Shown here: one piece after another, positions 1 to 64,000 of the stretch
Position numbering within the stretch: the first letter of the stretch is position 1
Layout of the letters: every line of letters starts with the position of its first letter
Assembly (NCBI GenBank): GCA_910588015.1
Contig: CAJUOK010000003.1
Location: 48,193 to 112,192 of the forward strand
DNA length: 64,000 nucleotides
Source: an uncultured Christensenellaceae bacterium
Lineage (GTDB): Bacteria > Bacillota > Clostridia > Christensenellales > UBA3700
Reading direction: 5' to 3'
Program-made: the position numbers and the translations under genes
The notes under the pieces: model-generated
The model's input: only the letters and a program-made list of their open reading frames with translations
What the model was told of the DNA's origin: nothing
Database searches by the model: none

Positions 1-3000
1 GAATCGGGAATCTCTATTTCCGTGAGAGACGCGCAATCGGCAAAAGCTTTATCGCCCACCTTTGTAACGGTATACTTTTTACCTTCGTATTCTACTTCCT
101 CCGCAATAACTACCTTTCCGCTGATTTTTTTCTTATCCTGCTCTCCCACTACCGCGCTGCCGTCGTTTAACAAATAATACTTGACTCCGTCTCTTTCTAT
201 ACCTGCAACGCAGTTCAATACGACCTGTCCGCCTCCTCGCAAATCGCTCCAACCGCTTTCCCATCCGTCGGGAATTTTATTTATTTCGCATAAAATTGCG
301 ACAGGATGTTCGTTAAGGTTAAATGCATTTCTTTCAATAAATTTTACGCTTTTTGGAATATATATTCCGTTGCATTCGCTATGCTCGAAACCGCTGTGAG
401 AGAAAGAATATTCCTTCACGCCGATTACGTCTTTGTCGTTGTATTGCTCGGGTATAACAATTATTTCCGCCTTTCCGGAACTTTTCGTAACCCAATACCC
501 CTCGTTTTCATTGTCATAGGACAGAGATAAGACGTAGCCGCGTCCGACGTACATTGTGGTCAATTCTGCTTTTGACAGTCCTACGACTATCGAACATCCC
601 AAAATAATCAAAAGGCTAAATGCAATATTAGCTCTTGCCACTTTATTTTTACCTACGCACGATGAATTTTTACCCAAACTCACCAATGCCATTATAACTA
701 TAGGCGGAACTACAAAAAAGAGCCCCAAAATAAACCAAATTGCTTGACCTCCGTACATACATACCCAAAATTCCAAAAACGGACTTATTCTCACAATTGC
801 AAGAATCATAGTCACCGTTATTGCTATTGCAAACAACACGGAGAAAGCCACCGCTACTTTATTGCTTCTTTTAATCTTGCGCTTACGCGTCGCCTGTCTT
901 TTTTTCTCGATGCTCTTCGCAACGTTTTCCTTCGCTTTTTGCGGTTGCAACTCAAGTATCCATCCTATGTCGTCTTTGAGTTGTCGACTCTTGGGGGCAG
1001 CCGCAGTGGCGAACGTCAAAGCGTATTGCCAGCGCTCGTCTTTAGTTATGTCATTGTGCAATTTATAAGTGTCTTCTTTTTTCGTGCATTTATAATCACT
1101 GAGTATTTCGTAATATGCGTCGTTTGCTTCATTAAGCAACGCCGAATATACCCTGTCAGCCAAGTTGGCGTCGACTATATCTTGCTTATCCATATAAACG
1201 CATTCGTCGAGATAATCTATGCATATCGGAAATTCGTTGAGCGATTTGATACTGTCCAAAGCGTAATACAAATTAAGATAAAGATTGTCTTGGCTTTCGG
1301 GATTCTTCTCCGTATAACTGTTGACTGCAGTAAAATAATCGTCGTCGCTCAACAGCGAGTCGACGTATCTGACAAGTCCCAACGGATTGGAAAGCGAATG
1401 ATTTACGAGACAGCGGTTGAAATAAGCGTTGTCGTCGTATTTGTCCATATCCAGCAACAAATCGTTGTATCTCGTAATAAAAGACAGTTTATCTTCGGAA
1501 AATAAAGAGTCTATAAATTCGTTGAGGTATCTGACGTATAATTCGTTTTGCTCCTTGGGTATCATCGTCAAAACAAAATCAAACAGCTTGCAACACATAT
1601 CGGTATGCGATTCAACCTTTTGACAGCACAATTCAAACAATTTATCGGCGGCAAATTGGTTGAAACCGTAAGCAAAAAGTTTGTCTTCTACCGCGGAATT
1701 ATTCTGCGCGGCGGAGCAATACGCAAATATTGCGTCGTAATCAAAATTCAAGCTTCCTTCAAAGACTTTCCACAAAGCTCCTTGATGTCCCTCGTCGGCG
1801 CTTAAAATATCCTCGTAATATTTTAAAGCCGCGCTTTTATCGATTGATTCCGCAAATTTGAGATTCATTTCGATATAACGCTCGGTGTCGTCGACGGTCT
1901 TTATAGCGACGTCGAAAATCTCGCTATCGGCGCGCTTGACGGCAAAATCAAACATAACTTTGGTCAAAGCGTCGACTGATTTTTTGGAACTTTCGGGCAA
2001 TTCTATATATTCTTTATAGGCGGAAAAATCCTTTTGCTTTTTTACCTTGTCAAAAAGCGTTTTGTAAAAAGACTTCCTGCGTTCAGATTCGCTAGACGAA
2101 GCTATCGCCTTTTCGAGATTGTCGAATCCCACCGTATTCGAATGAGAAGCGACAAATTCTTCGGCGTCTCTGCTTGCGTTTTCAGCCAAGAACAAATACC
2201 AATAAGCCTCGCTGTTGGATGGATTTTCCGCAACAAGGTTGGAACAAAATCTCTTGACGTTGTCAAAGTCGGCTCGCTTGAGAAAGTCTGCCGCAATGGC
2301 AAGCTTCGCCTTGTCGGATACGGTTATCTCCCCCTGTCCGACAGCTTCGAGCTGACGTTTGGTCACGCCTTGTTTTATGACGCTCTTTTTCTTATAAGAA
2401 GCCGTTGCGTATTCCTTGCGCGACAGCTCGGGAGCGACTTTTTTGGCATACCTGTCGACAAAATCTATTACTCTTTGCAACGCGTCGTAGGTGTTGAATT
2501 TGATACCCTGTATCTTGCCGCCTATGCCCGGCAGTCTCTCCACAATGCTGTCTGTAAATATCACGGTAAGAGAATCGCGCTGTTTTTCTTCTTGACTGAG
2601 CATATTGAGATAACGCGTATACTCGTTCTTTACCCAAGGAGTCTGCAAATAGCTCTCGTCGGTGCACACCAACAGCATACTTTGCGCGCTGTGCAAAGCG
2701 TAAAGTATCAACGCTTCGTAATCCGCGCCCGTCCTGTTCTTTATCTCCTCTTCGGAATAAAACGGCGAATATCCCGCGTCTTGCAATTTGTGATAAAGCG
2801 TATTGGCGATATGACTGTCTTCCGTGTGTCTGCCGCCGTCTTCCGTAACCTTGACGCAAATAAAACAGTCGTAATTGAGTCCGGATTTTTTCAACTCGTA
2901 AAATTGAGCGCGAATACTGTCGATTTCTTTTGCCTTGAGAGTATATTCCTTCTTTTGCTCCGGCGTGGCTAGTTCCAACGCCTTTTTGAAATTCTTGTCC

Positions 3001-3347
3001 TGCAAAAAAGACTTGTCGGTGACGTCGTGAACGATAGGCTGCATTCTGTCGTTGACGTGGTCTTTGAGATACTGCACTTGCGAACTTGCAAGCGCCATAC
3101 CCATATATGCCTCGGGCTCTTTTTTGTCAATTTCCGCCGCCTTTTGATATGCCGTATACGCTTCGTCGAATCGGCAAATGTCAAGTCCGTGCGCGCCCAA
3201 ATTCAAATACTGTTCCGCTTTGGACTGGCTTTTGGGCACAGTGTATACGCTCATACAGAATTCGCAGCGCAACACTCCGTCGACAGCTTTGGAATAATCC
3301 AGCTCTCCTCCGCAATTCTTACATTTATGTATATTATAATTATCCAT
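1..3347 (-). CDS. Large membrane protein with N-terminal zinc ribbon, TIR domain, helical/TPR-like region, 3 TM helices and C-terminal BspA-type leucine-rich repeats. Start codon at 3347; C-terminus lies beyond the window start.
   Basis: Reverse-complement translation from ATG (comp. 3345-3347; AGGGG RBS 7 nt upstream) runs stop-free to coordinate 3, about 1115 codons. N-terminus MDNYNIHKCKNCGG...LRCEFC is a zinc ribbon. Residues ~139-230 (YDCFICVKVTEDGG...LILYALHSAQSMLLVCTDESYLQTPWVKNEY) fit the TIR_2 pattern. Three hydrophobic helices follow around residue 780-880. The C-terminus has YTVTKVGDKAFADCASLTEIEIP-type BspA-like LRR repeats. It is absent from the ORF track, presumably because there is no in-window stop. 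Confidence 0.6.
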   Translation of the reverse strand, partial: MDNYNIHKCKNCGGELDYSKAVDGVLRCEFCMSVYTVPKSQSKAEQYLNLGAHGLDICRFDEAYTAYQKAAEIDKKEPEAYMGMALASSQVQYLKDHVNDRMQPIVHDVTDKSFLQDKNFKKALELATPEQKKEYTLKAKEIDSIRAQFYELKKSGLNYDCFICVKVTEDGGRHTEDSHIANTLYHKLQDAGYSPFYSEEEIKNRTGADYEALILYALHSAQSMLLVCTDESYLQTPWVKNEYTRYLNMLSQEEKQRDSLTVIFTDSIVERLPGIGGKIQGIKFNTYDALQRVIDFVDRYAKKVAPELSRKEYATASYKKKSVIKQGVTKRQLEAVGQGEITVSDKAKLAIAADFLKRADFDNVKRFCSNLVAENPSNSEAYWYLFLAENASRDAEEFVASHSNTVGFDNLEKAIASSSESERRKSFYKTLFDKVKKQKDFSAYKEYIELPESSKKSVDALTKVMFDFAVKRADSEIFDVAIKTVDDTERYIEMNLKFAESIDKSAALKYYEDILSADEGHQGALWKVFEGSLNFDYDAIFAYCSAAQNNSAVEDKLFAYGFNQFAADKLFELCCQKVESHTDMCCKLFDFVLTMIPKEQNELYVRYLNEFIDSLFSEDKLSFITRYNDLLLDMDKYDDNAYFNRCLVNHSLSNPLGLVRYVDSLLSDDDYFTAVNSYTEKNPESQDNLYLNLYYALDSIKSLNEFPICIDYLDECVYMDKQDIVDANLADRVYSALLNEANDAYYEILSDYKCTKKEDTYKLHNDITKDERWQYALTFATAAAPKSRQLKDDIGWILELQPQKAKENVAKSIEKKRQATRKRKIKRSNKVAVAFSVLFAIAITVTMILAIVRISPFLEFWVCMYGGQAIWFILGLFFVVPPIVIMALVSLGKNSSCVGKNKVARANIAFSLLIILGCSIVVGLSKAELTTMYVGRGYVLSLSYDNENEGYWVTKSSGKAEIIVIPEQYNDKDVIGVKEYSFSHSGFEHSECNGIYIPKSVKFIERNAFNLNEHPVAILCEINKIPDGWESGWSDLRGGGQVVLNCVAGIERDGVKYYLLNDGSAVVGEQDKKKISGKVVIAEEVEYEGKKYTVTKVGDKAFADCASLTEIEIPD

Positions 3348-3366
3348 ATTACCCCTGTTTACCGCT

Positions 3367-3699
3367 TCACAAAATGGCGTTTCTGTCGGCAATAACTACT
3401 TTAATCTCTTTTAGTATTTCTTCTGCGTGAGCGTCGGGTTTGCCGTCGGAGGCAACCAAAGCTCTTTTTAGACTTATAATTTGCTTATTTATGGATTTGT
3501 CGTACTCTACAACCTGCGATTTGTCGGAAGGACGCAGATACTTGAGTTGCTCTGCCGTAGCTGCAAGCTTTTCTTTAAACTCTTGACTGTCGCTTATCTC
3601 CTCTATTGCCACGTTGATAAACGACGCGTTGGTCGCGATAAGTTCTCTGTCTTCCTTGATTTTGTCTAAAGAATTGCCTCTCTTTTTGAAAAAACACAT
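3367..3699 (-). CDS. Hypothetical small protein (110 aa), likely co-transcribed with the flanking genes.
   Basis: ORF in track; 10-20 nt gaps to both neighbours on the same strand. Confidence 0.4.
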   Translation of the reverse strand: MCFFKKRGNSLDKIKEDRELIATNASFINVAIEEISDSQEFKEKLAATAEQLKYLRPSDKSQVVEYDKSINKQIISLKRALVASDGKPDAHAEEILKEIKVVIADRNAIL

Positions 3700-3709
3700 A
3701 TCCGCCTCC

Positions 3710-4735
3710 TTAAATCAACTTTCTGCCGCAACCGCAGCAAAACGCCGAATCATAGCCGTTGGCTTTGCCGCAATCGGGACAAACCACGGGATTTTTGCTT
3801 ACTCTCTTGCCGCACTTGGAGCAAAATACCGCCGTAGGCTCGTGCTCCGCTCCGCAATGCGGACAGACGTTTTGGTTTTGGGACTTTTCGTCTTTTGCGT
3901 TTTGCGATTTAAGCACTTCGTAGTAAGCAAGTTTGTCGTTGAGCTGCATATTGCGAATATACTTTTCTCTCTCCCACTGCTTGTCGTCTATACGCTCTTC
4001 TTCTTTGTATATCTTTTCGACTTTTGCCGCCGCAGCCTCCGCTTGAGCAACGCTTTCGATAGCGCGCACGTCCTCGTCGGACAAATCAAAGTCGGCTATC
4101 TTAAAATTGAGCACGCTCAATCCCCACTGTCTTTCAAACTCGGGACTCAACGCTTCTCCCATACTCTCTCCGATTGCCTTTTTGTTGGCGGTGAATTTGT
4201 CGTAAGTGAGTTTCTTTTGGCTCACCGTGTTTATGAACAAATCGGCGAACTCCGTTGCCACAGTCTCGCTGAACCTGCGTCTGAATTCGTTGAGATTGAA
4301 TTCTTTTTTTACTCCGACGACTTTGCGGAAAAACTGTTCGGGATTGGAGACGCACACGTCGAACTCGCCTCTGGCGCCCACCGAAACGACCTTTTTAGAA
4401 CCTTCGTCGCGATACTTCAGTCTGTTGGGAGTACCCCACTTGATGAGCACTCTGGTATCCTTGGGAATATAAATAACCTCGACCGAAAGTCCCGACTTCC
4501 AATTCTTAATCTCCTTTTTGTCGTCGAAAACGTCGTAAGTTCCACTCTTGTAATATCTCATATCGCCGCCGCCCTTTATGACTATGGCGTCGTGAGTGAT
4601 AGGCACTTCGAGACGCGCTTCCGAATCGGTGACTACGTCGTCGACTCTTACGAAAAGCACTTCGTTGTCGTCGAAATTTGCGTTGCAAAGGTCTTGTTGC
4701 AATTTGATTACCTGTTTTTGTTTTTTACCAAACAT
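3710..4735 (-). CDS. SPFH/band-7-like protein (COG4260-type) with C-terminal tandem zinc ribbons.
   Basis: 341 aa; C-terminus CPHCG...CSKCG...CPDCG...CCGCG gives four CxxC pairs. The N-terminal 250 aa resemble stomatin/SPFH-with-Zn-ribbon proteins. This call is from recall, not a database search. Confidence 0.45.
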   Translation of the reverse strand: MFGKKQKQVIKLQQDLCNANFDDNEVLFVRVDDVVTDSEARLEVPITHDAIVIKGGGDMRYYKSGTYDVFDDKKEIKNWKSGLSVEVIYIPKDTRVLIKWGTPNRLKYRDEGSKKVVSVGARGEFDVCVSNPEQFFRKVVGVKKEFNLNEFRRRFSETVATEFADLFINTVSQKKLTYDKFTANKKAIGESMGEALSPEFERQWGLSVLNFKIADFDLSDEDVRAIESVAQAEAAAAKVEKIYKEEERIDDKQWEREKYIRNMQLNDKLAYYEVLKSQNAKDEKSQNQNVCPHCGAEHEPTAVFCSKCGKRVSKNPVVCPDCGKANGYDSAFCCGCGRKLI

Positions 4736-4865
4736 ATTAATATCCCCGATATTTTATTATTATTTTCAAACGATTTAGACGGCAATTTCAACTTGCATAT
4801 CGCATAAAGTTGAGACTGTCCGGCTTTTTACATTAACGCAATATAAGTCTCGCTGATAATTTATT

Positions 4866-4995
4866 CCAAAAAAAGTATACTTTTACTGACCGAAATATAT
4901 TGCAAAATTATATCACGTGAGATATAATATTATTGAAAAAAATCGCCGTTTCGCGATATATTCTAATGAAGTCAGTAAAAGTATACTTTTTTTAG
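4866..4995. repeat. Perfect 23-bp inverted repeat (AAAAAAAGTATACTTTTACTGAC / GTCAGTAAAAGTATACTTTTTTT) separated by 80 bp that contain a TTGCAA-N17-TATAAT promoter-like sequence and a CACGTG-centred dyad.
   Basis: Read directly: 4868-4890 versus 4971-4993. It sits in the 420-bp AT-rich gap between the chromosomal cluster and the holin end of the phage-like element. Confidence 0.8.
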
Positions 4996-5044
4996 AAATT
5001 GCATAAAATTTTCTATTAAAATCATAAAGACAACAAAAAACAGC

Positions 5045-5072
5045 GGCAAAAAATAATTATGCCGCCGTTTAT
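5045..5072 (-). terminator. Rho-independent terminator downstream of the holin genes (minus strand: GCGGCA-loop-TGCCGC followed by TGTTTTTTGTTG).
   Basis: Reverse complement of 5045-5072 gives a 6-bp GC stem followed by a T-tract; about 90 nt after the holin stop at 5157. Confidence 0.5.
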
Positions 5073-5156
5073 ATTCTCTCGCCTATGTATAGGCGTCCTT
5101 GCCTTCGCGCAAAATACAGAACATATCAATTCTCTTTGCGCGCGGTCTTGCAAATT

Positions 5157-5393
5157 TTATTGCGCGGAGTTTTCGTCTGAATCTTCCTGTTCTTTTTCGG
5201 TAGCCGCCGTGTTTCCGCTTGCTTTGCCGCCGTTCTTTTTGAGAATTCCCGCTACAGCGAGCGCTCCCAAAAATCCCGTGACAATCTCCTGTATTAAAGG
5301 CACGTTGAATTTCAGCGCTACGCTCTGCAATATTGCCATAACGGCGCTTATCAACGATACCCAAAATTCATAACTCTTGAGTTTGGCTTTCAT
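5157..5393 (-). CDS. Holin, SPP1/XhlB-like (78 aa from the ATG at 5393; the track ORF starts earlier at 5432).
   Basis: MKAKLKSYEFWVSLISAVMAILQSVALKF...GALAVAGILKKNGG plus a charged C-tail. AGGAGG RBS 5 nt upstream of the ATG at 5391-5393. Two predicted TM segments. Confidence 0.5.
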   Translation of the reverse strand: MKAKLKSYEFWVSLISAVMAILQSVALKFNVPLIQEIVTGFLGALAVAGILKKNGGKASGNTAATEKEQEDSDENSAQ

Positions 5394-5665
5394 ACGACCT
5401 CCTTTGCCGCGCAATTGACTTTGTCTTGACATAGACTTTCTTCTCTCGCCGAATTTTCCATATACTTGCGAACTGTTCCGTTGACTTCGGCGACTTCTTC
5501 GTCGAGGTCTTTTAAATATCCGAGGTCTTGCGAAAGCGACGTTATCGTTTCTTGATACTTTTTTTCTCTCGTTCTGCTGTCTTTAAGCTCATAGATAAGC
5601 AACACGCAAAACAAAAGCGTCCAGATTCCGTCGCTTATCGCAAGCTCTATAATCTTATCCCACAT
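5390..5665 (-). CDS. bhlA: BhlA/UviB-family holin-like protein.
   Basis: MWDKIIELAISDGIWTLLFCVLLIYELKDSRTREKKYQETI matches the BhlA/UviB N-terminal TM plus coiled-coil pattern. Confidence 0.65.
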   Translation of the reverse strand: MWDKIIELAISDGIWTLLFCVLLIYELKDSRTREKKYQETITSLSQDLGYLKDLDEEVAEVNGTVRKYMENSAREESLCQDKVNCAAKEVV

Positions 5666-5666
5666 A

Positions 5667-6668
5667 TCAATTCTCCTTCTTGGCTATCTCGGTGATAAGT
5701 TTGCCGTAGTAATTGCCGAGATAGTTTTTCAACTGTCCGTTCTGTTGTAGCATTTGCAACGCGGCGTCTCGCGGTATCGACGAATAATACTCCAACGCAA
5801 GGTCGTATCTCTTTTGATAACTCTCGCCTTTTTGTCCGGCATAGCCGTATTTGTCTTCCATATTCTTGATTTCCAAAGCGTCTTTTTGCCTTTTGGCAAG
5901 CTGTTCTTCTATGGCTTTGGTTCTGTCTTCTATATACTTGGCTTCTTTTTCTTTGAGCGTATTGTTGTACTTGTCTATAGCCGCCACTTCTTTGGCTCTC
6001 TTGTCGAGCAAGCGCTCTATTTCGCTGTCGAGACGTTGAGCGTATTCCAAATCGAGATTTTGAATCGCCGTCGCCGCCTCTCCCTGCAATCTTTCAATTT
6101 CGGAATTTAGATTTTTGAGCTCCGCGCTCAATTTATCCTTAAGCGATTTGCTTTCGACTAGGCGCGAAGTTTCAGCGGCGTCGCTCTGACCTTGTTTTAT
6201 AGAAGAACGGTAAAGTCCTTTTTTGATAAGTTCTTTTTCCAATGCCTTTTGAAAATCCGCATAGTCTCTGTCTAGTTGCTCTTGCTTTTGACTATACTCG
6301 TCTTTGGCTACGTCTATCTTGGTTTCGACTCCCTCTTTCTTGGTATTCAAAGCGTCGTCGACTTTTTTCTTTTCGCCGTCAAGCAAGCCGTCGTATTTTT
6401 CTTTGGTTTTGCTCTTTATTCCCTCTTCGTCGTCGCCCGTATATTGCAGATACTCGAAAGTCTGCTCTTCTGGCAACACGTCGGAGAGGTCTTCATATCC
6501 CTCTTCGGGGTCGTATTTTATATTGTTTTTATATTCTTCTTCAAGCTCTCCAAGCTTGTCGTTAAGCTGTTTTTCTCCGTCGGCATACTGCGAAGTATCG
6601 ACTTCTTCGGGGGTCTTTTTTCCCGTAAAAAATTCTTTGACTTTTTTTGTAAAATCGTCCCAACTCAT
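5667..6668 (-). CDS. Coiled-coil, Glu/Lys-rich hypothetical protein (333 aa), phage late region.
   Basis: ORF in track; low-complexity coiled-coil composition. Confidence 0.4.
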   Translation of the reverse strand: MSWDDFTKKVKEFFTGKKTPEEVDTSQYADGEKQLNDKLGELEEEYKNNIKYDPEEGYEDLSDVLPEEQTFEYLQYTGDDEEGIKSKTKEKYDGLLDGEKKKVDDALNTKKEGVETKIDVAKDEYSQKQEQLDRDYADFQKALEKELIKKGLYRSSIKQGQSDAAETSRLVESKSLKDKLSAELKNLNSEIERLQGEAATAIQNLDLEYAQRLDSEIERLLDKRAKEVAAIDKYNNTLKEKEAKYIEDRTKAIEEQLAKRQKDALEIKNMEDKYGYAGQKGESYQKRYDLALEYYSSIPRDAALQMLQQNGQLKNYLGNYYGKLITEIAKKEN

Positions 6669-6692
6669 ATTTAACTCCTTATATTTATGAAT

Positions 6693-7064
6693 TCATTGGC
6701 TTACTTTGGCTGACCTGATTGCGCCGCTCAAACGAATACGCCCCGCCGTTATTCCTCCCGATAGAGCTATCTCTACGTTTCGCCAACCTCTTTCCAAAGA
6801 CAGCGGTCGAATGGTTATCAATCCCAATTGTCTGCCTGCGTTTTTGCCGTCGACAGTCACGTCGCATTGAGCCTCTCCGCCCTGCGACAGCGCTATTGCT
6901 TCAAGCTCCGCCTCGCCGCCTTGAGAATAAACGCGAAGACTTATCTTGCCTGCTCCGTCCGTCAACGGCATAACGAAATAATACGAGGATATTGCCGACG
7001 CAATGTGTCTTTCCAAACTGTCGGATAAATCTGCGACGGTCGATTGGATTTTCTTTATATTCAT
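6693..7064 (-). CDS. Hypothetical phage protein (123 aa).
   Basis: ORF in track, in a tight same-strand series. Confidence 0.35.
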   Translation of the reverse strand: MNIKKIQSTVADLSDSLERHIASAISSYYFVMPLTDGAGKISLRVYSQGGEAELEAIALSQGGEAQCDVTVDGKNAGRQLGLITIRPLSLERGWRNVEIALSGGITAGRIRLSGAIRSAKVSQ

Positions 7065-7073
7065 AATCTCTCC

Positions 7074-8501
7074 TTATTGCAAAAAATCTATCTCGAGTAT
7101 CGGCGGTCTTATCTCTTCGCGCATATTGTCGGAACGAATATAGAATACGAATTTGTCAGACTTGACGTATATATTTACTCTGTTTTCCGTAGGCGACAGG
7201 ATAAATTCGCGCCGCTCCCCGTTTGCCATTATTCCAAGCACGTACTGACAGCAAGCGCTGTATTCCACCGCTCTCACGACTTTAAAAATCGACGGTCTGT
7301 CAAAGTCTATCTCGCCGCTCTGCCAGTATTTTTGATACGGCGCGCCGAAATAAAGTCCGCTGCCGTCCAACTGAACGGGCGAAGCGCAATCTTGCGAAAG
7401 TCCTATGACTTTTCCCTCTCCGTAAGCCCCCACCGTCTTGAGGTCGTAGAGAGATATTCCGCGCATAAATTCCACAGATTTTTCGGCTATGTCCAATATC
7501 AAAATTGTGTTGTTGGCGCGACTTTGCGAAAACACTCCGTAGTCGCACTCTTTCTCGTCTGTAAACGACATTATATAGCGACCGTGGGCGTAACACGCCG
7601 ACGCGTCTTTGAATCCGCCGTCGAACAAACCGTCAACTCCGACGTTGATTTTCGTCACGGCATATCCGTCGAAAAGATATATCCCGTCTTGGCTTGCAAA
7701 GGCTATGTATTCGCCGCATTCTTTGACCGAATCGGCAAATATCTTCCCTCCCGACGCATATACTTTCTTCATAGAAAACTGCGTTTGGTCGGCAAATGCC
7801 GTCAACCTGTAAATGCCGTAATCGCAAAAGATATAGAGATAATTTTCAAAGCTCTTGACGGTGTTGACGCTGCCCAAAGAACCGTCGAAATTTATGTAGC
7901 CGCCTTCTTCCAGTGAAACGTTCCAATTATAAGGGTCGAAATCGTCGCTGAATCTCAAAGAATTTCGCTTTCCCTCGACGACGGCGTATATTCTCTCGTA
8001 ATGAACGCACATATCCAGTATGCGCGCGTCGGCTTGAACGTCGACCAACTCTCCGTCGGCAAGAGCTTTGAGTCCCTTCTCTCCCGAAAGCAAGAGCAAG
8101 TCTTTATCTTCGTAAAGATAATTGACTCCCACGTCGAATATTCCGTCGGTCTCTATATGCTTCCATTGAGTCTCTCCGCAAACCGTATATTCCAATCCCC
8201 CTCGGTGAGACAGCGCAAAAGCCGTTTTGAGTTGTCCGCCCAAGTCGACTTTGGTAACAAAAAGCCTTTTTTTGCCTTCGACTGACGGCATCGGCGGAAT
8301 CGCCGTTTCGTCGACTTCCAACGCGCTTATGCCCAACGGATTGATTAGAATTCCGTTTTTGAATTTAAAATTATACGCGCAATCTACGTAATCGCAAGGC
8401 AGATTTCTCGACGCCTTTGTTTCGTCGAAGCCCTTGAACCCGGACAGCAAAACTCTCTTTCGCCGAGGCTTGGCAAGAGCGTAATTTTTGTCGTAAAACA
8501 T
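7074..8501 (-). CDS. Hypothetical beta-rich phage structural-like protein (475 aa); possible receptor-binding or tail-fibre protein.
   Basis: Repeated G-x-Y-x-F-D-G-like segments (YINFDGSLG, YLFDGYAV, GLFDGGFKD). Lies between a holin pair and small phage-like ORFs. No domain recognised with certainty. Confidence 0.35.
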   Translation of the reverse strand: MFYDKNYALAKPRRKRVLLSGFKGFDETKASRNLPCDYVDCAYNFKFKNGILINPLGISALEVDETAIPPMPSVEGKKRLFVTKVDLGGQLKTAFALSHRGGLEYTVCGETQWKHIETDGIFDVGVNYLYEDKDLLLLSGEKGLKALADGELVDVQADARILDMCVHYERIYAVVEGKRNSLRFSDDFDPYNWNVSLEEGGYINFDGSLGSVNTVKSFENYLYIFCDYGIYRLTAFADQTQFSMKKVYASGGKIFADSVKECGEYIAFASQDGIYLFDGYAVTKINVGVDGLFDGGFKDASACYAHGRYIMSFTDEKECDYGVFSQSRANNTILILDIAEKSVEFMRGISLYDLKTVGAYGEGKVIGLSQDCASPVQLDGSGLYFGAPYQKYWQSGEIDFDRPSIFKVVRAVEYSACCQYVLGIMANGERREFILSPTENRVNIYVKSDKFVFYIRSDNMREEIRPPILEIDFLQ

Positions 8502-8502
8502 A

Positions 8503-9054
8503 TCAGTACCACCTTCTGGGTTTAATTTTGACGTTGCCCTTTTTTCTTACCGCAGTGCGCATATCTTCTTTGAATCTATCCGAATACATAACCGATTGCT
8601 CATACATTCCGCAAATCATACTGTATTCGGCGCATATGCCCAAAGCCAACGTCTTTGCGCCCACCGTCGGAGATATAGGACATTCTTCTTCGATATCTAC
8701 CTCCAACGGCGCGTAAGAATAAAGTACGTCTGCTCTTTTCATATCCTTGTTGGCAACGGCGCAATGCGTCGGCGTGAGATAAAAATTGGATTCCAATCCG
8801 CTGTCAGCGTCTACGACTTTGCGAATTTGCGCAGACTTGTGAAGCAAATTTTCGAGAAAAATTTTTCCGTCATCAACATCCACTCTCTCTTCTTCAAGCA
8901 AAGGCGCATACTCCGCGGCTATTTCTTGGATGACCAAATTGGCGCACTTGACAAGTAATTTCAGCTTGGGATGCTGCGCCGTTTGAGCGTTGACGCTCGC
9001 GTCTTCGTCGCCGAGATACGTCAGGCAAATCCTTATAGCTTCTTTGAGTTGCAT
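8503..9054 (-). CDS. Hypothetical phage protein (183 aa).
   Basis: ORF in track; stop/start abutting its neighbour. Confidence 0.35.
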   Translation of the reverse strand: MQLKEAIRICLTYLGDEDASVNAQTAQHPKLKLLVKCANLVIQEIAAEYAPLLEEERVDVDDGKIFLENLLHKSAQIRKVVDADSGLESNFYLTPTHCAVANKDMKRADVLYSYAPLEVDIEEECPISPTVGAKTLALGICAEYSMICGMYEQSVMYSDRFKEDMRTAVRKKGNVKIKPRRWY

Positions 9055-9069
9055 ATTCCCTCCTCAAGG

Positions 9070-9384
9070 TCACAGGCGCAGACCGCCCATAGCCTTTTCT
9101 ATTATTTCTTGCCTTTTTTGTTCTTCGACGCGGGCGTTGTTGGCGTCGATTTGCGCAAGTATCTTTTCTTTGTTTTTTACACTGCTTTGCACTGCAAAAT
9201 CCAACGCCCTTTTGTCGAGATTCTTATAAGGCAAAACTGCTTGAAAAGACGGAGACTTTGCCGAATTGTGCAATTCGTATCTGCAAGTTCCCCTGTCGTA
9301 ATAGATTTTGTAATTTTCGTCTATGCTCTTTATTCTTGCCGATATATCGAACAAATCGTCGGTTATCTCCGTCAGTCTTTCCAT
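9070..9384 (-). CDS. Hypothetical protein (104 aa).
   Basis: ORF in track. Confidence 0.35.
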   Translation of the reverse strand: MERLTEITDDLFDISARIKSIDENYKIYYDRGTCRYELHNSAKSPSFQAVLPYKNLDKRALDFAVQSSVKNKEKILAQIDANNARVEEQKRQEIIEKAMGGLRL

Positions 9385-9399
9385 AATTGCCTCTTATTT

Positions 9400-9615
9400 T
9401 CAGCTCACGGTGATACCGCTGAGTTTTGCCTGACCGATAGGCTTATCGCATATCATATCGGCGTACTTGACGAGAGTTGCACCGTAAGTTGCGCTGCCCG
9501 CCTTTTGCTTGATGACTTTGCCGTTGTCGCCCTCGAGCCACCGCTTGACCTGTGAGAAGTCTAAACAGAAATAAGGGCGATAGATAAAGGTAAAAACGGG
9601 CATCTCCCACCCCAT
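9400..9615 (-). CDS. Hypothetical small protein (71 aa or shorter); first gene of the late-like fragment.
   Basis: ORF in track; follows a strong terminator. Confidence 0.25.
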   Translation of the reverse strand: MGWEMPVFTFIYRPYFCLDFSQVKRWLEGDNGKVIKQKAGSATYGATLVKYADMICDKPIGQAKLSGITVS

Positions 9616-9621
9616 AAAAGT

Positions 9622-9652
9622 CTAGAAAAAACAAAAAAGGCTGCCCAAGGGA
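9622..9652 (-). terminator. Strong rho-independent terminator ending the cargo operon (minus strand: AGGCTGTCCC-TTG-GGCAGCCT followed by TTTTTTGTTTTTT).
   Basis: Read directly from the reverse complement of 9622-9652; it starts 17 nt after the stop of the 470-aa gene. Confidence 0.6.
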
Positions 9653-9668
9653 CAGCCTAAATTGTGAT

Positions 9669-11081
9669 TTATTTCTTATAAACAGAGAGAGTTTTCGTAA
9701 TATCGGAAGTGAGGTTTTTGCCACTCCTCTTTTTGTCGCTCGATGTTTTTGCCAAGCTGAACCAATATTTACTGCCTTTATAAACCAGTTTGTAGTGGGT
9801 ATTATCGCTCGTAATTTCAAACCCCACACGCTTTAATTCAGCCAGCTCTTTTGCGGAAAGTTCCTCGCCATCCGCAAAGACGGACTTTACCACATCGAGC
9901 ATTTCCTTGCCGTTTCCTATTATTTTATTATGCGCCAACAGGTCAGTTATAAGCTCTTTCTGCCGAGTGTCTTTTGAACCGCAGTTCGACAGTGCCTTCT
10001 GCAAAATCGACACAAGCAAATCGTGCTGTTCACCATCAAAGAACTCTGGAATGGATGAAGGTTCTATTATCGTCTGCACCGCTTCGCTTTTTGTGAGCGC
10101 AGTTTGGAGACTGTTGCACTTTGCGGTCAAAGACATATTTTCTTGAACCAAGGCAGCAATTCTCGCCTCCGCCTTTTTTAATTTTTCATCTAGGGTTTCG
10201 TTATCACCAAGTGCTTCTTCTGCCAAGGCTGCACTCTCTTTCGCTTCCTTTCGAACTTGCTCGGCGTGTAATGCTTCCCATGTAGGCGCATCCGTATCCA
10301 CGGCAGAAGTTACAAAACGCTGAACTTCATTTGCTATCTGCTTATCAAGGGGCGCGCCCAGGTATGCATTCCGCTTCCGAAACTGTCTAGGTCTTCCGCC
10401 CTTGGTGTAAATACAAACTGCACCATTGAAGGGTGTTGCGTGGTTTGCCCTATCTTTCAAAAGCCGAGTGTATTCGTTATCGCAAACCACCACATACGCA
10501 AACCCCGCAAGTTTCTTTGACAGCGTATATTCCTCTATTTCCGTTGCCCGTGTATCGAAGTATGTAGTAGCTAAAACCAACGGAAGCTCATCGTCATATT
10601 CTTCCCGTATTGCTCCCGCTATCCAGTCTATCAGCTCATTCGTAGGTTCAACGGGTTTTGAAGTTATAGGTACTTTCGGCTGTTTAAGGAAGCCGCTATC
10701 AACGAAGGAGCGTATAACATCCGTGCGCATCTCGGGAGCTTCGTCAAAACGAGTAGCATCACGGGAACAGTCAATGTGGAAATAAACTATCTTTCCAACG
10801 GAACTGCATTCAAAGATAATCTCCGTAGTCCAAGTCTGCTCGTGGAACACTTGAGCAATCTTGAAAAGCGTGTAAACTTTTCCGTCTTTTTCTATACGGG
10901 AAGTGTCCGCCGTGCAATACTCCGCTTCCAAGTGTACACCGATTTTATCAGCGCAGGCTTCAAGTTGCTCTGCCACTGCCTTGCACGGTCCAGCCTCTGT
11001 CAACCACTTATTAATAATATTGAAATACTCGCTTTCGGAAAAGGAGTCGACCATTTTAACTTTCGTAGAAACTACACGCAT
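9669..11081 (-). CDS. Hypothetical protein (470 aa), no recognisable domain; start overlaps the stop of the RNase III-like gene.
   Basis: ORF in track; acidic coiled-coil segment in the middle; last gene before the terminator. Confidence 0.5.
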   Translation of the reverse strand: MRVVSTKVKMVDSFSESEYFNIINKWLTEAGPCKAVAEQLEACADKIGVHLEAEYCTADTSRIEKDGKVYTLFKIAQVFHEQTWTTEIIFECSSVGKIVYFHIDCSRDATRFDEAPEMRTDVIRSFVDSGFLKQPKVPITSKPVEPTNELIDWIAGAIREEYDDELPLVLATTYFDTRATEIEEYTLSKKLAGFAYVVVCDNEYTRLLKDRANHATPFNGAVCIYTKGGRPRQFRKRNAYLGAPLDKQIANEVQRFVTSAVDTDAPTWEALHAEQVRKEAKESAALAEEALGDNETLDEKLKKAEARIAALVQENMSLTAKCNSLQTALTKSEAVQTIIEPSSIPEFFDGEQHDLLVSILQKALSNCGSKDTRQKELITDLLAHNKIIGNGKEMLDVVKSVFADGEELSAKELAELKRVGFEITSDNTHYKLVYKGSKYWFSLAKTSSDKKRSGKNLTSDITKTLSVYKK

Positions 11082-12137
11082 CAGTCGTTCCTCGCGTTCT
11101 CGTGATTAAGAATGGAGCGGAGCATTTCGTATGCGGCTAACCGTTTAGCTTCCTTTTTCGAGCTTGCTTCATCATAATAGCAATCTTCATATTCTTCAAT
11201 ACTACATTCGCAAGTCCATACGGGATTACCATCGTCATCGTGGTCTTCTTGGAACTCATAAATAGGAAAAGAGAAATACCCCTTTTGTGCAAGCTCCTGA
11301 AGCTGACTCACTGCCTTCTCGAGAGTGGGTTCATCAATTTCATCTTCCATCGTCCGAAGCAAACCTTGCTCGTCCAAGTAATCATACGCAAGCTCTGCCG
11401 CAGCCATTCTTGCCAGGCTCTTGGAATACCCAAAGCCAACAAACGGCGCACCATTATCTATGCGTAATTCACAAACGATATCCCCTTCGCCTTGCTCCAT
11501 ACGCCTTCTAGTTCCAACTTGTATAGAGCGCATATTGCAGTGATATTCATACCTTGAATTATAGAATTTATAAAACGGCAACTCTCCTACACGCTTCTGC
11601 TGCCACTGCTGAATAATGGAAACATAATCCTGGTCTGTGCCGAAGCCATTTTCCAAGTAACAATCAATGTGGAGCATCATTTCTACCGCATCTTGCATTG
11701 AATCCATATCCCAATCACTGTCAAGGGCAACTGCGCCGAGTATGGCTTCAAACAAGTCCTCTTTTACATTCGTTTTGGACATTATTTTTTCTGTCCCCCT
11801 TGCCCATTATCAAATAATCTGTAAAACCCATCTCATCAATGCGTTCTGCCAACATCTTACTTTCCACAAGGTGCTTCTTGAACTCCGTGAGCTTCCCCTC
11901 ATTGTGTTCACACTCGTACTCTTTGCCATCGTTGATTTCGCCGTAATACTCCGTCAAAACCTTAACGATTACCAAGTCGAGAACCTTATCGCCTATAAAC
12001 TCCAACACTTCATTGTTTTCGCCATCGTGCGTTTCTTGCGTATAACTTTTCCGCGTAAACGCTTGCTGCAACAACAATCTGTTCTTGAACTCGTACCCGA
12101 TTTGTGATTCAATTTCATCGTACTGTTCATCCTTCAT
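11081..12137 (-). pseudogene. rnc-like: RNase III homolog (catalytic domain plus two dsRBDs) split into two overlapping ORFs (11748..12137 and 11081..11782) by a frameshift at a T6/A6 homopolymer (11785-11790).
   Basis: N-ORF: IGYEFKNRLLLQQAFTRKSY...NEVLEFIGDKVLDLVIV is the RNase III signature, ending ...GKGDRKNNVQ. C-ORF: KEDLFEAILGAVALD is the second catalytic motif, followed by two dsRBD motifs (GFGYSKSLARMAAAELAYDYL and EASSKKEAKRLAAYEMLRSI). Removing one A from the A6 run joins the frames with the expected motif spacing. Confidence 0.6.
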
Positions 12138-12399
12138 AATAAAAATACCTCCTGTGTTTTTTCACAGAGGGCATAGAAAGAGCCTGACGAAATATAGACT
12201 ACGCCCTTGTAGCCTCGCCAGGCATCCACTCGATAAATGGTGTTATATAAATCACTCGTCCTTGATTCCAGTCACTTGCATAACAGGTCACAAATCCAAT
12301 ATGCTTTACATCCAACTATTTATGTCGCAATGCCTTCTCTGTACTTTCATTATATCAAACTCGACATAATCCGTCAAGGGGTATGTGCCATATTTCTCA

Positions 12400-12448
12400 A
12401 AATGTAAAAAAGTAAACGTCAAAGGAGTCGGCATTTCTGTCGACCCCT
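12400..12448 (-). terminator. Putative terminator after gene 12470..12949 (minus: AAGGGGTCG-loop-CGACTCCTT followed by a T-rich tract).
   Basis: Imperfect stem around the SalI site, followed by TGACGTTTACTTTTTTAC on the minus strand. Confidence 0.3.
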
Positions 12449-12469
12449 TCTTCATCTTTATGTATGACA

Positions 12470-12949
12470 TTAAAAGTATTCGATGCTGTCCAAGAACTCC
12501 TTAACGTTCGGCATTTCTAAAACCTCAAAGATAGTTTTAGAAAAACTTCCTTTCCTGTTTGCCATCAACTGAACGCTGACAGACACTTGGTTTTGGTTGA
12601 GTTTGTTGCGAGGGAAGTCATACCGTTCTTCGTACATATCACTGTATGCGCCACCATAATAATGCACCGATAACGCTGTACCCTTTCCGCGGGTAATAGG
12701 TTTGAAATCGCCTTTTATATGCAAATCGCAATCTCCTGCAAATTCCTCCATAGCTTCCTTTGCGGTCAACTCGGCATTTTCAAATTCTATGTCGATATAA
12801 ATTATTCCACCTTTTACTACCCGCTTATCCGACTTAAACTCTAGCAGATGCACTCCACAACCCGTAGGCTGAAGAGTAAGGTAAAAATCTTCGGGCAACG
12901 CAAACGAGATGTTTGATGCCACCAATTTACCATTTTTTACTCTTACCAT
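12470..12949 (-). CDS. Hypothetical protein (159 aa).
   Basis: ORF in track. Confidence 0.4.
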   Translation of the reverse strand: MVRVKNGKLVASNISFALPEDFYLTLQPTGCGVHLLEFKSDKRVVKGGIIYIDIEFENAELTAKEAMEEFAGDCDLHIKGDFKPITRGKGTALSVHYYGGAYSDMYEERYDFPRNKLNQNQVSVSVQLMANRKGSFSKTIFEVLEMPNVKEFLDSIEYF

Positions 12950-13094
12950 TTGTGATACTCCATTTTCGATAAAAACAGTCAGGGTTCGATATTCTTTCTC
13001 TTTCTGAAACTATCGCATTTTGATATAATTATTACAATCAGTATCTTCTCCCGCCGTCATTACTCTTTGGCGGCTTTTTTGCTGTTATCGAACG

Positions 13095-13337
13095 CTACAC
13101 AACTTCTGTGACAGTGAGTTGGAACACCTGCCCGTTTTCCATCCTCATCAACACACCCTTTGTGTTCTTCGCAAAAGTGCCGCAAAAATAGTCATCCAGC
13201 AACGGATAAATCTGCATTGCTAAATCAAACCCGTTGATTTTAGTACCTTGCATCGCTGTCTCAAACTGCTCTTTGTCTTCTTCGGTGTGAATGTAAGGTT
13301 TTCCTTCCATAACCTTTAACTCCTTAATTTTATTCAC
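13095..13337 (-). CDS. Hypothetical small protein (80 aa), divergent from the HTH regulator.
   Basis: ORF in track. Confidence 0.35.
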   Translation of the reverse strand: MNKIKELKVMEGKPYIHTEEDKEQFETAMQGTKINGFDLAMQIYPLLDDYFCGTFAKNTKGVLMRMENGQVFQLTVTEVV

Positions 13338-13360
13338 TTTTTTGCGCGCTTCAAGTGTAC

Positions 13361-13408
13361 TTCAATTATACTCTCCCATCGGCGTAACACGCAACTGAAA
13401 ATTGCGCA
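13361..13408. promoter_or_regulatory. Nested inverted repeats: a 9-bp perfect IR (CTCTCCCAT ... ATGGGAGAG) enclosing a CGCAA-N9-TTGCG IR. Candidate operator in the divergent promoter region.
   Basis: Read directly; located 38 nt upstream of the HTH regulator start. Confidence 0.4.
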
Positions 13409-13445
13409 AATGGGAGAGAATAAAATGTAGAAAAAGGACTAGTTT

Positions 13446-13889
13446 ATGGATAATTTGTCGAAACTCTCTGAAATGCTCGATTCGCTAATGTTCGAGCGCG
13501 AATTAAACCTTACGCAACTTGCCAAAGAAATAGGTATCGAAAAAGCAACCTTGAGCCGTTACCTTCACGCTTTAATGACGCCTTCCGTTGAAAATCTCGT
13601 GAAGTTAGCGGATTATTTTCAATGCACTACTGATTACCTATTGGGGAGAGAAAATGAAAACTATCCCTCTGCTTTCAAGCCGTGTCCACCGTTTTCAGAA
13701 CAGTTACTTGTATTGAAAAAACACTTTAACTGCCCTTGGTGGAATTTCTACAAAACCGCGCACATTTCAAGTTCTCGCTTTTATGAGTGGAAGAACGGCA
13801 AACGCACACCAACCCTAGATTGCATAATTTTTCTAGCAGATGGTTTCGGCTGCACTGTGGATTTCATCATTGGAAGAACGAAAATGTAA
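13446..13889 (+). CDS. Transcriptional regulator with two tandem XRE-type HTH domains.
   Basis: LTQLAKEIGIEKATLSRYLHA...VENLVKLADYFQCTTDYLLG, and a second HTH (ISSSRFYEWKNGKRTPTLDCIIFLADGFGCTVDFIIG). It is the only plus-strand gene inside the minus-strand island. Confidence 0.6.
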   Translation: MDNLSKLSEMLDSLMFERELNLTQLAKEIGIEKATLSRYLHALMTPSVENLVKLADYFQCTTDYLLGRENENYPSAFKPCPPFSEQLLVLKKHFNCPWWNFYKTAHISSSRFYEWKNGKRTPTLDCIIFLADGFGCTVDFIIGRTKM

Positions 13890-13901
13890 CTATAGATTTC
13901 T

Positions 13902-13950
13902 AGCCGTGATAAGGGGTGCTTAATCCTCTTACCACGGCTTTTCTTTCTAA
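13902..13950 (+). terminator. Rho-independent terminator after the HTH gene (AGCCGTG ... CACGGCT with a nested stem, then TTTTCTTTCT).
   Basis: Read directly. Confidence 0.45.
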
Positions 13951-14112
13951 TTCCCTTTCCACTCCACCAGATAAATCTGTATGCAGGCTGACATATAGGG
14001 CGGATGTTCCCTGTGGTTTCTTGGGCGTGGATATTTGCACTTACCACGCAGCTCCGGTGCCTTTGGAAAGGGTTATATACTCGCCGTGCAAAGCGAATAT
14101 AGCAAATTTTAC

Positions 14113-14283
14113 TTATCCATCACCTTCATTGACATTATCTTTTTTTTCGATTTCTTTATCAATCGCTTCATCGGCTTTCTTTCTGTTCATTTCCATAAAA
14201 ACTGACACAAGCAGGTCAACAAACGCTTCTTCCGAATTTGGATTATGAAACCGAAAATTAAATTGCTGTTTTTCCTTTTTCAT
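14113..14283 (-). CDS. Small ORF (56 aa), translationally coupled (ATGA) to the macrodomain gene stop.
   Basis: ATG at comp. 14281-14283 overlaps the TGA of the upstream gene. Below the 60-aa track cut-off. Product MKKEKQQFNFRFHNPNSEEAFVDLL... Confidence 0.25.
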   Translation of the reverse strand: MKKEKQQFNFRFHNPNSEEAFVDLLVSVFMEMNRKKADEAIDKEIEKKDNVNEGDG

Positions 14284-14762
14284 AATTTCCAAATTTCAAC
14301 CTGCCACTCATCTTCGGCAAACTCTTCTTCGATTATTCTCTGTACTTTTATCCAATCTCCGCCCGCAAGTCCACATCCAATATGGTCTGGAAATCCAATC
14401 TTAAACCCCTTGCCCCCAAACTTGCCGTGCGCTGAATTATAATCGTTGATTTCCGTTTTCAGCTCAATTAAGCATTTTCGGAAAGCATCGTAATCGGTAT
14501 GAATCACACCCCTGGGTCTATAATCAAACTGCGAATATAGATTAATAATGAAACGGAATTCTTGTTGAATATAAACTACATCAATCTTCCCGAGCCGATT
14601 CCCCTTGGAAGCAAACGAAGTCATAAAAACATCGTAAACCTGTGGATATTTATTTCGTATAGCTTTTGCGATGCCAGCGTTCATCACCCCTTTGCAGTTT
14701 ACCTGGTGGCATATTACATTGCAGTCGCTTGCAAGTAAATCTCCCCTTTTATACGAAACCAC
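14280..14762 (-). CDS. Macrodomain protein of the TARG1/OARD1/DarG type (ADP-ribosyl hydrolase-like), stand-alone.
   Basis: GDLLASDCNVICHQVNCKGVMNAGIAKAIRNKYPQV and IGFPDHIGCGLAGGDW align with TARG1 [27 protein letters not shown]...PRIGCGLDRL. The likely true start is a GTG at 14760-14762, 6 nt after an AAGGAGG RBS; the track ORF extends to 14828. Confidence 0.75.
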   Translation of the reverse strand: MVSYKRGDLLASDCNVICHQVNCKGVMNAGIAKAIRNKYPQVYDVFMTSFASKGNRLGKIDVVYIQQEFRFIINLYSQFDYRPRGVIHTDYDAFRKCLIELKTEINDYNSAHGKFGGKGFKIGFPDHIGCGLAGGDWIKVQRIIEEEFAEDEWQVEIWKL

Positions 14763-14763
14763 T

Positions 14764-15189
14764 TCAATCCTCCTTGGATTCCCACTCTTCTTTATAATAC
14801 CGAATATAGTCCGCCACAAGACGCGCATTAGTTGGCAATGCTGCCCTACACACCTTTTTAAATAGTTCTACGGCTCTTGCATCAAAACAAAAGCCCAGTA
14901 AGCCGTCCAGAAGCCTTGAGACTTCTTCCTCGTCCACTTTATCGCTTCTGCCCAAACGAAGGCACACGTTGGCAACTGTCGGCTCATAAAGCGACACAGC
15001 GGTTTCAACTAACCTTGACCTATTTTCTAGCAGCACTTTGATTTTATTAAGCGCCGTATAAAGACCATAGTTGAAATCGCTATCGGTTGCAGATGTGGAC
15101 TTTTCTCTTTCGATTTCTTGACTCAAATTTTCAAGTACACCAACTACTATTTTTATATTTTCATCTTGCATATTAACCTTGCCGATCAC
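14764..15189 (-). CDS. Hypothetical helical protein (141 aa), coupled to its neighbours.
   Basis: ORF in track; ATGA overlap with the upstream gene; stop is 1 nt before the macrodomain GTG. Confidence 0.4.
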   Translation of the reverse strand: MIGKVNMQDENIKIVVGVLENLSQEIEREKSTSATDSDFNYGLYTALNKIKVLLENRSRLVETAVSLYEPTVANVCLRLGRSDKVDEEEVSRLLDGLLGFCFDARAVELFKKVCRAALPTNARLVADYIRYYKEEWESKED

Positions 15190-15701
15190 CCGTGCAACAA
15201 CTTGTACACTGCATCGAATAAAACACCAAATGTCTCGTTCGTTAACGGGAGCGAAAGCACACGCTCCCCAATTTTGAATTCCACTTCAGATTTCGACTTA
15301 ACCTTTGCTCCTTCTCCAAACTGATGGTTTATCTCATCCAAGTAATCCACAAATGCTTCAAGTTCCTTTTGCTTTTCAATAGTTAGTCCTCGCATATTTT
15401 CTCCTCCATATTTCTTTTTTAATTCTTCAAATACAACTTCGCCGGGGATTAATCGCCCCGCTTTGACCTCATCCATTCCCTTCATTAATTTTTTGTATAA
15501 ATCCACCCGTTCCAAGACTTCCTCTGGCGGAAGTTTAATTGCGAACGGAATACTGCGTGTGTACACAACTTGATAAAGATAAACGGCTATTCCTGTATCA
15601 AGCGATAAGCCAAGCTCCGTGAATATTGTTTTCGCAAGCTCAAGCATATGCTTGTCAATTGTAAAAGTAGCCTTCGTTTTTTCGTTATCCTTCATTCTCA
15701 A
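15186..15701 (-). CDS. Protein with an N-terminal RelB/DinJ-type antitoxin domain and a C-terminal extension (171 aa).
   Basis: ATFTIDKHMLELAKTIFTELGLSLDTGIAVYLYQVVYTRSIPFAIKLP matches the RelB/DinJ ribbon-helix-helix consensus. No cognate toxin gene is adjacent. Confidence 0.5.
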   Translation of the reverse strand: MRMKDNEKTKATFTIDKHMLELAKTIFTELGLSLDTGIAVYLYQVVYTRSIPFAIKLPPEEVLERVDLYKKLMKGMDEVKAGRLIPGEVVFEELKKKYGGENMRGLTIEKQKELEAFVDYLDEINHQFGEGAKVKSKSEVEFKIGERVLSLPLTNETFGVLFDAVYKLLHG

Positions 15702-15987
15702 CCTCTCCTATAATCTCGAATTCCCCCTCGGAATATGTTACGGGACTGAATACAGATTTTCCAAACCCACTATTCCCCATTCGATGTAAATCAACTTCCT
15801 CGGCAACGAAAACTGGCACATATTGTGGGGTATTCTGCTCATACGGAAGAATGATTGCTGAAATCGAAACATAACCTTCAACGACTTTATAACCATCCGC
15901 ACTAACGGGTTCAGACGAAGTTGTGAAGGCATCTCGTGCCTTTACCCTTGCCCGATACTTTTTGATTGTCTTTCCATTAATCGTCAC
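15685..15987 (-). CDS. Hypothetical protein (100 aa).
   Basis: ORF in track; overlaps the downstream gene by 17 nt. Confidence 0.35.
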   Translation of the reverse strand: MTINGKTIKKYRARVKARDAFTTSSEPVSADGYKVVEGYVSISAIILPYEQNTPQYVPVFVAEEVDLHRMGNSGFGKSVFSPVTYSEGEFEIIGEVENEG

Positions 15988-15999
15988 TGCCGTACTCTC

Positions 16000-16665
16000 C
16001 TAATCGGTAATATAAATAAAGCATTTATCTCTGTTCCGCTCGTAAACGAGGAAAGGAATCTCCGCTTTAGCCAACATCTCGTTATTCACTTTTTCATAAT
16101 TGTAGGTTTGAAACCCAGGGTATAACTTTATCAATCTATCCCTTGCCTCTTTTGCGCAAAAGAAATCGGTTGTGTCATCTGCATCAAACAGCTCTTTGAA
16201 CTTGACAAGCAAGCACGGAATTTCAATGACCTCCATAAATCTCTGCTCTTCGTCAACACTGATACGCTCTTCCTTTTCGCCATCTACATAACAAATCTTT
16301 CTCCCATTCATCCAACGAAAATGAACCTTGTTAGATTTTATGCTCTCATCAGAGAACCCAAGAAACTTGTACATTTTTTCTCTGTTGATTTGGCTGATTT
16401 TTACTACCTTTTCCGAAAAAACATCCCTGGGGATTTTCGCTATGCTCTCATCCTTCAAATGAAACCGCATGATAGAATACGGGTTAAATTCGTCCCAATT
16501 ATGACCGTCTCCAAGCAATCGCTCATCATCGGAAACATTAAAATATTTAACCTTTTCCAATTCGGCTGCGGACAGCTTTTCAAATTTATAAATGTGGATA
16601 TCAACACTCATTTTTAATCGTCCTCCACGACAAGCACGTTGATAATTCCGCTGTAATAGGTACAA
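16000..16665 (-). CDS. Hypothetical protein (221 aa; the start may be the internal Met at about 16611).
   Basis: ORF in track. Confidence 0.4.
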   Translation of the reverse strand: MYLLQRNYQRACRGGRLKMSVDIHIYKFEKLSAAELEKVKYFNVSDDERLLGDGHNWDEFNPYSIMRFHLKDESIAKIPRDVFSEKVVKISQINREKMYKFLGFSDESIKSNKVHFRWMNGRKICYVDGEKEERISVDEEQRFMEVIEIPCLLVKFKELFDADDTTDFFCAKEARDRLIKLYPGFQTYNYEKVNNEMLAKAEIPFLVYERNRDKCFIYITD

Positions 16666-17435
16666 GCATCCAAAGCAACTAAACCTTCCTCGGTGTACGG
16701 CTCAAACGCCTTTTCCCAGTTCTTTCTGCTTTTGTTGGGGAACTCCTTATATTTCTGTAAAATGTGCGCCCATCCCCAGGAGCAATGCCAATGACCGCAA
16801 ACTATTGTCTTCCCAGGTTCTTTAATATTATGCTTGTGTGCAAGTTCCATCCCGTTAAACCAACGAGCCTCTTCCCACTGTTCTTCGCTTGCGCTTCGCC
16901 AGTCTGCGTTATACTTGTACTTCGTAGCCTTGGGATTATTAGGATACACGCTTTTTTCAACCATGCAAGGAATCCATCCGTGGACGAAAATATAATGCTC
17001 GGTTTCGAAGTAGTTTTTCATCGCCGGGATGATTGTTTTGATAAACGGCGTGTTCACCATTTTAGTTACAAATTTCAATGGGTTATGCATAACATCATAG
17101 TCCGACATTTTCACGAGCTGTTCGCAAGTGTCAATTGTGCCGTTGCTGTAATGATGCGAATCACGGAACCGAAAGGTATAAAATCCTATATTAATAATCA
17201 AATCAAGAATTAAGTCCTCGTGGTTGCCTTTAATAAGGATAACCTTGTCCATTTCCATCAGTTCCAATATGTACTTCTGAAGCTGAACCGCCTCGGGGCC
17301 TCTATCCATTAAATCCCCACAAACAATCAATTTATGGTTTTCATCTTTGGGGTTGAACCCTTTTTCATTCAGTGCGTTAATCAATTCATAATAATAGCCG
17401 TGAACATCGGCAACAACAAAATACTTCATTCTCAT
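16614..17435 (-). CDS. Calcineurin-like metallophosphoesterase, PPP-family Ser/Thr phosphatase (lambda-PPase-like).
   Basis: Motifs ADVHG, GDLMDRG and GNHE at canonical spacing. Confidence 0.7.
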   Translation of the reverse strand: MRMKYFVVADVHGYYYELINALNEKGFNPKDENHKLIVCGDLMDRGPEAVQLQKYILELMEMDKVILIKGNHEDLILDLIINIGFYTFRFRDSHHYSNGTIDTCEQLVKMSDYDVMHNPLKFVTKMVNTPFIKTIIPAMKNYFETEHYIFVHGWIPCMVEKSVYPNNPKATKYKYNADWRSASEEQWEEARWFNGMELAHKHNIKEPGKTIVCGHWHCSWGWAHILQKYKEFPNKSRKNWEKAFEPYTEEGLVALDACTYYSGIINVLVVEDD

Positions 17436-17439
17436 CCTT

Positions 17440-17898
17440 TCAATTCTTTATATCTTTAAAATTTCCATAGGTACATTTACTTGCACATTCTTTGCAATAA
17501 TAAGTAATATACCCCACAGACTCCTTCGTTGCTCTCTTTCCGCAAATGATGCAAGTTCGCCGTGAAAGCTCAACGTACCTTTTCTGCCAAGCGTAATATG
17601 CATTAGAAACCGATTCTGGGCAACCATTGTCATACCACCGCAAGGTTCCATATTTTTCTTTTATTTGAGTGATGCGATACACATCCAACCCGCCGCCTTT
17701 TACAAGGATTTCTTTGAGTTCTCTACACATCTGCAATCCAAAGGCAATACACCAACCATCTGGCAAATCATCTAGCTCGGTGTATGAATAATCGTAATCA
17801 TCCGGTACATTCCCCGTCCAACGATTCCGTGGCAATAGAAAAGGAAATTCCGCTATGAGAGCCTTATTCTCTTCAATTGCCTCCTTACCGCGCATCAC
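17440..17898 (-). CDS. Cys-rich hypothetical protein (152 aa).
   Basis: ORF in track; C-terminal CxxC...C...C cluster. Confidence 0.4.
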   Translation of the reverse strand: MMRGKEAIEENKALIAEFPFLLPRNRWTGNVPDDYDYSYTELDDLPDGWCIAFGLQMCRELKEILVKGGGLDVYRITQIKEKYGTLRWYDNGCPESVSNAYYAWQKRYVELSRRTCIICGKRATKESVGYITYYCKECASKCTYGNFKDIKN

Positions 17899-19015
17899 TT
17901 CTTACCTCAAAAATATATTTCAAAACAGTGTCCATCGAAGGCTTGTACTCTCTCATTGCTGACACTGCTTCCTCCGCTGTACTATAACCCTGAACCAAAA
18001 TAAAAGCCAGTGTTTTCAACTCTCTTTTATCACCGCCCAACCTAGCCACAATTTGATTATGGTTCGCATCGAATATCTGTACCCAGTCATCGGTTTCCAC
18101 TTTTCGATACCTTATCAGCCAAACATCTGCCGATGCACATAGCAAGAACCTATCGTTATCACGGAGAATAATCTGCGTAAGCAAAGCCGAATGAAACTTC
18201 AAATCATAAGTCTCGCCATTTGAGTCTGTGTATTGCAGTTCAAACCCATCTAAATACCCAAAGGTCTCTTTAAGAAACTGAACTTCTCGAACCAACTCTT
18301 CATTCCGTAAAGAGAACGCATTTTTCTCGTATTGGTACTCATTTGGCAAATCCTCGATAAACTTCGTAAGGTTTTTTTCGCTGCCATACAGCGTTTCCGT
18401 GGTATCTGCATTCAGCTTCGTTTTAATGGTAATTGCGCCATATCTAGGGGGCAATCCATTATCGAATGGATTCTGCATCCACTCATCCAAATCAAAGCCC
18501 CATTTCTCCTCACAAAACTCGTCCCGATATGTTTCTCGAAGCCACGCCATCTTGTCTTTCATTTGGCATATTATGGGGGCAATGTCAAAATCCGAGTAAA
18601 TCTGTGCGCCTTTTAGAATATCTAAAATTTCATTACCCCAAACCCAGGTATCATATTTATCATCGTCATCCAGTTCGCTCCCTACTTTGCTATACGAAAT
18701 CATCAAGCGATCATCTTTTAAGAAATGATTTGTATGCATATTGGGAACGTATTTCAACGCCTTGATTCCCTTGGAAGAAAGATAACCGAACCGTTTATAA
18801 TACCGCCCGTAAACAAACAACTCGGGCAGTTCGGAAGCATACAGCTTCGTTCTCCCATAGTTGGCGGCAAGCAGCGTTCCATCATTGCTTCCCACATACC
18901 GATAATTTCCATCGACACGTTTGAAATCATGTAAAAAATATAAATGACCTCTTACTCTCTTTTTCATTTTTCTACCCATCTCCGAATACATCCTCAAAAA
19001 ACCGATTCCAGTCAA
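17885..19015 (-). CDS. Hypothetical protein (376 aa).
   Basis: ORF in track. Confidence 0.4.
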   Translation of the reverse strand: MTGIGFLRMYSEMGRKMKKRVRGHLYFLHDFKRVDGNYRYVGSNDGTLLAANYGRTKLYASELPELFVYGRYYKRFGYLSSKGIKALKYVPNMHTNHFLKDDRLMISYSKVGSELDDDDKYDTWVWGNEILDILKGAQIYSDFDIAPIICQMKDKMAWLRETYRDEFCEEKWGFDLDEWMQNPFDNGLPPRYGAITIKTKLNADTTETLYGSEKNLTKFIEDLPNEYQYEKNAFSLRNEELVREVQFLKETFGYLDGFELQYTDSNGETYDLKFHSALLTQIILRDNDRFLLCASADVWLIRYRKVETDDWVQIFDANHNQIVARLGGDKRELKTLAFILVQGYSTAEEAVSAMREYKPSMDTVLKYIFEVRSDAR

Positions 19016-19724
19016 GTGCCGATAAATTATTGTATCGCGCTTCTGCTTCCTGTTCCGTTTTATAACTTGTATCTATTACACCTAGCAAGTTCTGTATCGT
19101 TTTTCCTTTAATTTTTAGAACGCCGGGGAAACCCCAAATCATATCCCCCAACGCAACCCACCTTTTATGCGGAATAAGCTCATCCTTATACCTCGGGTTC
19201 GTTGCCGTGACCCAATACACAATATAAAACTGCTTACCTAATTTGACGAGGGCAACTCTACCTACAGCCTTGCTTATACGACATTTATAATAAAAACCAT
19301 ACGAGTTTTCGTATGTATAGCTAATCCTCTCGAATTCGAGGGGTTTTTCCTTTATCAATTTAGTTGGACGAGCAAATCTGGTAACACACTGCCCCGCGTG
19401 ATAGATGATTTTTCTCTCACCTGCAACAAAATGTTCAAAGGTGTTCCGCTCCTCTTCTAACTGTTCCTCGGCAGCATTATCAAGCACGGCTCGAAAATCA
19501 TCCAACGTGCCAAAATATAACTTTGTAAATGAAGTACAGCTCGGGGCTGCGTAATCATCTAGCTCGAAGGCATAGAGTTGCTTTTTAGAGTCCATAATTA
19601 TAATCCTTGCTAAATTATAGCATAATAAAAGTAGCGAAAATCGACACCAATGAAAATGTAATTGAAAATCGCCAAAATGTAAAAAAGTATGCCAAATCAA
19701 CCGACAGTTTATGCCCTTGACCAT
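18972..19724 (-). CDS. Hypothetical protein; the likely start is the internal Met (MDSKKQ, about 19598), preceded by an AAGGA RBS and a TATAAT.
   Basis: ORF in track; a TATAAT -10 is found in the reverse complement of 19625-19640. Confidence 0.4.
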   Translation of the reverse strand: MVKGINCRLIWHTFLHFGDFQLHFHWCRFSLLLLCYNLARIIIMDSKKQLYAFELDDYAAPSCTSFTKLYFGTLDDFRAVLDNAAEEQLEEERNTFEHFVAGERKIIYHAGQCVTRFARPTKLIKEKPLEFERISYTYENSYGFYYKCRISKAVGRVALVKLGKQFYIVYWVTATNPRYKDELIPHKRWVALGDMIWGFPGVLKIKGKTIQNLLGVIDTSYKTEQEAEARYNNLSALDWNRFFEDVFGDG

Positions 19725-19760
19725 CGGTGTATTGCTTTCAATATGTTGTTAGCCGTAGAA

Positions 19761-20126
19761 TTATCGTGAGTTCTTGCGCTTGGAAAGGAAATGATACTCC
19801 CTCATCGCCCTCTTCACCGAACTCGCACATTCAATCATAACCCGACGTTCGTATGGAGAGCAGTCGTGAAATAAGGCATCATATTCCTTAATATCCACAA
19901 CGAGGTAGTCGTTCAAACTCTCCGCCAAAAGCATATCCGTAGTTACCCCCAAGGCATTAGCAATAAGTATGAGCGTGTCAAGGCTCGGACTTTTAATCCC
20001 GCTCTCTATGTAACTGACATAAGTCGGAGTTTTGTCTATAATCTCCGACAACTTTGCTTGCGACAACCCCTTTTTCTTGCGAATTGTCTGAATTCTTTTA
20101 CCCAAAAGAATATAATTGAGTGCCAT
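19761..20126 (-). CDS. cI-like repressor (XRE-family HTH, 121 aa).
   Basis: KKKGLSQAKLSEIIDKTPTYVSYIESGIKSPSLDTLILIANALGVTTDMLL; divergent from a cro-like gene across an operator-bearing spacer. Confidence 0.65.
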   Translation of the reverse strand: MALNYILLGKRIQTIRKKKGLSQAKLSEIIDKTPTYVSYIESGIKSPSLDTLILIANALGVTTDMLLAESLNDYLVVDIKEYDALFHDCSPYERRVMIECASSVKRAMREYHFLSKRKNSR

Positions 20127-20180
20127 TTTGAATTACCTCCAAAAATTTTGTTATCTCAATTATAGTCCGCAGTAGATATT

Positions 20181-20252
20181 ATCGTCTATGGTAGATTTCA
20201 AATATCGCCTATAGATGATAAAATTGTAATGATAATATGCTCCATAGGCGAA
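20181..20252. promoter_or_regulatory. Three operator-like copies of ATCGYCTATRG: 20181-20196 forward, 20204-20219 forward, 20237-20252 inverted. Divergent promoters include TTCAAA-N17-TAAAAT for cro and a TATAAT for cI.
   Basis: Read directly in the 130-bp cI-cro spacer. Confidence 0.45.
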
Positions 20253-20265
20253 GGAGGTGCTTGTA

Positions 20266-20628
20266 ATGGATGAGATTATAGATTCAAACCAACTCAAAGA
20301 AATTGGGCAGCGCATTCGTTCTGCACGACTCGCCGCGGGACTCACACAATCGGATTTAGCCTTCTCCGCAGACATTCGAACTTCGCACATCAGTGATATT
20401 GAACTTGGCAAGAAGCAATTAAGCATCCTTACCTTTTGTAAAATTATAGAAGCACTTCGAGTTTCGGCGGACGAAATCCTCCGCCCCAACACTCCAGAGG
20501 TCAACCGTATTTATCAAAACGAATTCTCGCAGTTGCTTCAAGACTGCACCCCCACGGAAATTGAGTCGCTTCTCAAAATCGTAAAAGAGATAAAAACCTC
20601 TCTGCATAACAAAACTGATAATGACTAG
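20266..20628 (+). CDS. Cro-like / XRE-family HTH regulator (start at the ATG after AAGGAGG; the track begins at GTG 20257).
   Basis: LKEIGQRIRSARLAAGLTQSDLAFSADIRTSHISDIELGKKQLSILTFCKIIEAL. Confidence 0.6.
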   Translation: MDEIIDSNQLKEIGQRIRSARLAAGLTQSDLAFSADIRTSHISDIELGKKQLSILTFCKIIEALRVSADEILRPNTPEVNRIYQNEFSQLLQDCTPTEIESLLKIVKEIKTSLHNKTDND

Positions 20629-20654
20629 GAAGGTTCGCTGTCCTAGTTTTTTTC
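20625..20654 (+). terminator. Rho-independent terminator after cro (CTAGGA-loop-TCCTAG followed by TTTTTTT).
   Basis: Read directly. Confidence 0.55.
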
Positions 20655-20911
20655 TGGGTTCTATTTATTTTAACATCTGCGCGAATTTTCCCGTGAATAC
20701 ATTTGTCAAGTTTTCCCCGTCAAATTCCATCTCTTTTTTGACATTTGTATAATTCTTCATTGAGTGGACGTCTATTCCACTCTTTTTCTTTTTGAAAACT
20801 CAATCTTTTTTGCTTTTTATAAACTAGTGGTTTATGTACTTGACCGCTGGTTTATTCTTTTTTTCCGCGGGTGCTTTTATAATGGTCATAGTTTTAACTT
20901 AAGAGGTAACT

Positions 20912-21565
20912 ATGGCAAACGAAATAAAAAGCACAACCCCTGACAAAACCGATAACCTTGATGCAACCGAGATTGAACTAGTCAATAAATTTAACGAAAT
21001 AGCAAGAACCCCACAATTATTTTTTTCAGCAGATACCTCGTCCGAACGGGCAAAGAAAATCGCACAACACAAAGTGTGGTTGAGTAGCATCCGTCACGAG
21101 TTCCCTAGCCCCGCCACTCATTTTAAGGTCGGTGTTTATATTCGTTATTTCAACCAAACCAAGTACGATGATTACTTGGAAACCCATAAGGCTATGTTTA
21201 TGGACGCCATCTCGCTCTGCCCCAACTGGGAGTTCGTTGGCTACTACATTGATGAAGGATCAACTGCACCCAATATGGAAACCGCTGCCGAATGGTCTCG
21301 GCTTCTCAACGATGCCACGGAAGGAAAGGTTGATTTAATCATCACCCAAAAAGTCTCCAATGTATCAAAGAAAATTCACGAAGTTACCCTTTGCGCAAGA
21401 TTGCTTGCTGCAATGGAACACCCCGTTGGTATCTACTTCCTTTCCGAAGATATTTATACCTTGGCTTCGTATTATCAACACGATTTGAGAGATACATTCT
21501 TTTTACCCAATAACGACACGGAGGCGTTGCCCGAAGGAACAGATAAAAAAGGCTTACTGAAATGA
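20912..21565 (+). CDS. Resolvase-catalytic-domain paralog lacking the catalytic serine; predicted inactive.
   Basis: KVGVYIRYFNQTKYDDY...CPNWEFVGYYIDEGS...GKVDLIITQKVSNVSK aligns with the next gene (RVGIYVRVSTDDVRQ...HPNWTLIKIYPDEGISG...GKLDLIITKSVSRFARN). The motif Ser is replaced by Phe and the SRFAR motif is lost. ATGA overlap with the recombinase start. Confidence 0.55.
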   Translation: MANEIKSTTPDKTDNLDATEIELVNKFNEIARTPQLFFSADTSSERAKKIAQHKVWLSSIRHEFPSPATHFKVGVYIRYFNQTKYDDYLETHKAMFMDAISLCPNWEFVGYYIDEGSTAPNMETAAEWSRLLNDATEGKVDLIITQKVSNVSKKIHEVTLCARLLAAMEHPVGIYFLSEDIYTLASYYQHDLRDTFFLPNNDTEALPEGTDKKGLLK

Positions 21566-23469
21566 TAGATACCCAAAGAAAAGAAGAACGAGAACGGAAA
21601 AAAGATAAAACCCGTAAACGAATGCACGTCGAGATTGACCCCGAGAATTATGAGTACACCCCGGCGAAAAAAGCTATCGATTATTACGATAATAACACAC
21701 CCCAGCGTGTAGGAATTTACGTCCGTGTTTCAACCGATGATGTCAGACAAACCACCTCTTTTGAATTGCAAAAACAATATTATGAGGAATTCGTCCAGAA
21801 GCATCCAAATTGGACGCTCATTAAAATATACCCCGATGAAGGTATAAGCGGTACTTCCCTCCGCCATCGTGATCAGTTCAATCAAATGATTTCAGACAGT
21901 CGAGCGGGAAAACTCGACCTTATAATCACAAAGAGCGTTTCCCGTTTTGCAAGAAATGTCGTTGACTGTATTGGATTGCCCCGCGACCTTGCGGAGCTGA
22001 AACCACCTGTCGGCGTTTTCTTTGAGTCCGAAGCAATCTTCTCGCTCAATGATGATTCACAAATGGCATTGTCTTTCGTTGCTACTATGGCGGAAGAAGA
22101 ATCGCATACCCGTAGCCGCAGTATGGAAACCTCTCTCCGTATGCGATTAGACCACGGTATTCCCCTCACGCCCAAATTGCTCGGTTATATGCACGATGAA
22201 GATGGCAACCTCATAATCAACCCCGAGGAAGCCCCCACAGTCAAGCTCGCTTTTTATATGTATCTTTACGGATATTCCACGCAGCAAATTGCGGACACTT
22301 TCAATGAGCTTCAGCGCAAATCATACCTTGGAAATGTCAAATGGACATCAAGCGGAATTGTGCAGATTTTAAGAAACGAACGGCACTGCGGTGATGTAAT
22401 CACAAGAAAAACTTTCACACCAAACTACCGCGACCACAAGTCAGTGCGAAACCGCGGAGAACGTCCTCAAAGCACATACCGCAAGCATCACGAAGGAATT
22501 GTATCAAGAGATGATTTCATTGCTGTGCAACGGATGTTGGATAACGCCAAGTACCGCAATAAATCATTTCTGCCAGAACTGCGTGTCATTGAAAGCGGCA
22601 TATTGAAAGGCTTTGTGGTAATCAATCCTAGATGGGCAGGGTTCAAAGAGCAAGATTATTATGAAGCAGCGCAAAGCGTGTACAAGCCTAGCAACGAACA
22701 GTCCGATACACTTGAACTTCCCCCGGCAGAAATACCTATCCCCATTGAAGCAGGAGACTTTGATTTGCGAGGCTTTGAAATAACCCGTTCAGAGTTCTTT
22801 GATAGCAACCAACGCCCCAGCATTACATTTGCGGAAAAGAAGATAAAATTCAGCACAGACTGCGTTCGCAAATTCGGTAACAACAACTATGTCGAACTTC
22901 TCATCAACCCTATTGAAAAGAAATTTGCCGTAAGAACCACAACCAAGGAAAATCGTCAAGCGGTTATCTGCTCACAGTTAGATGCAAGAAAATACCTACC
23001 AAAGACAATATCCGCTTCCGCTTTCAGCGATACCATCTTTTCAATTTTCGGTTGGAACCCCGAATGCAAATACCGCATCATCGGTTCACTTTACGAAGAA
23101 GGCAACCAAATCGCCTATATCTTCGACACCGACAATTCCGAGATTTTTTTTAAGTCTTATGTGTTAACAAGCCAGGAAGCAAACGAAGCTGGCGGTAAAA
23201 CAGGTATCCAACCTTATACTCCTTCTGGGAAACGCATCCGTGCAATACCGCAAGAATGGACGAACTCGTTCGGTAAACCCTACTACCAACACGAACAGAC
23301 TCTCGCTGCGTTAGCCGCACAAAGTGAAGCCGATTGGCAAATCCGAATGGAAGGACAGCTCGTTGAGACGGGCAGAAAAATAAATGTGACTGGCTTTGAA
23401 GATTTGAAGCAGTACATAAACCAAGAATTAAATGGCACACTGCCACAGGAGGTAAACCCTAATGAGTGA
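21562..23469 (+). CDS. Large serine recombinase (635 aa) with an extra C-terminal domain (recombinase D).
   Basis: VRVSTDD catalytic motif, KSVSRFARN, recombinase domain; C-terminal about 230 aa homologous to the downstream ORF. Confidence 0.8.
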   Translation: MIDTQRKEERERKKDKTRKRMHVEIDPENYEYTPAKKAIDYYDNNTPQRVGIYVRVSTDDVRQTTSFELQKQYYEEFVQKHPNWTLIKIYPDEGISGTSLRHRDQFNQMISDSRAGKLDLIITKSVSRFARNVVDCIGLPRDLAELKPPVGVFFESEAIFSLNDDSQMALSFVATMAEEESHTRSRSMETSLRMRLDHGIPLTPKLLGYMHDEDGNLIINPEEAPTVKLAFYMYLYGYSTQQIADTFNELQRKSYLGNVKWTSSGIVQILRNERHCGDVITRKTFTPNYRDHKSVRNRGERPQSTYRKHHEGIVSRDDFIAVQRMLDNAKYRNKSFLPELRVIESGILKGFVVINPRWAGFKEQDYYEAAQSVYKPSNEQSDTLELPPAEIPIPIEAGDFDLRGFEITRSEFFDSNQRPSITFAEKKIKFSTDCVRKFGNNNYVELLINPIEKKFAVRTTTKENRQAVICSQLDARKYLPKTISASAFSDTIFSIFGWNPECKYRIIGSLYEEGNQIAYIFDTDNSEIFFKSYVLTSQEANEAGGKTGIQPYTPSGKRIRAIPQEWTNSFGKPYYQHEQTLAALAAQSEADWQIRMEGQLVETGRKINVTGFEDLKQYINQELNGTLPQEVNPNE

Positions 23470-24199
23470 TGATGTAACCAAGAAAGTCGAAATCGAATCC
23501 GTGCCTTATGACATGGGAAACAGCGCACCTACTTTGCGTGAGGACGATGAGCTTTTGGATATGGGTGAAGAGTTTAATTTTGACGATTTCCAAGTCGTGA
23601 GACGAGAATTCTTTGCACATCTCCACGAGCCTTCCGTGTCGTTTAACAACTGCAAGTTCTATGTCAATTCGGCTTGCCTTACAAGGTTTCCCGATTCGGG
23701 CTATGCGCAAGTGCTTGTTAATAGCTCCAAAAAAATACTTGCTCTCCGCCCTTGCAACGAAGGTTCTCGTGACTCTTTTATGTGGTGTACCGATGCCAGC
23801 AAAGGCAAGCGTAAACCCAAGCCTATAACCTGCAAGCTGTTCTTTGCAAAAATCGTTGAGCTTATGGGTTGGAATCCCGACTATCGTTACAAACTGCTCG
23901 GCAAGCTCATCCACGCTAATGGCGAGTACCTTATAGCATTTGACTTGACTTCCACGGAAGTTTATCAGAAGACTTTCCCCGAAGGCACAAAGCCGAAGGT
24001 GTCGAGAACGCCTGTGTTCCCTTCGGATTGGCAAGACCAGTTTGGCTTGCCGTTCAACGAGCATCGTCAGTCTATGCAAATCAATATCTTTGACGGTTAC
24101 GCAATCTACGCCGTTAAGGAAGCAGAAAAAACCGATAACCCCCAAACCAGTAATACCGAGGAAACCCCCTCCCTCACTGTTGCAGTCAGCGAGGAATAA
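23462..24199 (+). CDS. Stand-alone paralog of the C-terminal domain of recombinase D (245 aa).
   Basis: FGWNPECKYRIIGSLYEEGNQIAYIFD...PYTPSGKRIRAIPQEWTNSFGKPYYQHEQT aligns with MGWNPDYRYKLLGKLIHANGEYLIAFD...VSRTPVFPSDWQDQFGLPFNEHRQS. Start overlaps the recombinase stop. Confidence 0.5.
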   Translation: MSDDVTKKVEIESVPYDMGNSAPTLREDDELLDMGEEFNFDDFQVVRREFFAHLHEPSVSFNNCKFYVNSACLTRFPDSGYAQVLVNSSKKILALRPCNEGSRDSFMWCTDASKGKRKPKPITCKLFFAKIVELMGWNPDYRYKLLGKLIHANGEYLIAFDLTSTEVYQKTFPEGTKPKVSRTPVFPSDWQDQFGLPFNEHRQSMQINIFDGYAIYAVKEAEKTDNPQTSNTEETPSLTVAVSEE

Positions 24200-24240
24200 C
24201 CCTTTTCAAAGGAGAATTAAATCATACGGAGGAGATATCA

Positions 24241-24633
24241 ATGATTAAACCAACAACTCCCACAACAATATCCATAGACTTAAAAAAATACAGAATACGC
24301 ATTCACAAATCGACAATTCACTTGCTGGGAGATCCCAAATACATCCAACTGCTCGTTAAACCCGCAAGCAGTCAAGTTGCAATTCGCGCCGTAGAAAAAG
24401 AAACCCGCGGAGACCAGAACTTCAAAGTCGATTCAAAGCGAATGAAATCGGATAATTCATACGAGCTATACAGCCAAACATTTATAACCAAGCTCTGCAG
24501 CATTGTTGAAGGGCTGGAACACAACTACACCTATCGCCTTACGGGTGAAATCATAGAATCACAGAAAGTGGCTTTATTTTCGCTGAAAACCATCAGTCGT
24601 GTCGAGCCTACGGAGACGGACGATGAACAGTAA
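24241..24633 (+). CDS. Hypothetical protein (130 aa).
   Basis: GGAGG RBS; overlaps the next gene. Confidence 0.4.
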   Translation: MIKPTTPTTISIDLKKYRIRIHKSTIHLLGDPKYIQLLVKPASSQVAIRAVEKETRGDQNFKVDSKRMKSDNSYELYSQTFITKLCSIVEGLEHNYTYRLTGEIIESQKVALFSLKTISRVEPTETDDEQ

Positions 24634-25570
24634 GCCGATAATCTTAAAAATAGACAATAACTTCAAAACGCTCATACGTCCGTTACGCAAACAAGAGTAT
24701 CGACAGCTTGAGTCTAACATTCTTCAAGATGGCTGCCGTGAAGCAATTATCACCTGGAACGGTATCATTATTGACGGACACAATCGTTATGAAATATGCC
24801 ATAAGCATCAGATTCCCTTCGAAGTTCACGAGATGGACTTCGAGTCCCGTGAAGATGTTATTGCGTGGATATGCGCCAATCAGCTCGGCAGACGGAACAT
24901 AAGCGAGGAAACCCGCCACTTCCTAATCGGTATGCAGTACGAAACCGAGAAGATGATTGCAGGTAGGAAAAAGCAAGAAGGTGAAAACCCGTTCAGTGGT
25001 CTACCTCTCGAAACAGACTATCATCCCTCCCGCCATGTAACCGCAGAGCGGATTGCAAAAGAAAACAATATTTCTTTCGGCTCGGTTCAAAAATATGCCA
25101 TTTATGCTCGTGCTATTTCCGAAATACAGCGTAAATGTCCCGACTTGGTGCCATTAATTTTATCTGGTAACTGCAGAGTTTCACATAACTACATTGTGGA
25201 TATTTCCAGGCTTTCCCCAGAAGAACTTCAAGAGTTGGCGAAACGTTTAGAAAAGGAAAACAAACCCTACCTTCGGTTCAGCAACACACGAGCAATAATA
25301 CAAGAAAATATTGAGAAAGCACTCAACGCTCCCGTCCAACCCTCTCAACCTTCCGTTAAGGATATGCCGACATTTGACCCTGATGCTTCCGTTACTGAAC
25401 TCACACTTACAATCCCCTCTTGGCTCGGTTCTATGAAACGCACAAACGAGCATACGGATTTCAATATCGTGTCCAATACCGCAAAAGCCAAATTAACTAC
25501 GCTCTTACAGGAGTTCGAAAAAACTCTCGTAGATATGATTTCAAAAATGGAGAAACCTACCGATGAATGA
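24599..25570 (+). CDS. ParB N-terminal (ParB/Srx) domain protein with a C-terminal HTH-like region.
   Basis: IITWNGIIIDGHNRYEICHKHQIP carries the ParBc DGHxR motif. Confidence 0.5.
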   Translation: MSSLRRRTMNSKPIILKIDNNFKTLIRPLRKQEYRQLESNILQDGCREAIITWNGIIIDGHNRYEICHKHQIPFEVHEMDFESREDVIAWICANQLGRRNISEETRHFLIGMQYETEKMIAGRKKQEGENPFSGLPLETDYHPSRHVTAERIAKENNISFGSVQKYAIYARAISEIQRKCPDLVPLILSGNCRVSHNYIVDISRLSPEELQELAKRLEKENKPYLRFSNTRAIIQENIEKALNAPVQPSQPSVKDMPTFDPDASVTELTLTIPSWLGSMKRTNEHTDFNIVSNTAKAKLTTLLQEFEKTLVDMISKMEKPTDE

Positions 25571-26483
25571 ATTTAGCTATTTCGTTCCCAATGTGCATTT
25601 TGAGCAAATACCAATCAAGAACCTTGTATCCAACCAGGAATACCAACGCAATCTCTCCCGCGCTCATATCAATCGTGCTGCGGCACATTTCGATTTATAC
25701 CAAATCAACCCCGTTAAAGTAAGTCGGCGTGATGGCATCAATTATGTATTCAATGGACAGCATACCATAGAAATAGTTGCACTCGTCTCCGGCTCTCGTG
25801 ATACACCCGTTTGGTGTATGATTTACGATGACCTTTGCTACGAACATGAAGCGGACATCTTTGCCAACCAAATGAAATATGTCAAAGCTCTCTCCGCATA
25901 CGAAATTTTTATGGCAAACATCGAAGCGGGCAACGATGACCAGCTTATGATTCGAGACTTGGTCGAGTCATATAACTTAAAGGTCAGTGCCGCCAAAGCA
26001 CCTGGTAATATCTGCGCCATATCCGCTCTTGAGATGATATTCACTCGCTATGGTTACCACTGCCTTAACCGCGTCCTTCGTTTAATCATTGGAGCCTGGG
26101 AAGGCGATGAAAACTCATTCAGCGCAAACATAATGAAGGCGGTTGCTAAATTGGTCATTGTTTATGGCGATATGCTCGATGATGAGATGTTTAAGGAAAA
26201 GCTCGGTGCAATATCCATCAAGTCTCTTTCTCGAACCGCCAAGGAAATACGCTCTGGTTCGCTCGGCTATGCTGAAGCAATGGTAATTGAATACAACGGA
26301 AAAAAGAAAACATCGGCGGGTAGGCTTCCTATCAGTATGCTCTATGCCAAAAGTCTCGCCTCTCTCGATGCGGTTATTGAAAATGAAACGCCCTACGAAG
26401 TCAACGATGACACCGTGGAGAAAGCACGAACCGATGAAACCGATGCTGATGACGATACCGAAGTCAACGATGATGAAGAATAA
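25563..26483 (+). CDS. Second ParB N-terminal domain-like protein (306 aa) with an acidic C-tail.
   Basis: NQEYQRNLSRAHINRAAAHFD...VFNGQHTIEIVAL (DGQHR-like); the stop codon overlaps the 26-bp palindrome. Confidence 0.45.
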   Translation: MNEFSYFVPNVHFEQIPIKNLVSNQEYQRNLSRAHINRAAAHFDLYQINPVKVSRRDGINYVFNGQHTIEIVALVSGSRDTPVWCMIYDDLCYEHEADIFANQMKYVKALSAYEIFMANIEAGNDDQLMIRDLVESYNLKVSAAKAPGNICAISALEMIFTRYGYHCLNRVLRLIIGAWEGDENSFSANIMKAVAKLVIVYGDMLDDEMFKEKLGAISIKSLSRTAKEIRSGSLGYAEAMVIEYNGKKKTSAGRLPISMLYAKSLASLDAVIENETPYEVNDDTVEKARTDETDADDDTEVNDDEE

Positions 26484-26508
26484 ATGCGCTAAAATTTTAT
26501 GCGCATTT
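26483..26508. repeat. 26-bp near-palindromic motif AATGCGCTAAAATTTTATGCGCATTT; an identical second copy lies at 57153-57178.
   Basis: Exact 26/26 identity read in both places; 7-bp arms (AATGCGC/GCGCATT) around a palindromic TAAAATTTTA core. Confidence 0.75.
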
Positions 26509-26516
26509 ACAACTCA

Positions 26517-26578
26517 ACCATAACAGAGAAAAGTCCGCTGTCTCCGCTTGGAAGCATAGTGGACTCTGTTTTTAGTTT
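26517..26578. terminator. Probable bidirectional terminator between the convergent ParB-like operon and recombinase C.
   Basis: CAGAG...AGTCC-loop-GGACT-CTG followed by TTTTTAGTTTTT on plus; T-rich on minus too. Confidence 0.4.
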
Positions 26579-26590
26579 TTATAAATTACC

Positions 26591-28114
26591 CTATTTCTTT
26601 CCCCAGACCTTCTCATAAACCACTTCGTCTATCTCATCCTCCTTGTTGTGATAGTAATAAGTTTTGACCTTGGCAACTTGCCCGTTTGTCAATAAAAACT
26701 CAAAGTTCTCTCTGCCATAAATTGTTATCTTCTTGACAACTGCCTTGAAGATTTCAGGATCGAACTCCGTCAACTCGGTTGGTCGCATAATAACCTTGTT
26801 ATATCTTCGTAGGTCGTTTTCGGCTTCGATATTCATAGCATTTGTACGCAGCAGTTCCTTTCGCCTATCTTCCGCTCTGACGATTTGATTCAACAGTCGG
26901 TTATACTCGCCCTCCACAGGCCCCTCCAACAGCCCCTTGGCTTGAAGTTGAAGGTATGTGCGTTCCTGTGCAAGAAGCCTATCCAACTCGGCGTTAAACG
27001 CCACCAGTTCGCCCGACAAAGGCATCTCTACCAACCGCCGTTTTGTCCCTCGTAAGTCATTGAAAATCCTTATAAAAATGTTCTGCAATGTCTGCAACCG
27101 AACGCTAGGACTTTCACATTTTCGGAAACGCTCTTCATCGTGTCCACCGCAGACAAATCGATATTGCTGTCCATTTGTGAAACGCCTTGTGTAAGCGTGT
27201 CCGCACTTACCACACCGAATTGGAACTCCTTCAAGTGGGTTGTCCCCTTTCGGCTGAAAGACATCTACTTTCGTTTGCTTTTGCCTTACTTCATTTGCTC
27301 TTTCCCAAAGCTCCCTACTCACAATAGGCTCATGGTGGTTTTCAACATAGTATTGAGTTATCTGCCCCGTATTCTTTACCGCTCGACCATTCAGCAAGAC
27401 TCGCTTTTCCATCAAGCAGTCCCCTTTATACTTCTCATTCTTGATATAGTAAAGTATCGTTGAAGGCTTGAATGTTTTCCCCGTTGAGGTTCGTATGCCT
27501 TCTCGGTTCAGCTTTTGGCAAATAAGCGTGGAATGTCCCGTATCCGCATACTCTTCAAATATTCGTTTAATAATAGGCGCTTGAACTGGGTCGGGTACAA
27601 GTTCACCATACTCTAACTTATAGCCGTAGGGTGTGTTAGGGTTTAGTATCATCATCCCCTTTTCATACCTACGCTGAAACCCCCATCGTACCGATTCGGA
27701 AACATCCTCCGCTTCTTCCTGTGCCACGTGTGCCATTGTTACGAGTATGATATTATTCCTATCCTTAAGGGTATCAATGTTTTCTTGCTCGAAATAAACG
27801 GATACTTTTAGTTCTGTCAGCCGAGCGATGGCTCTCACGATGTCAAGCGTGTTCCTTCCAAATCGTTTGATTGACTTGCAGAGTATTCGATCTACAAGTC
27901 CCAGTTCACAATCGGTCAGCATTTGCAAGAAAGCCTCACGCCGATTCAAGTACCTACCGCTTATTCCGTTATCGACGTATATTCCGCAGTTAACCATATG
28001 CGGAGTCGTATCCATTACCTCGTTGAAGTGCCGAATTTGCGATTCCAGACTGACCGTTTGGTCTTCTGTACTAACTCTAACATACGCTGCCGTTCGATAT
28101 CGTTGTTCGCTCAT
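26591..28114 (-). CDS. Large serine recombinase C (507 aa), paralog of A.
   Basis: AAYVRVSTEDQ, KSIKRFGRN, zinc-ribbon recombinase domain (CGKCGH...C), C-terminal coiled coil. Confidence 0.8.
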   Translation of the reverse strand: MSEQRYRTAAYVRVSTEDQTVSLESQIRHFNEVMDTTPHMVNCGIYVDNGISGRYLNRREAFLQMLTDCELGLVDRILCKSIKRFGRNTLDIVRAIARLTELKVSVYFEQENIDTLKDRNNIILVTMAHVAQEEAEDVSESVRWGFQRRYEKGMMILNPNTPYGYKLEYGELVPDPVQAPIIKRIFEEYADTGHSTLICQKLNREGIRTSTGKTFKPSTILYYIKNEKYKGDCLMEKRVLLNGRAVKNTGQITQYYVENHHEPIVSRELWERANEVRQKQTKVDVFQPKGDNPLEGVPIRCGKCGHAYTRRFTNGQQYRFVCGGHDEERFRKCESPSVRLQTLQNIFIRIFNDLRGTKRRLVEMPLSGELVAFNAELDRLLAQERTYLQLQAKGLLEGPVEGEYNRLLNQIVRAEDRRKELLRTNAMNIEAENDLRRYNKVIMRPTELTEFDPEIFKAVVKKITIYGRENFEFLLTNGQVAKVKTYYYHNKEDEIDEVVYEKVWGKK

Positions 28115-28141
28115 TTCTACCTCCTATTTTTGGTATGACAC

Positions 28142-28170
28142 ACATTACCAAAATCACGCCATATAGTCCA
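28142..28170 (-). promoter_or_regulatory. Promoter of recombinase C: CGCTGGACT-N17-TAATGT.
   Basis: Same architecture as five other promoters in the window. Confidence 0.45.
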
Positions 28171-28238
28171 GCGAATTGCCCCAAACAAGCGAAAAGAGCA
28201 GACAGCATTTTGCCATCTGCCCTTCGCTATCAAACGCC

Positions 28239-29852
28239 TCATTCGATTGAATCGGTTATTGTGATGCCGCAACCGAAATCATAGGTTAATTCCTTTCCGT
28301 CAACTGTAACTCGGTTTACAATTTTGCGGAACATATCCCCATCAAACTCCGTCAGTTTTCCTTTCTCTGCAACCATATCCCATAACGCCTGGAATCGGTC
28401 ATTCGTATGTTCAAGGTCAACTACTTGCAGCGAACGCTTTTTCTGCTCTTGCTTTAGTGCTTCTATTTCGGTGATGAGCTGTTCTCTTTCACGCTCCCCG
28501 CCAATAAGGTCTTCGGCTGTTTGAGCAGTTTTAACCGCCTTGACAAGCTGTCTTTCCTTGGAAGCTATCTTCTTTGCAAGTTCATCGTTCGCTTGGTCAG
28601 CAAGCCGTTCGGTCAGCGTTTCTTGAATGCTCTCGGTTATTTTCTTGACCATTCCTTCCTTATCTTCGATGAGCATATTGACCACTCGAACGAAGGAATC
28701 GTACAGCTCCGATTCTTTGACCGCTAACTGTGTGCATACCGAGTTCCCATTCAGTTTGTGGTTTGAGCAAGTCCAAGTTTTTATATACTTATCACCGCAT
28801 TGATACCCGTGCCTACGGAAAATGCAACCGCATTGATAGCAGTACACCTTGCTCGATAAAGGATACTTTGAAGAATAACCGCCCCTACCCGATTTAGTGC
28901 AAGACCGTAAGCTACGGCGGTATTCCATTTCACGCTTTACCCTTTCGAACATCTCATCGCTGATTATTGGCTCGTGGTCATCTTCGACATAGTATTGCTG
29001 CGAGTCGGCAGATGCTGCCCGCTTCTTTTGAACCCAAGGTCTTACGATTGTTTTCTGCAGGAGGGCATCGCCTATGTACTTTTCATTCTGCAACATCCCT
29101 TCTATAGTGCTTTCGTCCCATCTATCCAATCCAGAAGGAGACTTGATGTTCCGCCGCTTCAATTCCTCACTTATCAGTCTGAAACTCAACCCCGAGAGGT
29201 ATAGCTCGAATATGAGTCGTACCACTTCCGCTTGCTCTTTGTTGATAACATACTCGTGGTTGAGGACATCATATCCATAGGTCTTTGCTTTTCTTACAAA
29301 CCCTTGCTCGTTTCTGCGTTGGATACCCCAATTCACGCTATCGCTCAAGCTGTCTGATTCTTCCTGGGCGATTGATGCGTACATTGTCAGCATAAAGTTG
29401 GTTCGCTTATCATCTTGCAGACTGTTGAGCTTTTCCTTTTCAAACACCACGGGGATACGTTTCTCTCGCAACTGCTCTATGATGGTCAAACTGTCCAGCA
29501 CATTTCGAGCGAAACGGCTGACCGACTTGACGAGTATCATATCTATCTTTCCGTCCAGCGCATCTTTTATCATCTCACGAAACTTCGCCCTCTTTTTCAT
29601 ACTTCGTCCCGAGATGCCTTCATCAGCATAAACGCCAACCATCTCCCAGTTGGGGTTGCTTAAAATGAGCCTTGTGTAATACTCCATTTGGGACTTGAAA
29701 CTCGTCTGTTGTTCTTCTCTGCCCGTGGATACCCTGGCATAGGCTGCAACTTTCTTTTTTTGCATTATTATGGGCGAATCATCATCCACAAACAATCGTC
29801 TTGAGTTTGTTGCAGGGATTACCCTTATTTTTCTTTCATCTTTCATCAGCAC
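28239..29852 (-). CDS. Large serine recombinase B (about 510-537 aa), TnpX/TndX-like subfamily, related to D.
   Basis: AAYARVSTGREEQ, KSVSRFARN; start overlaps the end of A. Confidence 0.8.
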   Translation of the reverse strand: MLMKDERKIRVIPATNSRRLFVDDDSPIIMQKKKVAAYARVSTGREEQQTSFKSQMEYYTRLILSNPNWEMVGVYADEGISGRSMKKRAKFREMIKDALDGKIDMILVKSVSRFARNVLDSLTIIEQLREKRIPVVFEKEKLNSLQDDKRTNFMLTMYASIAQEESDSLSDSVNWGIQRRNEQGFVRKAKTYGYDVLNHEYVINKEQAEVVRLIFELYLSGLSFRLISEELKRRNIKSPSGLDRWDESTIEGMLQNEKYIGDALLQKTIVRPWVQKKRAASADSQQYYVEDDHEPIISDEMFERVKREMEYRRSLRSCTKSGRGGYSSKYPLSSKVYCYQCGCIFRRHGYQCGDKYIKTWTCSNHKLNGNSVCTQLAVKESELYDSFVRVVNMLIEDKEGMVKKITESIQETLTERLADQANDELAKKIASKERQLVKAVKTAQTAEDLIGGEREREQLITEIEALKQEQKKRSLQVVDLEHTNDRFQALWDMVAEKGKLTEFDGDMFRKIVNRVTVDGKELTYDFGCGITITDSIE

Positions 29853-31384
29853 ACCTCCGTAACTGCTTTTATGTCAATAGATTGTATTTCATCTTCGCTT
29901 GTTGCCCAGTAGATGATACTCACATATGCTACCTCGCCCGAAGCCAGGTGGAATGCAAGGTGTTCTCTGTCCACTACAACGATTCGGCGTACTATCTGCT
30001 CGAACACTTTTTCATCGAACTCGGTCAGTTTGCCAGTCCGCATTACCGCAGAATTGTAAACCTTCAAATCGTTTTGAGCCTTCACGTTTTGTCCGTTGGT
30101 CTCCAACATAGCCTTCTTCTGTTCTTCTGCCTTGACGATGCGGTTGAGCAGTTTTCTGTACTCTTCCTCAATCTCACCGTGAAGCAATCCCCTAGCTTGG
30201 AGCTGAAGGTATGTCTTTTCTTGGTTGAGCATTCGTGTAATCTCGTTATCGAGTTCTCGAACCTCATCTGTTACTTGCATCTCCATCAAGGTCTTTCGCT
30301 TGCCTTCTATCATATTAAAGATTGCAACGAACACCCGCTCGAGTGTTTCCAACTTGACACTCTCGCTTCTGCAAGCATTCATTCCTCGGCTGCTTTTAAG
30401 GTAGCAACCATACCTTGTTTTCTTATCAGACCGCTTTATTCGTTGAAAGTTATGTCCGCACTTTCCGCACACGATTTTTCCCTTAAACGGGTCGAACTCT
30501 CTGTTCTCGGCTCGAACATACTCCGATGTCTTATGCCTTTCTATCATCCGTTGGCAAGTATCCCATAGCTCTCGGCTAACAATCGGTTCGTGGTCGTTCT
30601 CGACATAGTATTGTTGAGCTTCGCCCATATTCTTTATTTTCTTGCCATCAGCCACCACATACTTTTGGAGCATCGCATCTCCCTTGTACTTTTCATTTTT
30701 GATTATATAAAGGATTGTGCTTGCCAAGAACTGCCGTCCGTGCGCTGTGGTATATCCATCCTTATTTAATCGTCTCGCTATCTCCGCCGTGCCGATTCCC
30801 TTTGCGTAACTCTCATAAATGCGCTTGACGATTTTCGCTTCATCTGGCACGACAACTAATTGCCCATCTTCGTTGAACTTGTACCCGAGAGGTGTATTGG
30901 GGTTGACTATCAACTGCCCTTGCTCGAACCGCTTCTTGAAAGTCCATTTGATTGCTTCGGATTTTTCCTCATATTCCTCTTGCGCTATCTGCGCCATGGT
31001 AACAAGCAGAATATTGTTGCGGTCATTGATGGTATGCAAATTCTCTTGTTCGAAATACACTGGGATGTTCAGCTCTGTCAGCCTTGTAACCGCCCTTATT
31101 GTATCCAAAGTGCATCGTCCAAACCTCTTTATCGATTTGCATAAAATGAAATCAATCTTATGCAACTCCGCATCTTGCATCATCCGCTTGAAGTCCTTTC
31201 TTGCCCCAATGAATCGTCCGCTTATTCCGTTGTCGATGTAGCAACCGCAGTTTACCATTAGCGGGTCTGCATCCATCACTTCATTAAAGTATCGAACTTG
31301 CGATTCCAGGGATACTTCTTGCCCATAGTTTTTGCTGACTCGGCAATAAGCAACCGTTCGTTTTTTTGATTCGTCCATTGGCAT
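29846..31384 (-). CDS. Large serine recombinase A (about 512 aa from ATG 31384; the track GTG start is at 31411).
   Basis: AYCRVSKNYGQE, KSIKRFGRC, CGKCGH zinc ribbon; AGGAGG RBS 5 nt before the ATG at 31382-31384. Confidence 0.8.
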   Translation of the reverse strand: MPMDESKKRTVAYCRVSKNYGQEVSLESQVRYFNEVMDADPLMVNCGCYIDNGISGRFIGARKDFKRMMQDAELHKIDFILCKSIKRFGRCTLDTIRAVTRLTELNIPVYFEQENLHTINDRNNILLVTMAQIAQEEYEEKSEAIKWTFKKRFEQGQLIVNPNTPLGYKFNEDGQLVVVPDEAKIVKRIYESYAKGIGTAEIARRLNKDGYTTAHGRQFLASTILYIIKNEKYKGDAMLQKYVVADGKKIKNMGEAQQYYVENDHEPIVSRELWDTCQRMIERHKTSEYVRAENREFDPFKGKIVCGKCGHNFQRIKRSDKKTRYGCYLKSSRGMNACRSESVKLETLERVFVAIFNMIEGKRKTLMEMQVTDEVRELDNEITRMLNQEKTYLQLQARGLLHGEIEEEYRKLLNRIVKAEEQKKAMLETNGQNVKAQNDLKVYNSAVMRTGKLTEFDEKVFEQIVRRIVVVDREHLAFHLASGEVAYVSIIYWATSEDEIQSIDIKAVTEVC

Positions 31385-31409
31385 ATATCCTCCTTTTTTA
31401 GTATGACAC

Positions 31410-31438
31410 ACATTACCATAGAACCAAAACTATATCCA
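31410..31438 (-). promoter_or_regulatory. Promoter of recombinase A: CGCTGGATAT-N17-TAATGT.
   Basis: Read directly; shares the CTGGA -35 region with the moron-array promoters. Confidence 0.45.
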
Positions 31439-31499
31439 GCGATGTGGCCCCAATATTTAGACTTTTTACGGATTAACCGAGAGATTTCTGCGTGTCCTT

Positions 31500-31538
31500 A
31501 AAGAGTAAAAAAGAGATGTGCGGAAATTACTCCGCACA
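31500..31538 (-). terminator. Rho-independent terminator (minus: GTGCGGA-GTAATT-TCCGCAC followed by ATCTCTTTTTTACTC).
   Basis: Read directly; the stop codon of the upstream small ORF lies in the loop. Confidence 0.45.
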
Positions 31539-31688
31539 CCCACTTTCTATCTCGTATTTCTTTTTTAATTTTGCTTCAATCGAGTCAAATTCCTCGGTGG
31601 TAATTATCCCCTTTCTCATAAGATTAAGGACGATTCCCACCGCACAATTGAACTCGATTGTTTTGACTGCTACCTGTTCACTGTCCAT
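31527..31688 (-). CDS. Small ORF (53 aa) with a strong RBS (GGAAGGAGG), between the PAPS-reductase-like gene and recombinase A.
   Basis: MDSEQVAVKTIEFNCAVGIVLNLMRKGIITTEEFDSIEAKLKKKYEIESGCAE. Below the track cut-off; has its own terminator. Confidence 0.35.
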   Translation of the reverse strand: MDSEQVAVKTIEFNCAVGIVLNLMRKGIITTEEFDSIEAKLKKKYEIESGCAE

Positions 31689-31709
31689 AAACGTCCTCCT
31701 TCCAACCTT

Positions 31710-32543
31710 TCAGTGCGTTGTTTTATCGCTTATTTGCTTCCATCTGAAAGCGGTATTCTTGGGCAGTAAACCACGCTCCTCCATCGAGAAGCGATTGTCG
31801 AAATCGTGAAGGGTATGCCCATCCCCCTTAAACGATACGGGACTATCCGTGTCCCACTTTAAAAGTAATGCCCAATACTCTGGGTAGTTTTTCCTCAACA
31901 ACCGAAGTTGCTCGATTGATTGATTATGGCAGAACCAACATCCGCCCCTGGCAGCACTCGTATAGATGGGACTCAATAAGTCATTCTCTTCGCACCAGGT
32001 TCTGCACATCGCTTCTGTCCAGCCATACTCAACGAGCGGACTGCGCTTCGTTTCCGATAAATTATGATATCTGCGCGGTTCGTCTGCCGCAATGCCGATA
32101 TAGGTAACCGCATCCTTTTGAACCCTTTCCAGAACTCCAACTTTCAACCTTGAATTGCACCAGTTGCCTTTCTGTAAAGGAAACCCGTATATCTTCCCAC
32201 GATTACGGCTTCTCTTGCCGTTGCACACATAATAAAAATAATCTTCATAGCTATGCGGTGCGCTTATGTGTTCAACTGATATGCCGTACTTGTCAAGGAT
32301 TATGGCATCCGCCTTTTTCTTGAATTCCATCATCGGCGGAAGGTCTGCCGGGATGTCTTTGGTTGCCATAATCTCGACGTGTACGATTCTGTCAAGCGGT
32401 AGGCTATTGCGGTGAATAACTTCAAGCATTGCCAAGCTGTCTTTGCCGTAGCTTATGCTTGCTATGTATTCCATACTCGCTCTCCGTCCACTTACTGATT
32501 TTTCAAAAGGTTGATGGTGCTTTCGATTTGGTTCGTCAGCCAC
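31710..32543 (-). CDS. PAPS reductase-like / DndC-like PP-loop ATP-pyrophosphatase family protein.
   Basis: SYGKDS PP-loop and CWFC-type cysteine pairs; overall PAPS_reduct family pattern. Confidence 0.7.
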   Translation of the reverse strand: MADEPNRKHHQPFEKSVSGRRASMEYIASISYGKDSLAMLEVIHRNSLPLDRIVHVEIMATKDIPADLPPMMEFKKKADAIILDKYGISVEHISAPHSYEDYFYYVCNGKRSRNRGKIYGFPLQKGNWCNSRLKVGVLERVQKDAVTYIGIAADEPRRYHNLSETKRSPLVEYGWTEAMCRTWCEENDLLSPIYTSAARGGCWFCHNQSIEQLRLLRKNYPEYWALLLKWDTDSPVSFKGDGHTLHDFDNRFSMEERGLLPKNTAFRWKQISDKTTH

Positions 32544-32872
32544 CCATCAAGGTTGCCGTAGGTCGAGGAGATGTATTCTTTAACATCATCCCCGAGTTGT
32601 GAAAGTGCTATATCCTTCGCCTTTGACAGAGCCGTTTTCTGCGCTTCAGCATTGAAAGAGCCGCTTGCTTTCAAGCTCTCCACATACGTTTGAAATACGC
32701 TTCTAACTGCATTAAGTACGATAGTCGTTGCCGTAGTCAGCAAGGCTGCTGCCTTTTCATTCTTGACCTTTGTGCCGATGTACTGTATGAGCTTCGTTCC
32801 TGCCCAAGTAATAAGCGGTAGCAACACTGTGGTCACTACCACCGAAATCACGTTTATTAAGATGTCGTTCAT
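32492..32872 (-). CDS. Holin (two N-terminal TM helices).
   Basis: MNDILINVISVVVTTVLLPLITWAGTKLIQYIG...ALLTTATTIVLNAV; directly follows the tail-associated genes. Confidence 0.5.
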   Translation of the reverse strand: MNDILINVISVVVTTVLLPLITWAGTKLIQYIGTKVKNEKAAALLTTATTIVLNAVRSVFQTYVESLKASGSFNAEAQKTALSKAKDIALSQLGDDVKEYISSTYGNLDGWLTNQIESTINLLKNQ

Positions 32873-32882
32873 TTTGTACCTC

Positions 32883-33182
32883 CTAGTTGTCCGAAATCTG
32901 CTCGATTAAAAATTCATCAAGCTCTTTGTTTACCGAAGTGTAATCAGCGAGAGCGTGTTTGAGTTCGCCGTTCGTCTTCCCATCACGGATTGCGATGGCG
33001 TTGGCTTCCGTAAGCTCTCCTATCGCCTTGATACTTTTTAAGATGAGAATGTTCTCCTGCCTGTGCGCTTCGTTCCGCTTGTTTTCTTTATCCTCGTGGC
33101 GTTTTATGTACCTTTGCACCAAGAACACCACTACGCCGCTTATAACGCTTGCACATACGCTTATAACGATTGATACAACCAT
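32883..33182 (-). CDS. Small membrane protein (N-terminal TM plus coiled coil), possible lysis accessory.
   Basis: MVVSIVISVCASVISGVVVFLVQRY... Confidence 0.35.
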   Translation of the reverse strand: MVVSIVISVCASVISGVVVFLVQRYIKRHEDKENKRNEAHRQENILILKSIKAIGELTEANAIAIRDGKTNGELKHALADYTSVNKELDEFLIEQISDN

Positions 33183-33184
33183 AA

Positions 33185-33649
33185 TCAGTCCTCCTCAAAT
33201 TCTATGATTTCCGAAAGCAACAGCATATCGGTTGCCGTAGGAAAATCCGCCGCCGTTCTGAAATCGCTTTCACGGATAGTTACGACAGGAATTTCGTCCA
33301 CTTCCGTTTCGTTTAGCTTGGCAATCTCCGCATCGAAGGCGGCTTTTGATTTTGCGTCCTTGAGCTTTAATCTCCCGCCATCTACGAACACAAGCTGTCC
33401 GTTCTCGGTTTTTTCGGCATAAGCGTCAACCGCTTTCTGCTCCTGGGTGGAATAGAACTCATATTCCTCGTCCACCCGTTTTTTCAGTTTGACAAGCTCA
33501 CGCAGTATTTTGTAACTGGTGAAGTGCGTGTCCGTGAGTTTCGCAAGAGCATCTCGCGCTTGCATTACGTTGATAAGTTTCATTTTTTTATCCTCCATTT
33601 TAATTAAGCCAGATTGGTGTATTCGGCACGACTTTGGTTTCAGTAACAT
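33185..33649 (-). CDS. Hypothetical phage protein.
   Basis: ORF in track. Confidence 0.35.
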   Translation of the reverse strand: MLLKPKSCRIHQSGLIKMEDKKMKLINVMQARDALAKLTDTHFTSYKILRELVKLKKRVDEEYEFYSTQEQKAVDAYAEKTENGQLVFVDGGRLKLKDAKSKAAFDAEIAKLNETEVDEIPVVTIRESDFRTAADFPTATDMLLLSEIIEFEED

Positions 33650-33974
33650 TGAGCCAGGCTTCGTACCATTCGTCCAGCTCTGCCTTTTGCGCTTCAGTCA
33701 AGCGGTCATACCACAATGCGCCACGGTTGATAACCGAGAAGCACTCATCTTCTCGCCTATGCCGTAGCGCATTCAGTTCCGACCTTGCTTTGAATTCGTC
33801 TGCTTTTGCTTTGTACTCATCGGTCTTGGTGTAGTCCACAAAGAACAATGCCCCGTTATATCCGTTGACAATTTGATACTTTGTGCTTTCCATCGACTTG
33901 CACTTGTCGTTAAACTTCTCGAAACCATCCTCGATGATTTCTTGGTTCTCGTTTTGTAAATAGTAAATTTTCAT
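33600..33974 (-). CDS. Hypothetical phage protein (124 aa).
   Basis: ORF in track. Confidence 0.35.
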   Translation of the reverse strand: MKIYYLQNENQEIIEDGFEKFNDKCKSMESTKYQIVNGYNGALFFVDYTKTDEYKAKADEFKARSELNALRHRREDECFSVINRGALWYDRLTEAQKAELDEWYEAWLNVTETKVVPNTPIWLN

Positions 33975-33976
33975 AA

Positions 33977-36900
33977 TTAACTCCCGTAAATAAGGCAGAA
34001 AAACCCATTAGATAGTGTGCTGGTGTCGCAGATGACATAAACCGTTGTTCCTGAAATATATACACCATAACGAGACACTCCATTTATGAGATTTTTGTCA
34101 CCGCTCAAACTACCACTCGAGCCAGGCGTACTTTTCTCTCGCGGAATAACTATTGCACCCGAGACGCTCGTCAAACCATGAGTTGAACTTGTTATCGAAA
34201 CACGAGAGTCATTAGCAACACTACTGTAATAAGTCCAGAAGTAGAACTTATGCCCAACAAGGTCATAGGTTTTTCCATTGTAAGCATTTCTTAAGCGCCA
34301 TGTCCCTCCATAGTAACTGTCATACACAAGCTCGGCAAGCGTGTGGCTGGCAAAGCGCAAATATGCGCCCCACTCATACTGCGCTGCATACGGAGATTTC
34401 ATATAGCTTCGGCTGATGCCCAAGATGAACGGAGCTACACTTCCTACCGTTGAGCCTTGGTCTACATAATACGACTGAATGGAATATGTCGTTATGCAGC
34501 CTTCTGCTATCGTAGTATTGCCGTTACTTGAATAACTCGTCCTCTTTTGATAGCTCGGTTGGATTTTTATTCCGCAATAAACGCTCGAAGTGTAAGATGA
34601 GATGGTTATTGCGCTATGCGATAAAGACCATCCTCTTGAACCAAGCGATTCCTGATACCTACTGTAGCAGTTGTTCGCACCAAGGTATGTTGTATAGTTC
34701 CCGCTCGTAATTTGGATTGATGAACCACCGCTTGCGTTGGTAAGACTGCTTGAGTTAATCGTGAACCCACCTATCGTTCCGCTCGTAGCAGTTATCGTTC
34801 CCGAAATCTCTGCGTTCGTTGCATAGAGTTTGCCCGCCGCAGTTACATAGAAAGTTCCTGCACCCAAGCCAATACCATCCGTGCCAAGATAGACTCCTGT
34901 ATTTGCATCGCTGTATGTTGTTTTGGTTTTGTAGATTTTATTGGTCGAAATAGTGAATCCACCTATCGTACCACTCGGCGCAGACAGCTTTCCGCTGAAA
35001 ACCGCCGTTGATGCTTTATCGATTCGCAGCCCCGGCAGATTTATGTAGTAATTGCTGTCGTTATAGTTGGCGGAAATATAGTAGCTACTGTTGCCACCAA
35101 AATACAGATATCCGTCAATCGTGAGGTTTCCTATCGAACCGCTTGTAGCATCTATCGCACCCACCACCGACAGACCAGAGCTTGTTATCGACATCACAGT
35201 GCTTGCGTTCGAATACACATAAAAGCCTGTTGACTTCAACACCCAACCGAAAGACGAGGAACTGCTCCCGTAGGTTTCATCAACCTTCTTCGCCACTTCC
35301 GCCGAAATCTGCGTAGTCGTTTGCTTTAGCGTTGAAAGTTCCGATGTTACAGACACGAGCTTTCCCTCAGCAGTAGTAACTCTTGTCGTAACCGCCGAAA
35401 CACTGCTCGTCAGTCCATCAACGTTACTCTCGAGCGTTGCTTGCTTCGTTGTTAGCGTTTTAACGCTAGCCGTAAGATTACCCACGTTGCCAGCTAAAAC
35501 GCCTACATCCGATGCCAAACCATCCACTGCAGTCTGCGCATTATCTGCCGTGGTTTGAGCTTTATCGGCAGAGGTTTGAGCTTGATTTGCGGAGGTCTGT
35601 GCTTTGTTAGCAGAAGTTTGAGCTTGGTTTGCAGTAGATTGCGCTTGATTCGCTGCCGTTTCTACCTTTTCCACTGTTTCGGTTGTGGCGTAGGCTTTCA
35701 ACACCACTTCGCCAGTATCCAAGTTCCAGAACGATGAATTATCTACAGATGATATCGTCCCAGCCTTGATAATGTTCGCAACCAAAGTCCCCGAGGAAAT
35801 AAAGTCCGCTACTATCCTCCCGTCTGCCGTGATAGCAGTTTCGTAGGGGCCATTGTAACCCTTGCTTGAAAAGCCGAGTCCGTTGACGTTCCAACGCCAA
35901 ACATTCACCGCATCCTCTATCTTCGGTGCATCCAAGATAAGCAATTCATAAGGCTGCCCCGTTTCAGTGTACGTATGCAAAACTACATATCCGCCCGTCT
36001 GTCCTGTCAAAAGGTCAGTTGCTTTGCGGATAGCAGAATTAATCAGCATCGGCACTCTGTTAGCAGAAGCGTTTGCTTTGTCAATGACTTTTTCAAGTTC
36101 CTCGGTACTCTGCTTTATCGTGTTCATAAGGTTTGCCTTTGCCGAACCCAACGAAACAGAAGTGTACTTCTCCGCTAACGTGTTATATACTGTTTTGATG
36201 ACCTTTGCTTTAGCGGTAACGCCCAATACCGAGTGCTTAATGGTTACAGTGTCGCATAGCGATAGCCGTTCCATAACCGCAGCATACTCGGGCTGTTGCC
36301 ACAAAGGTTCAAATGAAATTGTTATGTTTGGAACGGGTGCATCGAGCGAATGGCTTTCAATGTACGAAAGCGTTTTATTTCGAAGCATCTCTTCCGTGAT
36401 TAAAGTCCCATCTTCGAACGAGTCCGTCAAATCAAGGATTAAAGTTTTCTTGTGTAGTAGCTGACTGTTCTCAATGGGGACAGTTGTCTCGGGAAGCGTT
36501 ATCAGCGTTTCCTCATCTTCTTCGTTTTTCATAAAAGCGAACGGCAGCACTTCGGTATAAACCTCACTGTCCTCGCTCTCATGGCTAAACTTCGTCAGGT
36601 TCTTACCGTACTCGATAACGACATCGGTGTGTTCCCCGCGACCTTGATGATGCTTGATTTCAAAGTTGTCCCACTCGTATTCCCCGCCCCACAACGAAAG
36701 CACTGAACCTTCTTCGCCACCCAAACAAGCTCTTATGCTCTTGGGTTTCTTAACGGAAAAGTCCTTTGCTGCAGAATAGTCAGTTTGGAATGTAAAGTTG
36801 TGTGGTGTTGTTGCATTAGCGAGGACATATTCCATCGCCATTTGCGGTGTGATCGCTTTCCGCTCAAATGGCATAATTCCCACACCCGAAAGGTCGTAGG

Positions 36901-37189
36901 AAATATGCTGTGCGTACACAGTTATCGTTCCGTTTATCGGGAGCGATATTTTATAGATACGAAACGCCTGTGCCGCCTTGGTATCGTTCGGCTTCGCTTT
37001 GATTATCCTGTCTTTGCGTATTTCGTTGTACAGCCGACCACTTGACGGATATTGCAGTTTGCACTCGAATGTACCATTGCGTTCTTCCGTAACCTCACAA
37101 GTGAGCGTTTCCGTCAATGCCCCAATTCCAAACGTGCTGAAATCGGTGACATCTGCTTTAAATAAAATCGGTATCATAAGCACACCCAC
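33977..37189 (-). CDS. Tail-associated endopeptidase / tail fibre protein (1070 aa) with collagen-like AQTSAN repeats.
   Basis: Position after Dit; N-terminal Prophage_tail-like region; central repeats TANQAQTSANKAQTSANQAQTSADKAQTTADNAQT; Ser/Thr/Gly-rich C-terminus. Confidence 0.6.
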   Translation of the reverse strand: MGVLMIPILFKADVTDFSTFGIGALTETLTCEVTEERNGTFECKLQYPSSGRLYNEIRKDRIIKAKPNDTKAAQAFRIYKISLPINGTITVYAQHISYDLSGVGIMPFERKAITPQMAMEYVLANATTPHNFTFQTDYSAAKDFSVKKPKSIRACLGGEEGSVLSLWGGEYEWDNFEIKHHQGRGEHTDVVIEYGKNLTKFSHESEDSEVYTEVLPFAFMKNEEDEETLITLPETTVPIENSQLLHKKTLILDLTDSFEDGTLITEEMLRNKTLSYIESHSLDAPVPNITISFEPLWQQPEYAAVMERLSLCDTVTIKHSVLGVTAKAKVIKTVYNTLAEKYTSVSLGSAKANLMNTIKQSTEELEKVIDKANASANRVPMLINSAIRKATDLLTGQTGGYVVLHTYTETGQPYELLILDAPKIEDAVNVWRWNVNGLGFSSKGYNGPYETAITADGRIVADFISSGTLVANIIKAGTISSVDNSSFWNLDTGEVVLKAYATTETVEKVETAANQAQSTANQAQTSANKAQTSANQAQTSADKAQTTADNAQTAVDGLASDVGVLAGNVGNLTASVKTLTTKQATLESNVDGLTSSVSAVTTRVTTAEGKLVSVTSELSTLKQTTTQISAEVAKKVDETYGSSSSSFGWVLKSTGFYVYSNASTVMSITSSGLSVVGAIDATSGSIGNLTIDGYLYFGGNSSYYISANYNDSNYYINLPGLRIDKASTAVFSGKLSAPSGTIGGFTISTNKIYKTKTTYSDANTGVYLGTDGIGLGAGTFYVTAAGKLYATNAEISGTITATSGTIGGFTINSSSLTNASGGSSIQITSGNYTTYLGANNCYSRYQESLGSRGWSLSHSAITISSYTSSVYCGIKIQPSYQKRTSYSSNGNTTIAEGCITTYSIQSYYVDQGSTVGSVAPFILGISRSYMKSPYAAQYEWGAYLRFASHTLAELVYDSYYGGTWRLRNAYNGKTYDLVGHKFYFWTYYSSVANDSRVSITSSTHGLTSVSGAIVIPREKSTPGSSGSLSGDKNLINGVSRYGVYISGTTVYVICDTSTLSNGFFCLIYGS

Positions 37190-37902
37190 CTTGGTATGAT
37201 TTCAATACTCGTTATTGCACCTTCAAACGCTATCGTATTTCTGCCGGGGTAAAGGATAGGAAACCCTTCTCCGCTTACAGTGTCATTCTTCGTTTGCGTA
37301 TCGTGATAGAAATTCATCTGCTCACTGTCAGCTTCCGTAAAACCATTGAGCGTTTTGAAAGTCCATATTTTATTCGAGGTATCCGACTGAATGATAAGTG
37401 TTCCTTCGCCCCTTCCATTTACCTTTATGTACGGCTTTGCATTGAATGGATACGGGTTGATAAGCGTGAGAGTTTCTGTACTTTCTATCTTGCGTTGCCC
37501 TTCGTTCGAATACCTAAACGGATAACAGGAAAAGTAAATCGTGAAAGTTCCTATTCTTCTACACTGCTCGGCAATATCCAGTTTGTTGCTGATTACTGCC
37601 TTGCGGAAAAAGAGCTTGTCGTAGCTATCCGTTAAAACATGGTATCTGTCAGGTTCGGTATAGAGCCACGCCTTTATAGCAGTCAATTTTTCGCCAAGCG
37701 CGTCAATACTCTTTGCCGGCACAAAGCAAGTGTAAGATACAGTTGCGTTCGAAAACCGTCCGCTCGGCACTAGCAGTTCTCCATCCCTACCAGGTATGGA
37801 AACACTGCTGATGTCGTACTTCGGCGCTGAATATATGCTCTTGGACTGTATGCGGATGCCCATATCCGCTGACGATATTCCGTTGTAAGTGAATTGAATC
37901 AT
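37174..37902 (-). CDS. Distal tail protein (Dit, siphovirus tail component).
   Basis: Position between the TMP and the tail endopeptidase; size 242 aa. Confidence 0.55.
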   Translation of the reverse strand: MIQFTYNGISSADMGIRIQSKSIYSAPKYDISSVSIPGRDGELLVPSGRFSNATVSYTCFVPAKSIDALGEKLTAIKAWLYTEPDRYHVLTDSYDKLFFRKAVISNKLDIAEQCRRIGTFTIYFSCYPFRYSNEGQRKIESTETLTLINPYPFNAKPYIKVNGRGEGTLIIQSDTSNKIWTFKTLNGFTEADSEQMNFYHDTQTKNDTVSGEGFPILYPGRNTIAFEGAITSIEIIPRWVCL

Positions 37903-40640
37903 TATGCGAATACTGCTCCTTTTCTTTTCATAAAATTGCCCGCCGTTTCCATTATTTCGTTAGTTAGGTCGGCTATATCCTCGCTCGAATAGTTATTGAA
38001 TTGGTCGATGTAGAGTTGAATGGTTATTCCGCTGTTCCCTGCAATCGCACCGCTTTGCACCCCGCTTGTTACGCTTGAAACATTGAAGTCCGTAGGAACT
38101 CCTGACATATACGCATTTAGGTCATTGAACACCGAATTCAAATCTTCGGTCATCGCATTTGCGCTGTCGATTACATCCCCGGCGGTCTCGTCAATTCCAA
38201 CCGCAAGTCCCTCCATAAGCATATCGCCTATGAACGCCATCTTTTTAGAAGGCGAGTGAATTCCGAAGAAGTTCTTGATTCCATTCCACAGGTTTTTCGC
38301 CCAACCGCTGACCTTATCCCAAATCCATCCCGCAAGGCTCTGAATTCCTTCCCATAATCCACGCACAAGGTTTGCACCGATTTCTACGAATGAACTGATG
38401 CCTTGCGCAAATCCGTTGACGAGAGCTTTGATGATTTGAGGAACTGCCTTCACAAGCTCCACGATTATTTGAGGAAGATTGGCAATCAGCGACAAGAACA
38501 GTTGAATGCCCGCCTGGATAAGTTGCGGAATCGAGCCGAGGATGGCTTCGATAATTCCGTTTATAATTTGCGGAATTGCTTCTACTATCGCCGTTATTAT
38601 TTCGGGCAAAGCCGCCACAAGCGAAATTAAAAGCTGAATACCCGCTTGTATAATCAAAGGAATTGCACCGATAACCGCATCGATTATCCCCGATATAATC
38701 TGGGGTATAGCACCCACAATTGCAAGGATGATGTCTGGCAACGCTCCTATGAGCGCAGTCAGCAATTGTATCCCCGCATCAATAATGAGCGGTATTGCGG
38801 TCAGCACGGCTTCGATTATCCCCGAAATAATCTCGGGAATTACCGCAACAATGGCTTCTATGATTTCAGGCAGTGCCGCCACGAGCGAAGTCAAAAGCTG
38901 TATGCCCGCATCAATTATCTCCGGGATTGCCCCAAGAATAAAATTGACTATTGCTAGAATAATTTCGGGCAGTGCTTTGATGATTATAGGGATTGCATCA
39001 AGGATACCTTGCGCCACTCCCTTTATAAGCTGAAGCACCGCCTTTAAAATCGTAGGCAGATTGTTGATGAGCGTCTTGGCAACTTGCATTATCACTTGCA
39101 CAACGGCTGGTATCAGCTTCGGCATTGCCTTTGCAAGACCCTCGACAAGCGTTTCTATAACTTTCAGCGCCGCATCGATAAACAGCGGAAGTTGGTCGAT
39201 TATTCCGTCCACCAACGCAAGAACCAACTGCAACGCCCCGTCCGCAATCTGCGGTAAGGCGGAAATCAGTCCGTTGAGAATGGTAAAGATTATCTGCGAA
39301 ACTGCGCTCATTATCATCGGCAAATTATCAACGATAGCCTTGCCAAATGAGCCAACAACGGACACTATCAAGTCCAAAATCTGCGGAACATACTGCATCA
39401 CAGTGTTCAGTGCTTTCGGTAAAATATCACTTATGACATCAGCCATTTTACTGATGTCCCCACCACATTCATTTATCCCTTTCGCAAAGTCCCCTAGAAG
39501 GTCAACCCCTGCGCCAGAGAGCTGTGTTAATATGGGAAGCAATACTGTACCGAGAGCGTTCTTCGCTGCTGTTGCGCCCGTGGTTAGTTTTTGAAGTTGG
39601 TCATCGTATGCGCCATAAGCCGAAAGCGTATCGTCCGAAAGGACATAACCCGCCTTTCGGGCTTCTTCGCCAAGCTCTGCCATTTTACCCGCACCCGCCG
39701 TTATTAACGGATTGAGTTCCTGTGCCGACTTGCCGAGTATCTGCATTGCAATAGCATCGCGCTCGGTTTCGTTTTCTATCTTGCCCAGTGCTTCGATTAC
39801 TTCCCAATAAACGGTATCGCTATCTCGAAGATTACCTTCCGCATCCAATGCCGAAACTCCCAGTTTCTCGTAGGCTTCAACAGAGAGCTTCGTTCCATCC
39901 TGTACGGCTTTCATGCTCTTTATCTGCTTCGCCATTGACTTGGTCAGCGTTTCGGTTGAGACATCGATAAGCTCCGCCGCATACATATACTCTTGCAATT
40001 TATCCGTAGCAATGCCTGTTACAGTTGATTCGGTAAGTACAGTATCAGCATAGGCAGCACCTTCCCTTGTCATATCGACCAGTGCTTTGCCCGCCGCTAT
40101 TGCGGCAGCGGAAACGGCAGCAAAGGCGGCTGTAATTGCACCAGCCACACCTTTACATACGCTGCCGAGAGCTTCCATCTTGGGCGAAGATTCGTCCGCT
40201 TGATTACCAGCGTCCTCAATTTCATCGCCCATTTTATCAGCAGATTTTTTCGCATCGTCCATTCCCGAACTTGTGTTATCAAGAGCCGACTTGTTTTGCT
40301 TCAGCTCTTTTTCCATTCCGTTCAGTTCTGCTTGCGCATTATTAAGTTGTACTTGCCAAGCCTGGGTTCGCTTGTCCGTTTCGCCAAATGACGATGCAGC
40401 ATTTTGGAGTGCCGAACGCAAAACTTCAATCTTCTGCTTCTGGGCTTCGATTGACTTTTCCAGCACTTCGTTCCGTGCCGTTAGCGCCTGGGCGGATTGG
40501 TCGTTCTTGTCGAACTGACTATCCACTAGCTTCATTTCCGAACCTAGCACCTTGAAGGCTTGGTTTATCTCGGAAAGTTGAGACTTGAACTCTTTCTCGC
40601 CTTCAAGCCCTATCTTTAAGCCGAAATTCTCCAATGCCAT
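37902..40640 (-). CDS. Tail tape measure protein (912 aa).
   Basis: Long helical protein with about 9 tandem repeats (AIPEIIDAGIQLLTSLVAALPEII...). Follows the G/GT chaperone pair. Confidence 0.75.
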   Translation of the reverse strand: MALENFGLKIGLEGEKEFKSQLSEINQAFKVLGSEMKLVDSQFDKNDQSAQALTARNEVLEKSIEAQKQKIEVLRSALQNAASSFGETDKRTQAWQVQLNNAQAELNGMEKELKQNKSALDNTSSGMDDAKKSADKMGDEIEDAGNQADESSPKMEALGSVCKGVAGAITAAFAAVSAAAIAAGKALVDMTREGAAYADTVLTESTVTGIATDKLQEYMYAAELIDVSTETLTKSMAKQIKSMKAVQDGTKLSVEAYEKLGVSALDAEGNLRDSDTVYWEVIEALGKIENETERDAIAMQILGKSAQELNPLITAGAGKMAELGEEARKAGYVLSDDTLSAYGAYDDQLQKLTTGATAAKNALGTVLLPILTQLSGAGVDLLGDFAKGINECGGDISKMADVISDILPKALNTVMQYVPQILDLIVSVVGSFGKAIVDNLPMIMSAVSQIIFTILNGLISALPQIADGALQLVLALVDGIIDQLPLFIDAALKVIETLVEGLAKAMPKLIPAVVQVIMQVAKTLINNLPTILKAVLQLIKGVAQGILDAIPIIIKALPEIILAIVNFILGAIPEIIDAGIQLLTSLVAALPEIIEAIVAVIPEIISGIIEAVLTAIPLIIDAGIQLLTALIGALPDIILAIVGAIPQIISGIIDAVIGAIPLIIQAGIQLLISLVAALPEIITAIVEAIPQIINGIIEAILGSIPQLIQAGIQLFLSLIANLPQIIVELVKAVPQIIKALVNGFAQGISSFVEIGANLVRGLWEGIQSLAGWIWDKVSGWAKNLWNGIKNFFGIHSPSKKMAFIGDMLMEGLAVGIDETAGDVIDSANAMTEDLNSVFNDLNAYMSGVPTDFNVSSVTSGVQSGAIAGNSGITIQLYIDQFNNYSSEDIADLTNEIMETAGNFMKRKGAVFA

Positions 40641-40646
40641 TTTGCG

Positions 40647-41224
40647 TTCACCTCCTTTTTAGATTCCATCGGGTATGATGTCATCTATGAACACCTCTAC
40701 CTTCGGTTTTGAAATTCCGTAGTATTGCTTGTGGCATTCCCATAAATCCAATAGTAAGCCGAAAGGCATCAGCCAAACTTCGTCTTGCGTTAGGTGTAAA
40801 TGCGCCAAGCCATAATAAAGTAGACGAGTAAACAACTCAACGTCATTTACCCGTCCACCCCGTTTTTTGATTCTTCGCTCTCCACGTTACGTCTTGTACC
40901 TTTGAAAAGACACTGCGTTATCGCATCCTTGAAAGTTGCAAGGTCGGTGGGAGTCGTTAACAACTCCACTTCTTCCTCGGTAAGAAGCTGTTTTTCGTTG
41001 CCCTTGTTGCGAAGATTGAAAATAAGAATCGCTTGATTCGCAAGGGTTACGATAAGCCACACGACTTCGTCAAGTGCTTGTTCAAAGTTCTCACTCTTCA
41101 TCAGCTTCTCGCCCAGGTTTTCCAAACCGCCGTAACGACCAGCGATTGCCTTTGTTGCCTTTGTCGTAAGGATGAGTTCATAATCCTTGCCGCCGATATT
41201 AATGCTTACAGCTCTCTCGTCCAT
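40647..41224 (-). CDS. Tail assembly chaperone pair (G: 40847..41224; GT extension to about 40647 via a -1 frameshift at A_AAA_AAC).
   Basis: Zero frame ends ...EESKNGVDG*. The heptamer AAAAAAC (comp. 40862-40868) sits 4 codons before the stop. The -1 frame continues about 70 codons to a TAA at about 40647, just before the TMP RBS. Confidence 0.55.
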
Positions 41225-42072
41225 CAGTTGCCTCCTCCGCCACTATGACTGCGTGTGGTTGTAGTAGATGTATTGCCTGTCTCTTCTTCATCGTTTCTTT
41301 CCGCTTCGGGTAATCCGCCGAGACCCAAAGGAACATCCGTATCATCTCCCTCTTCCGTTACCCGTCCAGGCTCATCGATAAAACTGCCGCTCCCCGAGTT
41401 ATCTGTTTCCGTTGTAGGTGTCGTACCGCCATTGGTATCCGTTTTATTTGCTGAATTTGCGGCTACTCCGCCGCTTGCTTCGCTGCCTGTCGTGGATGTT
41501 CCATAACTCGGTTCATACACCTCGTCATACCACTTGTTAACTACCGCAGCGTTTTCCGCCGATTCGGTAACCTCTGCTTTCCAAGGATGATTTTTCTTTC
41601 CGTCAAGTTTATTCCTACGAAAGATAGTGCCTTCGATAGTCGGCGTCTGGAAAGAAATCGAATCGCCCTTTGTAGCAAGGTTGGTCGCAGGCACACCGAA
41701 CAGCACTCTGTAAAGCCAATAATACTTATACTTTCCGTTCGCCTTTTTTGCTCTGAAACCTACCGCTACATATTTTGCGGTATCTTCGGAACCCGAAATA
41801 AGCACACCCTTATTGTCGAGCGTTGCTCCAACAAGGTCTGCCGCTACCTCGTGTCCTATATCATCCACGCCGAGCGAGAGTGTTCCGCTTTTGAACTCTT
41901 TGACCGCTTCCGCCTGTCCGTCATCGGCATAGAGCGTGGCTTCGTTGAGTTCAACCGACAAGTCCGCCGAGATTGCTTTTGCAAGCTGCTTCGGCTTTCC
42001 GTAGGTTTCGTTGCCGTTTGCATCCTCGGTAATATCGGCATAGAAAAGTTTATCAAGACCGATTGTTGCCAT
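41224..42072 (-). CDS. Major tail protein (phi13-family-like).
   Basis: Position; MATIGLDKLFYADITEDANGNETYGKP...; Thr/Gly-rich C-terminus. Confidence 0.7.
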   Translation of the reverse strand: MATIGLDKLFYADITEDANGNETYGKPKQLAKAISADLSVELNEATLYADDGQAEAVKEFKSGTLSLGVDDIGHEVAADLVGATLDNKGVLISGSEDTAKYVAVGFRAKKANGKYKYYWLYRVLFGVPATNLATKGDSISFQTPTIEGTIFRRNKLDGKKNHPWKAEVTESAENAAVVNKWYDEVYEPSYGTSTTGSEASGGVAANSANKTDTNGGTTPTTETDNSGSGSFIDEPGRVTEEGDDTDVPLGLGGLPEAERNDEEETGNTSTTTTRSHSGGGGN

Positions 42073-42075
42073 TTT

Positions 42076-42420
42076 TTAGTCCTCCATTATTTCGTAATTT
42101 TTAGCTACGTCGATTGTGTACTGATGGTAGCCTACACCAGTATCAAAACCGTTATATCTCCTACCCGTGATACAGAAATCTGCGGATAGGAGTTTAGCGG
42201 TTATTTTGTTTTTGAGTTTAATATAGTTTTCTTTAGAAAAAAGCGTTATGCGCAGTTCTTGCAAATCGGTCTGCGGCATATCATCTGCGTTAAGCGGAAA
42301 TGTATCCGTCAGCGGTACTAACACGATATAGGTATCGGGTGCTTCGCTCTTGAATACACCCGTCTCTATGGGAATGCCGAGAGCTTTTAACACTTCGTTG
42401 GTATCTTCGAGAATGTTCAT
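42076..42420 (-). CDS. Tail component / tail completion protein.
   Basis: Position and size. Confidence 0.4.
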   Translation of the reverse strand: MNILEDTNEVLKALGIPIETGVFKSEAPDTYIVLVPLTDTFPLNADDMPQTDLQELRITLFSKENYIKLKNKITAKLLSADFCITGRRYNGFDTGVGYHQYTIDVAKNYEIMED

Positions 42421-42827
42421 AGCTTCTTTATCTCCTTTTCGAGCGTGTCAACCATAGTATCGATGCACTGTGATTTGCTTTGACTTTTAGCGGGTTTTAG
42501 AAAAGGTCTTGCTGGCTGATTATATTTCCCGTATTCGAGAATGTTTGCAACCATCGCATTCGAGCTGCCGTCCTTTCTCGGCTCGTCAAAACCGAGCTTT
42601 ATGTTCGGATTGCCTTCTCTGTCCAACCGCACTCCCGACAAACCAAGTGCTGATACAAGCTCTCCTGAACTTTGACCGCTCAATACCGAGTTAAGATTGC
42701 TCCGCGTCTTTTGCAGAACCACTTCGCCACCAGCTTGAAGCACTTTCTCGCTGACCTCGTCCATATGGCTTCCTAACGCAGATATCTTTTTGAGAAAATC
42801 TTCGGGGAGCTTGTATGTGCATTTAGC
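42417..42827 (-). CDS. HK97 gp10-like tail-component protein (the track ORF extends spuriously to 43118).
   Basis: MAKCTYKLPEDFLKKISALGSHMDEVSEK...; gene order. Confidence 0.5.
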   Translation of the reverse strand, partial: AKCTYKLPEDFLKKISALGSHMDEVSEKVLQAGGEVVLQKTRSNLNSVLSGQSSGELVSALGLSGVRLDREGNPNIKLGFDEPRKDGSSNAMVANILEYGKYNQPARPFLKPAKSQSKSQCIDTMVDTLEKEIKKL

Positions 42828-43158
42828 CATTTGATGCCTCCACACGTTTTGCGAGGACTTCCGTGTACATATTCCGCCCTTTGACATTTTCAACGGAAAG
42901 GATATCGTAACGACTGCCTTCGCAGAGAATATAATGCTTTGTAGTAACTTTAAGATTTGGTATCCGCCGAAACCGAAACAGCTCCGTAGCCTCCGTAAAA
43001 GCCGCCAGATTCGCCCAACGTTCGCTTCCGTGCCGACCTTCGACAAACACTCGCATCTCGGCAACAACCGCCACAGTTTTGAAATTAAAGCCTTCTTTGT
43101 CGATGTCTTCCCTTTCAATGCAGAGTTGTGCTTTCTTATTCATTAACCCCAGTGCCAT
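42823..43158 (-). CDS. Head closure / head-tail adaptor.
   Basis: Position; 111 aa. Confidence 0.4.
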   Translation of the reverse strand: MALGLMNKKAQLCIEREDIDKEGFNFKTVAVVAEMRVFVEGRHGSERWANLAAFTEATELFRFRRIPNLKVTTKHYILCEGSRYDILSVENVKGRNMYTEVLAKRVEASNG

Positions 43159-43160
43159 GG

Positions 43161-43487
43161 TTACACCTTCCAGTCTCTATCTAAAATCAAGAGCCGATTT
43201 ACAGTGTTCCAAACCTCCGCTGCCGCTTGGGGAGAGTTAGCGAAAAAGCCTGCCGTAGAGCCATCCCTACTTTCGTAGAAATGGCTGGCAAGCATTACCA
43301 CACCTTGGGTGGTCGTTTCGCTCATTTCGTTGGTTTTATAGTAGTCGCGCTCCAAGTGCTGATAGCTTTCGGCATAGGATATGGCGGCAGCAATGTAAGC
43401 GCAGATGATTCCGTCATCATCGGTAAAGTCGATTATTAAATTTTTCTTGACTCGCTCTAAAATTGCGTTATCTTCCATTACTGCCAC
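43161..43487 (-). CDS. gp6-like head-tail connector.
   Basis: Position after the capsid gene; 108 aa. Confidence 0.55.
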   Translation of the reverse strand: MAVMEDNAILERVKKNLIIDFTDDDGIICAYIAAAISYAESYQHLERDYYKTNEMSETTTQGVVMLASHFYESRDGSTAGFFANSPQAAAEVWNTVNRLLILDRDWKV

Positions 43488-43502
43488 CTCCTATGTGATT
43501 GC

Positions 43503-44712
43503 TTACGAACCCGCCTTAATCTGTAAAATCTTGACGGCTTCGGGAAGCACAAGTCTTGCATCGACTCTCTTGGTTGCCAAGAAGCCAATCTGTCCCCTGT
43601 CTGCATAGAGTTCGTTGAGACGTTTGAAAGTGATGCCCGTTCTGTCCCCAATCCAATAGTAGGAAAGGTCACCGAACGCAATAACCTTCGCACCCGCCGC
43701 TACGCCGGGGATGGAGTTCGTAGTGTACACGGGTCTGCCGAGAAGCGTATCGGGAAGTCCGACTTGCAACGAAGGCTGCCAGATGTACTGCTTGTTCTCG
43801 TCCTTGAGTTTTCTTACCGCCTGGATGGTAGTATCGTTCAAAAGCCATACAGCTTTCTTGCGGTAAGGTGCGCGTAAACTGTGATAAAGGTCGATAAGTT
43901 CGTCAGCCGTAATGGTTGCGCCTGCCGTGGTTACGCCGACTTCGCCGCCTTCCTTCTCATCGAAAATACCGAACGGTCTGTCCGTACCCGTACCCGATAC
44001 AAACGCATCTTCCTCTGCGTTGGAAATCTGCCTCGCAAACTCCTGACTGAAATACGATTCAAGGTCGAATGCCGAGTCGTTCAAGAGTTCTTCCGAAACC
44101 TTAATGAGCGCAGTCAGTTTGTGTGCGCCGATGGACTTCTCGGAAAACTTGTGCGTGGTCTCGGGAATCTGTGCGCCTTCGTCCGTCCACGATGCCGCGC
44201 CGTGCGCCGAGACAACGGGAATCTTGTGTGCGCCCGATGCCGTTTCAAAGACGTGCGCAAGTTTGCGGATAATGAGCGTGTCGTTCAGCCCGTCAACGAG
44301 CGTTCTCTCGAAAGTGTCGGGTACAAGGAAACCGCCATCGGCGTCCGTGCCTTCCGACAAAGCGTTCAAAACATCCGCCGAGGGCATTTTGCTGCGCATA
44401 GCGTTCCAGAAGTTCTTTTTATAACCCTTGGATGCTCTGCCCTTCTTCTCGTCTTCCTCGGCGGTTGCCGTCATAGGCTTGCCCGTCAAAGGTGCTGCAA
44501 CGGGTTTGTTGAGTTCCGCCTCGATTGCTTCCTTGCGTTCTCTGCGCTTGATTTCGGTGGTTAAATCCTCGAGGTCTTTTTCCATCTTGTTGTAGGTGGC
44601 ATCGTCTTCCGCCGAAAGCACACCATTGTCGTTTGCGTGGGTGTCAAGGAACGACTCCATTGCACTCCACAGTTTTGCCCTGCTGTCTCTTAATTCAGCG
44701 ATAGTTTTCATT
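43503..44712 (-). CDS. Major capsid protein, HK97 family (ATG at 44712 with GGAGG RBS).
   Basis: Size and position after the protease; HK97-like sequence pattern. Confidence 0.75.
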
Positions 44713-44728
44713 TTTAATTCCTCCAAAA

Positions 44729-45475
44729 TTAAATAAATTTTTTGATTTTTTGAAGCTCACTCATAAGCTCCGAGATTTTCCGTCCCTGGGGAACGGGTTC
44801 GTCAGTTGTTGCATTTTTTGCAACTACTGACATTGCCTTGTCTTTCGTTACCTTGGCGGTTATTCTGCCCCACAGTGCGTTGTCCGTCTCCTTGGTGGAA
44901 AACATAAACGGCTCGGCGGCGGTTTTCTTTTCGTCTTCCAAAATACCGTCCGCAAAACCAAGCTCTACTGCTTTTCTTACATTCATCCACGTTTCGTTTT
45001 CCATAAGGTGGGAAAGCACTGCTCTCGACTGTCCCGTCTTAATTTCGTAAGCATTGATGATGGACTGTTTCACTTCTTCCAACAGGTCGATGGCTTTCTG
45101 CATATCGTTGTGATCACCGAACGCCGCAGTCGAAGGATTGTGAATCATCATAAGCGCCGTGGGACTCATCAACACCTTCGTTCCAGCCATAGCGATTACG
45201 CTTGCCGCCGAAGCCGCGATTCCGTCAATCTTGACAGTGACTTCCCCTGCATAGTCCATAAGCATCGAGTAAATTTGGCTTGCTGCTACGCAATCTCCGC
45301 CGGGACTGTTAATCCATATCGTGACTGCGCCGCTTCCTGCGTTCAACTCGTCCTTGAACATTTGCGGAGTAATGTCATCGTCAAACCACGACTCATCCGC
45401 TATCGTTCCGTTAAGCTCAAGAACTCTCTCGGGTGTTTCGCCGTCTTGGTTTTTCCAATTCCAAAACTTCCTCAT
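44729..45475 (-). CDS. ClpP-like (S14) prohead protease.
   Basis: GSGAVTIWINSPGGD...AASAASVIAMAG...MMIHNP. Confidence 0.7.
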   Translation of the reverse strand: MRKFWNWKNQDGETPERVLELNGTIADESWFDDDITPQMFKDELNAGSGAVTIWINSPGGDCVAASQIYSMLMDYAGEVTVKIDGIAASAASVIAMAGTKVLMSPTALMMIHNPSTAAFGDHNDMQKAIDLLEEVKQSIINAYEIKTGQSRAVLSHLMENETWMNVRKAVELGFADGILEDEKKTAAEPFMFSTKETDNALWGRITAKVTKDKAMSVVAKNATTDEPVPQGRKISELMSELQKIKKFI

Positions 45476-46733
45476 TGTCTGTCTCCTTTTCGTTATTTTT
45501 ATCTGCATAAGCACCTGCTTTTTCAAGCGGGAGCATATTGCCGTTTACTAGGTATAAGTCCCCGCCTTGCTCGGGCGATAACTTATCCAAGTCCTCAAGT
45601 TCCCGTATATCGTTTGCCGACATCCCGCCGTTCTGCCTTGCGATTGCATATCCGTTCATTCGGCTTTGGTAATCTCCACGCAACAAGCCTTCAAGGTTGA
45701 ATTTGAAGAAGTATCGCTTCTTCTCATCTTCCGAAAGCAGTGAGCGCGAAAGCGACTGTTCCCAACGAACTACCCACGGGTCAAGTGTGTATTTTACAAA
45801 CTCAAGGCTCTGTTGCTCGATATTAGAAAAGCTCGACTTTTCAAGGTCTCCAACCATATGCGGTGGCACTCTGAAAATTCGAGCTATTTCGTTGATTTGG
45901 AATTTACGGGTTTCAAGGAACTGCGCTTGCTCCGGCGAAATGGAAATCGGCGTGTACTTCATTCCTTCTTCAAGGACTGCTACTTTGCCCGAGTTACCGC
46001 TTCCGCCAAATTGCGACTGCCACGCTTCCCGAACCCTAGTCGGGTCTTTAATCGTGCCGGGATGTTCCAACACACCCGAAGGTGCTGCGCCGTTCGCAAA
46101 AAACTTACTGCCAAACTCCTCTGTCGCAATTGCCAAACCGATAGCGTTTTTTGCCATTGCTATAGGACTATACCCCACCAAACCATCAAAACCGAGTCCA
46201 GGAATATGCAAGACATCCTTTGGTTCAAGCACAACGGACGAGCCGTTCATCGTGTTCGGTTCGCAGTCGCTGCGTGTGTAGGTATAATAGAGTTTTCCGT
46301 TCTCGTCCCTATCCACCGACATCTTGTTCGGCATCAATGGATACAACGCAATTATCTCGCCCTTTCCGTTGCGGATTATCTGCGCATACGCATTTCCCCA
46401 AAGTAACAAGTGAGTCATCAGCGTTTCCCTGAAAACGAAAGAACTCATCTCGGGGTTCGGTTCATCGTGTAGCAAGTGGTACAAATTACTGTCGATTGCT
46501 TTCTCTTTCGAGCCGTCTTCCTTGTATCGGTAAAAGTGCAAAGGTAACCCCGCTACCGCTTCCGAAAGAATTCTTACGCAAGCATATACCGCAGTCATTT
46601 GCATTGCGCTGCGTTCGGTTACCGATTTGCCCGAGGACGAATTGCCCATAAAAAAGGTAAAGCTACTACCGACTGTCCTATCTTCGACCTTGGGTGCATC
46701 CCTCGACTTTTTTCTGTTCTTGAAAAGTCCCAT
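45417..46733 (-). CDS. Portal protein, HK97 family.
   Basis: Size 438 aa; position after TerL. Confidence 0.75.
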   Translation of the reverse strand: MGLFKNRKKSRDAPKVEDRTVGSSFTFFMGNSSSGKSVTERSAMQMTAVYACVRILSEAVAGLPLHFYRYKEDGSKEKAIDSNLYHLLHDEPNPEMSSFVFRETLMTHLLLWGNAYAQIIRNGKGEIIALYPLMPNKMSVDRDENGKLYYTYTRSDCEPNTMNGSSVVLEPKDVLHIPGLGFDGLVGYSPIAMAKNAIGLAIATEEFGSKFFANGAAPSGVLEHPGTIKDPTRVREAWQSQFGGSGNSGKVAVLEEGMKYTPISISPEQAQFLETRKFQINEIARIFRVPPHMVGDLEKSSFSNIEQQSLEFVKYTLDPWVVRWEQSLSRSLLSEDEKKRYFFKFNLEGLLRGDYQSRMNGYAIARQNGGMSANDIRELEDLDKLSPEQGGDLYLVNGNMLPLEKAGAYADKNNEKETDNEEVLELEKPRRRNTRESS

Positions 46734-46742
46734 AATCTCTCC

Positions 46743-48341
46743 TTAAATAAAAATTAGCCCACGGCTGTCATAGATTGATTCGGTTGATGCCCCGTTGCGT
46801 ATTGCTCTGTCCAGAGCCATAACGGTTGCAACCGCTCCGTCTATTTTTTCCGTTGACTTTGATTTGTCCATTTTTATGTTCCCGGCAGGGTCTGTGCGAA
46901 CGCATACATTATCCATCATCCAATGCAGCACTGGCTGACCATTGTGGCGGATTTTCTTGCCAAGCACCAAGTTCATCAGTTCTTTGGTTGCAGGACTCAT
47001 ATCCTTAAACCCCTGCCCAAACGGGATGACAGTGAAACCGAGGTTCTCAAGGTTCTGTGTCATTTGAACTGCACCCCATCGGTCAAAGGCGATTTCCTTT
47101 ATGTTGTATTTCTTGCCAAGCTCATCAATGAAATTCTCGATGAACCCGTAATGGATAACGTTGCCTTCCGTGGTCTGTATATATCCTTGCTGTTCCCAGA
47201 TATCATACGGCACATGGTCTTTTGCAACTCTCCGCTCCAAGTTCTCCTCGGGTATCCAGAAGAACGACAAGATGTAATAATTTTCATCCGTATCCGTTGG
47301 CGGAAACACCAACACAAACGCCGTAATATCGGTTGAGGACGAAAGGTCAAGTCCGCCGTAACACACTCTGCCTTCCAAGCTCTCGGGCGAGAAATCCGCC
47401 TTACACGCCTCCCACTTTTCCATTGGCATCCAACGCACCGCTTGCTTTACCCATTGATTCAATCGCAACTGTCGGAAGGTGTTCTCCTCGGCTGGGTTCT
47501 GCCGCGCCGATTCAAACGCCACTCGAACCTTGTCGATGCCTACTGTTATGCCAAGACTGGGGTTCGCTTTTTTCCATACTTTTGGATCCGTCCAGTCATC
47601 ATTTTCGTCTGCCCCATATATTACGGGATAGAAGGTTGAGTCTAGTTTTCTGCCTAGAATAATGTCCTTGGCTTTTTGGTGTGTTTCGTAGCAGATGGAT
47701 TTTGTATCCGTTCCCGCAGTCGTGATTAAAAAGTACAGCGGTTGCATTCGAGCATCGCCAGAGCCTTTGGTCATAACATCAAACAGCTTTCTGTTCGGTT
47801 GGGTGTGCAACTCATCGAACACAACGCCGTGAATATTGAAACCATGCTTGCTGTACGCTTCCGCCGAAAGAACTTGATAGAAGCTGTTCTTCGGCAGATA
47901 GATTATACGCTTGCTTGCCGTGAGTATCTTGCACCGCTTGTTCAAAGCAGGACACATCCGAATCATATCGGCAGCGACTTCAAAGACAATCGATGCTTGC
48001 CCTCTGTCCGCTGCACAACCATAAACTTCGGCTCGTTCCTCACCATCTCCGCAAGTAAGCAAAAGGGCAACAGCCGCCGCCAACTCGCTCTTGCCCATCT
48101 TCTTCGGTATTTCTATGTACGCAGTATTAAACTGCCGATACCCGTTCGGCTTGATGATTCCAAAAAGGTCTCGAATTATCTGTTCTTGCCAATCGATAAG
48201 TTCAAACGGCTCTCCCGCCCATGTGCCTTTCGTATGACATAGGCACTGTATGAAATTGACCGCATAGTCCGCCGCCGACTTGTCATATACGGAGTCCTTG
48301 GCTTTGAACTTGGTCGGCACATATTTCTTTAGCTTTCTCAA
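46743..48341 (-). CDS. terL: Terminase large subunit.
   Basis: 532 aa; Walker A-like KKMGKS; Terminase_1 pattern; nuclease C-terminal half. Confidence 0.85.
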   Translation of the reverse strand: MRKLKKYVPTKFKAKDSVYDKSAADYAVNFIQCLCHTKGTWAGEPFELIDWQEQIIRDLFGIIKPNGYRQFNTAYIEIPKKMGKSELAAAVALLLTCGDGEERAEVYGCAADRGQASIVFEVAADMIRMCPALNKRCKILTASKRIIYLPKNSFYQVLSAEAYSKHGFNIHGVVFDELHTQPNRKLFDVMTKGSGDARMQPLYFLITTAGTDTKSICYETHQKAKDIILGRKLDSTFYPVIYGADENDDWTDPKVWKKANPSLGITVGIDKVRVAFESARQNPAEENTFRQLRLNQWVKQAVRWMPMEKWEACKADFSPESLEGRVCYGGLDLSSSTDITAFVLVFPPTDTDENYYILSFFWIPEENLERRVAKDHVPYDIWEQQGYIQTTEGNVIHYGFIENFIDELGKKYNIKEIAFDRWGAVQMTQNLENLGFTVIPFGQGFKDMSPATKELMNLVLGKKIRHNGQPVLHWMMDNVCVRTDPAGNIKMDKSKSTEKIDGAVATVMALDRAIRNGASTESIYDSRGLIFI

Positions 48342-48433
48342 GTAGCCTTGCCTCCCTTTCTATTTTTGCAAAAGAAAAAGCCGACCTTGTCAGTCGACCT
48401 TTCGTTTGATGTTTTCTTTTTTTCGTTATTCCG

Positions 48434-48757
48434 TCAAATAGCTATCTTGCCCTTTTTAACGTGTCTATCCACTTGCCGTAGGTATTCAATCATATCGTGA
48501 ATTCGGTAGTCCTTGTTTTTGTCGGCTATCAATCGTTCCTGAACCAAGAACCATCTCATCGTTTCCGAAATGTCCGCGCTTCTCGCCAGTATCGCTTTTT
48601 TCAGCTTTTCAGTTACCACCTCGCCACCGCAGTTGGGTTGGACAGCATCGATGTACTCTAGTAGCGTCTCACGAACTTCCGCCGCCTTTATTCCTTTCAC
48701 TTCTTGTGCTTTGTAGTGCATACCCTCACCTCTTGTTTTTATTTTCGTAGTCAGCAA
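48434..48757 (-). CDS. Hypothetical small phage protein.
   Basis: ORF in track. Confidence 0.35.
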   Translation of the reverse strand: MLTTKIKTRGEGMHYKAQEVKGIKAAEVRETLLEYIDAVQPNCGGEVVTEKLKKAILARSADISETMRWFLVQERLIADKNKDYRIHDMIEYLRQVDRHVKKGKIAI

Positions 48758-48923
48758 TCGCTGCTATGATTTCTGCTTTCTCCGCTTCCGAAACACCTGC
48801 GATATCCAACGCTTCACGAGTTCCGCAAAGCGGGCAGATTTCTTGGTGATTATCGAACCTTGAAATCGCAGGTCGCGCCGTGTAGGTCTTTCCGCATTTC
48901 GGGCAAGTCCTGGTCGTTTCCAT
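48726..48923 (-). CDS. Zinc-ribbon small protein (the track ORF extends to 48995).
   Basis: METTRTCPKCGKTY...CPLCG. Confidence 0.4.
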   Translation of the reverse strand: METTRTCPKCGKTYTARPAISRFDNHQEICPLCGTREALDIAGVSEAEKAEIIAAIADYENKNKR

Positions 48924-48933
48924 TCCACACCTC

Positions 48934-49161
48934 CTAGTTGTAATCGTAAGCGATGATGTCAAAGGCATCACGCTGTTCGGTGTTGCTCGGCTCAATGTTC
49001 CAAGCCTTATCGTAGCTCGTTATCACCTTGCCCTTACACTTAATGGTCAGCTTCGCAATTTTTCCGCCCTCAATGCCGTACTTCGATTTTCTGCTGTACT
49101 GCATCCCTTCGTAGTGGTAGCCGTTGTTGTTTACGATTACAAAACCTTTGAACGCTTTCAT
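48934..49161 (-). CDS. Small protein with a GIEGG(K/R)I(A/S)KLTIK motif, paralog of the next gene's C-terminus.
   Basis: YGIEGGKIAKLTIKCKGKVITSYDKAWNIEP versus FGIEGGRISKLTIKNERTGKEVVNYDRGWDIQP. Confidence 0.45.
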   Translation of the reverse strand: MKAFKGFVIVNNNGYHYEGMQYSRKSKYGIEGGKIAKLTIKCKGKVITSYDKAWNIEPSNTEQRDAFDIIAYDYN

Positions 49162-49173
49162 CTCGCCACCTCG

Positions 49174-49617
49174 TTAATTGAAGTTGCGAAGCACCCAGTC
49201 GAGTGCTGCTTGCGCTGACTTGGTCTTGGGTTGAATGTCCCAACCCCTGTCGTAGTTTACGACTTCCTTGCCCGTGCGCTCGTTCTTGATGGTTAGCTTG
49301 GAAATCCTACCGCCCTCAATACCGAACTCCGAACCTTCGTCAAACCGCTTAATCCAAAAGCGGAAGGTGCAGCCCGCAATTTGAAGTCTGCCATCGTTCC
49401 AAGGGCTGTCATCGTTGGGTTTGCGTTCCTCTTGGTAGCAAGGAACATAAAAGGTTTCTTCTTTGCCGTTGATAACCAAGTGGACTGACCTGGGGTTCTG
49501 AAGTCCCCCAGCCGTTCCCGTTACGGAGCCAAGCGAAAGAACCTCGGCGTTTCCGTGCTTCTGCGCTATCTTTTGCAGGCTTGCTATATACTCGTTTAAG
49601 GTTACAAATTTTTTCAT
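49174..49617 (-). CDS. Hypothetical protein (147 aa) with a C-terminal GIEGG-motif domain.
   Basis: ORF in track; AGGAG RBS; own promoter and terminator. Confidence 0.45.
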   Translation of the reverse strand: MKKFVTLNEYIASLQKIAQKHGNAEVLSLGSVTGTAGGLQNPRSVHLVINGKEETFYVPCYQEERKPNDDSPWNDGRLQIAGCTFRFWIKRFDEGSEFGIEGGRISKLTIKNERTGKEVVNYDRGWDIQPKTKSAQAALDWVLRNFN

Positions 49618-49654
49618 TTTGAACTCCTTTTGAGGGGGGCTTCCCTCTCCGTTT

Positions 49655-49790
49655 TGTAGGTGTATATTAACTCTAAAACGAATATATATCCAGTGATATG
49701 CGCCACTATTATGCAGATATTTAATTATTTTTTCGGGTTTTTTGCACTACTCTTTCAACGAAAAAACCACCCTTTCGGGTGGCTCTATTT
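49655..49790 (-). promoter_or_regulatory. Repeat unit R1: terminator hairpin (AGCCACCCGAAAGGGTGG followed by TTTTTT, about 49761-49786) plus promoter CACTGGATAT-N17-TAATAT (49655-49683).
   Basis: Read directly; about 140-bp unit repeated four times between 49.6 and 51.3 kb. Confidence 0.5.
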
Positions 49791-49797
49791 TGCCTTT

Positions 49798-50124
49798 TTA
49801 TTTCTTAATTACGGCGGTGTATCGTGCGTAATCATAACCCTCGCTTTCAACCAGAACGCTGATTTTGCTGCCCCTTGCGGTTACTTTTATGCAATGCCAT
49901 ATTCCGTTTTCGTCCACCTTCATTATGCCGCTGTTCACTTTGATAAAATCCTTATCTTCGAGGAAGTTATCGCAGAACGCTGCGAACTCGGTGGGTGTTA
50001 AAGTAATGGTCTTTTCGACAACAATCTCGCGCTTGGGTTTTTCCCCACTGTAGCAATTAATGCATTCTTTAGCTGCTTCCCAGTCTTCTACGCTATCTGC
50101 CTTTCTTATCATGTATGCTTTCAT
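49798..50124 (-). CDS. Hypothetical protein (108 aa).
   Basis: ORF in track; GAAGGAG RBS; own promoter and terminator. Confidence 0.45.
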   Translation of the reverse strand: MKAYMIRKADSVEDWEAAKECINCYSGEKPKREIVVEKTITLTPTEFAAFCDNFLEDKDFIKVNSGIMKVDENGIWHCIKVTARGSKISVLVESEGYDYARYTAVIKK

Positions 50125-50156
50125 TTCACTTTCTCCTTCGCTTTTTGTATGTGTAT

Positions 50157-50262
50157 ATTAACTCTAATACACATATATATCCAGTGAATTTTGGCATTAT
50201 TTTGAAGAATAATTTATTTATTTTTTAACGAAAAAACCACCCTTTTGAGGTGGTCATTTCCG
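50157..50262 (-). promoter_or_regulatory. Repeat unit R2: terminator (50230-50260) plus promoter TTCACTGGATAT-N17-TAATAT (50157-50185).
   Basis: Read directly. Confidence 0.5.
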
Positions 50263-50286
50263 TTGGTATTTGGTTCGTTCCTGGCA

Positions 50287-50679
50287 TTAGCTTCCGAAAA
50301 GAATTCTGCCCGTTTCGAGAACTTCGTAGTCGTGCAGCACTTCAATGATTCGAGTGATGTCATCGTATTCGTCCTCGGCATACTCGCTCAATTCGTCCCA
50401 CCATCTGCTCCTCAAAACCTCGCGCCTTTCAACCTTTCCAACCGAGCCGAGGTTGCTGTTGTAGGCTTCGGGGTTGTAGGTCGCTGCCTCTGCGTTGAAG
50501 GCATCTTTCAACTTCAACCAAAGTGCGTGTGCCTTGCGGTAGGTCTCGGGGTTCGTTACCCCAGTCTTCTTGGCTACCGAGCCAACTCCAAAGGTGGGGA
50601 ACTTTACCACCGTATCAATGTTTGCGATTACTTCCTCTGCTGTTTTCCATTCGTATTTGTAGGTCTTGGGTGCTTTCAT
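50287..50679 (-). CDS. Hypothetical protein (130 aa from the ATG at 50679).
   Basis: GAAGGAG RBS; the track ORF extends upstream through the repeat. Confidence 0.45.
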   Translation of the reverse strand: MKAPKTYKYEWKTAEEVIANIDTVVKFPTFGVGSVAKKTGVTNPETYRKAHALWLKLKDAFNAEAATYNPEAYNSNLGSVGKVERREVLRSRWWDELSEYAEDEYDDITRIIEVLHDYEVLETGRILFGS

Positions 50680-50711
50680 TTTTGTTTGTCTCCTTCGCTT
50701 TTTGTAGGTGT

Positions 50712-50840
50712 ATATTACCTCTAACTCACTTATATATCCAGTGAATTTTGGCACTATTTCGAAGAATTATTAGTTTATTTTTAGCCTTTTTTTGCACCCT
50801 TTTCTGCAACGAAAAACCACCCTTTCGGGTGGCTAAAGTC
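50712..50840 (-). promoter_or_regulatory. Repeat unit R3: terminator (50810-50836) plus promoter (50712-50740).
   Basis: Read directly. Confidence 0.5.
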
Positions 50841-50864
50841 AAGGATATTACGGGGTCAATGCGA

Positions 50865-51245
50865 TTAGAGCTTGTCGGAACAGTAGGTCTTTCCGCTACG
50901 TAGATCGATGAGAATTTCGACATACCTGTCTCGTTCTGAACCTTCGCTGCCAAGAACGCATTCCTCATAGAAGTCGATGGCTTCCTGCCTGTCGTCAAAG
51001 GTGCGGTCTTTGCCGTAGTTGTGGACGATGACATAGTTCAGCTTTTTGCAGATGTCTTCGCCATATGCAACATTCAAACTGCTGCCGTTGTCCCACTTGA
51101 CCATTATTGAGCCGATGTCATCAACCCCTCTCACTGTCCCTTTGGTGCCGATGGGCGGTGCTTGCTCATCTTCCATTTTTTCAAGCACCACCCTTGCCCC
51201 TACAGGAAACTGCTGACGAAGGCTTTCAAGTTCTCTGGTGTTCAT
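50865..51245 (-). CDS. DUF4314-like small protein.
   Basis: GTKGTVRGVDDIGSIMVKWDNGSSL pattern; call from recall. Confidence 0.45.
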   Translation of the reverse strand: MNTRELESLRQQFPVGARVVLEKMEDEQAPPIGTKGTVRGVDDIGSIMVKWDNGSSLNVAYGEDICKKLNYVIVHNYGKDRTFDDRQEAIDFYEECVLGSEGSERDRYVEILIDLRSGKTYCSDKL

Positions 51246-51263
51246 ATTGCTTCCTCCATTTTT

Positions 51264-51292
51264 AAGTATGCGTATATTAACTCTAAACGGAA
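51264..51292 (-). promoter_or_regulatory. Repeat unit R4: promoter only (CGCTGGATAT-N17-TAATAT), upstream of the DUF4314 gene.
   Basis: Read directly. Confidence 0.5.
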
Positions 51293-51318
51293 ATTATATC
51301 CAGCGATAATTGCAAGAA

Positions 51319-53730
51319 TTATGCTTCTTTTTCATAGAGCTTTGCAATTGCTCTCAACACATATTTGACACAAGGTAATGCCACCCCGTTACCCCACAGC
51401 TTATACTCCGCTGCGTCGGAATACGGGTCTTTTATGTACGAAATAATCTGCGACCTGGTCTTCGGTTTTATTGCACTCCCTGTTGTCAAACGATAGGTTT
51501 CAAACACCTCCGTCCAGAACTCTATATCTTCTTCCATAGGTTCTGCGATGCCAAGGTTGCGACACCAATCGCTAGGGAAACCTTGAAGTTTTGCGCATTC
51601 GGTTGGTGTGAGCCTACGCACGGAATAATCCGCGCCGACCATTCCGTTATGATAGCCGGGGCAAGTGCCGTTCAACACGGTGTTCCCCTTGTTCTTCAGC
51701 ACATACCTACCCACATCACGACTTGCGCTAGGATCGAATCCGTAAGGCTCGACAACCGCCCCCGGACCTTTCGCCATAAGCGGAGGTTCGAGTTCTTCTT
51801 CAAAGGACGGTTTGAACTTTGCGTTTGTACCTTGGTTGAAAGCATCACGCCCCACCCCATAGCTCGGTGCGTTTATGACATTGGGGTCTTTGTAATCCCT
51901 AGCCATAAGCGTAGGCGATTTCTCTTTCTCTACATCAGTGTAGCTTCCCGTTGTCATGCAGTAAACGGCAGGTTCACCACCGTGCGTACAAGTCAAGGTC
52001 GGTGCCTGGTTTTTTGGAACATTGCAAGCCGACTTCCCTCCGCCTTGGTCTACTGCGTAAACTTCATCGCTACTGTCGGAAGGGACGTGTTCTTCCACCA
52101 CGGCAATTCCGCCTTGGTTACAAGTGGGGTTTCCGCCGTTCCCGTCAAGCGTTCTCGAAGTTTCCGCTTCGTAGACTCCGCTGTTAGGGTTGCTCGACTT
52201 CATTGAGTTGCTGTCCTTTGCGCAAATGCCAAAGGTGCGCTGAATCACGCAGTTGAAGTTGTCCTTGTCGGGCATCCGTTGATTGCCACCTGCGTTCTGC
52301 TTTGTGAGCGTGGGCGAAATTTGTCCACCATCCCAATTGCAAGGTTCAAAGAGCGTCTGGTCGTTATTGCAAGCAAGCGTAGCCGATTTGTCTTTTTGAA
52401 TCAACGGCCCCTTGCCACCACCTTCACAGCCACTGCGGATTTTCATCAGAAGCGGAACACTGTTTTTTCTATTTTCAGAATCGACCACAAAAGGCTGATT
52501 GTTTCCACCCATACCATAAGTCGATGCTACTGTAGGTGCAACTTTTAACGGCCCCCTATATCTTGTGTCTTGACTGTGATTCTCATAAACCTCGGGTAGC
52601 TCATTATCAGTTTGTTCTTCGTTTAAAACAAGCGGAACATTCCCTCCGCCTGTTCCCATTCGAGAAGTGAGCGTTTGAACTTTGCCATCCTCTGCAATTT
52701 TTACTCGGCTGTCCGTAGGATGGTTTTCCAATGCCACCGCTGCCGGGACTTTCCCCGCTCGTATCGTGGGTGATGTTTCTTCTTCGTAGCCAATGCTCCT
52801 GGACTGCGCTGAATGCTCGGTATTGAAACCCGCCGCCATAACACACGGAGGATGGTGCGCTTCTGCGCGAAGTGCCGCAACCTTGTCTTTGGTTACGCCC
52901 ATTCGGCTTCCGCCTTGGTCGTTGAGAACCACTCCGTTTCTGCCAGAGGACATTCCGCAGTTCACACCGAGCGTTGCTTCAACATCGCCCGTTACGCTTC
53001 CGTTATACCCATCGAAGCCTGCCGCTCGAGCGCAAGTTTCAGCACCTCTGGCAGTTCCTTCCCTCGTATCGCTGCTCTCCGCAAAATCCCTTGACACGCC
53101 TTCGGACTCAAATAGTATTTTGCCTGCACATTCGCTTCCAAAATCTGCGACAAGGTAGATTCTGCGACGTCTTTGAGGGACTCCGAAGTATTGCGCATCG
53201 ATTGTGCGCCAGGCGAGAGAGTAACCGTTTCCCACGATTTCTCCCGCATAAGTCCACTTCCCGTCTGCAGGTTCAGGTATAAGTATTTCTGGTTCTTTAA
53301 CGGAGCAGACTGCTTCGAGAACCGAGCGGAAGTCTTGTCCCTTGTTGGAGCTGAATGCTCCGGGGACGTTTTCCCAAACAATGAACCTTGGATATTTTCC
53401 ATTTGTTTTACTCCTCATTTCTTTGATGATGCGTATGGCTTGGTAGAAAAGGTTTGACCGCTCTCCGTTTTCCAAACCCGCACGTTTTCCCGCAACAGAT
53501 AAATCTTGGCAAGGCGAACCGAAAGTGATTATGTCCACGGGTTCAACCTCGCCACCATCTATCTTGGAAACATCCCCGTAGTGCTTCACATTGGGGAAGT
53601 GCTTATTCGTTACGGCAATCGCAAACGGCTCGATTTCGGACTTCCACTTGGGTTCAATGCCGCAAAGCACTCCCCCAAGCGGAAAGCCACCCGAGCCATC
53701 AAACAGACTGCCCAGTGTTAACTTCTTCAT
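51319..53730 (-). CDS. DNA (cytosine-5)-methyltransferase, unusually long (803 aa) with an extended multi-TRD variable region.
   Basis: Motif I LFDGSGGF, IV GSPCQDLS, ENV (IVWENVPG), IX-X RRLTPTECAKLQGFP. About 550 aa between ENV and motif IX with Gly-rich linkers and repeated (P/S)TL(T) elements. Confidence 0.85.
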   Translation of the reverse strand: MKKLTLGSLFDGSGGFPLGGVLCGIEPKWKSEIEPFAIAVTNKHFPNVKHYGDVSKIDGGEVEPVDIITFGSPCQDLSVAGKRAGLENGERSNLFYQAIRIIKEMRSKTNGKYPRFIVWENVPGAFSSNKGQDFRSVLEAVCSVKEPEILIPEPADGKWTYAGEIVGNGYSLAWRTIDAQYFGVPQRRRRIYLVADFGSECAGKILFESEGVSRDFAESSDTREGTARGAETCARAAGFDGYNGSVTGDVEATLGVNCGMSSGRNGVVLNDQGGSRMGVTKDKVAALRAEAHHPPCVMAAGFNTEHSAQSRSIGYEEETSPTIRAGKVPAAVALENHPTDSRVKIAEDGKVQTLTSRMGTGGGNVPLVLNEEQTDNELPEVYENHSQDTRYRGPLKVAPTVASTYGMGGNNQPFVVDSENRKNSVPLLMKIRSGCEGGGKGPLIQKDKSATLACNNDQTLFEPCNWDGGQISPTLTKQNAGGNQRMPDKDNFNCVIQRTFGICAKDSNSMKSSNPNSGVYEAETSRTLDGNGGNPTCNQGGIAVVEEHVPSDSSDEVYAVDQGGGKSACNVPKNQAPTLTCTHGGEPAVYCMTTGSYTDVEKEKSPTLMARDYKDPNVINAPSYGVGRDAFNQGTNAKFKPSFEEELEPPLMAKGPGAVVEPYGFDPSASRDVGRYVLKNKGNTVLNGTCPGYHNGMVGADYSVRRLTPTECAKLQGFPSDWCRNLGIAEPMEEDIEFWTEVFETYRLTTGSAIKPKTRSQIISYIKDPYSDAAEYKLWGNGVALPCVKYVLRAIAKLYEKEA

Positions 53731-54991
53731 TTTCGTTTAACTCCTTCACGAGTTCCTTGTAAGGTATCTGCTGTCCGCCACGGATGCAGTAAACGTTCTC
53801 GGCATCGTTGGTGTTCTCCACATACCTGCGCAAGATGACCGATGCGTACTTTTCGTCAAGTTCCATCGTGTAGCAAATGCGGTTAGAAAGTTCGCAAGCC
53901 ATAAGCGTAGAACCACTCCCACCAAAGGTATCCACCACGATTGCGTTTTCCTGCGTTGAGTTCTTCAACGGATAGGAAAGCAAATCAAGCGGTTTACTGG
54001 TGGGATGGTTCTCGTTGCGCTTCGGCTTTTTGAAGTTCCAAATCGTAGTCTGCTTTCTGTCGGAATACCAACTGTGCTTGCCGTTTTTAAGGAAGCCGTA
54101 CAGCACAGGCTCGTGCTGCCATTGATAGTCACTGCGCCCAAGAACGAGCGAGTCCTTAACCCATATGCAGCACCCCGCTAGGTGGAAGCCTGCGTTGGAG
54201 AATGCGTTACGGAAATTCAAACCTTCGGTGTCAGCGTGGAAAACATATCCCGCCGCCCCCGGTTCTGCGTGTGCGACCATATTCTTGAAAGCCGCAAGCA
54301 AGAAGTTGTAAAACTCCTCGTTCTTGAGCGAGTCGTTCTGTATTTTCAGTCCGCTCGATGATGTGAACGATACTCCGTAGGGCGGGTCGGTAAGGATAAG
54401 GTTTGCCTTCTTCCCGTCCATCAGAAGGTTGACATCGGCTTCGTTGGTTGCATCGCCGCAGACAAGTCTGTGCCTTCCGACAACCCACACATCACCACGC
54501 TCAACGAAGGATGCCTTCTCGAGTGCTTCCGTAAGGTCATAGTCATCGTCTTCCACTTCGGCTTTAACGTCCGCAAAAAAGTCTGCGAGTTCCTTTTCGT
54601 CAAAACCCGTAAGACCAAGGTCGAAGTTGAGACCTTCCAACTCCTGCAATTCCACACGCAAGAGTTCTTCATCCCAACCCGCATCAAGCGCCATTCGGTT
54701 GTCCGCCAAAATGTATGCTTTCTTTTGCGCTTCGGTGAGATGGTCAACGAACACGCACGGTACTTCTTTGATGCCTTCCGCTTTCGCCGCCATAACTCTG
54801 CCGTGTCCTGCTATGATGGTCAAATCCCTATCAACGATGACTGGGTTAATGAAGCCGAACTCACGCAGCGAAGAACGCAGTTTCAAAATCTGCTCCTGGC
54901 TGTGGGTTCTGGCATTGTTCGCATACGGCACGAGCTTATCGGTTGCGACAAGCGTGAGTTCGGTAGTCGTATTCATTACACCAACCCCCAC
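53699..54991 (-). CDS. ParB-N-terminal nuclease domain fused to a DNA N6-adenine/N4-cytosine methyltransferase.
   Basis: N-terminal ParBc (IIAGHGR); MTase DPPY motif and SAM-binding region. Confidence 0.8.
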   Translation of the reverse strand: MGVGVMNTTTELTLVATDKLVPYANNARTHSQEQILKLRSSLREFGFINPVIVDRDLTIIAGHGRVMAAKAEGIKEVPCVFVDHLTEAQKKAYILADNRMALDAGWDEELLRVELQELEGLNFDLGLTGFDEKELADFFADVKAEVEDDDYDLTEALEKASFVERGDVWVVGRHRLVCGDATNEADVNLLMDGKKANLILTDPPYGVSFTSSSGLKIQNDSLKNEEFYNFLLAAFKNMVAHAEPGAAGYVFHADTEGLNFRNAFSNAGFHLAGCCIWVKDSLVLGRSDYQWQHEPVLYGFLKNGKHSWYSDRKQTTIWNFKKPKRNENHPTSKPLDLLSYPLKNSTQENAIVVDTFGGSGSTLMACELSNRICYTMELDEKYASVILRRYVENTNDAENVYCIRGGQQIPYKELVKELNENEEVNTGQSV

Positions 54992-55758
54992 TCTGCAAAC
55001 TTCTCGAAACCGCCAAGGTCGAAGATGAACTCCCTAGCAATCTCCACGATTTCGTTATAAGGTTTTCCGTCTATGTACTCGTCCCCGATTGCACAGCACA
55101 GTTCCACAGGTACTCCCGTTTCCTGTGCTTTAATGAATGCATACACATTCACGCTCACATCCGCCTTCGACAAGTCCTTACCATGCAAGCCACCACCCGT
55201 TACCGAGTCCGCCATATCCGAGCCGAGCTTGCGGTTGGTTGCGCCCGTGTCAACATCAGTGCCACCAAACCAATCTCCAAGCGGATTGACCTCTGCCGTT
55301 TTATACTTGCTTGAAAGTTCCGTGCTTCTCGCTTGGCTTTGGCAAATAATGAGCCTTTCGCCATTCAGGATGTATTTCCCGTCAGTGGGATACGCAGCAT
55401 AGATTTCTCTTGCCACTCTTGCGAGTTCTTTCTGTTCCTTTGTAAGCGGTACACCCCTGAATATGCCGTTGTCACCGCAGCGGAAACCATCCGCCTGGTT
55501 CTCTGCGAGATGCTTGTCTTGCGGCACTTCAACATAATCCACAGCGACATTACCCGCAATGCGTTTTACGAGTTCCTTGACTTCCGACGTTGCCAAGCAC
55601 ACCGAACTTTCTGCGATTATATGGCACTTGCCGTGTCCGATAAGGACTTCAACCGCAATCTTGGGATTGTCCTGGTTCTTGTACGCAAGGTCAACTATCG
55701 CTCCCGCAATTCGGTCTGCCACCTTATCGGGATGACTAGGGTTTACTTTTTCAAACAT
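54976..55758 (-). CDS. metK-like: Truncated MetK-like S-adenosylmethionine synthetase homolog (260 aa).
   Basis: SHPDKVADRIAGAIVD versus MetK GHPDKIADQISDAVLD; DTGATNRK...GGGLHGKDLSKADVS versus MetK DCGLTGRK...GGGAFSGKDPSKVDRS. About 120 aa shorter than canonical MetK. Confidence 0.65.
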   Translation of the reverse strand: MFEKVNPSHPDKVADRIAGAIVDLAYKNQDNPKIAVEVLIGHGKCHIIAESSVCLATSEVKELVKRIAGNVAVDYVEVPQDKHLAENQADGFRCGDNGIFRGVPLTKEQKELARVAREIYAAYPTDGKYILNGERLIICQSQARSTELSSKYKTAEVNPLGDWFGGTDVDTGATNRKLGSDMADSVTGGGLHGKDLSKADVSVNVYAFIKAQETGVPVELCCAIGDEYIDGKPYNEIVEIAREFIFDLGGFEKFAEWGLV

Positions 55759-55760
55759 TG

Positions 55761-56303
55761 TTACTTCCTCCTGGTGTTAAGTAATCTTTCCATCAAATCG
55801 TCCTGTGGGTTCGCGCCCGAATAATCAACCGTGCAGTTGTCCTTGACGATTTGATAAATTTCATTCCATTGCCTTATGGCTTGGTTCATGTACTGAATGC
55901 CAATATTAATGAACGGCGAAGGTATCGGCTTACCCGTGGTAGGATGCCTACCGAGCATACCGAGTTGGTTCGTCATCTCCTCGCACTGAATCCATCTCGC
56001 AGCGCAGACAGCGTATCGCTCAATAAGTTGCGGAGACACAATTGCCGTGCATCCTATCTTCTTCAACCACTGCCAAGTTTCAGTGTAGATTTCCTTGGCT
56101 TGCAGTTCACCACCGTCTCTCTGCTTTGCGGAAAGGAACTCGTGGGGTTCGGGCATCTCCACACCTTCTGTGTCGGGAATATCCAGAACCTTAATTGTTT
56201 TGCCACTGCCTTCTGCAAGTTTATCAATGGCAGGCTTCGGCTTTCTGCCAGCACCATTTCTTGCACCGCCTTTTCCGCCGATATTATTCGATTTTGTTGG
56301 CAC
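55761..56303 (-). CDS. terS: Terminase small subunit (P27-family-like).
   Basis: GGARNGAGRKPK N-terminus and position; from recall. Confidence 0.55.
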   Translation of the reverse strand: MPTKSNNIGGKGGARNGAGRKPKPAIDKLAEGSGKTIKVLDIPDTEGVEMPEPHEFLSAKQRDGGELQAKEIYTETWQWLKKIGCTAIVSPQLIERYAVCAARWIQCEEMTNQLGMLGRHPTTGKPIPSPFINIGIQYMNQAIRQWNEIYQIVKDNCTVDYSGANPQDDLMERLLNTRRK

Positions 56304-56473
56304 AAAGCCACCTCCTTTCTCTCGCCCAAAGGCATCGAAATTGTGACCTTTGAGCGGGAATTATTTTGGAAATCAGCTAGGCTTTAATTACCCTTTTGAT
56401 TTCGACGTTTTTGCGTAAGAAACCCCACGCCGATGCCCAAATAAAAAATCGTAGAGATTTGACCGCCCTACCC

Positions 56474-56869
56474 CTAACGCTCGGAAGGATGACGGTCACC
56501 AAGTTCGATATGGATTTTATTGTGGCAACTTCTGCACAAACTCATTAAGTTGCTGTCTGCATTCGAGCCGCCTCGGTTGACGGGTAAAATGTGGTGAACT
56601 TCTTCCACAGGTGTCAGCCGCCCTTCTGCAAGGCATCTCTCACAAAGCGGATGCGCTTTGACGTACCTTGCACGGATGCGCTTCCATTCTCGTCCATACT
56701 TCTTGTTGTGGTCGGAACTGCGCTGATATTTGTTGTAGCTGTTCACCGCCTGGCTCTTGTGCTTTGCACAGTAGGTTTCGTCCGTAAGATTTGGACAGCC
56801 AGGGAAGGCGCACGGTTTTTTCGGTTTGTGCGGCATACTGCCCTCCTTCATAGTTCGCGAAAAAAACAT
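56474..56869 (-). CDS. HNH endonuclease.
   Basis: CxxC ... HHILPVNRGGSNADSNLMSLCRSCHNKIH. Confidence 0.75.
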   Translation of the reverse strand: MFFSRTMKEGSMPHKPKKPCAFPGCPNLTDETYCAKHKSQAVNSYNKYQRSSDHNKKYGREWKRIRARYVKAHPLCERCLAEGRLTPVEEVHHILPVNRGGSNADSNLMSLCRSCHNKIHIELGDRHPSER

Positions 56870-56925
56870 CTCCTATTATGGAGAGCAGAATTATCTGTTC
56901 TACTACCACAATAGGAGGTGCCGTT

Positions 56926-57105
56926 ATGGACACGATTTTTGAAATAAAAATCAAGTCGTTAGAAGTTGCTATTGATAGACAAGCGTTGCGTATTCTGCAC
57001 AACGGAAGCCAGGTATTCAAAATCAGCCACATTGAAATCAAATCACTGGCTCTGCTCGTCATCAATAAGGTAAAGCAACTTCAAGAAAGCAAAGAAATCC
57101 AATAA
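56926..57105 (+). CDS. Small plus-strand ORF (59 aa) with an AGGAGG RBS.
   Basis: ATG at about 56926 after ATAGGAGGTGCCGTT; followed by a hairpin and the 26-bp palindrome. Confidence 0.3.
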   Translation: MDTIFEIKIKSLEVAIDRQALRILHNGSQVFKISHIEIKSLALLVINKVKQLQESKEIQ

Positions 57106-57152
57106 ATAATTAAGGGGTGCGGTTAATTCCGTTCCCCTTGATTATTACTCAG

Positions 57153-57178
57153 AATGCGCTAAAATTTTATGCGCATTT
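57153..57178. repeat. Second copy of the 26-bp palindromic motif (see 26483-26508).
   Basis: Identical sequence, downstream of a small plus-strand ORF in the prophage. Confidence 0.75.
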
Positions 57179-57270
57179 CCATTGCATAGAAAAAGGCTCG
57201 TGAGCTTTCGCCCACAAGCCTCTGTGTGATTTTCCACGATACCATTTTAACATAAGGAAAGGTATCTCAC

Positions 57271-57393
57271 AAGTACCATCAAGTGCCACTCAGGCACCAT
57301 ATAAGTACCATTGAGTGCCGACTTTCTAAAATACTGTTCGCATTCAACAATTTTCTACAATCTTGGGAATAAAATTCATACAATCTTGGGAAT
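57271..57393. repeat. Two pairs of direct repeats (AAGTACCATCAAGTGCC at 57271 and 57303; ACAATCTTGGGAAT at 57357 and 57380) in a 340-bp non-coding region.
   Basis: Read directly; iteron- or activator-site-like. Confidence 0.6.
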
Positions 57394-57411
57394 TACTTTG
57401 TGTTTTCAGAA

Positions 57412-57440
57412 AAAACCGCACCCTTTCAAGTGCGGTTCGG
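57412..57440 (-). terminator. Rho-independent terminator after the Phd-ParE operon (ACCGCAC-TTGAAAGG-GTGCGGT followed by TTTTTTCTG).
   Basis: Read directly; the same sequence family as the R1-R3 terminators. Confidence 0.55.
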
Positions 57441-57447
57441 TTGTTGA

Positions 57448-57771
57448 TTAAGTTATCTTCTTCAATACCCTTGTGTAATCTTTCTTGCCATTGAACACAG
57501 CGTTGATATAGACCTTCGCTAAAGACTCATCAACCGTATAGAAAATCAAATACTCTTTATGTACCAGAAACCTATACCCTGAACTCGACAAAGTCCTATC
57601 CTTTGGTATCGCCCCTGACATAGGAAAATCCACAAGTCTTGCACACTGGTCCGTTAGTTCTCTGACAAATCGCTTTGCAATTTCTTTATTCTTTGACTCT
57701 TCTGCGATATAAACTGCAATGTCTCTTAAATCCGATTTCGCTGTATCGGTGAATTCTATCGTATATTTCAT
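57448..57771 (-). CDS. ParE/RelE-family toxin.
   Basis: 107 aa; KYTIEFTDTAKSDLRDIAVYI...; downstream of and overlapping a Phd/YefM gene. Confidence 0.65.
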   Translation of the reverse strand: MKYTIEFTDTAKSDLRDIAVYIAEESKNKEIAKRFVRELTDQCARLVDFPMSGAIPKDRTLSSSGYRFLVHKEYLIFYTVDESLAKVYINAVFNGKKDYTRVLKKIT

Positions 57772-58064
57772 AATTCGATTTTATCAATATCCCTCAAGAT
57801 ATCTTCCACCGCCGAACTCATCGGTTGCACTCTGCCAAGTTTGATATCATCTTGCGCTTGAGCCAAGTGTGCGTAAAGTTGCAATCTTTCTTGCATCTCT
57901 GCTATTTGACGCTGTTGTTCCAAAAAGTCATTATGACTCATCAGCACAGTATCTTCACGCCCATTGACGGTTATCGCCACTGGATGCTGATGCGCTATTG
58001 CCGCTATCTGTGCATAGTTCGTCCTTATATCCTTTGAAGGTCTAATCGAGATTTCTCCGCTCAT
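57768..58064 (-). CDS. Phd/YefM-family antitoxin.
   Basis: 98 aa; IRTNYAQIAAIAHQHPVAITVNGREDTVLMSHNDF. Confidence 0.65.
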   Translation of the reverse strand: MSGEISIRPSKDIRTNYAQIAAIAHQHPVAITVNGREDTVLMSHNDFLEQQRQIAEMQERLQLYAHLAQAQDDIKLGRVQPMSSAVEDILRDIDKIEL

Positions 58065-58244
58065 AATTTCACCTCGCTTTATTTGGTAGTCATATTATAC
58101 CCTAATTTGACAACCTTGTCAATAGTATTTTATGCAAAAAACAAAAAAATAAGCACCGCATAACAGATTAAACGAGAATCTCTCATCGCCCCTGCCTCAA
58201 ACGGTGCTTAAAAATAGTATATTCAAAAACGACAACTATGTCAA

Positions 58245-58727
58245 TCATTCTGGAACTACTATTTTGCTTATTGCCTCCCTATGCCATCGCATTGCAGTCG
58301 TCTTTGCGATAGAGAGTTTTGCACAGACCATCCCCCACTCTAAATCTTGCAAATATCGAAGTATCAACAGTGCCTTGTAATCTTCGTTTGACAATTCTTC
58401 GATTACGCTTGTTATTTCGGCTTGAAGATTATCACGCTGTTCTTTCAGCTTTTCAACTTTCTCTTCAAGTTCGAGAACCTTATGCACCATTTTCGTAAAC
58501 GGCGCATCAGTGCTTCGACTTCTGCTTACCCTCGGTTCGTCATTTGAGGAACTTGACGGAGAGCAAGACAGTTCTCTATAAAAGCCGATATTCGTTTCTA
58601 GCTTTGCTATCTGCCGCCCAAGCACTGCTGCCTGCGACAAGTATTCCTCCTTTGTCATTACTTCTCTAACTCCTTCAATTTTGCTATGAACTTCGATTGC
58701 GGAATAATCGATAAATCGAGAAACCAT
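58245..58727 (-). CDS. Phage transcriptional regulator with a sigma-70 region-4-like HTH (ArpU/DUF1492-like); candidate late activator.
   Basis: C-terminus YKALLILRYLQDLEWGMVCAKLSIAKTTAMRWHREAISKI. Confidence 0.4.
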   Translation of the reverse strand: MVSRFIDYSAIEVHSKIEGVREVMTKEEYLSQAAVLGRQIAKLETNIGFYRELSCSPSSSSNDEPRVSRSRSTDAPFTKMVHKVLELEEKVEKLKEQRDNLQAEITSVIEELSNEDYKALLILRYLQDLEWGMVCAKLSIAKTTAMRWHREAISKIVVPE

Positions 58728-58891
58728 CCACTTTTTGCAAAGTCCATTATGCTCTCCATTTCTGCTTCGGCTTTTTTCCGCATTATCGAGCCTTCGGGGT
58801 AGGTCTTATGTATTTTCACGCACTGTTTATAGTCCGTTAGTGCTTGCATCACGATTGCTGCCGCCAAACCTCTAACTCCTACGCTATCCAT
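58658..58891 (-). CDS. Hypothetical small protein.
   Basis: ORF in track. Confidence 0.3.
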   Translation of the reverse strand: MDSVGVRGLAAAIVMQALTDYKQCVKIHKTYPEGSIMRKKAEAEMESIMDFAKSGWFLDLSIIPQSKFIAKLKELEK

Positions 58892-59354
58892 TGTTGATAA
58901 CCTCCTCCGTGAATTTGCCTAGCTGATTTACTTCAATGAGTATTCCACATTCGTCTTCGTACACCCAGCTCTTTTCCGCAGTCTCTCTTACAACCTGCGC
59001 ATCGTCTATCCAAAACCCTACTTCCGTCATACAGTCCTTGAGCATTTTTTCGAGATTGTCGGTATCGGGTTTCGTTATCCGCCACTCGTTAGCCTTATGC
59101 GACTTGCCTTTCGGAAACCGCCACGAGACTTTCAGCTCAATTGCACCCTCCATCGGTTCTTGCGGTTTGAAAGGTCGCAAATGCCGGATTATTTCCGCTT
59201 GCGCAACCTTGACATTTTCGGGTTTATAGAAAAAAGGTCTACCGCGCACTATTTTGACCTTGCGTTCTTGCGCCGTTACTGTCGGCGGAATCATAAAGAG
59301 AAAAATCTTCATTTCTGTTGCCTCCTTGTTTTTTTCAGAAAGGTTAAGAGCCAA
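58884..59354 (-). CDS. rusA: RusA-like Holliday junction resolvase.
   Basis: KPDTDNLEKMLKDCM (D-x-D-N motif); size. Confidence 0.6.
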   Translation of the reverse strand: MALNLSEKNKEATEMKIFLFMIPPTVTAQERKVKIVRGRPFFYKPENVKVAQAEIIRHLRPFKPQEPMEGAIELKVSWRFPKGKSHKANEWRITKPDTDNLEKMLKDCMTEVGFWIDDAQVVRETAEKSWVYEDECGILIEVNQLGKFTEEVINNG

Positions 59355-59492
59355 TAAACGGGAGGTGCTTGGGGATAGGACGGACTTTGAGTCCTATCCT
59401 ACAACCCCTCTCCGTATTGGCGGCGTCAGTTGCTATTTATAAGCCCTTTCTGCCAGTTTTTTCTGCCGCCAAAATTGCGCCTTCTGCCAATA

Positions 59493-61493
59493 TCACTTTT
59501 TGCGAGTTATTAAGCCTTTATGAGTCGCATATTCATCTGCGAATTCCGTAACTCTCGCTCGTACCGTCCGCTCGGCTATACCCAAGTATTCCGCTATTGT
59601 CGATGCCGGGCAAGTTCCATCAATTGAAACGTTTATATCAAAGGCTCTGTCGAACTCCTCCTTACGAAGCTCTGGTGTCTGCTTGCGCTTACCGCTCTTT
59701 GTAAGATTACTTTTGGGGTCTCCTTCGCTATATAAGCCGCCAAGTATGCCTTGCTCATCAACTCGGTGAATCGGGTATTCGAACCAGAAGTTGCGAGGCT
59801 TGAAGTTCGGGAACTCTCGAAGTGAGCATTCTAATCGCCAAGCCGTAGAGTTGAGATTATCGGCATTTTCGTTCAAGAACTCTTCGCTAGTTTCGAGCTG
59901 AATCATATCGAGTTGCGCATCGGGGTCTCTTGCGAAAACTCCACTGCCGGATGCTCTGTCCATTGCCTTTTTATAGCCTTGCGCGCCCTTCGAATGGTGA
60001 TGGCAGTAAATTGTAGCGCATCCAGAAACTTGGCAGATTTTATCAAACTGATTACAGAACTGCCCCATTTCAGAAGCGTTATTTTCATCCCCAGTAATGA
60101 CTTTATAAATGGGGTCGATTATGACCGCATCAAAGTGCTGACTGCTTACCCTTCGCAGCAGTTTCGGTACAAGCTTGTCAAGCGGTACGGCGTGACCGCG
60201 CAAATTCCAGATGTAAATATCATTTGGGTATTGCGGCTTGATATTCTGTGCCTTATAAATTTCCGAAAAGCGGTTGATGCACGATGCAGGGTCTATTTCG
60301 AGATTGACATATATGACCTTGGATTTCTTACACTCGAAACCGAGCCATTTCTTGCCTTCCGCCATTGCCACAGCAAGCTCCATCAATAGAAACGACTTAC
60401 CCGCTTTGGACGAACCCGAAATGAGCATTTTATGTCCGCAACGCAGAACGCCCTTGATGAGTTCGTCCGGCAGCTTCGGCGGATTTTCGAGTGCTTCACC
60501 GAGTAGCGTGAAAGCGGGCAATTCGTCATCCGCACCTTCGACATAGTCGAGCCAATCTACCCAAGACCGCCTTCCTATATTCGTTGCAATAAGCGTTTGC
60601 ATCTGCCCGTTCCGCGTAACCCCAGGCATACGAGAAAGCCGAGACGGATTTCTGTTCTGCTTGTCTACCTTCAGTCCGTTCTTTTCAAGATAGTCGTAAA
60701 GGAAATCGACACGCTTACGATATTCTTCGTAGTTTTCTGCATCCACCCTCACAATAGCGTGAAGGCTCTTTCCACCAGAGTGCGTGAGCGTTGCAATCGG
60801 TAATTCGAGCTTGCGGTAAAGCGCATCTTGCTCGGGTATCGGCATATCATCGCTTTCTACAAGCGCATAGGAAAACCGAGTAACGTTTTCGTTTTTAACG
60901 CCCATTCCATCAAGCGGATTAAATCGCACCCAGGCACCGCAGTCCTTTTTCCAATCCCCAATGGTTGCACCGAGGTCGTTCGGGTACTTGCGGATTTGCG
61001 CAATAAGTTCCGCTGCCGTGCGGTCATATACGCCCTTGCTCGGCATCCATTTGCCTTCGTTGTCTTTCCAGACATCATTTGAAACATAGCCAACCAGGTC
61101 ATTGGGTTCAAACAAGGTTTCAAGAAACTTTATAAGCTGTTCTGCCGGGGACTGCGTTTTCGGCAATTCGTATGTTACCCCGTCCCCGTCATACTCAATG
61201 ACATCGTTCCAGTCCATACACCCATCGCCTTCAAAGGCGTGAGGTGTGAACCCGCGCTCTTTCGCCATCTGCACTATCGTTCCGCCCGACACTGGTTTTG
61301 CCGAACCCGTGAAAGACTTCCACTTTCTCTCGCACTCGCCAGGCTTATACCGCTTGTCCGCTTGACTCCAACTATCCCAAACAGTCCAGTCGTAGCCTTC
61401 GGTCTTTAACGCCATACCAACCTGCACCCATTCTTCATAAGAAGTCGATGCCGCATCAATGTATTTCAGTGCTTCGAGAATGTTGTTTTCCAT
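59493..61493 (-). CDS. Primase-helicase (PriCT_2 N-terminus, prim-pol domain, P-loop NTPase C-terminus).
   Basis: YEEWVQVGMALKTEGYDW; LTHSGGKSLHAIVRV; GSSKAGKS Walker A. Confidence 0.75.
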   Translation of the reverse strand: MENNILEALKYIDAASTSYEEWVQVGMALKTEGYDWTVWDSWSQADKRYKPGECERKWKSFTGSAKPVSGGTIVQMAKERGFTPHAFEGDGCMDWNDVIEYDGDGVTYELPKTQSPAEQLIKFLETLFEPNDLVGYVSNDVWKDNEGKWMPSKGVYDRTAAELIAQIRKYPNDLGATIGDWKKDCGAWVRFNPLDGMGVKNENVTRFSYALVESDDMPIPEQDALYRKLELPIATLTHSGGKSLHAIVRVDAENYEEYRKRVDFLYDYLEKNGLKVDKQNRNPSRLSRMPGVTRNGQMQTLIATNIGRRSWVDWLDYVEGADDELPAFTLLGEALENPPKLPDELIKGVLRCGHKMLISGSSKAGKSFLLMELAVAMAEGKKWLGFECKKSKVIYVNLEIDPASCINRFSEIYKAQNIKPQYPNDIYIWNLRGHAVPLDKLVPKLLRRVSSQHFDAVIIDPIYKVITGDENNASEMGQFCNQFDKICQVSGCATIYCHHHSKGAQGYKKAMDRASGSGVFARDPDAQLDMIQLETSEEFLNENADNLNSTAWRLECSLREFPNFKPRNFWFEYPIHRVDEQGILGGLYSEGDPKSNLTKSGKRKQTPELRKEEFDRAFDINVSIDGTCPASTIAEYLGIAERTVRARVTEFADEYATHKGLITRKK

Positions 61494-63088
61494 TATGCCT
61501 TCGCTCCTTCGGGTACATATTTAGAGGGGTCAATGCCACGGGGCAAGAACCATCTGTTATTTGCAATTCTTGTTATCATCTTGCTTGCCGCTTCGAAACT
61601 CCAAGTACCCACATGGTAGAAACCGTAACGTTCCAAACAGCGTATCTGCTTCGGCGTTGCAAGTCCCTCAAACTGCCGAGTTTTCAGCTTGTCGATGATA
61701 AGCGTTGCTAAACCACAGTTCGTTACGCTCTCGGGATAGATGCCGTGCATTTCAAGGTAATCGAGCTGCCGTTCCGTGGGCGGAGACATCTCCCAAGCGA
61801 AGGTCGGCGTGTAATTTGCCAAGTCCTCCGCAGCAATCGAAAGCGCATATTGTATGGGGTCAACCAACTTTCTCTGACGCTTCTTCATAGCTTCAAGCTC
61901 ACGAGCAAGGCTCTCTTCCCTTTCACGGATGACATCGCTCTCCGCTTCATCCTCCGCAGCGATTAGGTCGATACCGCTCTCGTTGTCCATCATTTTTTTA
62001 TCGATGCGAGCGGCAATCTGCTCGTCTTTTGAAATAAGCGCCGAAGGTCTACAAAGGTCGTGCCGTTCTGTCATCCAAAGGAAATCAAGCAAAAGAAGCT
62101 CTTTCTTGTTGGGAGACAGTCGCATTCCCCGTCCGACCATTTGTTGGTATAAACTGCGAACCTTCGTAGGTCGTAACACAATGATGCAGTCTACACTGGG
62201 GCAGTCCCAACCTTCCGTCAGCAACATCGAATTACAAAGCACATCGTATTCGCCGTCTTCAAAGTTTTTGAGTATTTTGTCTCTATCTTTGCTTGCGCCA
62301 TTGACCTCGGCAGCTCGGAAGCCGTGAACATTCAACAGCTCACAGAAATTCTGCGATGTTTTGACGAGCGGTAGGAAAACCACTGTCTTTCTGCCCTTGC
62401 AATAGTTCAACATTTCAAGAGAGATTTGGTTTAAGTAAGGTTCAAGCGCACTGCCGATTTCGCCAACAGCATAGTCCCCGTTGGAAAATCCGACATTCGC
62501 AATATCCAATTCCAAAGGAATCATCTGTGCTTTTACAGGGCAAAGGAATTTGTCTCTTACCGCCTGGTTGAGTGTGTACTCAAACGCCTTGCTGTCGAAA
62601 AACTTACCGAGACTCTTTTGGTCTGCTCTGTCCGGGGTTGCCGTAACGCCGAGAACCTTTGCGGTATCGAAATAGCCGAGTATGCGTTGGTAGCTTTCGC
62701 TCATACAGTGATGAGCTTCGTCCACTACTATCAAATCGAAGTAGTCCTTGGGAAACTTCGCCAGCCTTCGCTCCTGACACAACGTTTGCACCGATGCCAC
62801 CGTTACTCGCTCGAATCTGCCAAGCGAAGTTGACTCGGCTTTTTCAAGCGCAGTGTCCAACCCACAAGCGAACTTCAATTTGTCCGATGCTTGGTCGAGC
62901 AACTCTCCGCGGTGTGCAAGGATAAGTGCGCGCTTCCCATTCAAGACACTACTTTCTACTACTTTCGCAAATACTATCTTGTTACCCGTACCCGTAGGAA
63001 GCACAACCAAAGTATGGTTATGCCCCCTTTGGAATTCGTCGGATACGGCTTGGATAGCACTCGACTGATAAGGTCGAAGTTCTATCAT
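61493..63088 (-). CDS. DEAH-box superfamily-2 helicase.
   Basis: LPTGTGNK (Walker A), VVDEAHH, helicase C motifs. Confidence 0.8.
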   Translation of the reverse strand: MIELRPYQSSAIQAVSDEFQRGHNHTLVVLPTGTGNKIVFAKVVESSVLNGKRALILAHRGELLDQASDKLKFACGLDTALEKAESTSLGRFERVTVASVQTLCQERRLAKFPKDYFDLIVVDEAHHCMSESYQRILGYFDTAKVLGVTATPDRADQKSLGKFFDSKAFEYTLNQAVRDKFLCPVKAQMIPLELDIANVGFSNGDYAVGEIGSALEPYLNQISLEMLNYCKGRKTVVFLPLVKTSQNFCELLNVHGFRAAEVNGASKDRDKILKNFEDGEYDVLCNSMLLTEGWDCPSVDCIIVLRPTKVRSLYQQMVGRGMRLSPNKKELLLLDFLWMTERHDLCRPSALISKDEQIAARIDKKMMDNESGIDLIAAEDEAESDVIREREESLARELEAMKKRQRKLVDPIQYALSIAAEDLANYTPTFAWEMSPPTERQLDYLEMHGIYPESVTNCGLATLIIDKLKTRQFEGLATPKQIRCLERYGFYHVGTWSFEAASKMITRIANNRWFLPRGIDPSKYVPEGAKA

Positions 63089-63102
63089 TTAGCACCTCGC
63101 TA

Positions 63103-63582
63103 TTAGAACGGGATGTCCCCATCGTCATCGCAAACGACAAGATTATCGATTGCCGTGAAAAAATCGGGATTGTAATCGTAGAACTTATCGATGTCGTTGA
63201 TGGTTTTTTCCTCGCCGCTATTGTTGGTATAGGTTCTCTGCTTGAAATGCGCTCTGCCCTTGCTGCCGACAACCTTATTCCAGTCCATAACGAGCTTTTC
63301 GCCCGCTTTCTTCTGTCCAATGCAACGGAAGAAGGATGCAATACGCCATTCGAGCGTTCTGTAAAGCAGTAAGTCGAACCTTACCACGCAAACGCCTTCT
63401 TTCGTCTTGACTTGCACGGTAATCGTTGCCTTGTTGCAAGCGGGAACTTTCTGTCCGCCGGGGAATCTGCCGCGCTCGAAGTTTGTAACGATGAAGTTGT
63501 AATCGCCCTCTTCAAGCAATACGAACTCCTGTCCGTCCGATTCGATGGTATCGTTCCAATCCATCATGTTCTTGTCTTCCAT
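63103..63582 (-). CDS. Hypothetical phage replication-module protein.
   Basis: ORF in track. Confidence 0.4.
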   Translation of the reverse strand: MEDKNMMDWNDTIESDGQEFVLLEEGDYNFIVTNFERGRFPGGQKVPACNKATITVQVKTKEGVCVVRFDLLLYRTLEWRIASFFRCIGQKKAGEKLVMDWNKVVGSKGRAHFKQRTYTNNSGEEKTINDIDKFYDYNPDFFTAIDNLVVCDDDGDIPF

Positions 63583-64000
63583 TATTCGTTTCCTCCGTTA
63601 TTGTTTTCTTTGATTGTTTGCACGATTTTTTTGAAATTGGGAATCACCCAACGATTGAAAAATTCGGGAGCGTATTCTTCAAGGATAGTCCCTTCGGGAT
63701 AGTGTCCCTTGGAAACCACAAGGCTTTCAAGCTGACCTTCCGTGATGCCGCTGTCCGCCACGAGTTTCTTGACCTTTTCTACAAGGTTCTCTGCCTTCAG
63801 TTCTTCCTTCTTGGGTGTATTTTTCTTTGTGGGGACATCGGTGAAAAGATGTGCGATTGCCGCAAAGTCAAGGTCAAGCTCGTCGGGAAGGTCAAATCTG
63901 TTTTTCGCATCCCAGCACGGGTTGTGAGTCGTGTACATTACACGCTTGCCGCCTTGCGCTTTCTTTGCGTTATTTTCCGTAGTAACTACGAAAGTCTTAT
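63582..64000 (-). CDS. Hypothetical protein, N-terminus beyond the window end (the reading frame is open to 64000).
   Basis: The frame of the 63582..63938 ORF stays stop-free up to the window edge. Confidence 0.35.
   Translation of the reverse strand, partial: KTFVVTTENNAKKAQGGKRVMYTTHNPCWDAKNRFDLPDELDLDFAAIAHLFTDVPTKKNTPKKEELKAENLVEKVKKLVADSGITEGQLESLVVSKGHYPEGTILEEYAPEFFNRWVIPNFKKIVQTIKENNNGGNE

What the first reader, a model, noticed from the sequence alone, without database searches (positions are those of the whole stretch)
51319..53730. 803-aa C5-cytosine methyltransferase with a giant variable region carrying repeated PTLT-type elements (likely multispecific)
All conserved C5-MTase motifs are present, but the region between ENV and motif IX is about 550 aa. 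It has several Gly-rich linkers and at least six (S/P)TL(T) elements resembling the TL dipeptide of target-recognition domains. Multispecific phage C5-MTases (SPR/phi3T type) carry 3-4 TRDs in under 500 aa. This protein would carry more, implying broad anti-restriction self-methylation.
Basis: partly seen in the sequence, partly recalled or inferred. Interest (0 to 1): 0.55.

Follow-up and report, generated by a model that had tools for sequence, protein, structure and literature searches.

The report
Phage cytosine methylase: twelve modules, hidden gene
A prophage gene encodes a DNA cytosine methylase whose middle is a string of twelve swappable DNA-recognition modules, probably letting the phage protect its DNA against many restriction enzymes, and the same gene hides a second, conserved small gene in another reading frame.

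Summary
ORF 51319..53730 (-) is an 803-aa C5-cytosine methyltransferase with every catalytic motif. Motifs VIII and IX lie 518 aa apart.

The insert is an array of twelve 30-50 aa blocks, not one domain. Each block carries the "(S/P)T(L/I/V)...GG...hydrophobic" signature of target-recognising domains (TRDs).
- Blocks are gained, lost and reordered among thousands of relatives.
- They evolve under purifying selection as strong as the catalytic core.
- They resemble characterised Bacillus-phage TRDs about as much as those resemble each other.

The multispecific reading is therefore well supported by architecture, but no target sequence could be assigned and no methylation data exist. The protein sits at the top of a continuous size range (blocks 1-12; motif VIII-IX distance 219 to about 700 aa), so it is not unique.

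An unanticipated result: nucleotides about 53013-53165 evolve as a +1-frame coding sequence. A 136-aa ORF (52992..53402, -) with its own Shine-Dalgarno and ATG is nested in the methylase gene. Its tail is homologous to the pre-TRD segment that classical C5-methylases carry in frame. The arrangement is conserved in phages of Clostridia, Streptococcus, Mycobacterium and Alphaproteobacteria. I found no published description. The closest precedent is the nested beta chain of M.EcoHK31I.

The parts
51319..53730 (-). C5-cytosine DNA methyltransferase CDS, 803 aa (0 frame)
   Evidence: ORF list; PF00145 E = 7.8e-42; TIGR00675; M.HhaI alignment
53137..53730 (-). N-terminal catalytic part, aa 1-198 (motif I 53683-53706; IV GSPCQ 53506-53520; VI ENV 53365-53373; VIII QRRRRIYLV 53149-53175)
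   Evidence: AF2 confident here; 0-frame wobble signature
53020..53136 (-). 'Linker' aa 199-237: 0-frame read-through of the +1 gene tail. Poorly conserved as protein in frame 0, with dN/dS 1.3-1.6 and pS only 0.13-0.25
52930..53019 (-). Block A, aa 238-267 (GFDGYNGSVTGDVEATLGVNCGMSSGRNGV)
   Evidence: absent in P0044; block HMM map; dN/dS
52840..52929 (-). Block B, aa 268-297
   Evidence: absent in P0013 and P0044; usually adjacent to C
52732..52839 (-). Block C, aa 298-333 (...ETSPTIRAGKVPAAVA)
   Evidence: absent in P0064
52630..52731 (-). Block D, aa 334-367 (ENHPTDSRV...VQTLTSRMGTGGGNVPL)
   Evidence: paralog of E (hhalign 68 bits, 98.9%); matches the rho11s/phi3T 'F-type' TRD at 20.4 against a null maximum of 15.8
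52480..52629 (-). Block E plus spacer, aa 368-417 (ENHSQDTRY...APTVASTYGMGGNNQPFVV). Extra copy, rare alongside D
   Evidence: 60-aa clean deletion in P0002-P0008
52342..52479 (-). Block F, aa 418-463 (...KDKSATLACNNDQTLFEP)
   Evidence: absent in P0009 and P0011
52240..52341 (-). Block G, aa 464-497 (CNWDGGQISPTLTKQNAGGNQRMPDKDNFNCV)
   Evidence: matches the rho11s 'B-type' TRD at 20.6 against a null maximum of 15.8
52093..52239 (-). Block H, aa 498-546 (...ETSRTLDGNGGNPTCNQGGIAVV). The most widespread block
   Evidence: best-matched stretch in most representatives; about 100 bits in nearly all relatives
51967..52092 (-). Block I, aa 547-588 (...NQAPTLTCTHGGEPA). Relatives carry an alternative block next to or instead of it
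   Evidence: The alternative block matches the Bacillus shared C-terminal TRD: hhalign 95%, score 38.7 against a null maximum of 16.3
51871..51966 (-). Block J, aa 589-620 (...EKSPTLMARDYKDPNVI)
   Evidence: J-K 25.5, C-J 21.2, I-J 20.2
51751..51870 (-). Block K, aa 621-660 (...ELEPPLMAKGPGAVV)
51631..51750 (-). Block L, aa 661-700 (...KGNTVLNGTCPGYHNGMV)
   Evidence: absent in P0013, P0044, P0064, P0093
51322..51630 (-). C-terminal catalytic part, aa 701-803: motif IX 51574-51618, a 59-aa helical insertion 51397-51573, motif X 51373-51393
52992..53402 (-). Nested +1-frame ORF, 136 aa (MENIQGS...ITEA, stop 52992-52994), entirely inside the methylase CDS
   Evidence: the +1 frame is open at this site for 108-258 codons (median 136) in 80/80 viral loci, and from the first ATG to the stop is mostly 129-143 aa, while the third frame is open for a median of 22.5 codons; present in Omega, CRP-821, DMCA, Javan191
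53411..53416 (-). Shine-Dalgarno-like GAGGAG, 8 nt upstream of the +1 ATG (53400-53402). It lies in methylase codons E104-M105-R106-S107
   Evidence: the Arg codon here is AGG in 63/74 genes against a 12.4% background, P = 7e-46; dip in synonymous entropy at aa 103-112
53013..53165 (-). Conserved tail of the +1 product (residues 80-130: AESTLSQILEANVQAKYYLSPKACQGILRRAAIRGKELPEVLKLALERQAS)
   Evidence: +1-frame pN 0.07-0.28 and pS 0.33-1.0, while in the 0 frame pN exceeds pS; frame-switch map; AF2 pLDDT 83-96, two helices; homologous to the in-frame pre-TRD segment of SPR/phi3T/rho11s/H2, score 29.4 against null 9.2 +/- 2.1
53699..54991 (-). Upstream neighbour: ParB_N + N6/N4 DNA methylase fusion, overlapping the C5-MTase start by 32 nt
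   Evidence: same neighbour in relatives
54976..55758 (-). 260-aa protein with only the S-AdoMet synthetase N-terminal domain. Conserved member of the cassette

Best explanation
The gene encodes an orphan, prophage-borne C5-cytosine DNA methyltransferase of the multispecific, modular-TRD kind.

Shown:
- One catalytic core (motifs I-VIII and IX-X) is interrupted by twelve tandem 30-50 aa modules. Each has the T-L...G-G...hydrophobic signature of a target-recognising domain.
- The modules behave as autonomous, exchangeable, selected units across a very large phage family.
- The gene sits between TerS and TerL in a conserved cassette with a ParB-N6/N4 methylase and a SAM-synthetase-like protein.

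Inferred:
- One module at a time pairs with the core to read one short DNA motif, so phage DNA receives 5-methylcytosine at many unrelated motifs (up to about 12) before packaging.
- This would make the phage resistant to many Type II restriction enzymes in its Clostridia/Oscillospirales hosts.

A second feature is also shown. Nucleotides about 53013-53165 are selected in the +1 frame, as the end of a 136-aa ORF nested inside the methylase gene with its own SD and ATG. Its conserved helical tail is the homolog of the pre-TRD segment that classical C5-methylases carry in frame.

Inferred from that: the nested ORF is translated separately and supplies this missing piece to the methylase in trans, as a small subunit.
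For: Core.

Repeat signature above chance.

Modularity:
- Clean whole-block indels among relatives that are 85-97% identical.
- Permuted block order in diverse representatives, for example F-H-D-B-C-ALT-I-L-K-J and H-D-G-K.
- 34 distinct block compositions in 42 complete viral enzymes. Block number correlates with insert length, r = 0.84.

Function of blocks:
- Query versus P0003 gives insert dN/dS 0.072, against cores at 0.068 and 0.082.
- In distant pairs, block pN is 0.07-0.25, at or below core pN.
- Blocks A, F, G and H are 80-90% identical where the core is 55-70%.

Homology to real TRDs:
- About 22 of 136 block or TRD pairs exceed the 99th percentile of a column-shuffle null, with 1.4 expected.
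- D versus the rho11s/phi3T TRD scores 20.4 and G versus the rho11s TRD 20.6. Known TRD pairs score 18.6-26.9.
- The alternative block versus the Bacillus shared C-terminal TRD scores 38.7, 95%.

Context.

Nested gene:
- Frames.
- Codon-position entropy 0.53/0.34/1.15 and pN/pS by frame.
- Frame-switch map over 74 genes.
- The +1 frame is open in all 80 loci, mostly 129-143 aa from the first ATG, with the third frame as control.
- SD codon bias, P = 7e-46.
- 1255 uniformly sized gene calls of about 150 aa, and phrog_16143.
- Tail homologous to the in-frame hinge of classical enzymes.
- AF2 is confident on the tail.
Against: - There is no methylation data and no REBASE comparison, so not one block could be assigned a target sequence.
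- AF2 gives no fold for the insert (pLDDT below 50 throughout, typically 22-33). PDB profiles align only the core.
- Similarity of individual query blocks to characterised TRDs is weak in absolute terms (hhalign probabilities 39-50%). The only strong match (95%) is to a block that this protein lacks.
- B-C, D-E, H-ALT and D-G often travel together, so some functional TRDs may span two blocks and the number of specificities may be nearer 6-9.
- Inactive 'pseudo-TRDs' exist in the Bacillus enzymes (own knowledge).
- For the nested gene there is no expression evidence. Its first 80 or so residues are unconstrained in the gut-phage group and predicted disordered, which is odd for a subunit. Openness of the upstream +1 frame alone is only moderately non-random (P 0.06-0.41 per sequence).
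Confidence: 0.7

Rival explanations
1. Only one or a few blocks are active TRDs, for instance those nearest motif IX. The others would be structural spacers or inactive pseudo-TRDs retained as a recombination reservoir.
For: Pseudo-TRDs are known in Bacillus-phage enzymes (own knowledge). G, H, J and K are present in all close relatives and could be scaffold rather than specificity modules. Some blocks travel in pairs. AF2 sees no independent folds.
Against: Every block has dN/dS comparable with the catalytic core, and several are more conserved than the core. Blocks that are 'constant' in close relatives are absent or relocated in distant ones, for example H-D-G-K and F-D-H. A reservoir of dead modules would decay.
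Confidence: 0.17
2. The insert acts as a whole: a flexible, Gly/Asn/Pro-rich DNA-binding region that gives relaxed or nearly sequence-independent cytosine methylation, rather than a set of discrete specificities.
For: The composition is G 12%, N 7%, T 7% and P 6% with no predicted secondary structure. A SAM-synthetase-like gene sits next door, consistent with very heavy methylation.
Against: The blocks are distinct, individually conserved sequences rather than a low-complexity repeat. There are no long DNA repeats. Their independent gain, loss and permutation is unexpected if they act collectively. They also show homology to specific TRDs.
Confidence: 0.07
3. The conserved +1 segment is reached by programmed ribosomal frameshifting from the methylase frame, giving an N-domain-plus-hinge short isoform, or a 0 to +1 to 0 double shift that restores a classical enzyme. 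It would then not be a separately initiated protein.
For: The +1 segment begins exactly at the end of motif VIII and is homologous to what follows motif VIII in classical enzymes. There is a run of four Arg codons just upstream. M.AquI-type alpha subunits are of similar size (own knowledge).
Against: No conserved slippery site was seen at either junction on inspection of the junction sequences of four homologs. The conserved +1 'LSQILE' overlaps the motif VIII strand, so a fusion would lose either the strand or the motif. The distance from 'AL' to the +1 stop varies, and no shift back is indicated. The +1 frame is kept open for about 95 codons upstream to an ATG at a fixed offset, with an SD maintained by synonymous-codon selection. 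The 0 frame is kept open through the overlap in all relatives.
Confidence: 0.12
4. The insert is a non-TRD domain or mobile insertion (intein, homing element or protein-interaction region) unrelated to DNA target recognition.
For: One homolog, P0089 (1091 aa), does carry intein/Hint domains. Out-of-frame HNH insertions exist in actinophage methylases (PMC11855218).
Against: Pfam, NCBIfam and PHROGs find no other domain in the query. The insert lies exactly where TRDs lie, between motifs VIII and IX. It carries the TRD signature 7-12 times and matches real TRDs. The nested ORF has no HNH or other Pfam match.
Confidence: 0.03

Closest known systems
Multispecific C5-MTases of Bacillus temperate phages (M.SPRI, M.Phi3TI, M.Rho11sI, M.H2I; Trautner, Guenthert and Noyer-Weidner laboratories)
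   Same: Phage-borne orphan enzymes with one catalytic core and several tandem short TRDs between motifs VIII and IX. TRDs are present or absent between related enzymes. They share the T-L...G-G signature, and an alternative block of this family is homologous to their common C-terminal TRD.
   Different: The Bacillus enzymes are 439-503 aa with 3-4 TRDs and a motif VIII-IX distance of about 219-283 aa. This protein is 803 aa with 12 blocks and 518 aa. Core identity is only 25-33%. Block order is freely permuted here. The pre-TRD segment ('LKDLLEEYVDEKYYL') is in frame there but is encoded in the +1 frame as part of a nested ORF here.
M.BssHII and M.(phi)BssHII
   Same: Multispecific C5-MTases with more targets (five for M.BssHII, from my own knowledge) and unusual TRD organisation. 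The titles appear in reference lists seen.
   Different: These were not compared by sequence, because the sequences and papers are not held here. They still have far fewer modules than twelve, and no nested gene is reported to my knowledge.
M.EcoHK31I (naturally heterodimeric C5-MTase)
   Same: [quoted passage not shown] This is the only precedent I found for a nested gene in a C5-MTase.
   Different: In M.EcoHK31I the nested beta chain supplies motif IX. Here motif IX is in the main frame and the nested product carries the pre-TRD segment. M.EcoHK31I is monospecific and part of an R-M system. Here the arrangement is conserved across a large phage clade.
M.AquI (split alpha/beta C5-MTase; own knowledge)
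   Same: The enzyme is divided within the variable region into separately translated parts. Mycobacterium phage Omega gp127/gp128 in this clade is similarly split.
   Different: The query's main frame is continuous. The extra product overlaps it rather than following it.
ShiLan-type out-of-frame HNH insertion in actinophage DNA methylase genes (PMC11855218)
   Same: A hidden out-of-frame ORF lies inside a phage methylase gene whose own frame stays open across it.
   Different: That element is a mobile HNH homing endonuclease insertion. The nested ORF here has no HNH or other Pfam domain, is not an insertion, and is homologous to a native methylase segment.
Monospecific C5-MTases M.HhaI and M.HaeIII (solved structures)
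   Same: Same catalytic fold and motif order. The single TRD has the T-L dipeptide followed by Gly residues (M.HhaI TRD sequence from my own knowledge).
   Different: They have one TRD of about 80-100 aa forming a folded small domain. Here there are twelve short blocks and no predicted small domain.

Membership tests
C5-cytosine DNA methyltransferases (PF00145 / TIGR00675 dcm superfamily) | Profile match above the curated threshold | tested here: met
   PF00145 scores 144 bits against a cut-off of 22. TIGR00675 scores 139.7 against 100.65.
C5-cytosine DNA methyltransferases (PF00145 / TIGR00675 dcm superfamily) | Motifs I, IV (catalytic Pro-Cys), VI (ENV), VIII (QxRxR), IX and X in the canonical order | tested here: met
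   Positions 9-16, 71-75, 120-122, 186-194, 705-719 and 780-786.
C5-cytosine DNA methyltransferases (PF00145 / TIGR00675 dcm superfamily) | SAM-dependent formation of 5-methylcytosine in DNA | not testable with these tools
   This needs expression followed by bisulfite, EM-seq or nanopore sequencing.
Multispecific (multi-TRD) phage C5-MTases, Bacillus SPR/phi3T type | Several tandem short TRDs (about 37-60 aa by my delineation) between motifs VIII and IX of one core | tested here: met
   Twelve blocks of 30-50 aa, each with a T/P-L/I/V...G...hydrophobic signature.
Multispecific (multi-TRD) phage C5-MTases, Bacillus SPR/phi3T type | TRDs are autonomous modules, individually present, absent or exchanged among related enzymes | tested here: met
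   Whole-block indels, permuted order, and 34 compositions in 42 enzymes.
Multispecific (multi-TRD) phage C5-MTases, Bacillus SPR/phi3T type | Sequence relationship of modules to characterised TRDs | tested here: inconclusive
   Query blocks D and G score 20.4 and 20.6 against rho11s TRDs (null maximum 15.8), but hhalign probabilities are only 39-50%. The strong match (95%) is to an alternative block absent from this protein. BLASTP finds nothing significant in the insert.
Multispecific (multi-TRD) phage C5-MTases, Bacillus SPR/phi3T type | Methylation of several unrelated target sequences, one per TRD | not testable with these tools
   No methylome or REBASE data are available, and m5C is poorly seen by the PacBio surveys that exist.
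Multispecific (multi-TRD) phage C5-MTases, Bacillus SPR/phi3T type | Conserved pre-TRD segment (L..lLEe.vdEKYYL) in frame between motif VIII and the TRDs | tested here: not met
   The homologous segment exists but is in the +1 frame and ends in a stop. This enzyme therefore works like the Bacillus type but is not a simple member of that family.
Multispecific (multi-TRD) phage C5-MTases, Bacillus SPR/phi3T type | Phage-borne orphan with no cognate restriction gene alongside | tested here: met
   Neighbours are a ParB-N6/N4 MTase, a SAM-synthetase-like protein, TerS, DUF4314, DUF6329 and TerL. The same cassette occurs in relatives. Only genes within about 5 kb were scanned.
Heterodimeric C5-MTases with a nested second chain (M.EcoHK31I type) | A second polypeptide encoded in another reading frame inside the methylase gene | tested here: met
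   Evolutionary evidence only: +1-frame purifying selection, a conserved ORF length in 80 loci, and an SD maintained by codon choice.
Heterodimeric C5-MTases with a nested second chain (M.EcoHK31I type) | The nested chain carries motif IX (PMC2836561) | tested here: not met
   Motif IX (RRLTPTECAKLQGFP) is in the main frame at aa 705-719. The nested product carries the pre-TRD segment.
Heterodimeric C5-MTases with a nested second chain (M.EcoHK31I type) | Both chains required for activity | not testable with these tools
   This needs the silent ATG-to-ACG knockout together with a methylation assay.
Out-of-frame homing-endonuclease insertions in phage methylase genes (ShiLan type) | The hidden frame encodes an HNH endonuclease | tested here: not met
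   There is no Pfam hit at E < 10 for the +1 products. The PHROG hit is to a 'DNA methyltransferase' family of 139 aa.

The most novel reading that the evidence does not exclude
A large clade of phage C5-cytosine methyltransferases may be two-component enzymes. The clade spans phages of Firmicutes, Actinobacteria and Alphaproteobacteria.

In this reading the main frame provides the catalytic core plus a string of minimal recognition blocks. A nested +1-frame gene, overlapping motif VIII and the linker, provides in trans the conserved pre-TRD scaffold that classical enzymes carry in cis.

Freeing the scaffold from the polypeptide would let any one of up to a dozen or more blocks dock with it. 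That would explain both the unlimited, order-independent expansion of blocks and why AF2 sees no folded small domain.

It would be a combinatorial DNA-recognition system encoded by overlapping genes, so far overlooked because gene callers suppress the nested ORF and SMRT sequencing misses m5C.
Probability: 0.3. Interest if true: 0.88.

Novelty: new variant of a known kind. Interest (0 to 1): 0.7.

Why it matters
Multispecific cytosine methylases have been a textbook curiosity limited to a handful of Bacillus phage enzymes with 2-5 targets. This analysis shows the principle is used on a much larger scale, with up to 12 shuffled modules and thousands of family members, in phages of dominant human-gut Clostridia.

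- Such enzymes would shape which phages can cross between hosts carrying different restriction systems.
- They would confound host assignment by methylation motif.
- They offer a natural library of compact (30-50 aa) DNA-reading modules for engineering programmable methylases.

The nested +1 gene matters in three further ways.
- It is a deeply conserved overlapping gene in double-stranded DNA phages, and current annotation omits it. In the query region no tool or database listed it as a gene.
- It splits a classical enzyme fold between two reading frames.
- It explains an otherwise puzzling 'positively selected' linker. It also shows that a regional dN/dS above 1 combined with low dS is a practical flag for hidden genes.

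Tried and rejected
- AF2 of the full protein with a 72-sequence alignment gave a confident core, but the insert stayed at pLDDT below 50 (typically 22-33) with no secondary structure. The structural test of 'TRD or not' is therefore uninformative. I did not run fold searches on that model.
- A profile search of the family against PDB aligns only motifs I-VIII and IX. No TRD of M.HhaI or M.HaeIII is aligned to any block.
- BLASTP of the query against the real SPR, phi3T, rho11s and H2 proteins finds only the core significant. Insert matches have E of 1-8. Profile comparison with a shuffle null was needed.
- The DNA-level repeat search found only 12-22 nt chance-level repeats, so the blocks are not recent duplications.
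- Assigning target sequences to blocks was not possible. There is no REBASE, source names are generic ('DNA cytosine methyltransferase'), and the shortest relatives seen still have at least 3 blocks in most cases.
- The classic Trautner-laboratory papers (PMC450048, PMC457134, PMC1171429, PMC340776) are not held. What I state about TRD names, specificities and sizes is my own knowledge plus my own delineation from the sequences.
- The literature searches found no description of C5-MTases with more than five specificities, or of this nested ORF. The recoding review has no DNA-methylase case.
- For the +1 product: Pfam finds nothing, Foldseek against PDB finds nothing significant, and inspection of both junction sequences in four homologs showed no conserved slippery heptamer or +1 shift site.
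- An antisense-gene explanation for the wobble pattern was considered and dismissed without a formal test, because the sense +1 peptide is protein-like and homologous to a known methylase segment.
- Testing whether +1-frame openness alone proves a gene gave only moderate support (P 0.06-0.41 per sequence), so it was not relied on.
- P0404's contig was meant to show both gene calls overlapping. The methylase is cut by the contig end there, so it was uninformative.

Full report
OBSERVATION

The minus-strand ORF 51319..53730 is real and encodes 803 aa.
- It is a C5-cytosine DNA methyltransferase. PF00145 scores E = 7.8e-42 in three separate stretches, and TIGR00675 scores 1.6e-40.
- phmmer against PDB aligns residues 8-135, 170-195 and 703-722 with M.HhaI.
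- All motifs can be read directly: I 9-16, IV GSPCQ 71-75, VI ENV 120-122, VIII QRRRRIYLV 186-194, IX RRLTPTECAKLQGFP 705-719, X GNGVALP 780-786.
- Motif VIII and motif IX are 518 aa apart.
There are seven strict [SAPQ][PTAR]T[LIV] elements against 0.31 expected in 5000 shuffles of the insert. T[LIV] followed by GG occurs six times against 0.71 expected.

CONTEXT

The window holds a temperate siphovirus-like prophage.
- Three tandem large serine recombinases lie at 26591-31411.
- Tail genes, capsid, portal and TerL (46743-48341) follow.
- Next comes the methylation cassette, then RusA and a primase/helicase.

The cassette order is HNH, TerS, a 260-aa protein with only the SAM-synthetase N-domain, a ParB-N6/N4 methylase, this C5 methylase, then DUF4314 and on to TerL. 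It is conserved in relatives from independent metagenomes. No restriction gene is adjacent, so the enzyme is an orphan.

The nearest annotated phages are human-gut Oscillospirales, Acutalibacteraceae and Ruminococcus phages at 47-58% protein identity.

WHAT THE INSERT IS

Homologs are extremely numerous. The word-indexed search saturated at 8000 hits, and the top 120 range from 648 to 803 aa.

Among relatives that are 85-97% identical to the query, the differences are clean deletions or insertions of 30-60 aa. Examples are a 60-aa block missing in P0002 and different blocks missing in P0009, P0011 and P0013. Using these boundaries the insert divides into twelve blocks, A-L (aa 238-700). Each ends in a short hydrophobic stretch, and each has a T/P-L/I/V...G signature.

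Four further results show that the blocks are autonomous functional modules.

1. The insert alone finds 3473 cluster representatives at 50% identity (E <= 1e-3) in 1.84 billion proteins. HMMs of the blocks then show the same blocks in different orders in different proteins. For example, the query is A-B-C-D-E-F-G-H-I-J-K-L, P0136 is F-H-D-B-C-ALT-I-L-K-J, P0161 is A-D-I-ALT-H-C-B-E-G, P0207 is H-D-G-K and P0265 is F-D-H.

2. An independent set of 42 complete enzymes from viral contigs behaves the same way.
   - Block number ranges from 1 to 12.
   - It correlates with the VIII-IX distance, r = 0.84.
   - There are 34 different compositions.

3. The blocks are under purifying selection as strong as the catalytic core.
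   - Query versus P0003 gives insert dN/dS 0.072, against 0.068 and 0.082 for the two core halves.
   - In saturated distant pairs, block pN is 0.07-0.25, at or below the core.
   - Several blocks are 80-90% identical where the core is 55-70%.

4. There are no long DNA repeats, so these are old, diverged modules and not recent duplications.

RELATION TO CHARACTERISED TRDs

I fetched the real genes of M.SPRI, M.Rho11sI, M.H2I and M.Phi3TI. I delimited their TRDs from the segments they share or lack. The resulting TRDs are 37-60 aa and carry the same 'sPTLT...GG...I/V' look.

Profile-profile comparison of all blocks and these TRDs gives about 22 of 136 pairs above the 99th percentile of a column-shuffle null, where 1.4 are expected.
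- D and E are clear paralogs (68 bits).
- D versus the rho11s/phi3T TRD scores 20.4 and G versus the rho11s-specific TRD scores 20.6. The null maximum is 15.8.
- This is the same range as bona fide TRDs against each other (18.6-26.9).

An alternative block that many relatives carry next to or instead of block I ('...EDVxFTLNTxDRHAVY') is a clear homolog of the C-terminal TRD common to all four Bacillus enzymes ('...EPAFTVNTIDRHGVA'). hhalign gives 95%, score 38.7, against a null maximum of 16.3.

From my own knowledge that shared TRD specifies GGCC, but I could not test specificity.

The architecture and behaviour therefore match the multispecific principle, scaled up. The Bacillus enzymes have 3-4 TRDs in 439-503 aa, and this one has twelve blocks in 803 aa.

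LIMITS OF THAT CONCLUSION

- No block could be assigned a target.
- AF2 is confident for the core but leaves residues 210-707 at pLDDT below 50 (typically 22-33) with no secondary structure. PDB profiles align only the core.
- Some blocks travel together (B-C, D-E, H-ALT, D-G), so the number of specificities could be lower than twelve.
- The protein is not unique. It is the longest of the top 120 close homologs without an intein and exceeds all 42 complete viral enzymes (518 against a maximum of 487 aa). Representatives with VIII-IX distances of 627-735 aa and lengths up to 1368 aa do exist.

AN UNEXPECTED SECOND FEATURE

In the dN/dS scan, the 39 codons after motif VIII (aa 199-237) stood out. 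pS was only 0.13-0.25 where the rest of the gene has 0.6-0.9, and dN/dS was 1.3-1.6 in every distant pair.

Translating the three frames explains this. The +1 frame reads '...STLSQILEANVQAKYYLSPKACQGILRRAAIRGKELPEVLKLALERQASMGITEA*'. That peptide is strongly conserved in P0003, P0015 and P0016, while the 0-frame translation of the same bases is not.

The arrangement has four constant features: the core is in frame 0, the peptide is in +1 overlapping the motif VIII strand, a +1 stop follows, and frame 0 stays open. The same arrangement is present in:
- Mycobacterium phage Omega,
- Roseobacter phage CRP-821,
- Caulobacter phage DMCA,
- Streptococcus phage Javan191.

All 40 listed tblastn hits out of 178 phage records matched as two adjacent pieces, which is what a frame change between them would give. 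I confirmed the frame change directly only in the four phages above.

Evidence that the +1 frame is translated:
- In the ungapped 30-codon core, nucleotide entropy at +1 codon positions 1, 2 and 3 is 0.53, 0.34 and 1.15 bits.
- In the +1 frame pN is 0.07-0.28 and pS is 0.33-1.0. In frame 0, pN exceeds pS in all 21 pairs.
- Over 74 distinct genes the wobble signature is 0-frame for aa 3-192, mixed for 193-202, +1-frame for 203-242, and 0-frame again from 253.

HOW IT IS PROBABLY EXPRESSED

The conserved tail is the end of the 136-aa ORF 52992..53402, which one search had listed mechanically.
- In all 80 viral loci retrieved with the peptide pattern, the +1 frame is open at this site (108-258 codons, median 136). 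From the first ATG to the stop is mostly 129-143 aa, despite only 46-60% identity. The third frame at the same place is open for a median of 22.5 codons.
- The ATG lies at a fixed 19-nt offset from a Glu-Met-Arg triplet of the methylase in 58 of 74 genes. It is preceded by GAGG-type Shine-Dalgarno sequences (query GAGGAG at 53411-53416).
- The Arg codon that creates the SD is AGG in 63 of 74 genes, against 12.4% AGG among other Arg codons of the same genes. The binomial P is 7e-46, not phylogeny-corrected.
- Synonymous entropy dips at aa 103-112.

Databases hold 404 short calls of the gut-type peptide (all 120 listed are 48-98 aa, none a long protein carrying it in frame). They also hold 1255 calls matching the CRP-821 +1 product. 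The 120 listed are 148-208 aa, nearly all 148-187, and cover 87-100% of it.

phrog_16143, a 139-aa family labelled 'DNA methyltransferase', matches the Omega, CRP-821 and DMCA versions at about 1e-10.

I therefore favour separate initiation over frameshifting.
- Inspection of both junction sequences in four homologs showed no conserved slippery site.
- A fusion would destroy either the motif VIII strand or the conserved 'LSQILE'.

WHAT THE NESTED PRODUCT IS

- It has no Pfam domain.
- AF2 predicts only the tail with confidence (pLDDT 83-96, helices 100-113 and 119-135), and Foldseek finds nothing significant.
- The tail is homologous to the in-frame segment 'RLKDLLEEYVDEKYYLNEDK...' that precedes the TRDs in the Bacillus enzymes. 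The hhalign score is 29.4 against a null of 9.2 +/- 2.1 with maximum 18.9.

In this clade, then, a normally in-frame piece of the C5-methylase is encoded out of frame, overlapping motif VIII and the linker.

The closest precedent is M.EcoHK31I. [quoted passage not shown] A different hidden-frame element, an HNH homing endonuclease, has been described in actinophage methylase genes (PMC11855218).

I found no description of the present arrangement.

MECHANISM, WITH STATUS OF EACH STEP

Shown:
- The catalytic core is complete.
- There are twelve selected, exchangeable TRD-like blocks.
- The gene is an orphan in a late-region cassette with a second methylase and a SAM-synthetase-like gene.
- A +1 gene with its own SD and ATG has a tail under +1-frame purifying selection.

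Inferred:
- Each block, or pair of blocks, directs methylation of one short motif, giving broad protection of phage DNA from Type II restriction.
- The nested product is made and acts with the methylase.

Speculative:
- The nested product supplies in trans the scaffold with which any one block forms the DNA-reading small domain. That would explain both the free permutation of blocks and the absence of a predicted fold.

VERDICT

The multispecific interpretation is supported in architecture but untested in function.

The thing is best described as a new, greatly expanded variant of the known multispecific phage C5-methylase kind. It differs from the Bacillus family in a defining respect, because the pre-TRD segment is out of frame.

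I score 0.70 overall.

Noticed in passing
window 52992-53402 (-), conserved tail 53013-53165, SD 53411-53416: A 136-aa ORF in the +1 frame is nested inside the methylase gene. It has its own SD and ATG, and its tail is under +1-frame purifying selection. The arrangement is conserved in phages of Clostridia, Streptococcus, Mycobacterium, Roseobacter and Caulobacter.
   Followed up: yes
window 54976-55758 (-): A 260-aa protein matches only the N-terminal domain of S-adenosylmethionine synthetase (PF00438, E = 4e-11). It is always present, at the same 260-aa length, directly upstream of the two methylases in relatives (L005, L007, L008). It may be a truncated or divergent SAM synthetase supplying or regulating methyl donor during phage DNA methylation.
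   Followed up: partly
window 53699-54991 (-): A ParB_N + N6/N4 DNA methylase fusion (430 aa) has its 3' end overlapping the C5-methylase start by 32 nt, which suggests translational coupling of the two methylases.
   Followed up: partly
window 26591-31411 (-) and 21562-23469 (+): Three large serine recombinases lie in tandem (507, 537 and 521 aa) with a fourth nearby on the other strand. This is an unusual number for one prophage end and may reflect nested or adjacent integrated elements.
   Followed up: no
P0089 (homolog, 1091 aa): One family member carries intein/Hint domains (PF14890, PF13403) inserted in the methylase, so this gene family also hosts inteins.
   Followed up: no
L010 1078-2382 (Mycobacterium phage Omega gp127/gp128); L011 1102-2861 (Roseobacter phage CRP-821): In Omega the C5-methylase is split into two consecutive ORFs of 247 and 184 aa, both annotated as DNA methyltransferase, in addition to the nested +1 ORF. 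CRP-821 has an extra 97-aa 'site-specific DNA-cytosine methylase' fragment two genes downstream. Natural splitting seems common in this clade.
   Followed up: partly
L010, L011, L012 (+1 ORFs): In the actinophage and alphaproteobacterial phage versions the +1 product is also conserved upstream ('...GWFGRTSPASC..EDG..PSSGRW.NSGM.SP.EC.TL..SEWP...'). 0-frame pS is depressed to 0.32-0.47 over aa 111-185. In the gut-phage group the first 80 or so residues are unconstrained. It is unexplained why initiation is kept 95 codons upstream there.
   Followed up: partly
window 51397-51573 (-), aa 720-778: A conserved 59-aa helical insertion lies between motifs IX and X ('DWC..LG...P...DI.FW..VFETYR...KPK...QI...L..P.SD.AEYK'). 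Classical C5-methylases lack it, and AF2 predicts it confidently. Its function is unknown.
   Followed up: no
L005 7607-9024: In close relatives the space between the methylase cassette and TerL holds Amidoligase_2 and GGACT (gamma-glutamyl cyclotransferase-like) genes. The window has other small ORFs there, so this is a variable accessory slot.
   Followed up: no
DMCA +1 product: The DMCA +1 product also gives a weak hit (E = 4e-4) to positions 23-137 of phrog_1008, a 329-aa 'DNA methyltransferase' family. Somewhere, this sequence may therefore exist in frame within a longer protein. I did not resolve this.
   Followed up: no

Follow-up and report, generated by a model that had tools for sequence, protein, structure and literature searches.

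The window, a stretch of 64,000 nucleotides from an uncultured Christensenellaceae bacterium, carries a prophage packaging module in which a compact relative of the SAM synthetase MetK is followed by two DNA methyltransferases (MTases). The module is made up of the following features:

56474..56869, minus strand: HNH endonuclease, ahead of the terminase genes of the packaging module (Pfam HNH 3.3e-13; phrog_144 3e-37)
55761..56303, minus strand: terminase small subunit, TerS (phrog_83 7.8e-32; Pfam Terminase_4 1e-4, below the gathering cutoff)
55767..55772, minus strand: Shine-Dalgarno sequence AGGAGG of the MetK-like gene (read from the sequence)
54976..55758, minus strand: compact (260-aa) SAM synthetase gene of the MetK/methionine adenosyltransferase (MAT) family (ORF)
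53699..54976, minus strand: DNA methyltransferase with a ParB N-domain and an N6_N4 domain, ParB-MTase (Pfam N6_N4_Mtase 1e-22, ParB_N 1.7e-6; phrog_498 1e-179; PADLOC MTase_II 2.7e-156)
51319..53730, minus strand: 803-aa C5-cytosine DNA methyltransferase of the orphan type, C5-MTase (Pfam DNA_methylase 7.8e-42 in three stretches; PADLOC oMTase PDLC03715, 916 bits)
50865..51245, minus strand: DUF4314 protein, downstream of the MTases (Pfam DUF4314 2.3e-30)
46743..48341, minus strand: terminase large subunit, TerL (Pfam TerL_nuclease 7.8e-51, TerL_ATPase 2.2e-18)

Because all of these genes lie on the minus strand, the MetK-like gene is located transcriptionally upstream of the MTases, and the order of transcription is TerS, MetK-like gene, ParB-MTase, and C5-MTase. 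The initial annotation had correctly delimited the 260-aa ORF at 54976-55758 and recognized that two MTases adjoin it; its placement directly downstream of them was wrong. The TerS stop codon TAA (55763-55761) and the ATG of the MetK-like gene (55758-55756) are separated by a gap of 2 nt. The strong AGGAGG lies 8 nt before this ATG and is part of the purine run AGGAGGAAG (55772-55764) that abuts the TerS stop codon. The likely start codon of the ParB-MTase (ATG, 54976-54974) overlaps the MetK-like stop codon in the sequence TAATG, and the C5-MTase overlaps the 3′ end of the ParB-MTase by 32 nt. The MetK-like gene is thus translationally coupled to the two MTases in a TerS-MetK-ParB-MTase-C5-MTase operon. 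The C5-MTase harbors a very long variable region with several S-x-T-L TRD-like units. The upstream placement of the HNH endonuclease is conserved in related loci, and a DUF4314 gene also follows the MTases in the phi29854/phi1207.3-type module, where it is annotated in phi29854. The SAM and methylation genes are inserted into the block that runs from TerS to TerL, with TerL marking its end.

The homology of the 260-aa protein to MetK, as claimed initially, was borne out by the Pfam model S-AdoMet_synt_N (4e-11) and by PDB MetK matches at residues 3-70 and 147-207. PF00438, the N-terminal domain, is the only Pfam model found in the window protein; PF02772 and PF02773 were not reported, and PF02773 is on record for one relative of 293 aa. 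The protein reaches 49.5 bits against the canonical metK equivalog TIGR01034 (cutoff 309.4), and with 260 aa it is shorter than canonical MetK (~380-400 aa). The PROSITE-type signatures of MetK, GAGDQG-x3-GY and GGGAFSGKD, are not matched literally by the window sequences RCGDNGIFRGV and GGGLHGKD, but these retain the Asp, Gly, and Lys at key positions. The signature blocks named in the initial annotation are present, but their exact letters differ from those given: the N-terminal block reads SHPDK instead of GHPDK, the DTGATNRK block contains TNRK instead of TGRK, and the P-loop block is GGGLHGKDLSKAD, one residue shorter than GGGAFSGKDPSKVD of MetK. The protein had also been described as truncated, with about 120 central residues missing. 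This description is mistaken, as the profile alignment distributes the loss over 16 small deletions and trimmed termini.

An alignment of the short family with seven canonical MetKs by hhalign covers 259 columns (probability 99.4%, E = 6e-21). The predicted monomer model of the window protein is confident and compact and contains the three structurally repeated β-α-β-β-α-β domains with a flat sheet face. PDB 8bb1 is among its structural matches. The active site of MATs is formed across the dimer interface, and dimerization is needed. Fifteen residues of E. coli MetK, from His14 through Asp271, are taken here as its catalytic and ligand residues; their roles were reportedly described by Komoto et al. 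in 2004 and by Taylor and Markham in 2000. In a profile-profile alignment all of them have identical counterparts in the window protein: His14 (H9), Asp16 (D11), Lys17 (K12), Glu42 (E37), Glu55 (E50), Gln98 (Q80), Asp118 (D96), Asp163 (D126), Lys165 (K128), Asp238 (D170), Arg244 (R176), Lys245 (K177), Lys265 (K194), Lys269 (K198), and Asp271 (D200). The mapping additionally pairs Ile102 with L84 and Phe230 with W163. The listed residues are 99-100% conserved among 128 relatives, and all 14 core residues are kept in 127 of the 128 sequences, which were drawn from viral and genomic loci. No loss of metal- or ATP-binding residues was found, and the active site is complete. Glu55, Gln98, Asp118, Asp238, and Lys245, which the partner subunit contributes in MetK, are kept in the short form, consistent with a homodimer; the compact enzyme may form dimers instead of tetramers. 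Family-specific changes that are invariant or nearly so are the substitutions of Ser186 with Cys, Phe230 with Trp, and Gly243 with Asn; the P-loop GGGLHGKD is one residue shorter and harbors a conserved His. These substitutions and the shorter P-loop could alter specificity or kinetics. In the homolog P0121, an intein interrupts this loop (GGGL|HGKD). Inteins typically occupy such sites in motifs that are critical for function, and this one was counted as support for an active enzyme.

The short family ranges in length from 257 to 293 aa, most commonly 260 aa (n = 128), and comprises 228 clusters of 50% identity at E < 1e-30. The databases contain more than 8000 relatives with a length near 260 aa. 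Residues 1-259 of the window protein match positions 4-336 of the 346 positions of phrog_1569 (E = 4.9e-70), which has no assigned function and whose members are mostly annotated as "hypothetical protein." The short form is conserved in other phages, being carried by at least 579 contigs of viral origin. When viral contigs were scanned with single divergent proteins, P0181 yielded two loci and P0215 and P0174 none; the loci of divergent members were obtained by exact-sequence contig look-ups. The dN/dS ratios are 0.044 (dS 0.67) and 0.11-0.12 among usable pairs, leaving out those with L010 (indel) and with L011 and L013 (saturated dS). The window gene is under strong purifying selection. It is neither degraded nor without conservation elsewhere.

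Of 73 related viral loci, 59 have TerS as the gene directly ahead of the MetK-like gene. The ParB-MTase follows immediately downstream in 56 of 69 and is at most 4 kb away in 66 of these 69. In more diverse genome loci, an MTase homolog is present at varying positions (33/42), and no MTase neighbor was detected with the probes used in the remaining nine (about 20%). The linkage also occurs in an unrelated phage with a Mu-like portal (45% identity), and in the locus L133 the short form lies beside an NPPF MTase fragment. In Javan630, a full-length MetK (387 aa) occupies the slot TerS-like/MetK/ParB-MTase/.../TerL, which is filled by the short form in Javan105 (Streptococcus constellatus), in Gardnerella phage AB1 (vB_Gva_AB1), and in the window. 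The Terrisporobacter prophage TPDSL_ph1 likewise encodes the short form. As the MTase linkage spans unrelated phage backbones and differing gene orders, it is more than inherited synteny. The link of the short form to MTases is by synteny only.

Four chromosomal, nonphage copies of the family (L094, L095, L102, and L105) share 45-70% identity with the window protein. They come from four MAGs, which are JAISHI01 (Christensenellaceae Hm464_bin17), JAFUTR01 (Bacilli RGIG4816), CACZGA01 (Erysipelotrichaceae RUG12586), and JAZUFG01 (Oscillospiraceae). Each copy has a SAM-I (S-box) riboswitch (RF00162) ahead of it on the same strand, and the scores, in falling order, are 74.1, 68.2, 60.2, and 51.7 bits against the Rfam gathering score of 44.4. 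An intrinsic terminator and a ribosome-binding site come after each riboswitch, and a promoter-like site lies upstream in three of the four leaders, with none found for L094. The Rfam model did not detect the riboswitch ahead of phage-context copies or the window gene. S-box riboswitches are the classic control of metK and also govern methionine biosynthesis and transport genes, so that the riboswitch shows membership in the SAM/methionine regulon and not MAT activity itself. The chromosomal copies are turned off by a riboswitch that senses SAM, which indicates SAM as the relevant product. They sit next to housekeeping genes. For P0174, from a Christensenellaceae MAG, a housekeeping context conserved across species was considered; the genome scan found the variant in only one genome, and the synteny is therefore no evidence of vertical inheritance. 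In the tree, the riboswitch-controlled copies are interleaved with phage copies, and an exchange of a core metabolic enzyme from phage to host (or from host to phage) is suggested.

From the fold and the conserved residues, the purifying selection, the organization of the operon, the synteny, and the SAM-riboswitch control of cellular homologs, we infer with a probability of roughly 0.68 that the product of the window gene is a compact, catalytically competent methionine adenosyltransferase (EC 2.5.1.6) that supplies the phage MTases. The protein keeps the three-domain core and a complete active site, including the His, Asp, and Lys residues for triphosphate, Mg2+, and K+, and likewise retains the methionine-binding and gating-loop residues. 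About 125 residues have been shed from surface loops, the ends of helices, the tips of hairpins, and the termini. Cotranscribed with the packaging genes and the two MTases and linked to them by translational coupling, the enzyme would turn ATP and methionine into SAM during late lytic growth, when and where the phage MTases would methylate many progeny genomes before packaging. This methylation would protect from restriction in the next host, without reliance on the small and feedback-repressed host SAM pool. The initial suggestion that a phage SAM synthetase boosts SAM for protective methylation is thereby the reading favored by the evidence, namely the intact fold and active site, the coupling to MTases, the MTase neighbors in most relatives, the full-length MetK in the same slot, and the riboswitch on cellular copies. 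A pairing of phage metK and dcm is recognized as common (PMC11283538; 10.1101/2021.01.05.425418; PMC4260502). Literature on phage metK was found as annotation or as auxiliary metabolic gene (AMG), and nothing was found on the short form, its structure, or its activity. The neighborhood of phage metK and dcm is already known, and no description appears to exist of the compact form or of its cellular copies under riboswitch control.

An active SAM synthetase could also serve as a general auxiliary metabolic gene, sustaining or reprogramming SAM-dependent host metabolism during infection or lysogeny, and not as an MTase feeder, with polyamines, quorum signals, radical-SAM enzymes, and methionine/sulfur flux as candidate processes. 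One earlier study interprets viral metK as an organosulfur AMG (10.1101/2021.01.05.425418), and deletion of a Streptococcus agalactiae prophage metK, though of the long form, changed growth and biofilm phenotypes of the host (PMC8223999). The nine diverse loci without a detectable MTase neighbor and the Ruminococcus MAGs in which the short form adjoins a radical-SAM enzyme point in the same direction. This role is rather unlikely for the window gene, which is coupled to two MTases within a packaging operon and hence expressed in the lytic phase, and the MTase linkage recurs in unrelated phage backbones with different gene orders.

A MAT-fold enzyme with altered chemistry is improbable. Such an enzyme might use another nucleotide or amino acid substrate, might produce a SAM analog with which DNA is modified in an unusual way, or might chiefly serve as a tripolyphosphatase. 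The Trp at the adenine-stacking position of Phe230, the Cys and Asn at positions 186 and 243, the short GGGLHGKD loop with its conserved His, and the score far below the metK equivalog threshold would fit this explanation, as would the locus L089, in which a relative is found among dUTPase and ThyA-like nucleotide-modification genes. However, the MetK residues contacting methionine, triphosphate, and metals are all kept, a SAM-sensing riboswitch turns off the cellular copies, and the neighbors are ordinary SAM-using N6/N4 and C5 MTases.

The initial annotation had alternatively proposed a truncated, dominant-negative or altered-activity MetK that modulates host SAM pools. As a regulatory mimic, the protein would form heterodimers with host MetK and lower or redirect SAM synthesis, disarming SAM-dependent defenses with an outcome analogous to that of the T3 SAM lyase. 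With an active site that spans the dimer interface, host dimers could in principle be inactivated when a divergent subunit joins them, and the binding of MetK by the T3 SAMase provides a precedent (PMC8406200), with PDB 8bb1 among the structural matches. A poison subunit needs no intact active site, yet the 14 core residues are nearly invariant and dN/dS is 0.04-0.12. Lower SAM would moreover starve the two cotranslated phage MTases, S-box-led chromosomal copies beside housekeeping genes are incompatible with a toxic inhibitor, and the protein has no match in the PADLOC defense library. The proposal, which was built on the wrong premise of truncation, is highly improbable and finds no support in a protein whose catalytic residues are under strong purifying selection and whose chromosomal copies are regulated by bacteria like genuine metK. 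A decayed phage metK, whether pseudogene or remnant, to which the ~125 missing residues and the detection of one of three Pfam MetK domains might point, is refuted by the intact ORF with its strong ribosome-binding site, the family size, the length conserved across thousands of sequences, the core residues kept in 127 of 128 relatives, the confident compact model, and the dN/dS ratios.

Compared to canonical bacterial MetK (E. coli MetK, 384 aa; PDB 1fug, 7ll3, 5h9u, and 4le5), the compact enzyme is about one-third shorter and 19-26% identical, differing in the deletions, trimmed termini, substitutions, and P-loop described above, in failing TIGR01034, and in the silence of the central and C-terminal Pfam models. 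Archaeal-type MATs (e.g., Methanocaldococcus MAT, PDB 7p82) are full length at about 400 aa, and the window protein is nearer in sequence to bacterial MetK (26%). Full-length phage MetKs (phi1207.3 orf29/phi29854_0030, 345-353 aa; Javan630_0042, 387 aa; Faecalibacterium phage FP_Brigit, 392 aa) also lie beside a ParB-MTase and/or C5-MTase in or near the packaging module, in Javan630 in the very slot of the short form, and share its proposed role, having been suggested to supply the methyl donor for a phage MTase (PMC4260502). These long forms are ordinary MetKs with three Pfam domains and about 47% identity to E. coli MetK, whereas the short form belongs to a family of its own (phrog_1569) that has diverged much further. 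The T3 SAM lyase destroys SAM and inhibits MetK, which stops SAM-dependent host defenses (PMC8406200; 10.1101/2023.02.27.530186). Like the window protein, it is a phage protein acting on the host SAM economy in a restriction-modification context, but strategy and fold are opposite: the phage in the window encodes MTases itself and apparently produces SAM.

We tentatively propose that no natural SAM synthetase is smaller than those of the 260-aa family, which would be a minimal MAT that evolved in phages, is fully active with one-third less protein, and has crossed repeatedly between phages and gut Firmicutes. In some uncultured lineages, represented by MAGs of Christensenellaceae, Bacilli, Erysipelotrichaceae, and Oscillospiraceae, the short form is S-box-controlled and may have replaced the canonical metK, which is otherwise nearly universal. 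MetK is among the most conserved enzymes in biology, and its size is nearly constant. If a widespread natural version of ~260 residues works, it would define a minimal MAT core, which is relevant to the enzymology of MATs and to their engineering for SAM and SAM analogs. Prophages of the gut and of streptococci very commonly encode this "hypothetical protein," which would become a defined part of a methylation cassette. This cassette would be self-sufficient, joining donor synthesis with two MTases and expressed with the packaging genes, and would represent the mirror image of T3's SAM-destroying strategy.

The MetK-like gene of the prophage is an intact open reading frame of 260 codons within a run of minus-strand genes, which are listed in the order of their transcription.

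Genes around the MetK-like gene
56474-56869, minus strand: HNH gene, first in transcriptional order
55761-56303, minus strand: TerS (terminase small subunit), directly 5' of the MetK-like gene
54976-55758, minus strand: MetK-like gene, Pfam S-AdoMet_synt_N match (4e-11)
53699-54976, minus strand: ParB-MTase (ParB-N-domain N6/N4 DNA methyltransferase), 3' of the MetK-like gene
51319-53730, minus strand: C5-MTase (cytosine DNA methyltransferase), 3' of the ParB-MTase

Because every gene of the region is read from the minus strand, the MetK-like gene lies upstream of both methyltransferases and not downstream, where the initial annotation had placed it. Its ATG follows the TerS stop codon after a gap of 2 nt, with an AGGAGG Shine-Dalgarno sequence 8 nt before it. 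Its own stop codon and the likely ParB-MTase start codon share bases (TAATG), and the two methyltransferase genes overlap by 32 nt. Elsewhere in the prophage, a ParE-toxin/Phd-antitoxin pair (57448-58064, minus strand) is found between replication genes (RusA, DUF1492 sigma-like) and the HNH/terminase module, and a perfect sigma-70 consensus promoter (TTGACA-17-TATAAT) is located at 58122-58094. Three large serine recombinases of 507, 537, and 521 aa, each composed of Resolvase, Recombinase, and Zn-ribbon domains, stand in tandem at 26591-31411 (minus strand), a site that looks like a prophage end. A fourth is encoded ~3 kb further on the other strand (21562-23469, plus strand). Since four serine recombinases are unusual for one element, nested or adjacent mobile elements may be present.

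By its sequence, the 260-aa protein is a homologue of MetK. Many SAM synthetases in the PDB match its residues 3-70, and a weaker PDB match aligns its residues 147-207 with MetK residues 242-306. The MetK signature blocks that had been assigned to it are present, in variant rather than exact form (SHPDK, DTGATNRK, and GGGLHGKDLSKAD). It had also been described as truncated, with about 120 central residues missing. In a profile-profile alignment of the short family with seven canonical MetKs (E. coli and six phage long forms; probability 99.4%, E = 6e-21, 259 columns, query 1-260 against E. coli 7-361), the losses are instead scattered: 16 separate deletions, each of 1-17 aa, remove 96 residues, and the N and C termini are shorter by 6 and 23 residues, respectively. 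The protein has given up loops, helix ends, and hairpin tips, and none of the three pseudo-repeat domains is missing. The structural modeling that had been proposed yielded a confident AlphaFold2 model from a 30-sequence family alignment (mean pLDDT 95.7, pTM 0.93, every residue ≥70). The alignment argues for a compacted rather than a truncated protein; the initial observation is real, and its description is partly wrong.

The active site is retained. All important residues of E. coli MetK, which we take to be those described by Komoto et al. 2004 and Taylor and Markham 2000, have identical counterparts in the aligned protein (E. coli/window: His14/H9, Asp16/D11, Lys17/K12, Glu42/E37, Glu55/E50, Gln98/Q80, Asp118/D96, Asp163/D126, Lys165/K128, Asp238/D170, Arg244/R176, Lys245/K177, Lys265/K194, Lys269/K198, and Asp271/D200). 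The loss of metal- or ATP-binding residues that the initial annotation had considered is thus not seen. Among 128 full-length relatives from viral and genomic loci (257-293 aa, mode 260), 127 keep all 14 core residues. The gating-loop Ile102 of E. coli is replaced by Leu84 and the adenine-stacking Phe230 by Trp163 in the window protein. Across the short family, the substitutions Ser186 to Cys, Phe230 to Trp, and Gly243 to Asn are invariant or nearly so, and the P-loop is one residue shorter than in MetK and carries a conserved His. These changes may allow kinetics or specificity to differ from those of MetK. Inteins prefer functionally critical motifs, and in one homologue of 582 aa (P0121) a ~320-aa intein sits exactly in the triphosphate-binding loop between GGGL and HGKD; it starts with CLSGDS and ends with ITGN, and the conserved His becomes the +1 Cys. 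Four divergent cluster representatives (P0141, P0225, P0179, and P0217) have lost catalytic residues (e.g., HPDK to TPNK or NINK, with degenerate TNRK/GKD) and may be inactive pseudo-enzyme offshoots. Five longer relatives of 346-415 aa (P0224, P0227, P0229, P0247, and P0249) owe their extra length to an insertion of ~80-110 aa after the first β-hairpin. From its sequence, the insertion is predicted to be helical and charged; it is not a part of canonical MetK that these proteins have kept, and seems to be an additional domain particular to their lineage.

The family is large and under purifying selection. A word-indexed search returned at least 8000 matches, the best 120 of which are 80-99% identical and nearly all 260 aa in length, and an exhaustive search of representatives gave 1344 clusters (50% identity) at E ≤ 1e-3 and 228 at E ≤ 1e-30. 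The conservation in other phages that was to be checked is evident from relatives on at least 579 IMG/VR contigs. Comparison with the closest relative (dS 0.67) gives a dN/dS of 0.044, and comparisons with more distant relatives give 0.11-0.12.

The methyltransferase neighborhood is equally widespread. In the 80 viral loci most similar to the window, the ParB-MTase is found immediately 3' of the short form in 56 of 69 evaluable loci and at most 4 kb away in 66 of 69, TerS lies immediately 5' in 59 of 73, and a C5-MTase follows in 36 of 62. As these are all related phages, short-form loci were sampled more widely: 33 of 42 evaluable genome loci from diverse hosts carry a ParB-MTase or C5-MTase homologue at variable positions. 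A 45%-identical short form from a phage whose portal is Mu-like likewise has ParB_N and an N6_N4 MTase 3' of it, and in a Bacteroidales-MAG phage an MTase fragment with an NPPF motif is directly upstream. A different setting is seen in IMG/VR contig 3300028591_006755 (1433-6620), in which the short form is surrounded by nucleotide-modification genes (SNF2 helicase, class I SAM-dependent methyltransferase, dUTPase, and a ThyA-like/dNMP hydroxymethylase-like gene) instead of the ParB-MTase. Another independent MetK-MTase pairing is found in Mycoplasmopsis phage vB_Mfe_PMF329, where the gene for a divergent MAT-domain protein of ~400 aa (3980-5188 of its locus; 33% identity with E. coli MetK) immediately precedes that of a DNA methyltransferase. 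Under table 11, the MAT-domain gene has in-frame TGA codons, which fits genetic code 4.

The C5-MTase of the window has 803 aa, about twice the usual size, and among PADLOC profiles it matches an "orphan MTase" best (916 bits, in 4 stretches). Its conserved motifs are at both ends and flank a ~450-aa variable region with at least five S-x-T-[LI] units (residues 320, 449, 472, 525, and 605), which resemble target-recognition domains, and with similar Gly-rich repeats. As a lead only, it looks like a multispecific enzyme with many tandem target-recognition domains, in which case the demand for SAM would be high.

The genomic niche of the short form also holds full-length phage MetKs, which are found in 138 phage records, measure 345-392 aa, and share ~47% identity with E. 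coli MetK. In phi1207.3/phi29854 the order is MetK, HNH, HTH, ParB-MTase, C5-MTase. Javan630 carries a 387-aa MetK in the slot TerS-like/MetK/ParB-MTase/"virulence-related"/TerL, which holds the short form in Javan105, Gardnerella phage vB_Gva_AB1, and the window. Because both occupy the same slot, the long and short forms look interchangeable. A phage SAM synthetase beside DNA methyltransferases is already published at the annotation level: orf29 of phi1207.3 was "suggested as methyl donor for Orf33" (PMC4260502, 2014), Ca. Heliusvirales genomes contain K00789 in 58.9% and dcm in 67% (PMC11283538, 2024), and viral metK was reported as an AMG whose motifs are conserved and whose dN/dS is below 1 (10.1101/2021.01.05.425418, 2021). 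The short family is filed as phrog_1569, "unknown function," and is labeled "hypothetical protein" in 23 of 25 phage records (of the other two, one reads S-adenosylmethionine synthetase and one is unannotated). It scores below the cutoff of the curated metK equivalog model (49.5 versus 309.4 bits). In open-access text, neither a ~260-aa MAT, nor a structure or activity of one, nor S-box-controlled short metK genes were found. What appears new here is a minimal MetK with riboswitch-controlled cellular relatives.

Part of the genome loci with the short gene are non-phage. An Rfam scan (SAM-I/S-box gathering score 44.4 bits) found, in four different MAGs, aptamers above this score that lie directly 5' of the short gene and on its strand.

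Genome loci with the short gene: neighbors and SAM-I aptamers
L094 (Christensenellaceae MAG): between RNase J/APH and McsB/ClpC; aptamer 5845-5931, 51.7 bits
L095: adjoins envelope genes; aptamer 5856-5939, 60.2 bits
L102: aptamer 5769-5861, 74.1 bits
L105: adjoins aquaporin and an FtsK-like gene; aptamer 5849-5932, 68.2 bits
L109: adjoins a radical-SAM enzyme
L123: adjoins hrcA-grpE-dnaK

The four MAGs belong to Christensenellaceae, Bacilli, Oscillospiraceae, and Erysipelotrichaceae. In all four leaders an intrinsic terminator with a T-run comes after the aptamer, and an RBS after the terminator. A promoter-like site precedes three of the aptamers; for L094 none was found. By sequence, these are complete classical SAM-off leaders, which control metK and methionine genes in Firmicutes. 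No SAM-I riboswitch was found in the window or in the 14 phage-context loci scanned. In three Ruminococcus MAGs (L109, L113, and L114, ~5995-8188) the short gene has a non-phage setting without a riboswitch: it starts 19 nt past a YhgE-like membrane-protein gene and has a 458-aa radical-SAM enzyme directly 3'. L113 also contains a group II intron (93-583). The chromosomal proteins encoded behind the SAM-I leaders share 45-70% identity with the window protein and, in a neighbor-joining tree without support values, do not form one clade and are interleaved with viral copies, which suggests repeated exchange between phages and chromosomes. Given the SAM-I leaders, cells therefore handle the short form as a SAM-regulon gene. 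Because of riboswitch control and the intact MetK active site, SAM synthesis is by far the most economical reading.

In the mechanism that we infer, the MetK-like protein would be an active compact SAM synthetase, presumably a dimer, that is co-expressed with the packaging genes and whose translation is coupled to that of two DNA methyltransferases, which consume SAM. With methyl donor made on site, the phage would not depend on the host's feedback-repressed metK to complete the methylation of progeny DNA before it is packaged. The initial proposal of a SAM supply for phage methylation thus appears right in spirit, in light of the intact active site, the MTase coupling, and the riboswitch control. 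An active MAT might instead serve a general metabolic role as an AMG, which is possible, as part of the loci have no MTase neighbor and viral metK has been read in this way (10.1101/2021.01.05.425418). Altered chemistry on a MAT fold is also possible from the family-specific substitutions, but the SAM-riboswitch control of cellular copies and the ordinary SAM-dependent MTases as neighbors speak against it. A dominant-negative MetK that alters host SAM pools, the alternative first offered, is contradicted by the conserved catalytic residues and the housekeeping settings of chromosomal copies, and a depleted SAM pool would deprive the phage MTases themselves of methyl donor. The degraded pseudogene is refuted by the intact reading frame, the thousands of relatives of like length, and dN/dS of 0.044-0.12. 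The significance of the compact SAM synthetase would be greater if its full activity were confirmed, or if the short form were the only MAT of some bacteria.
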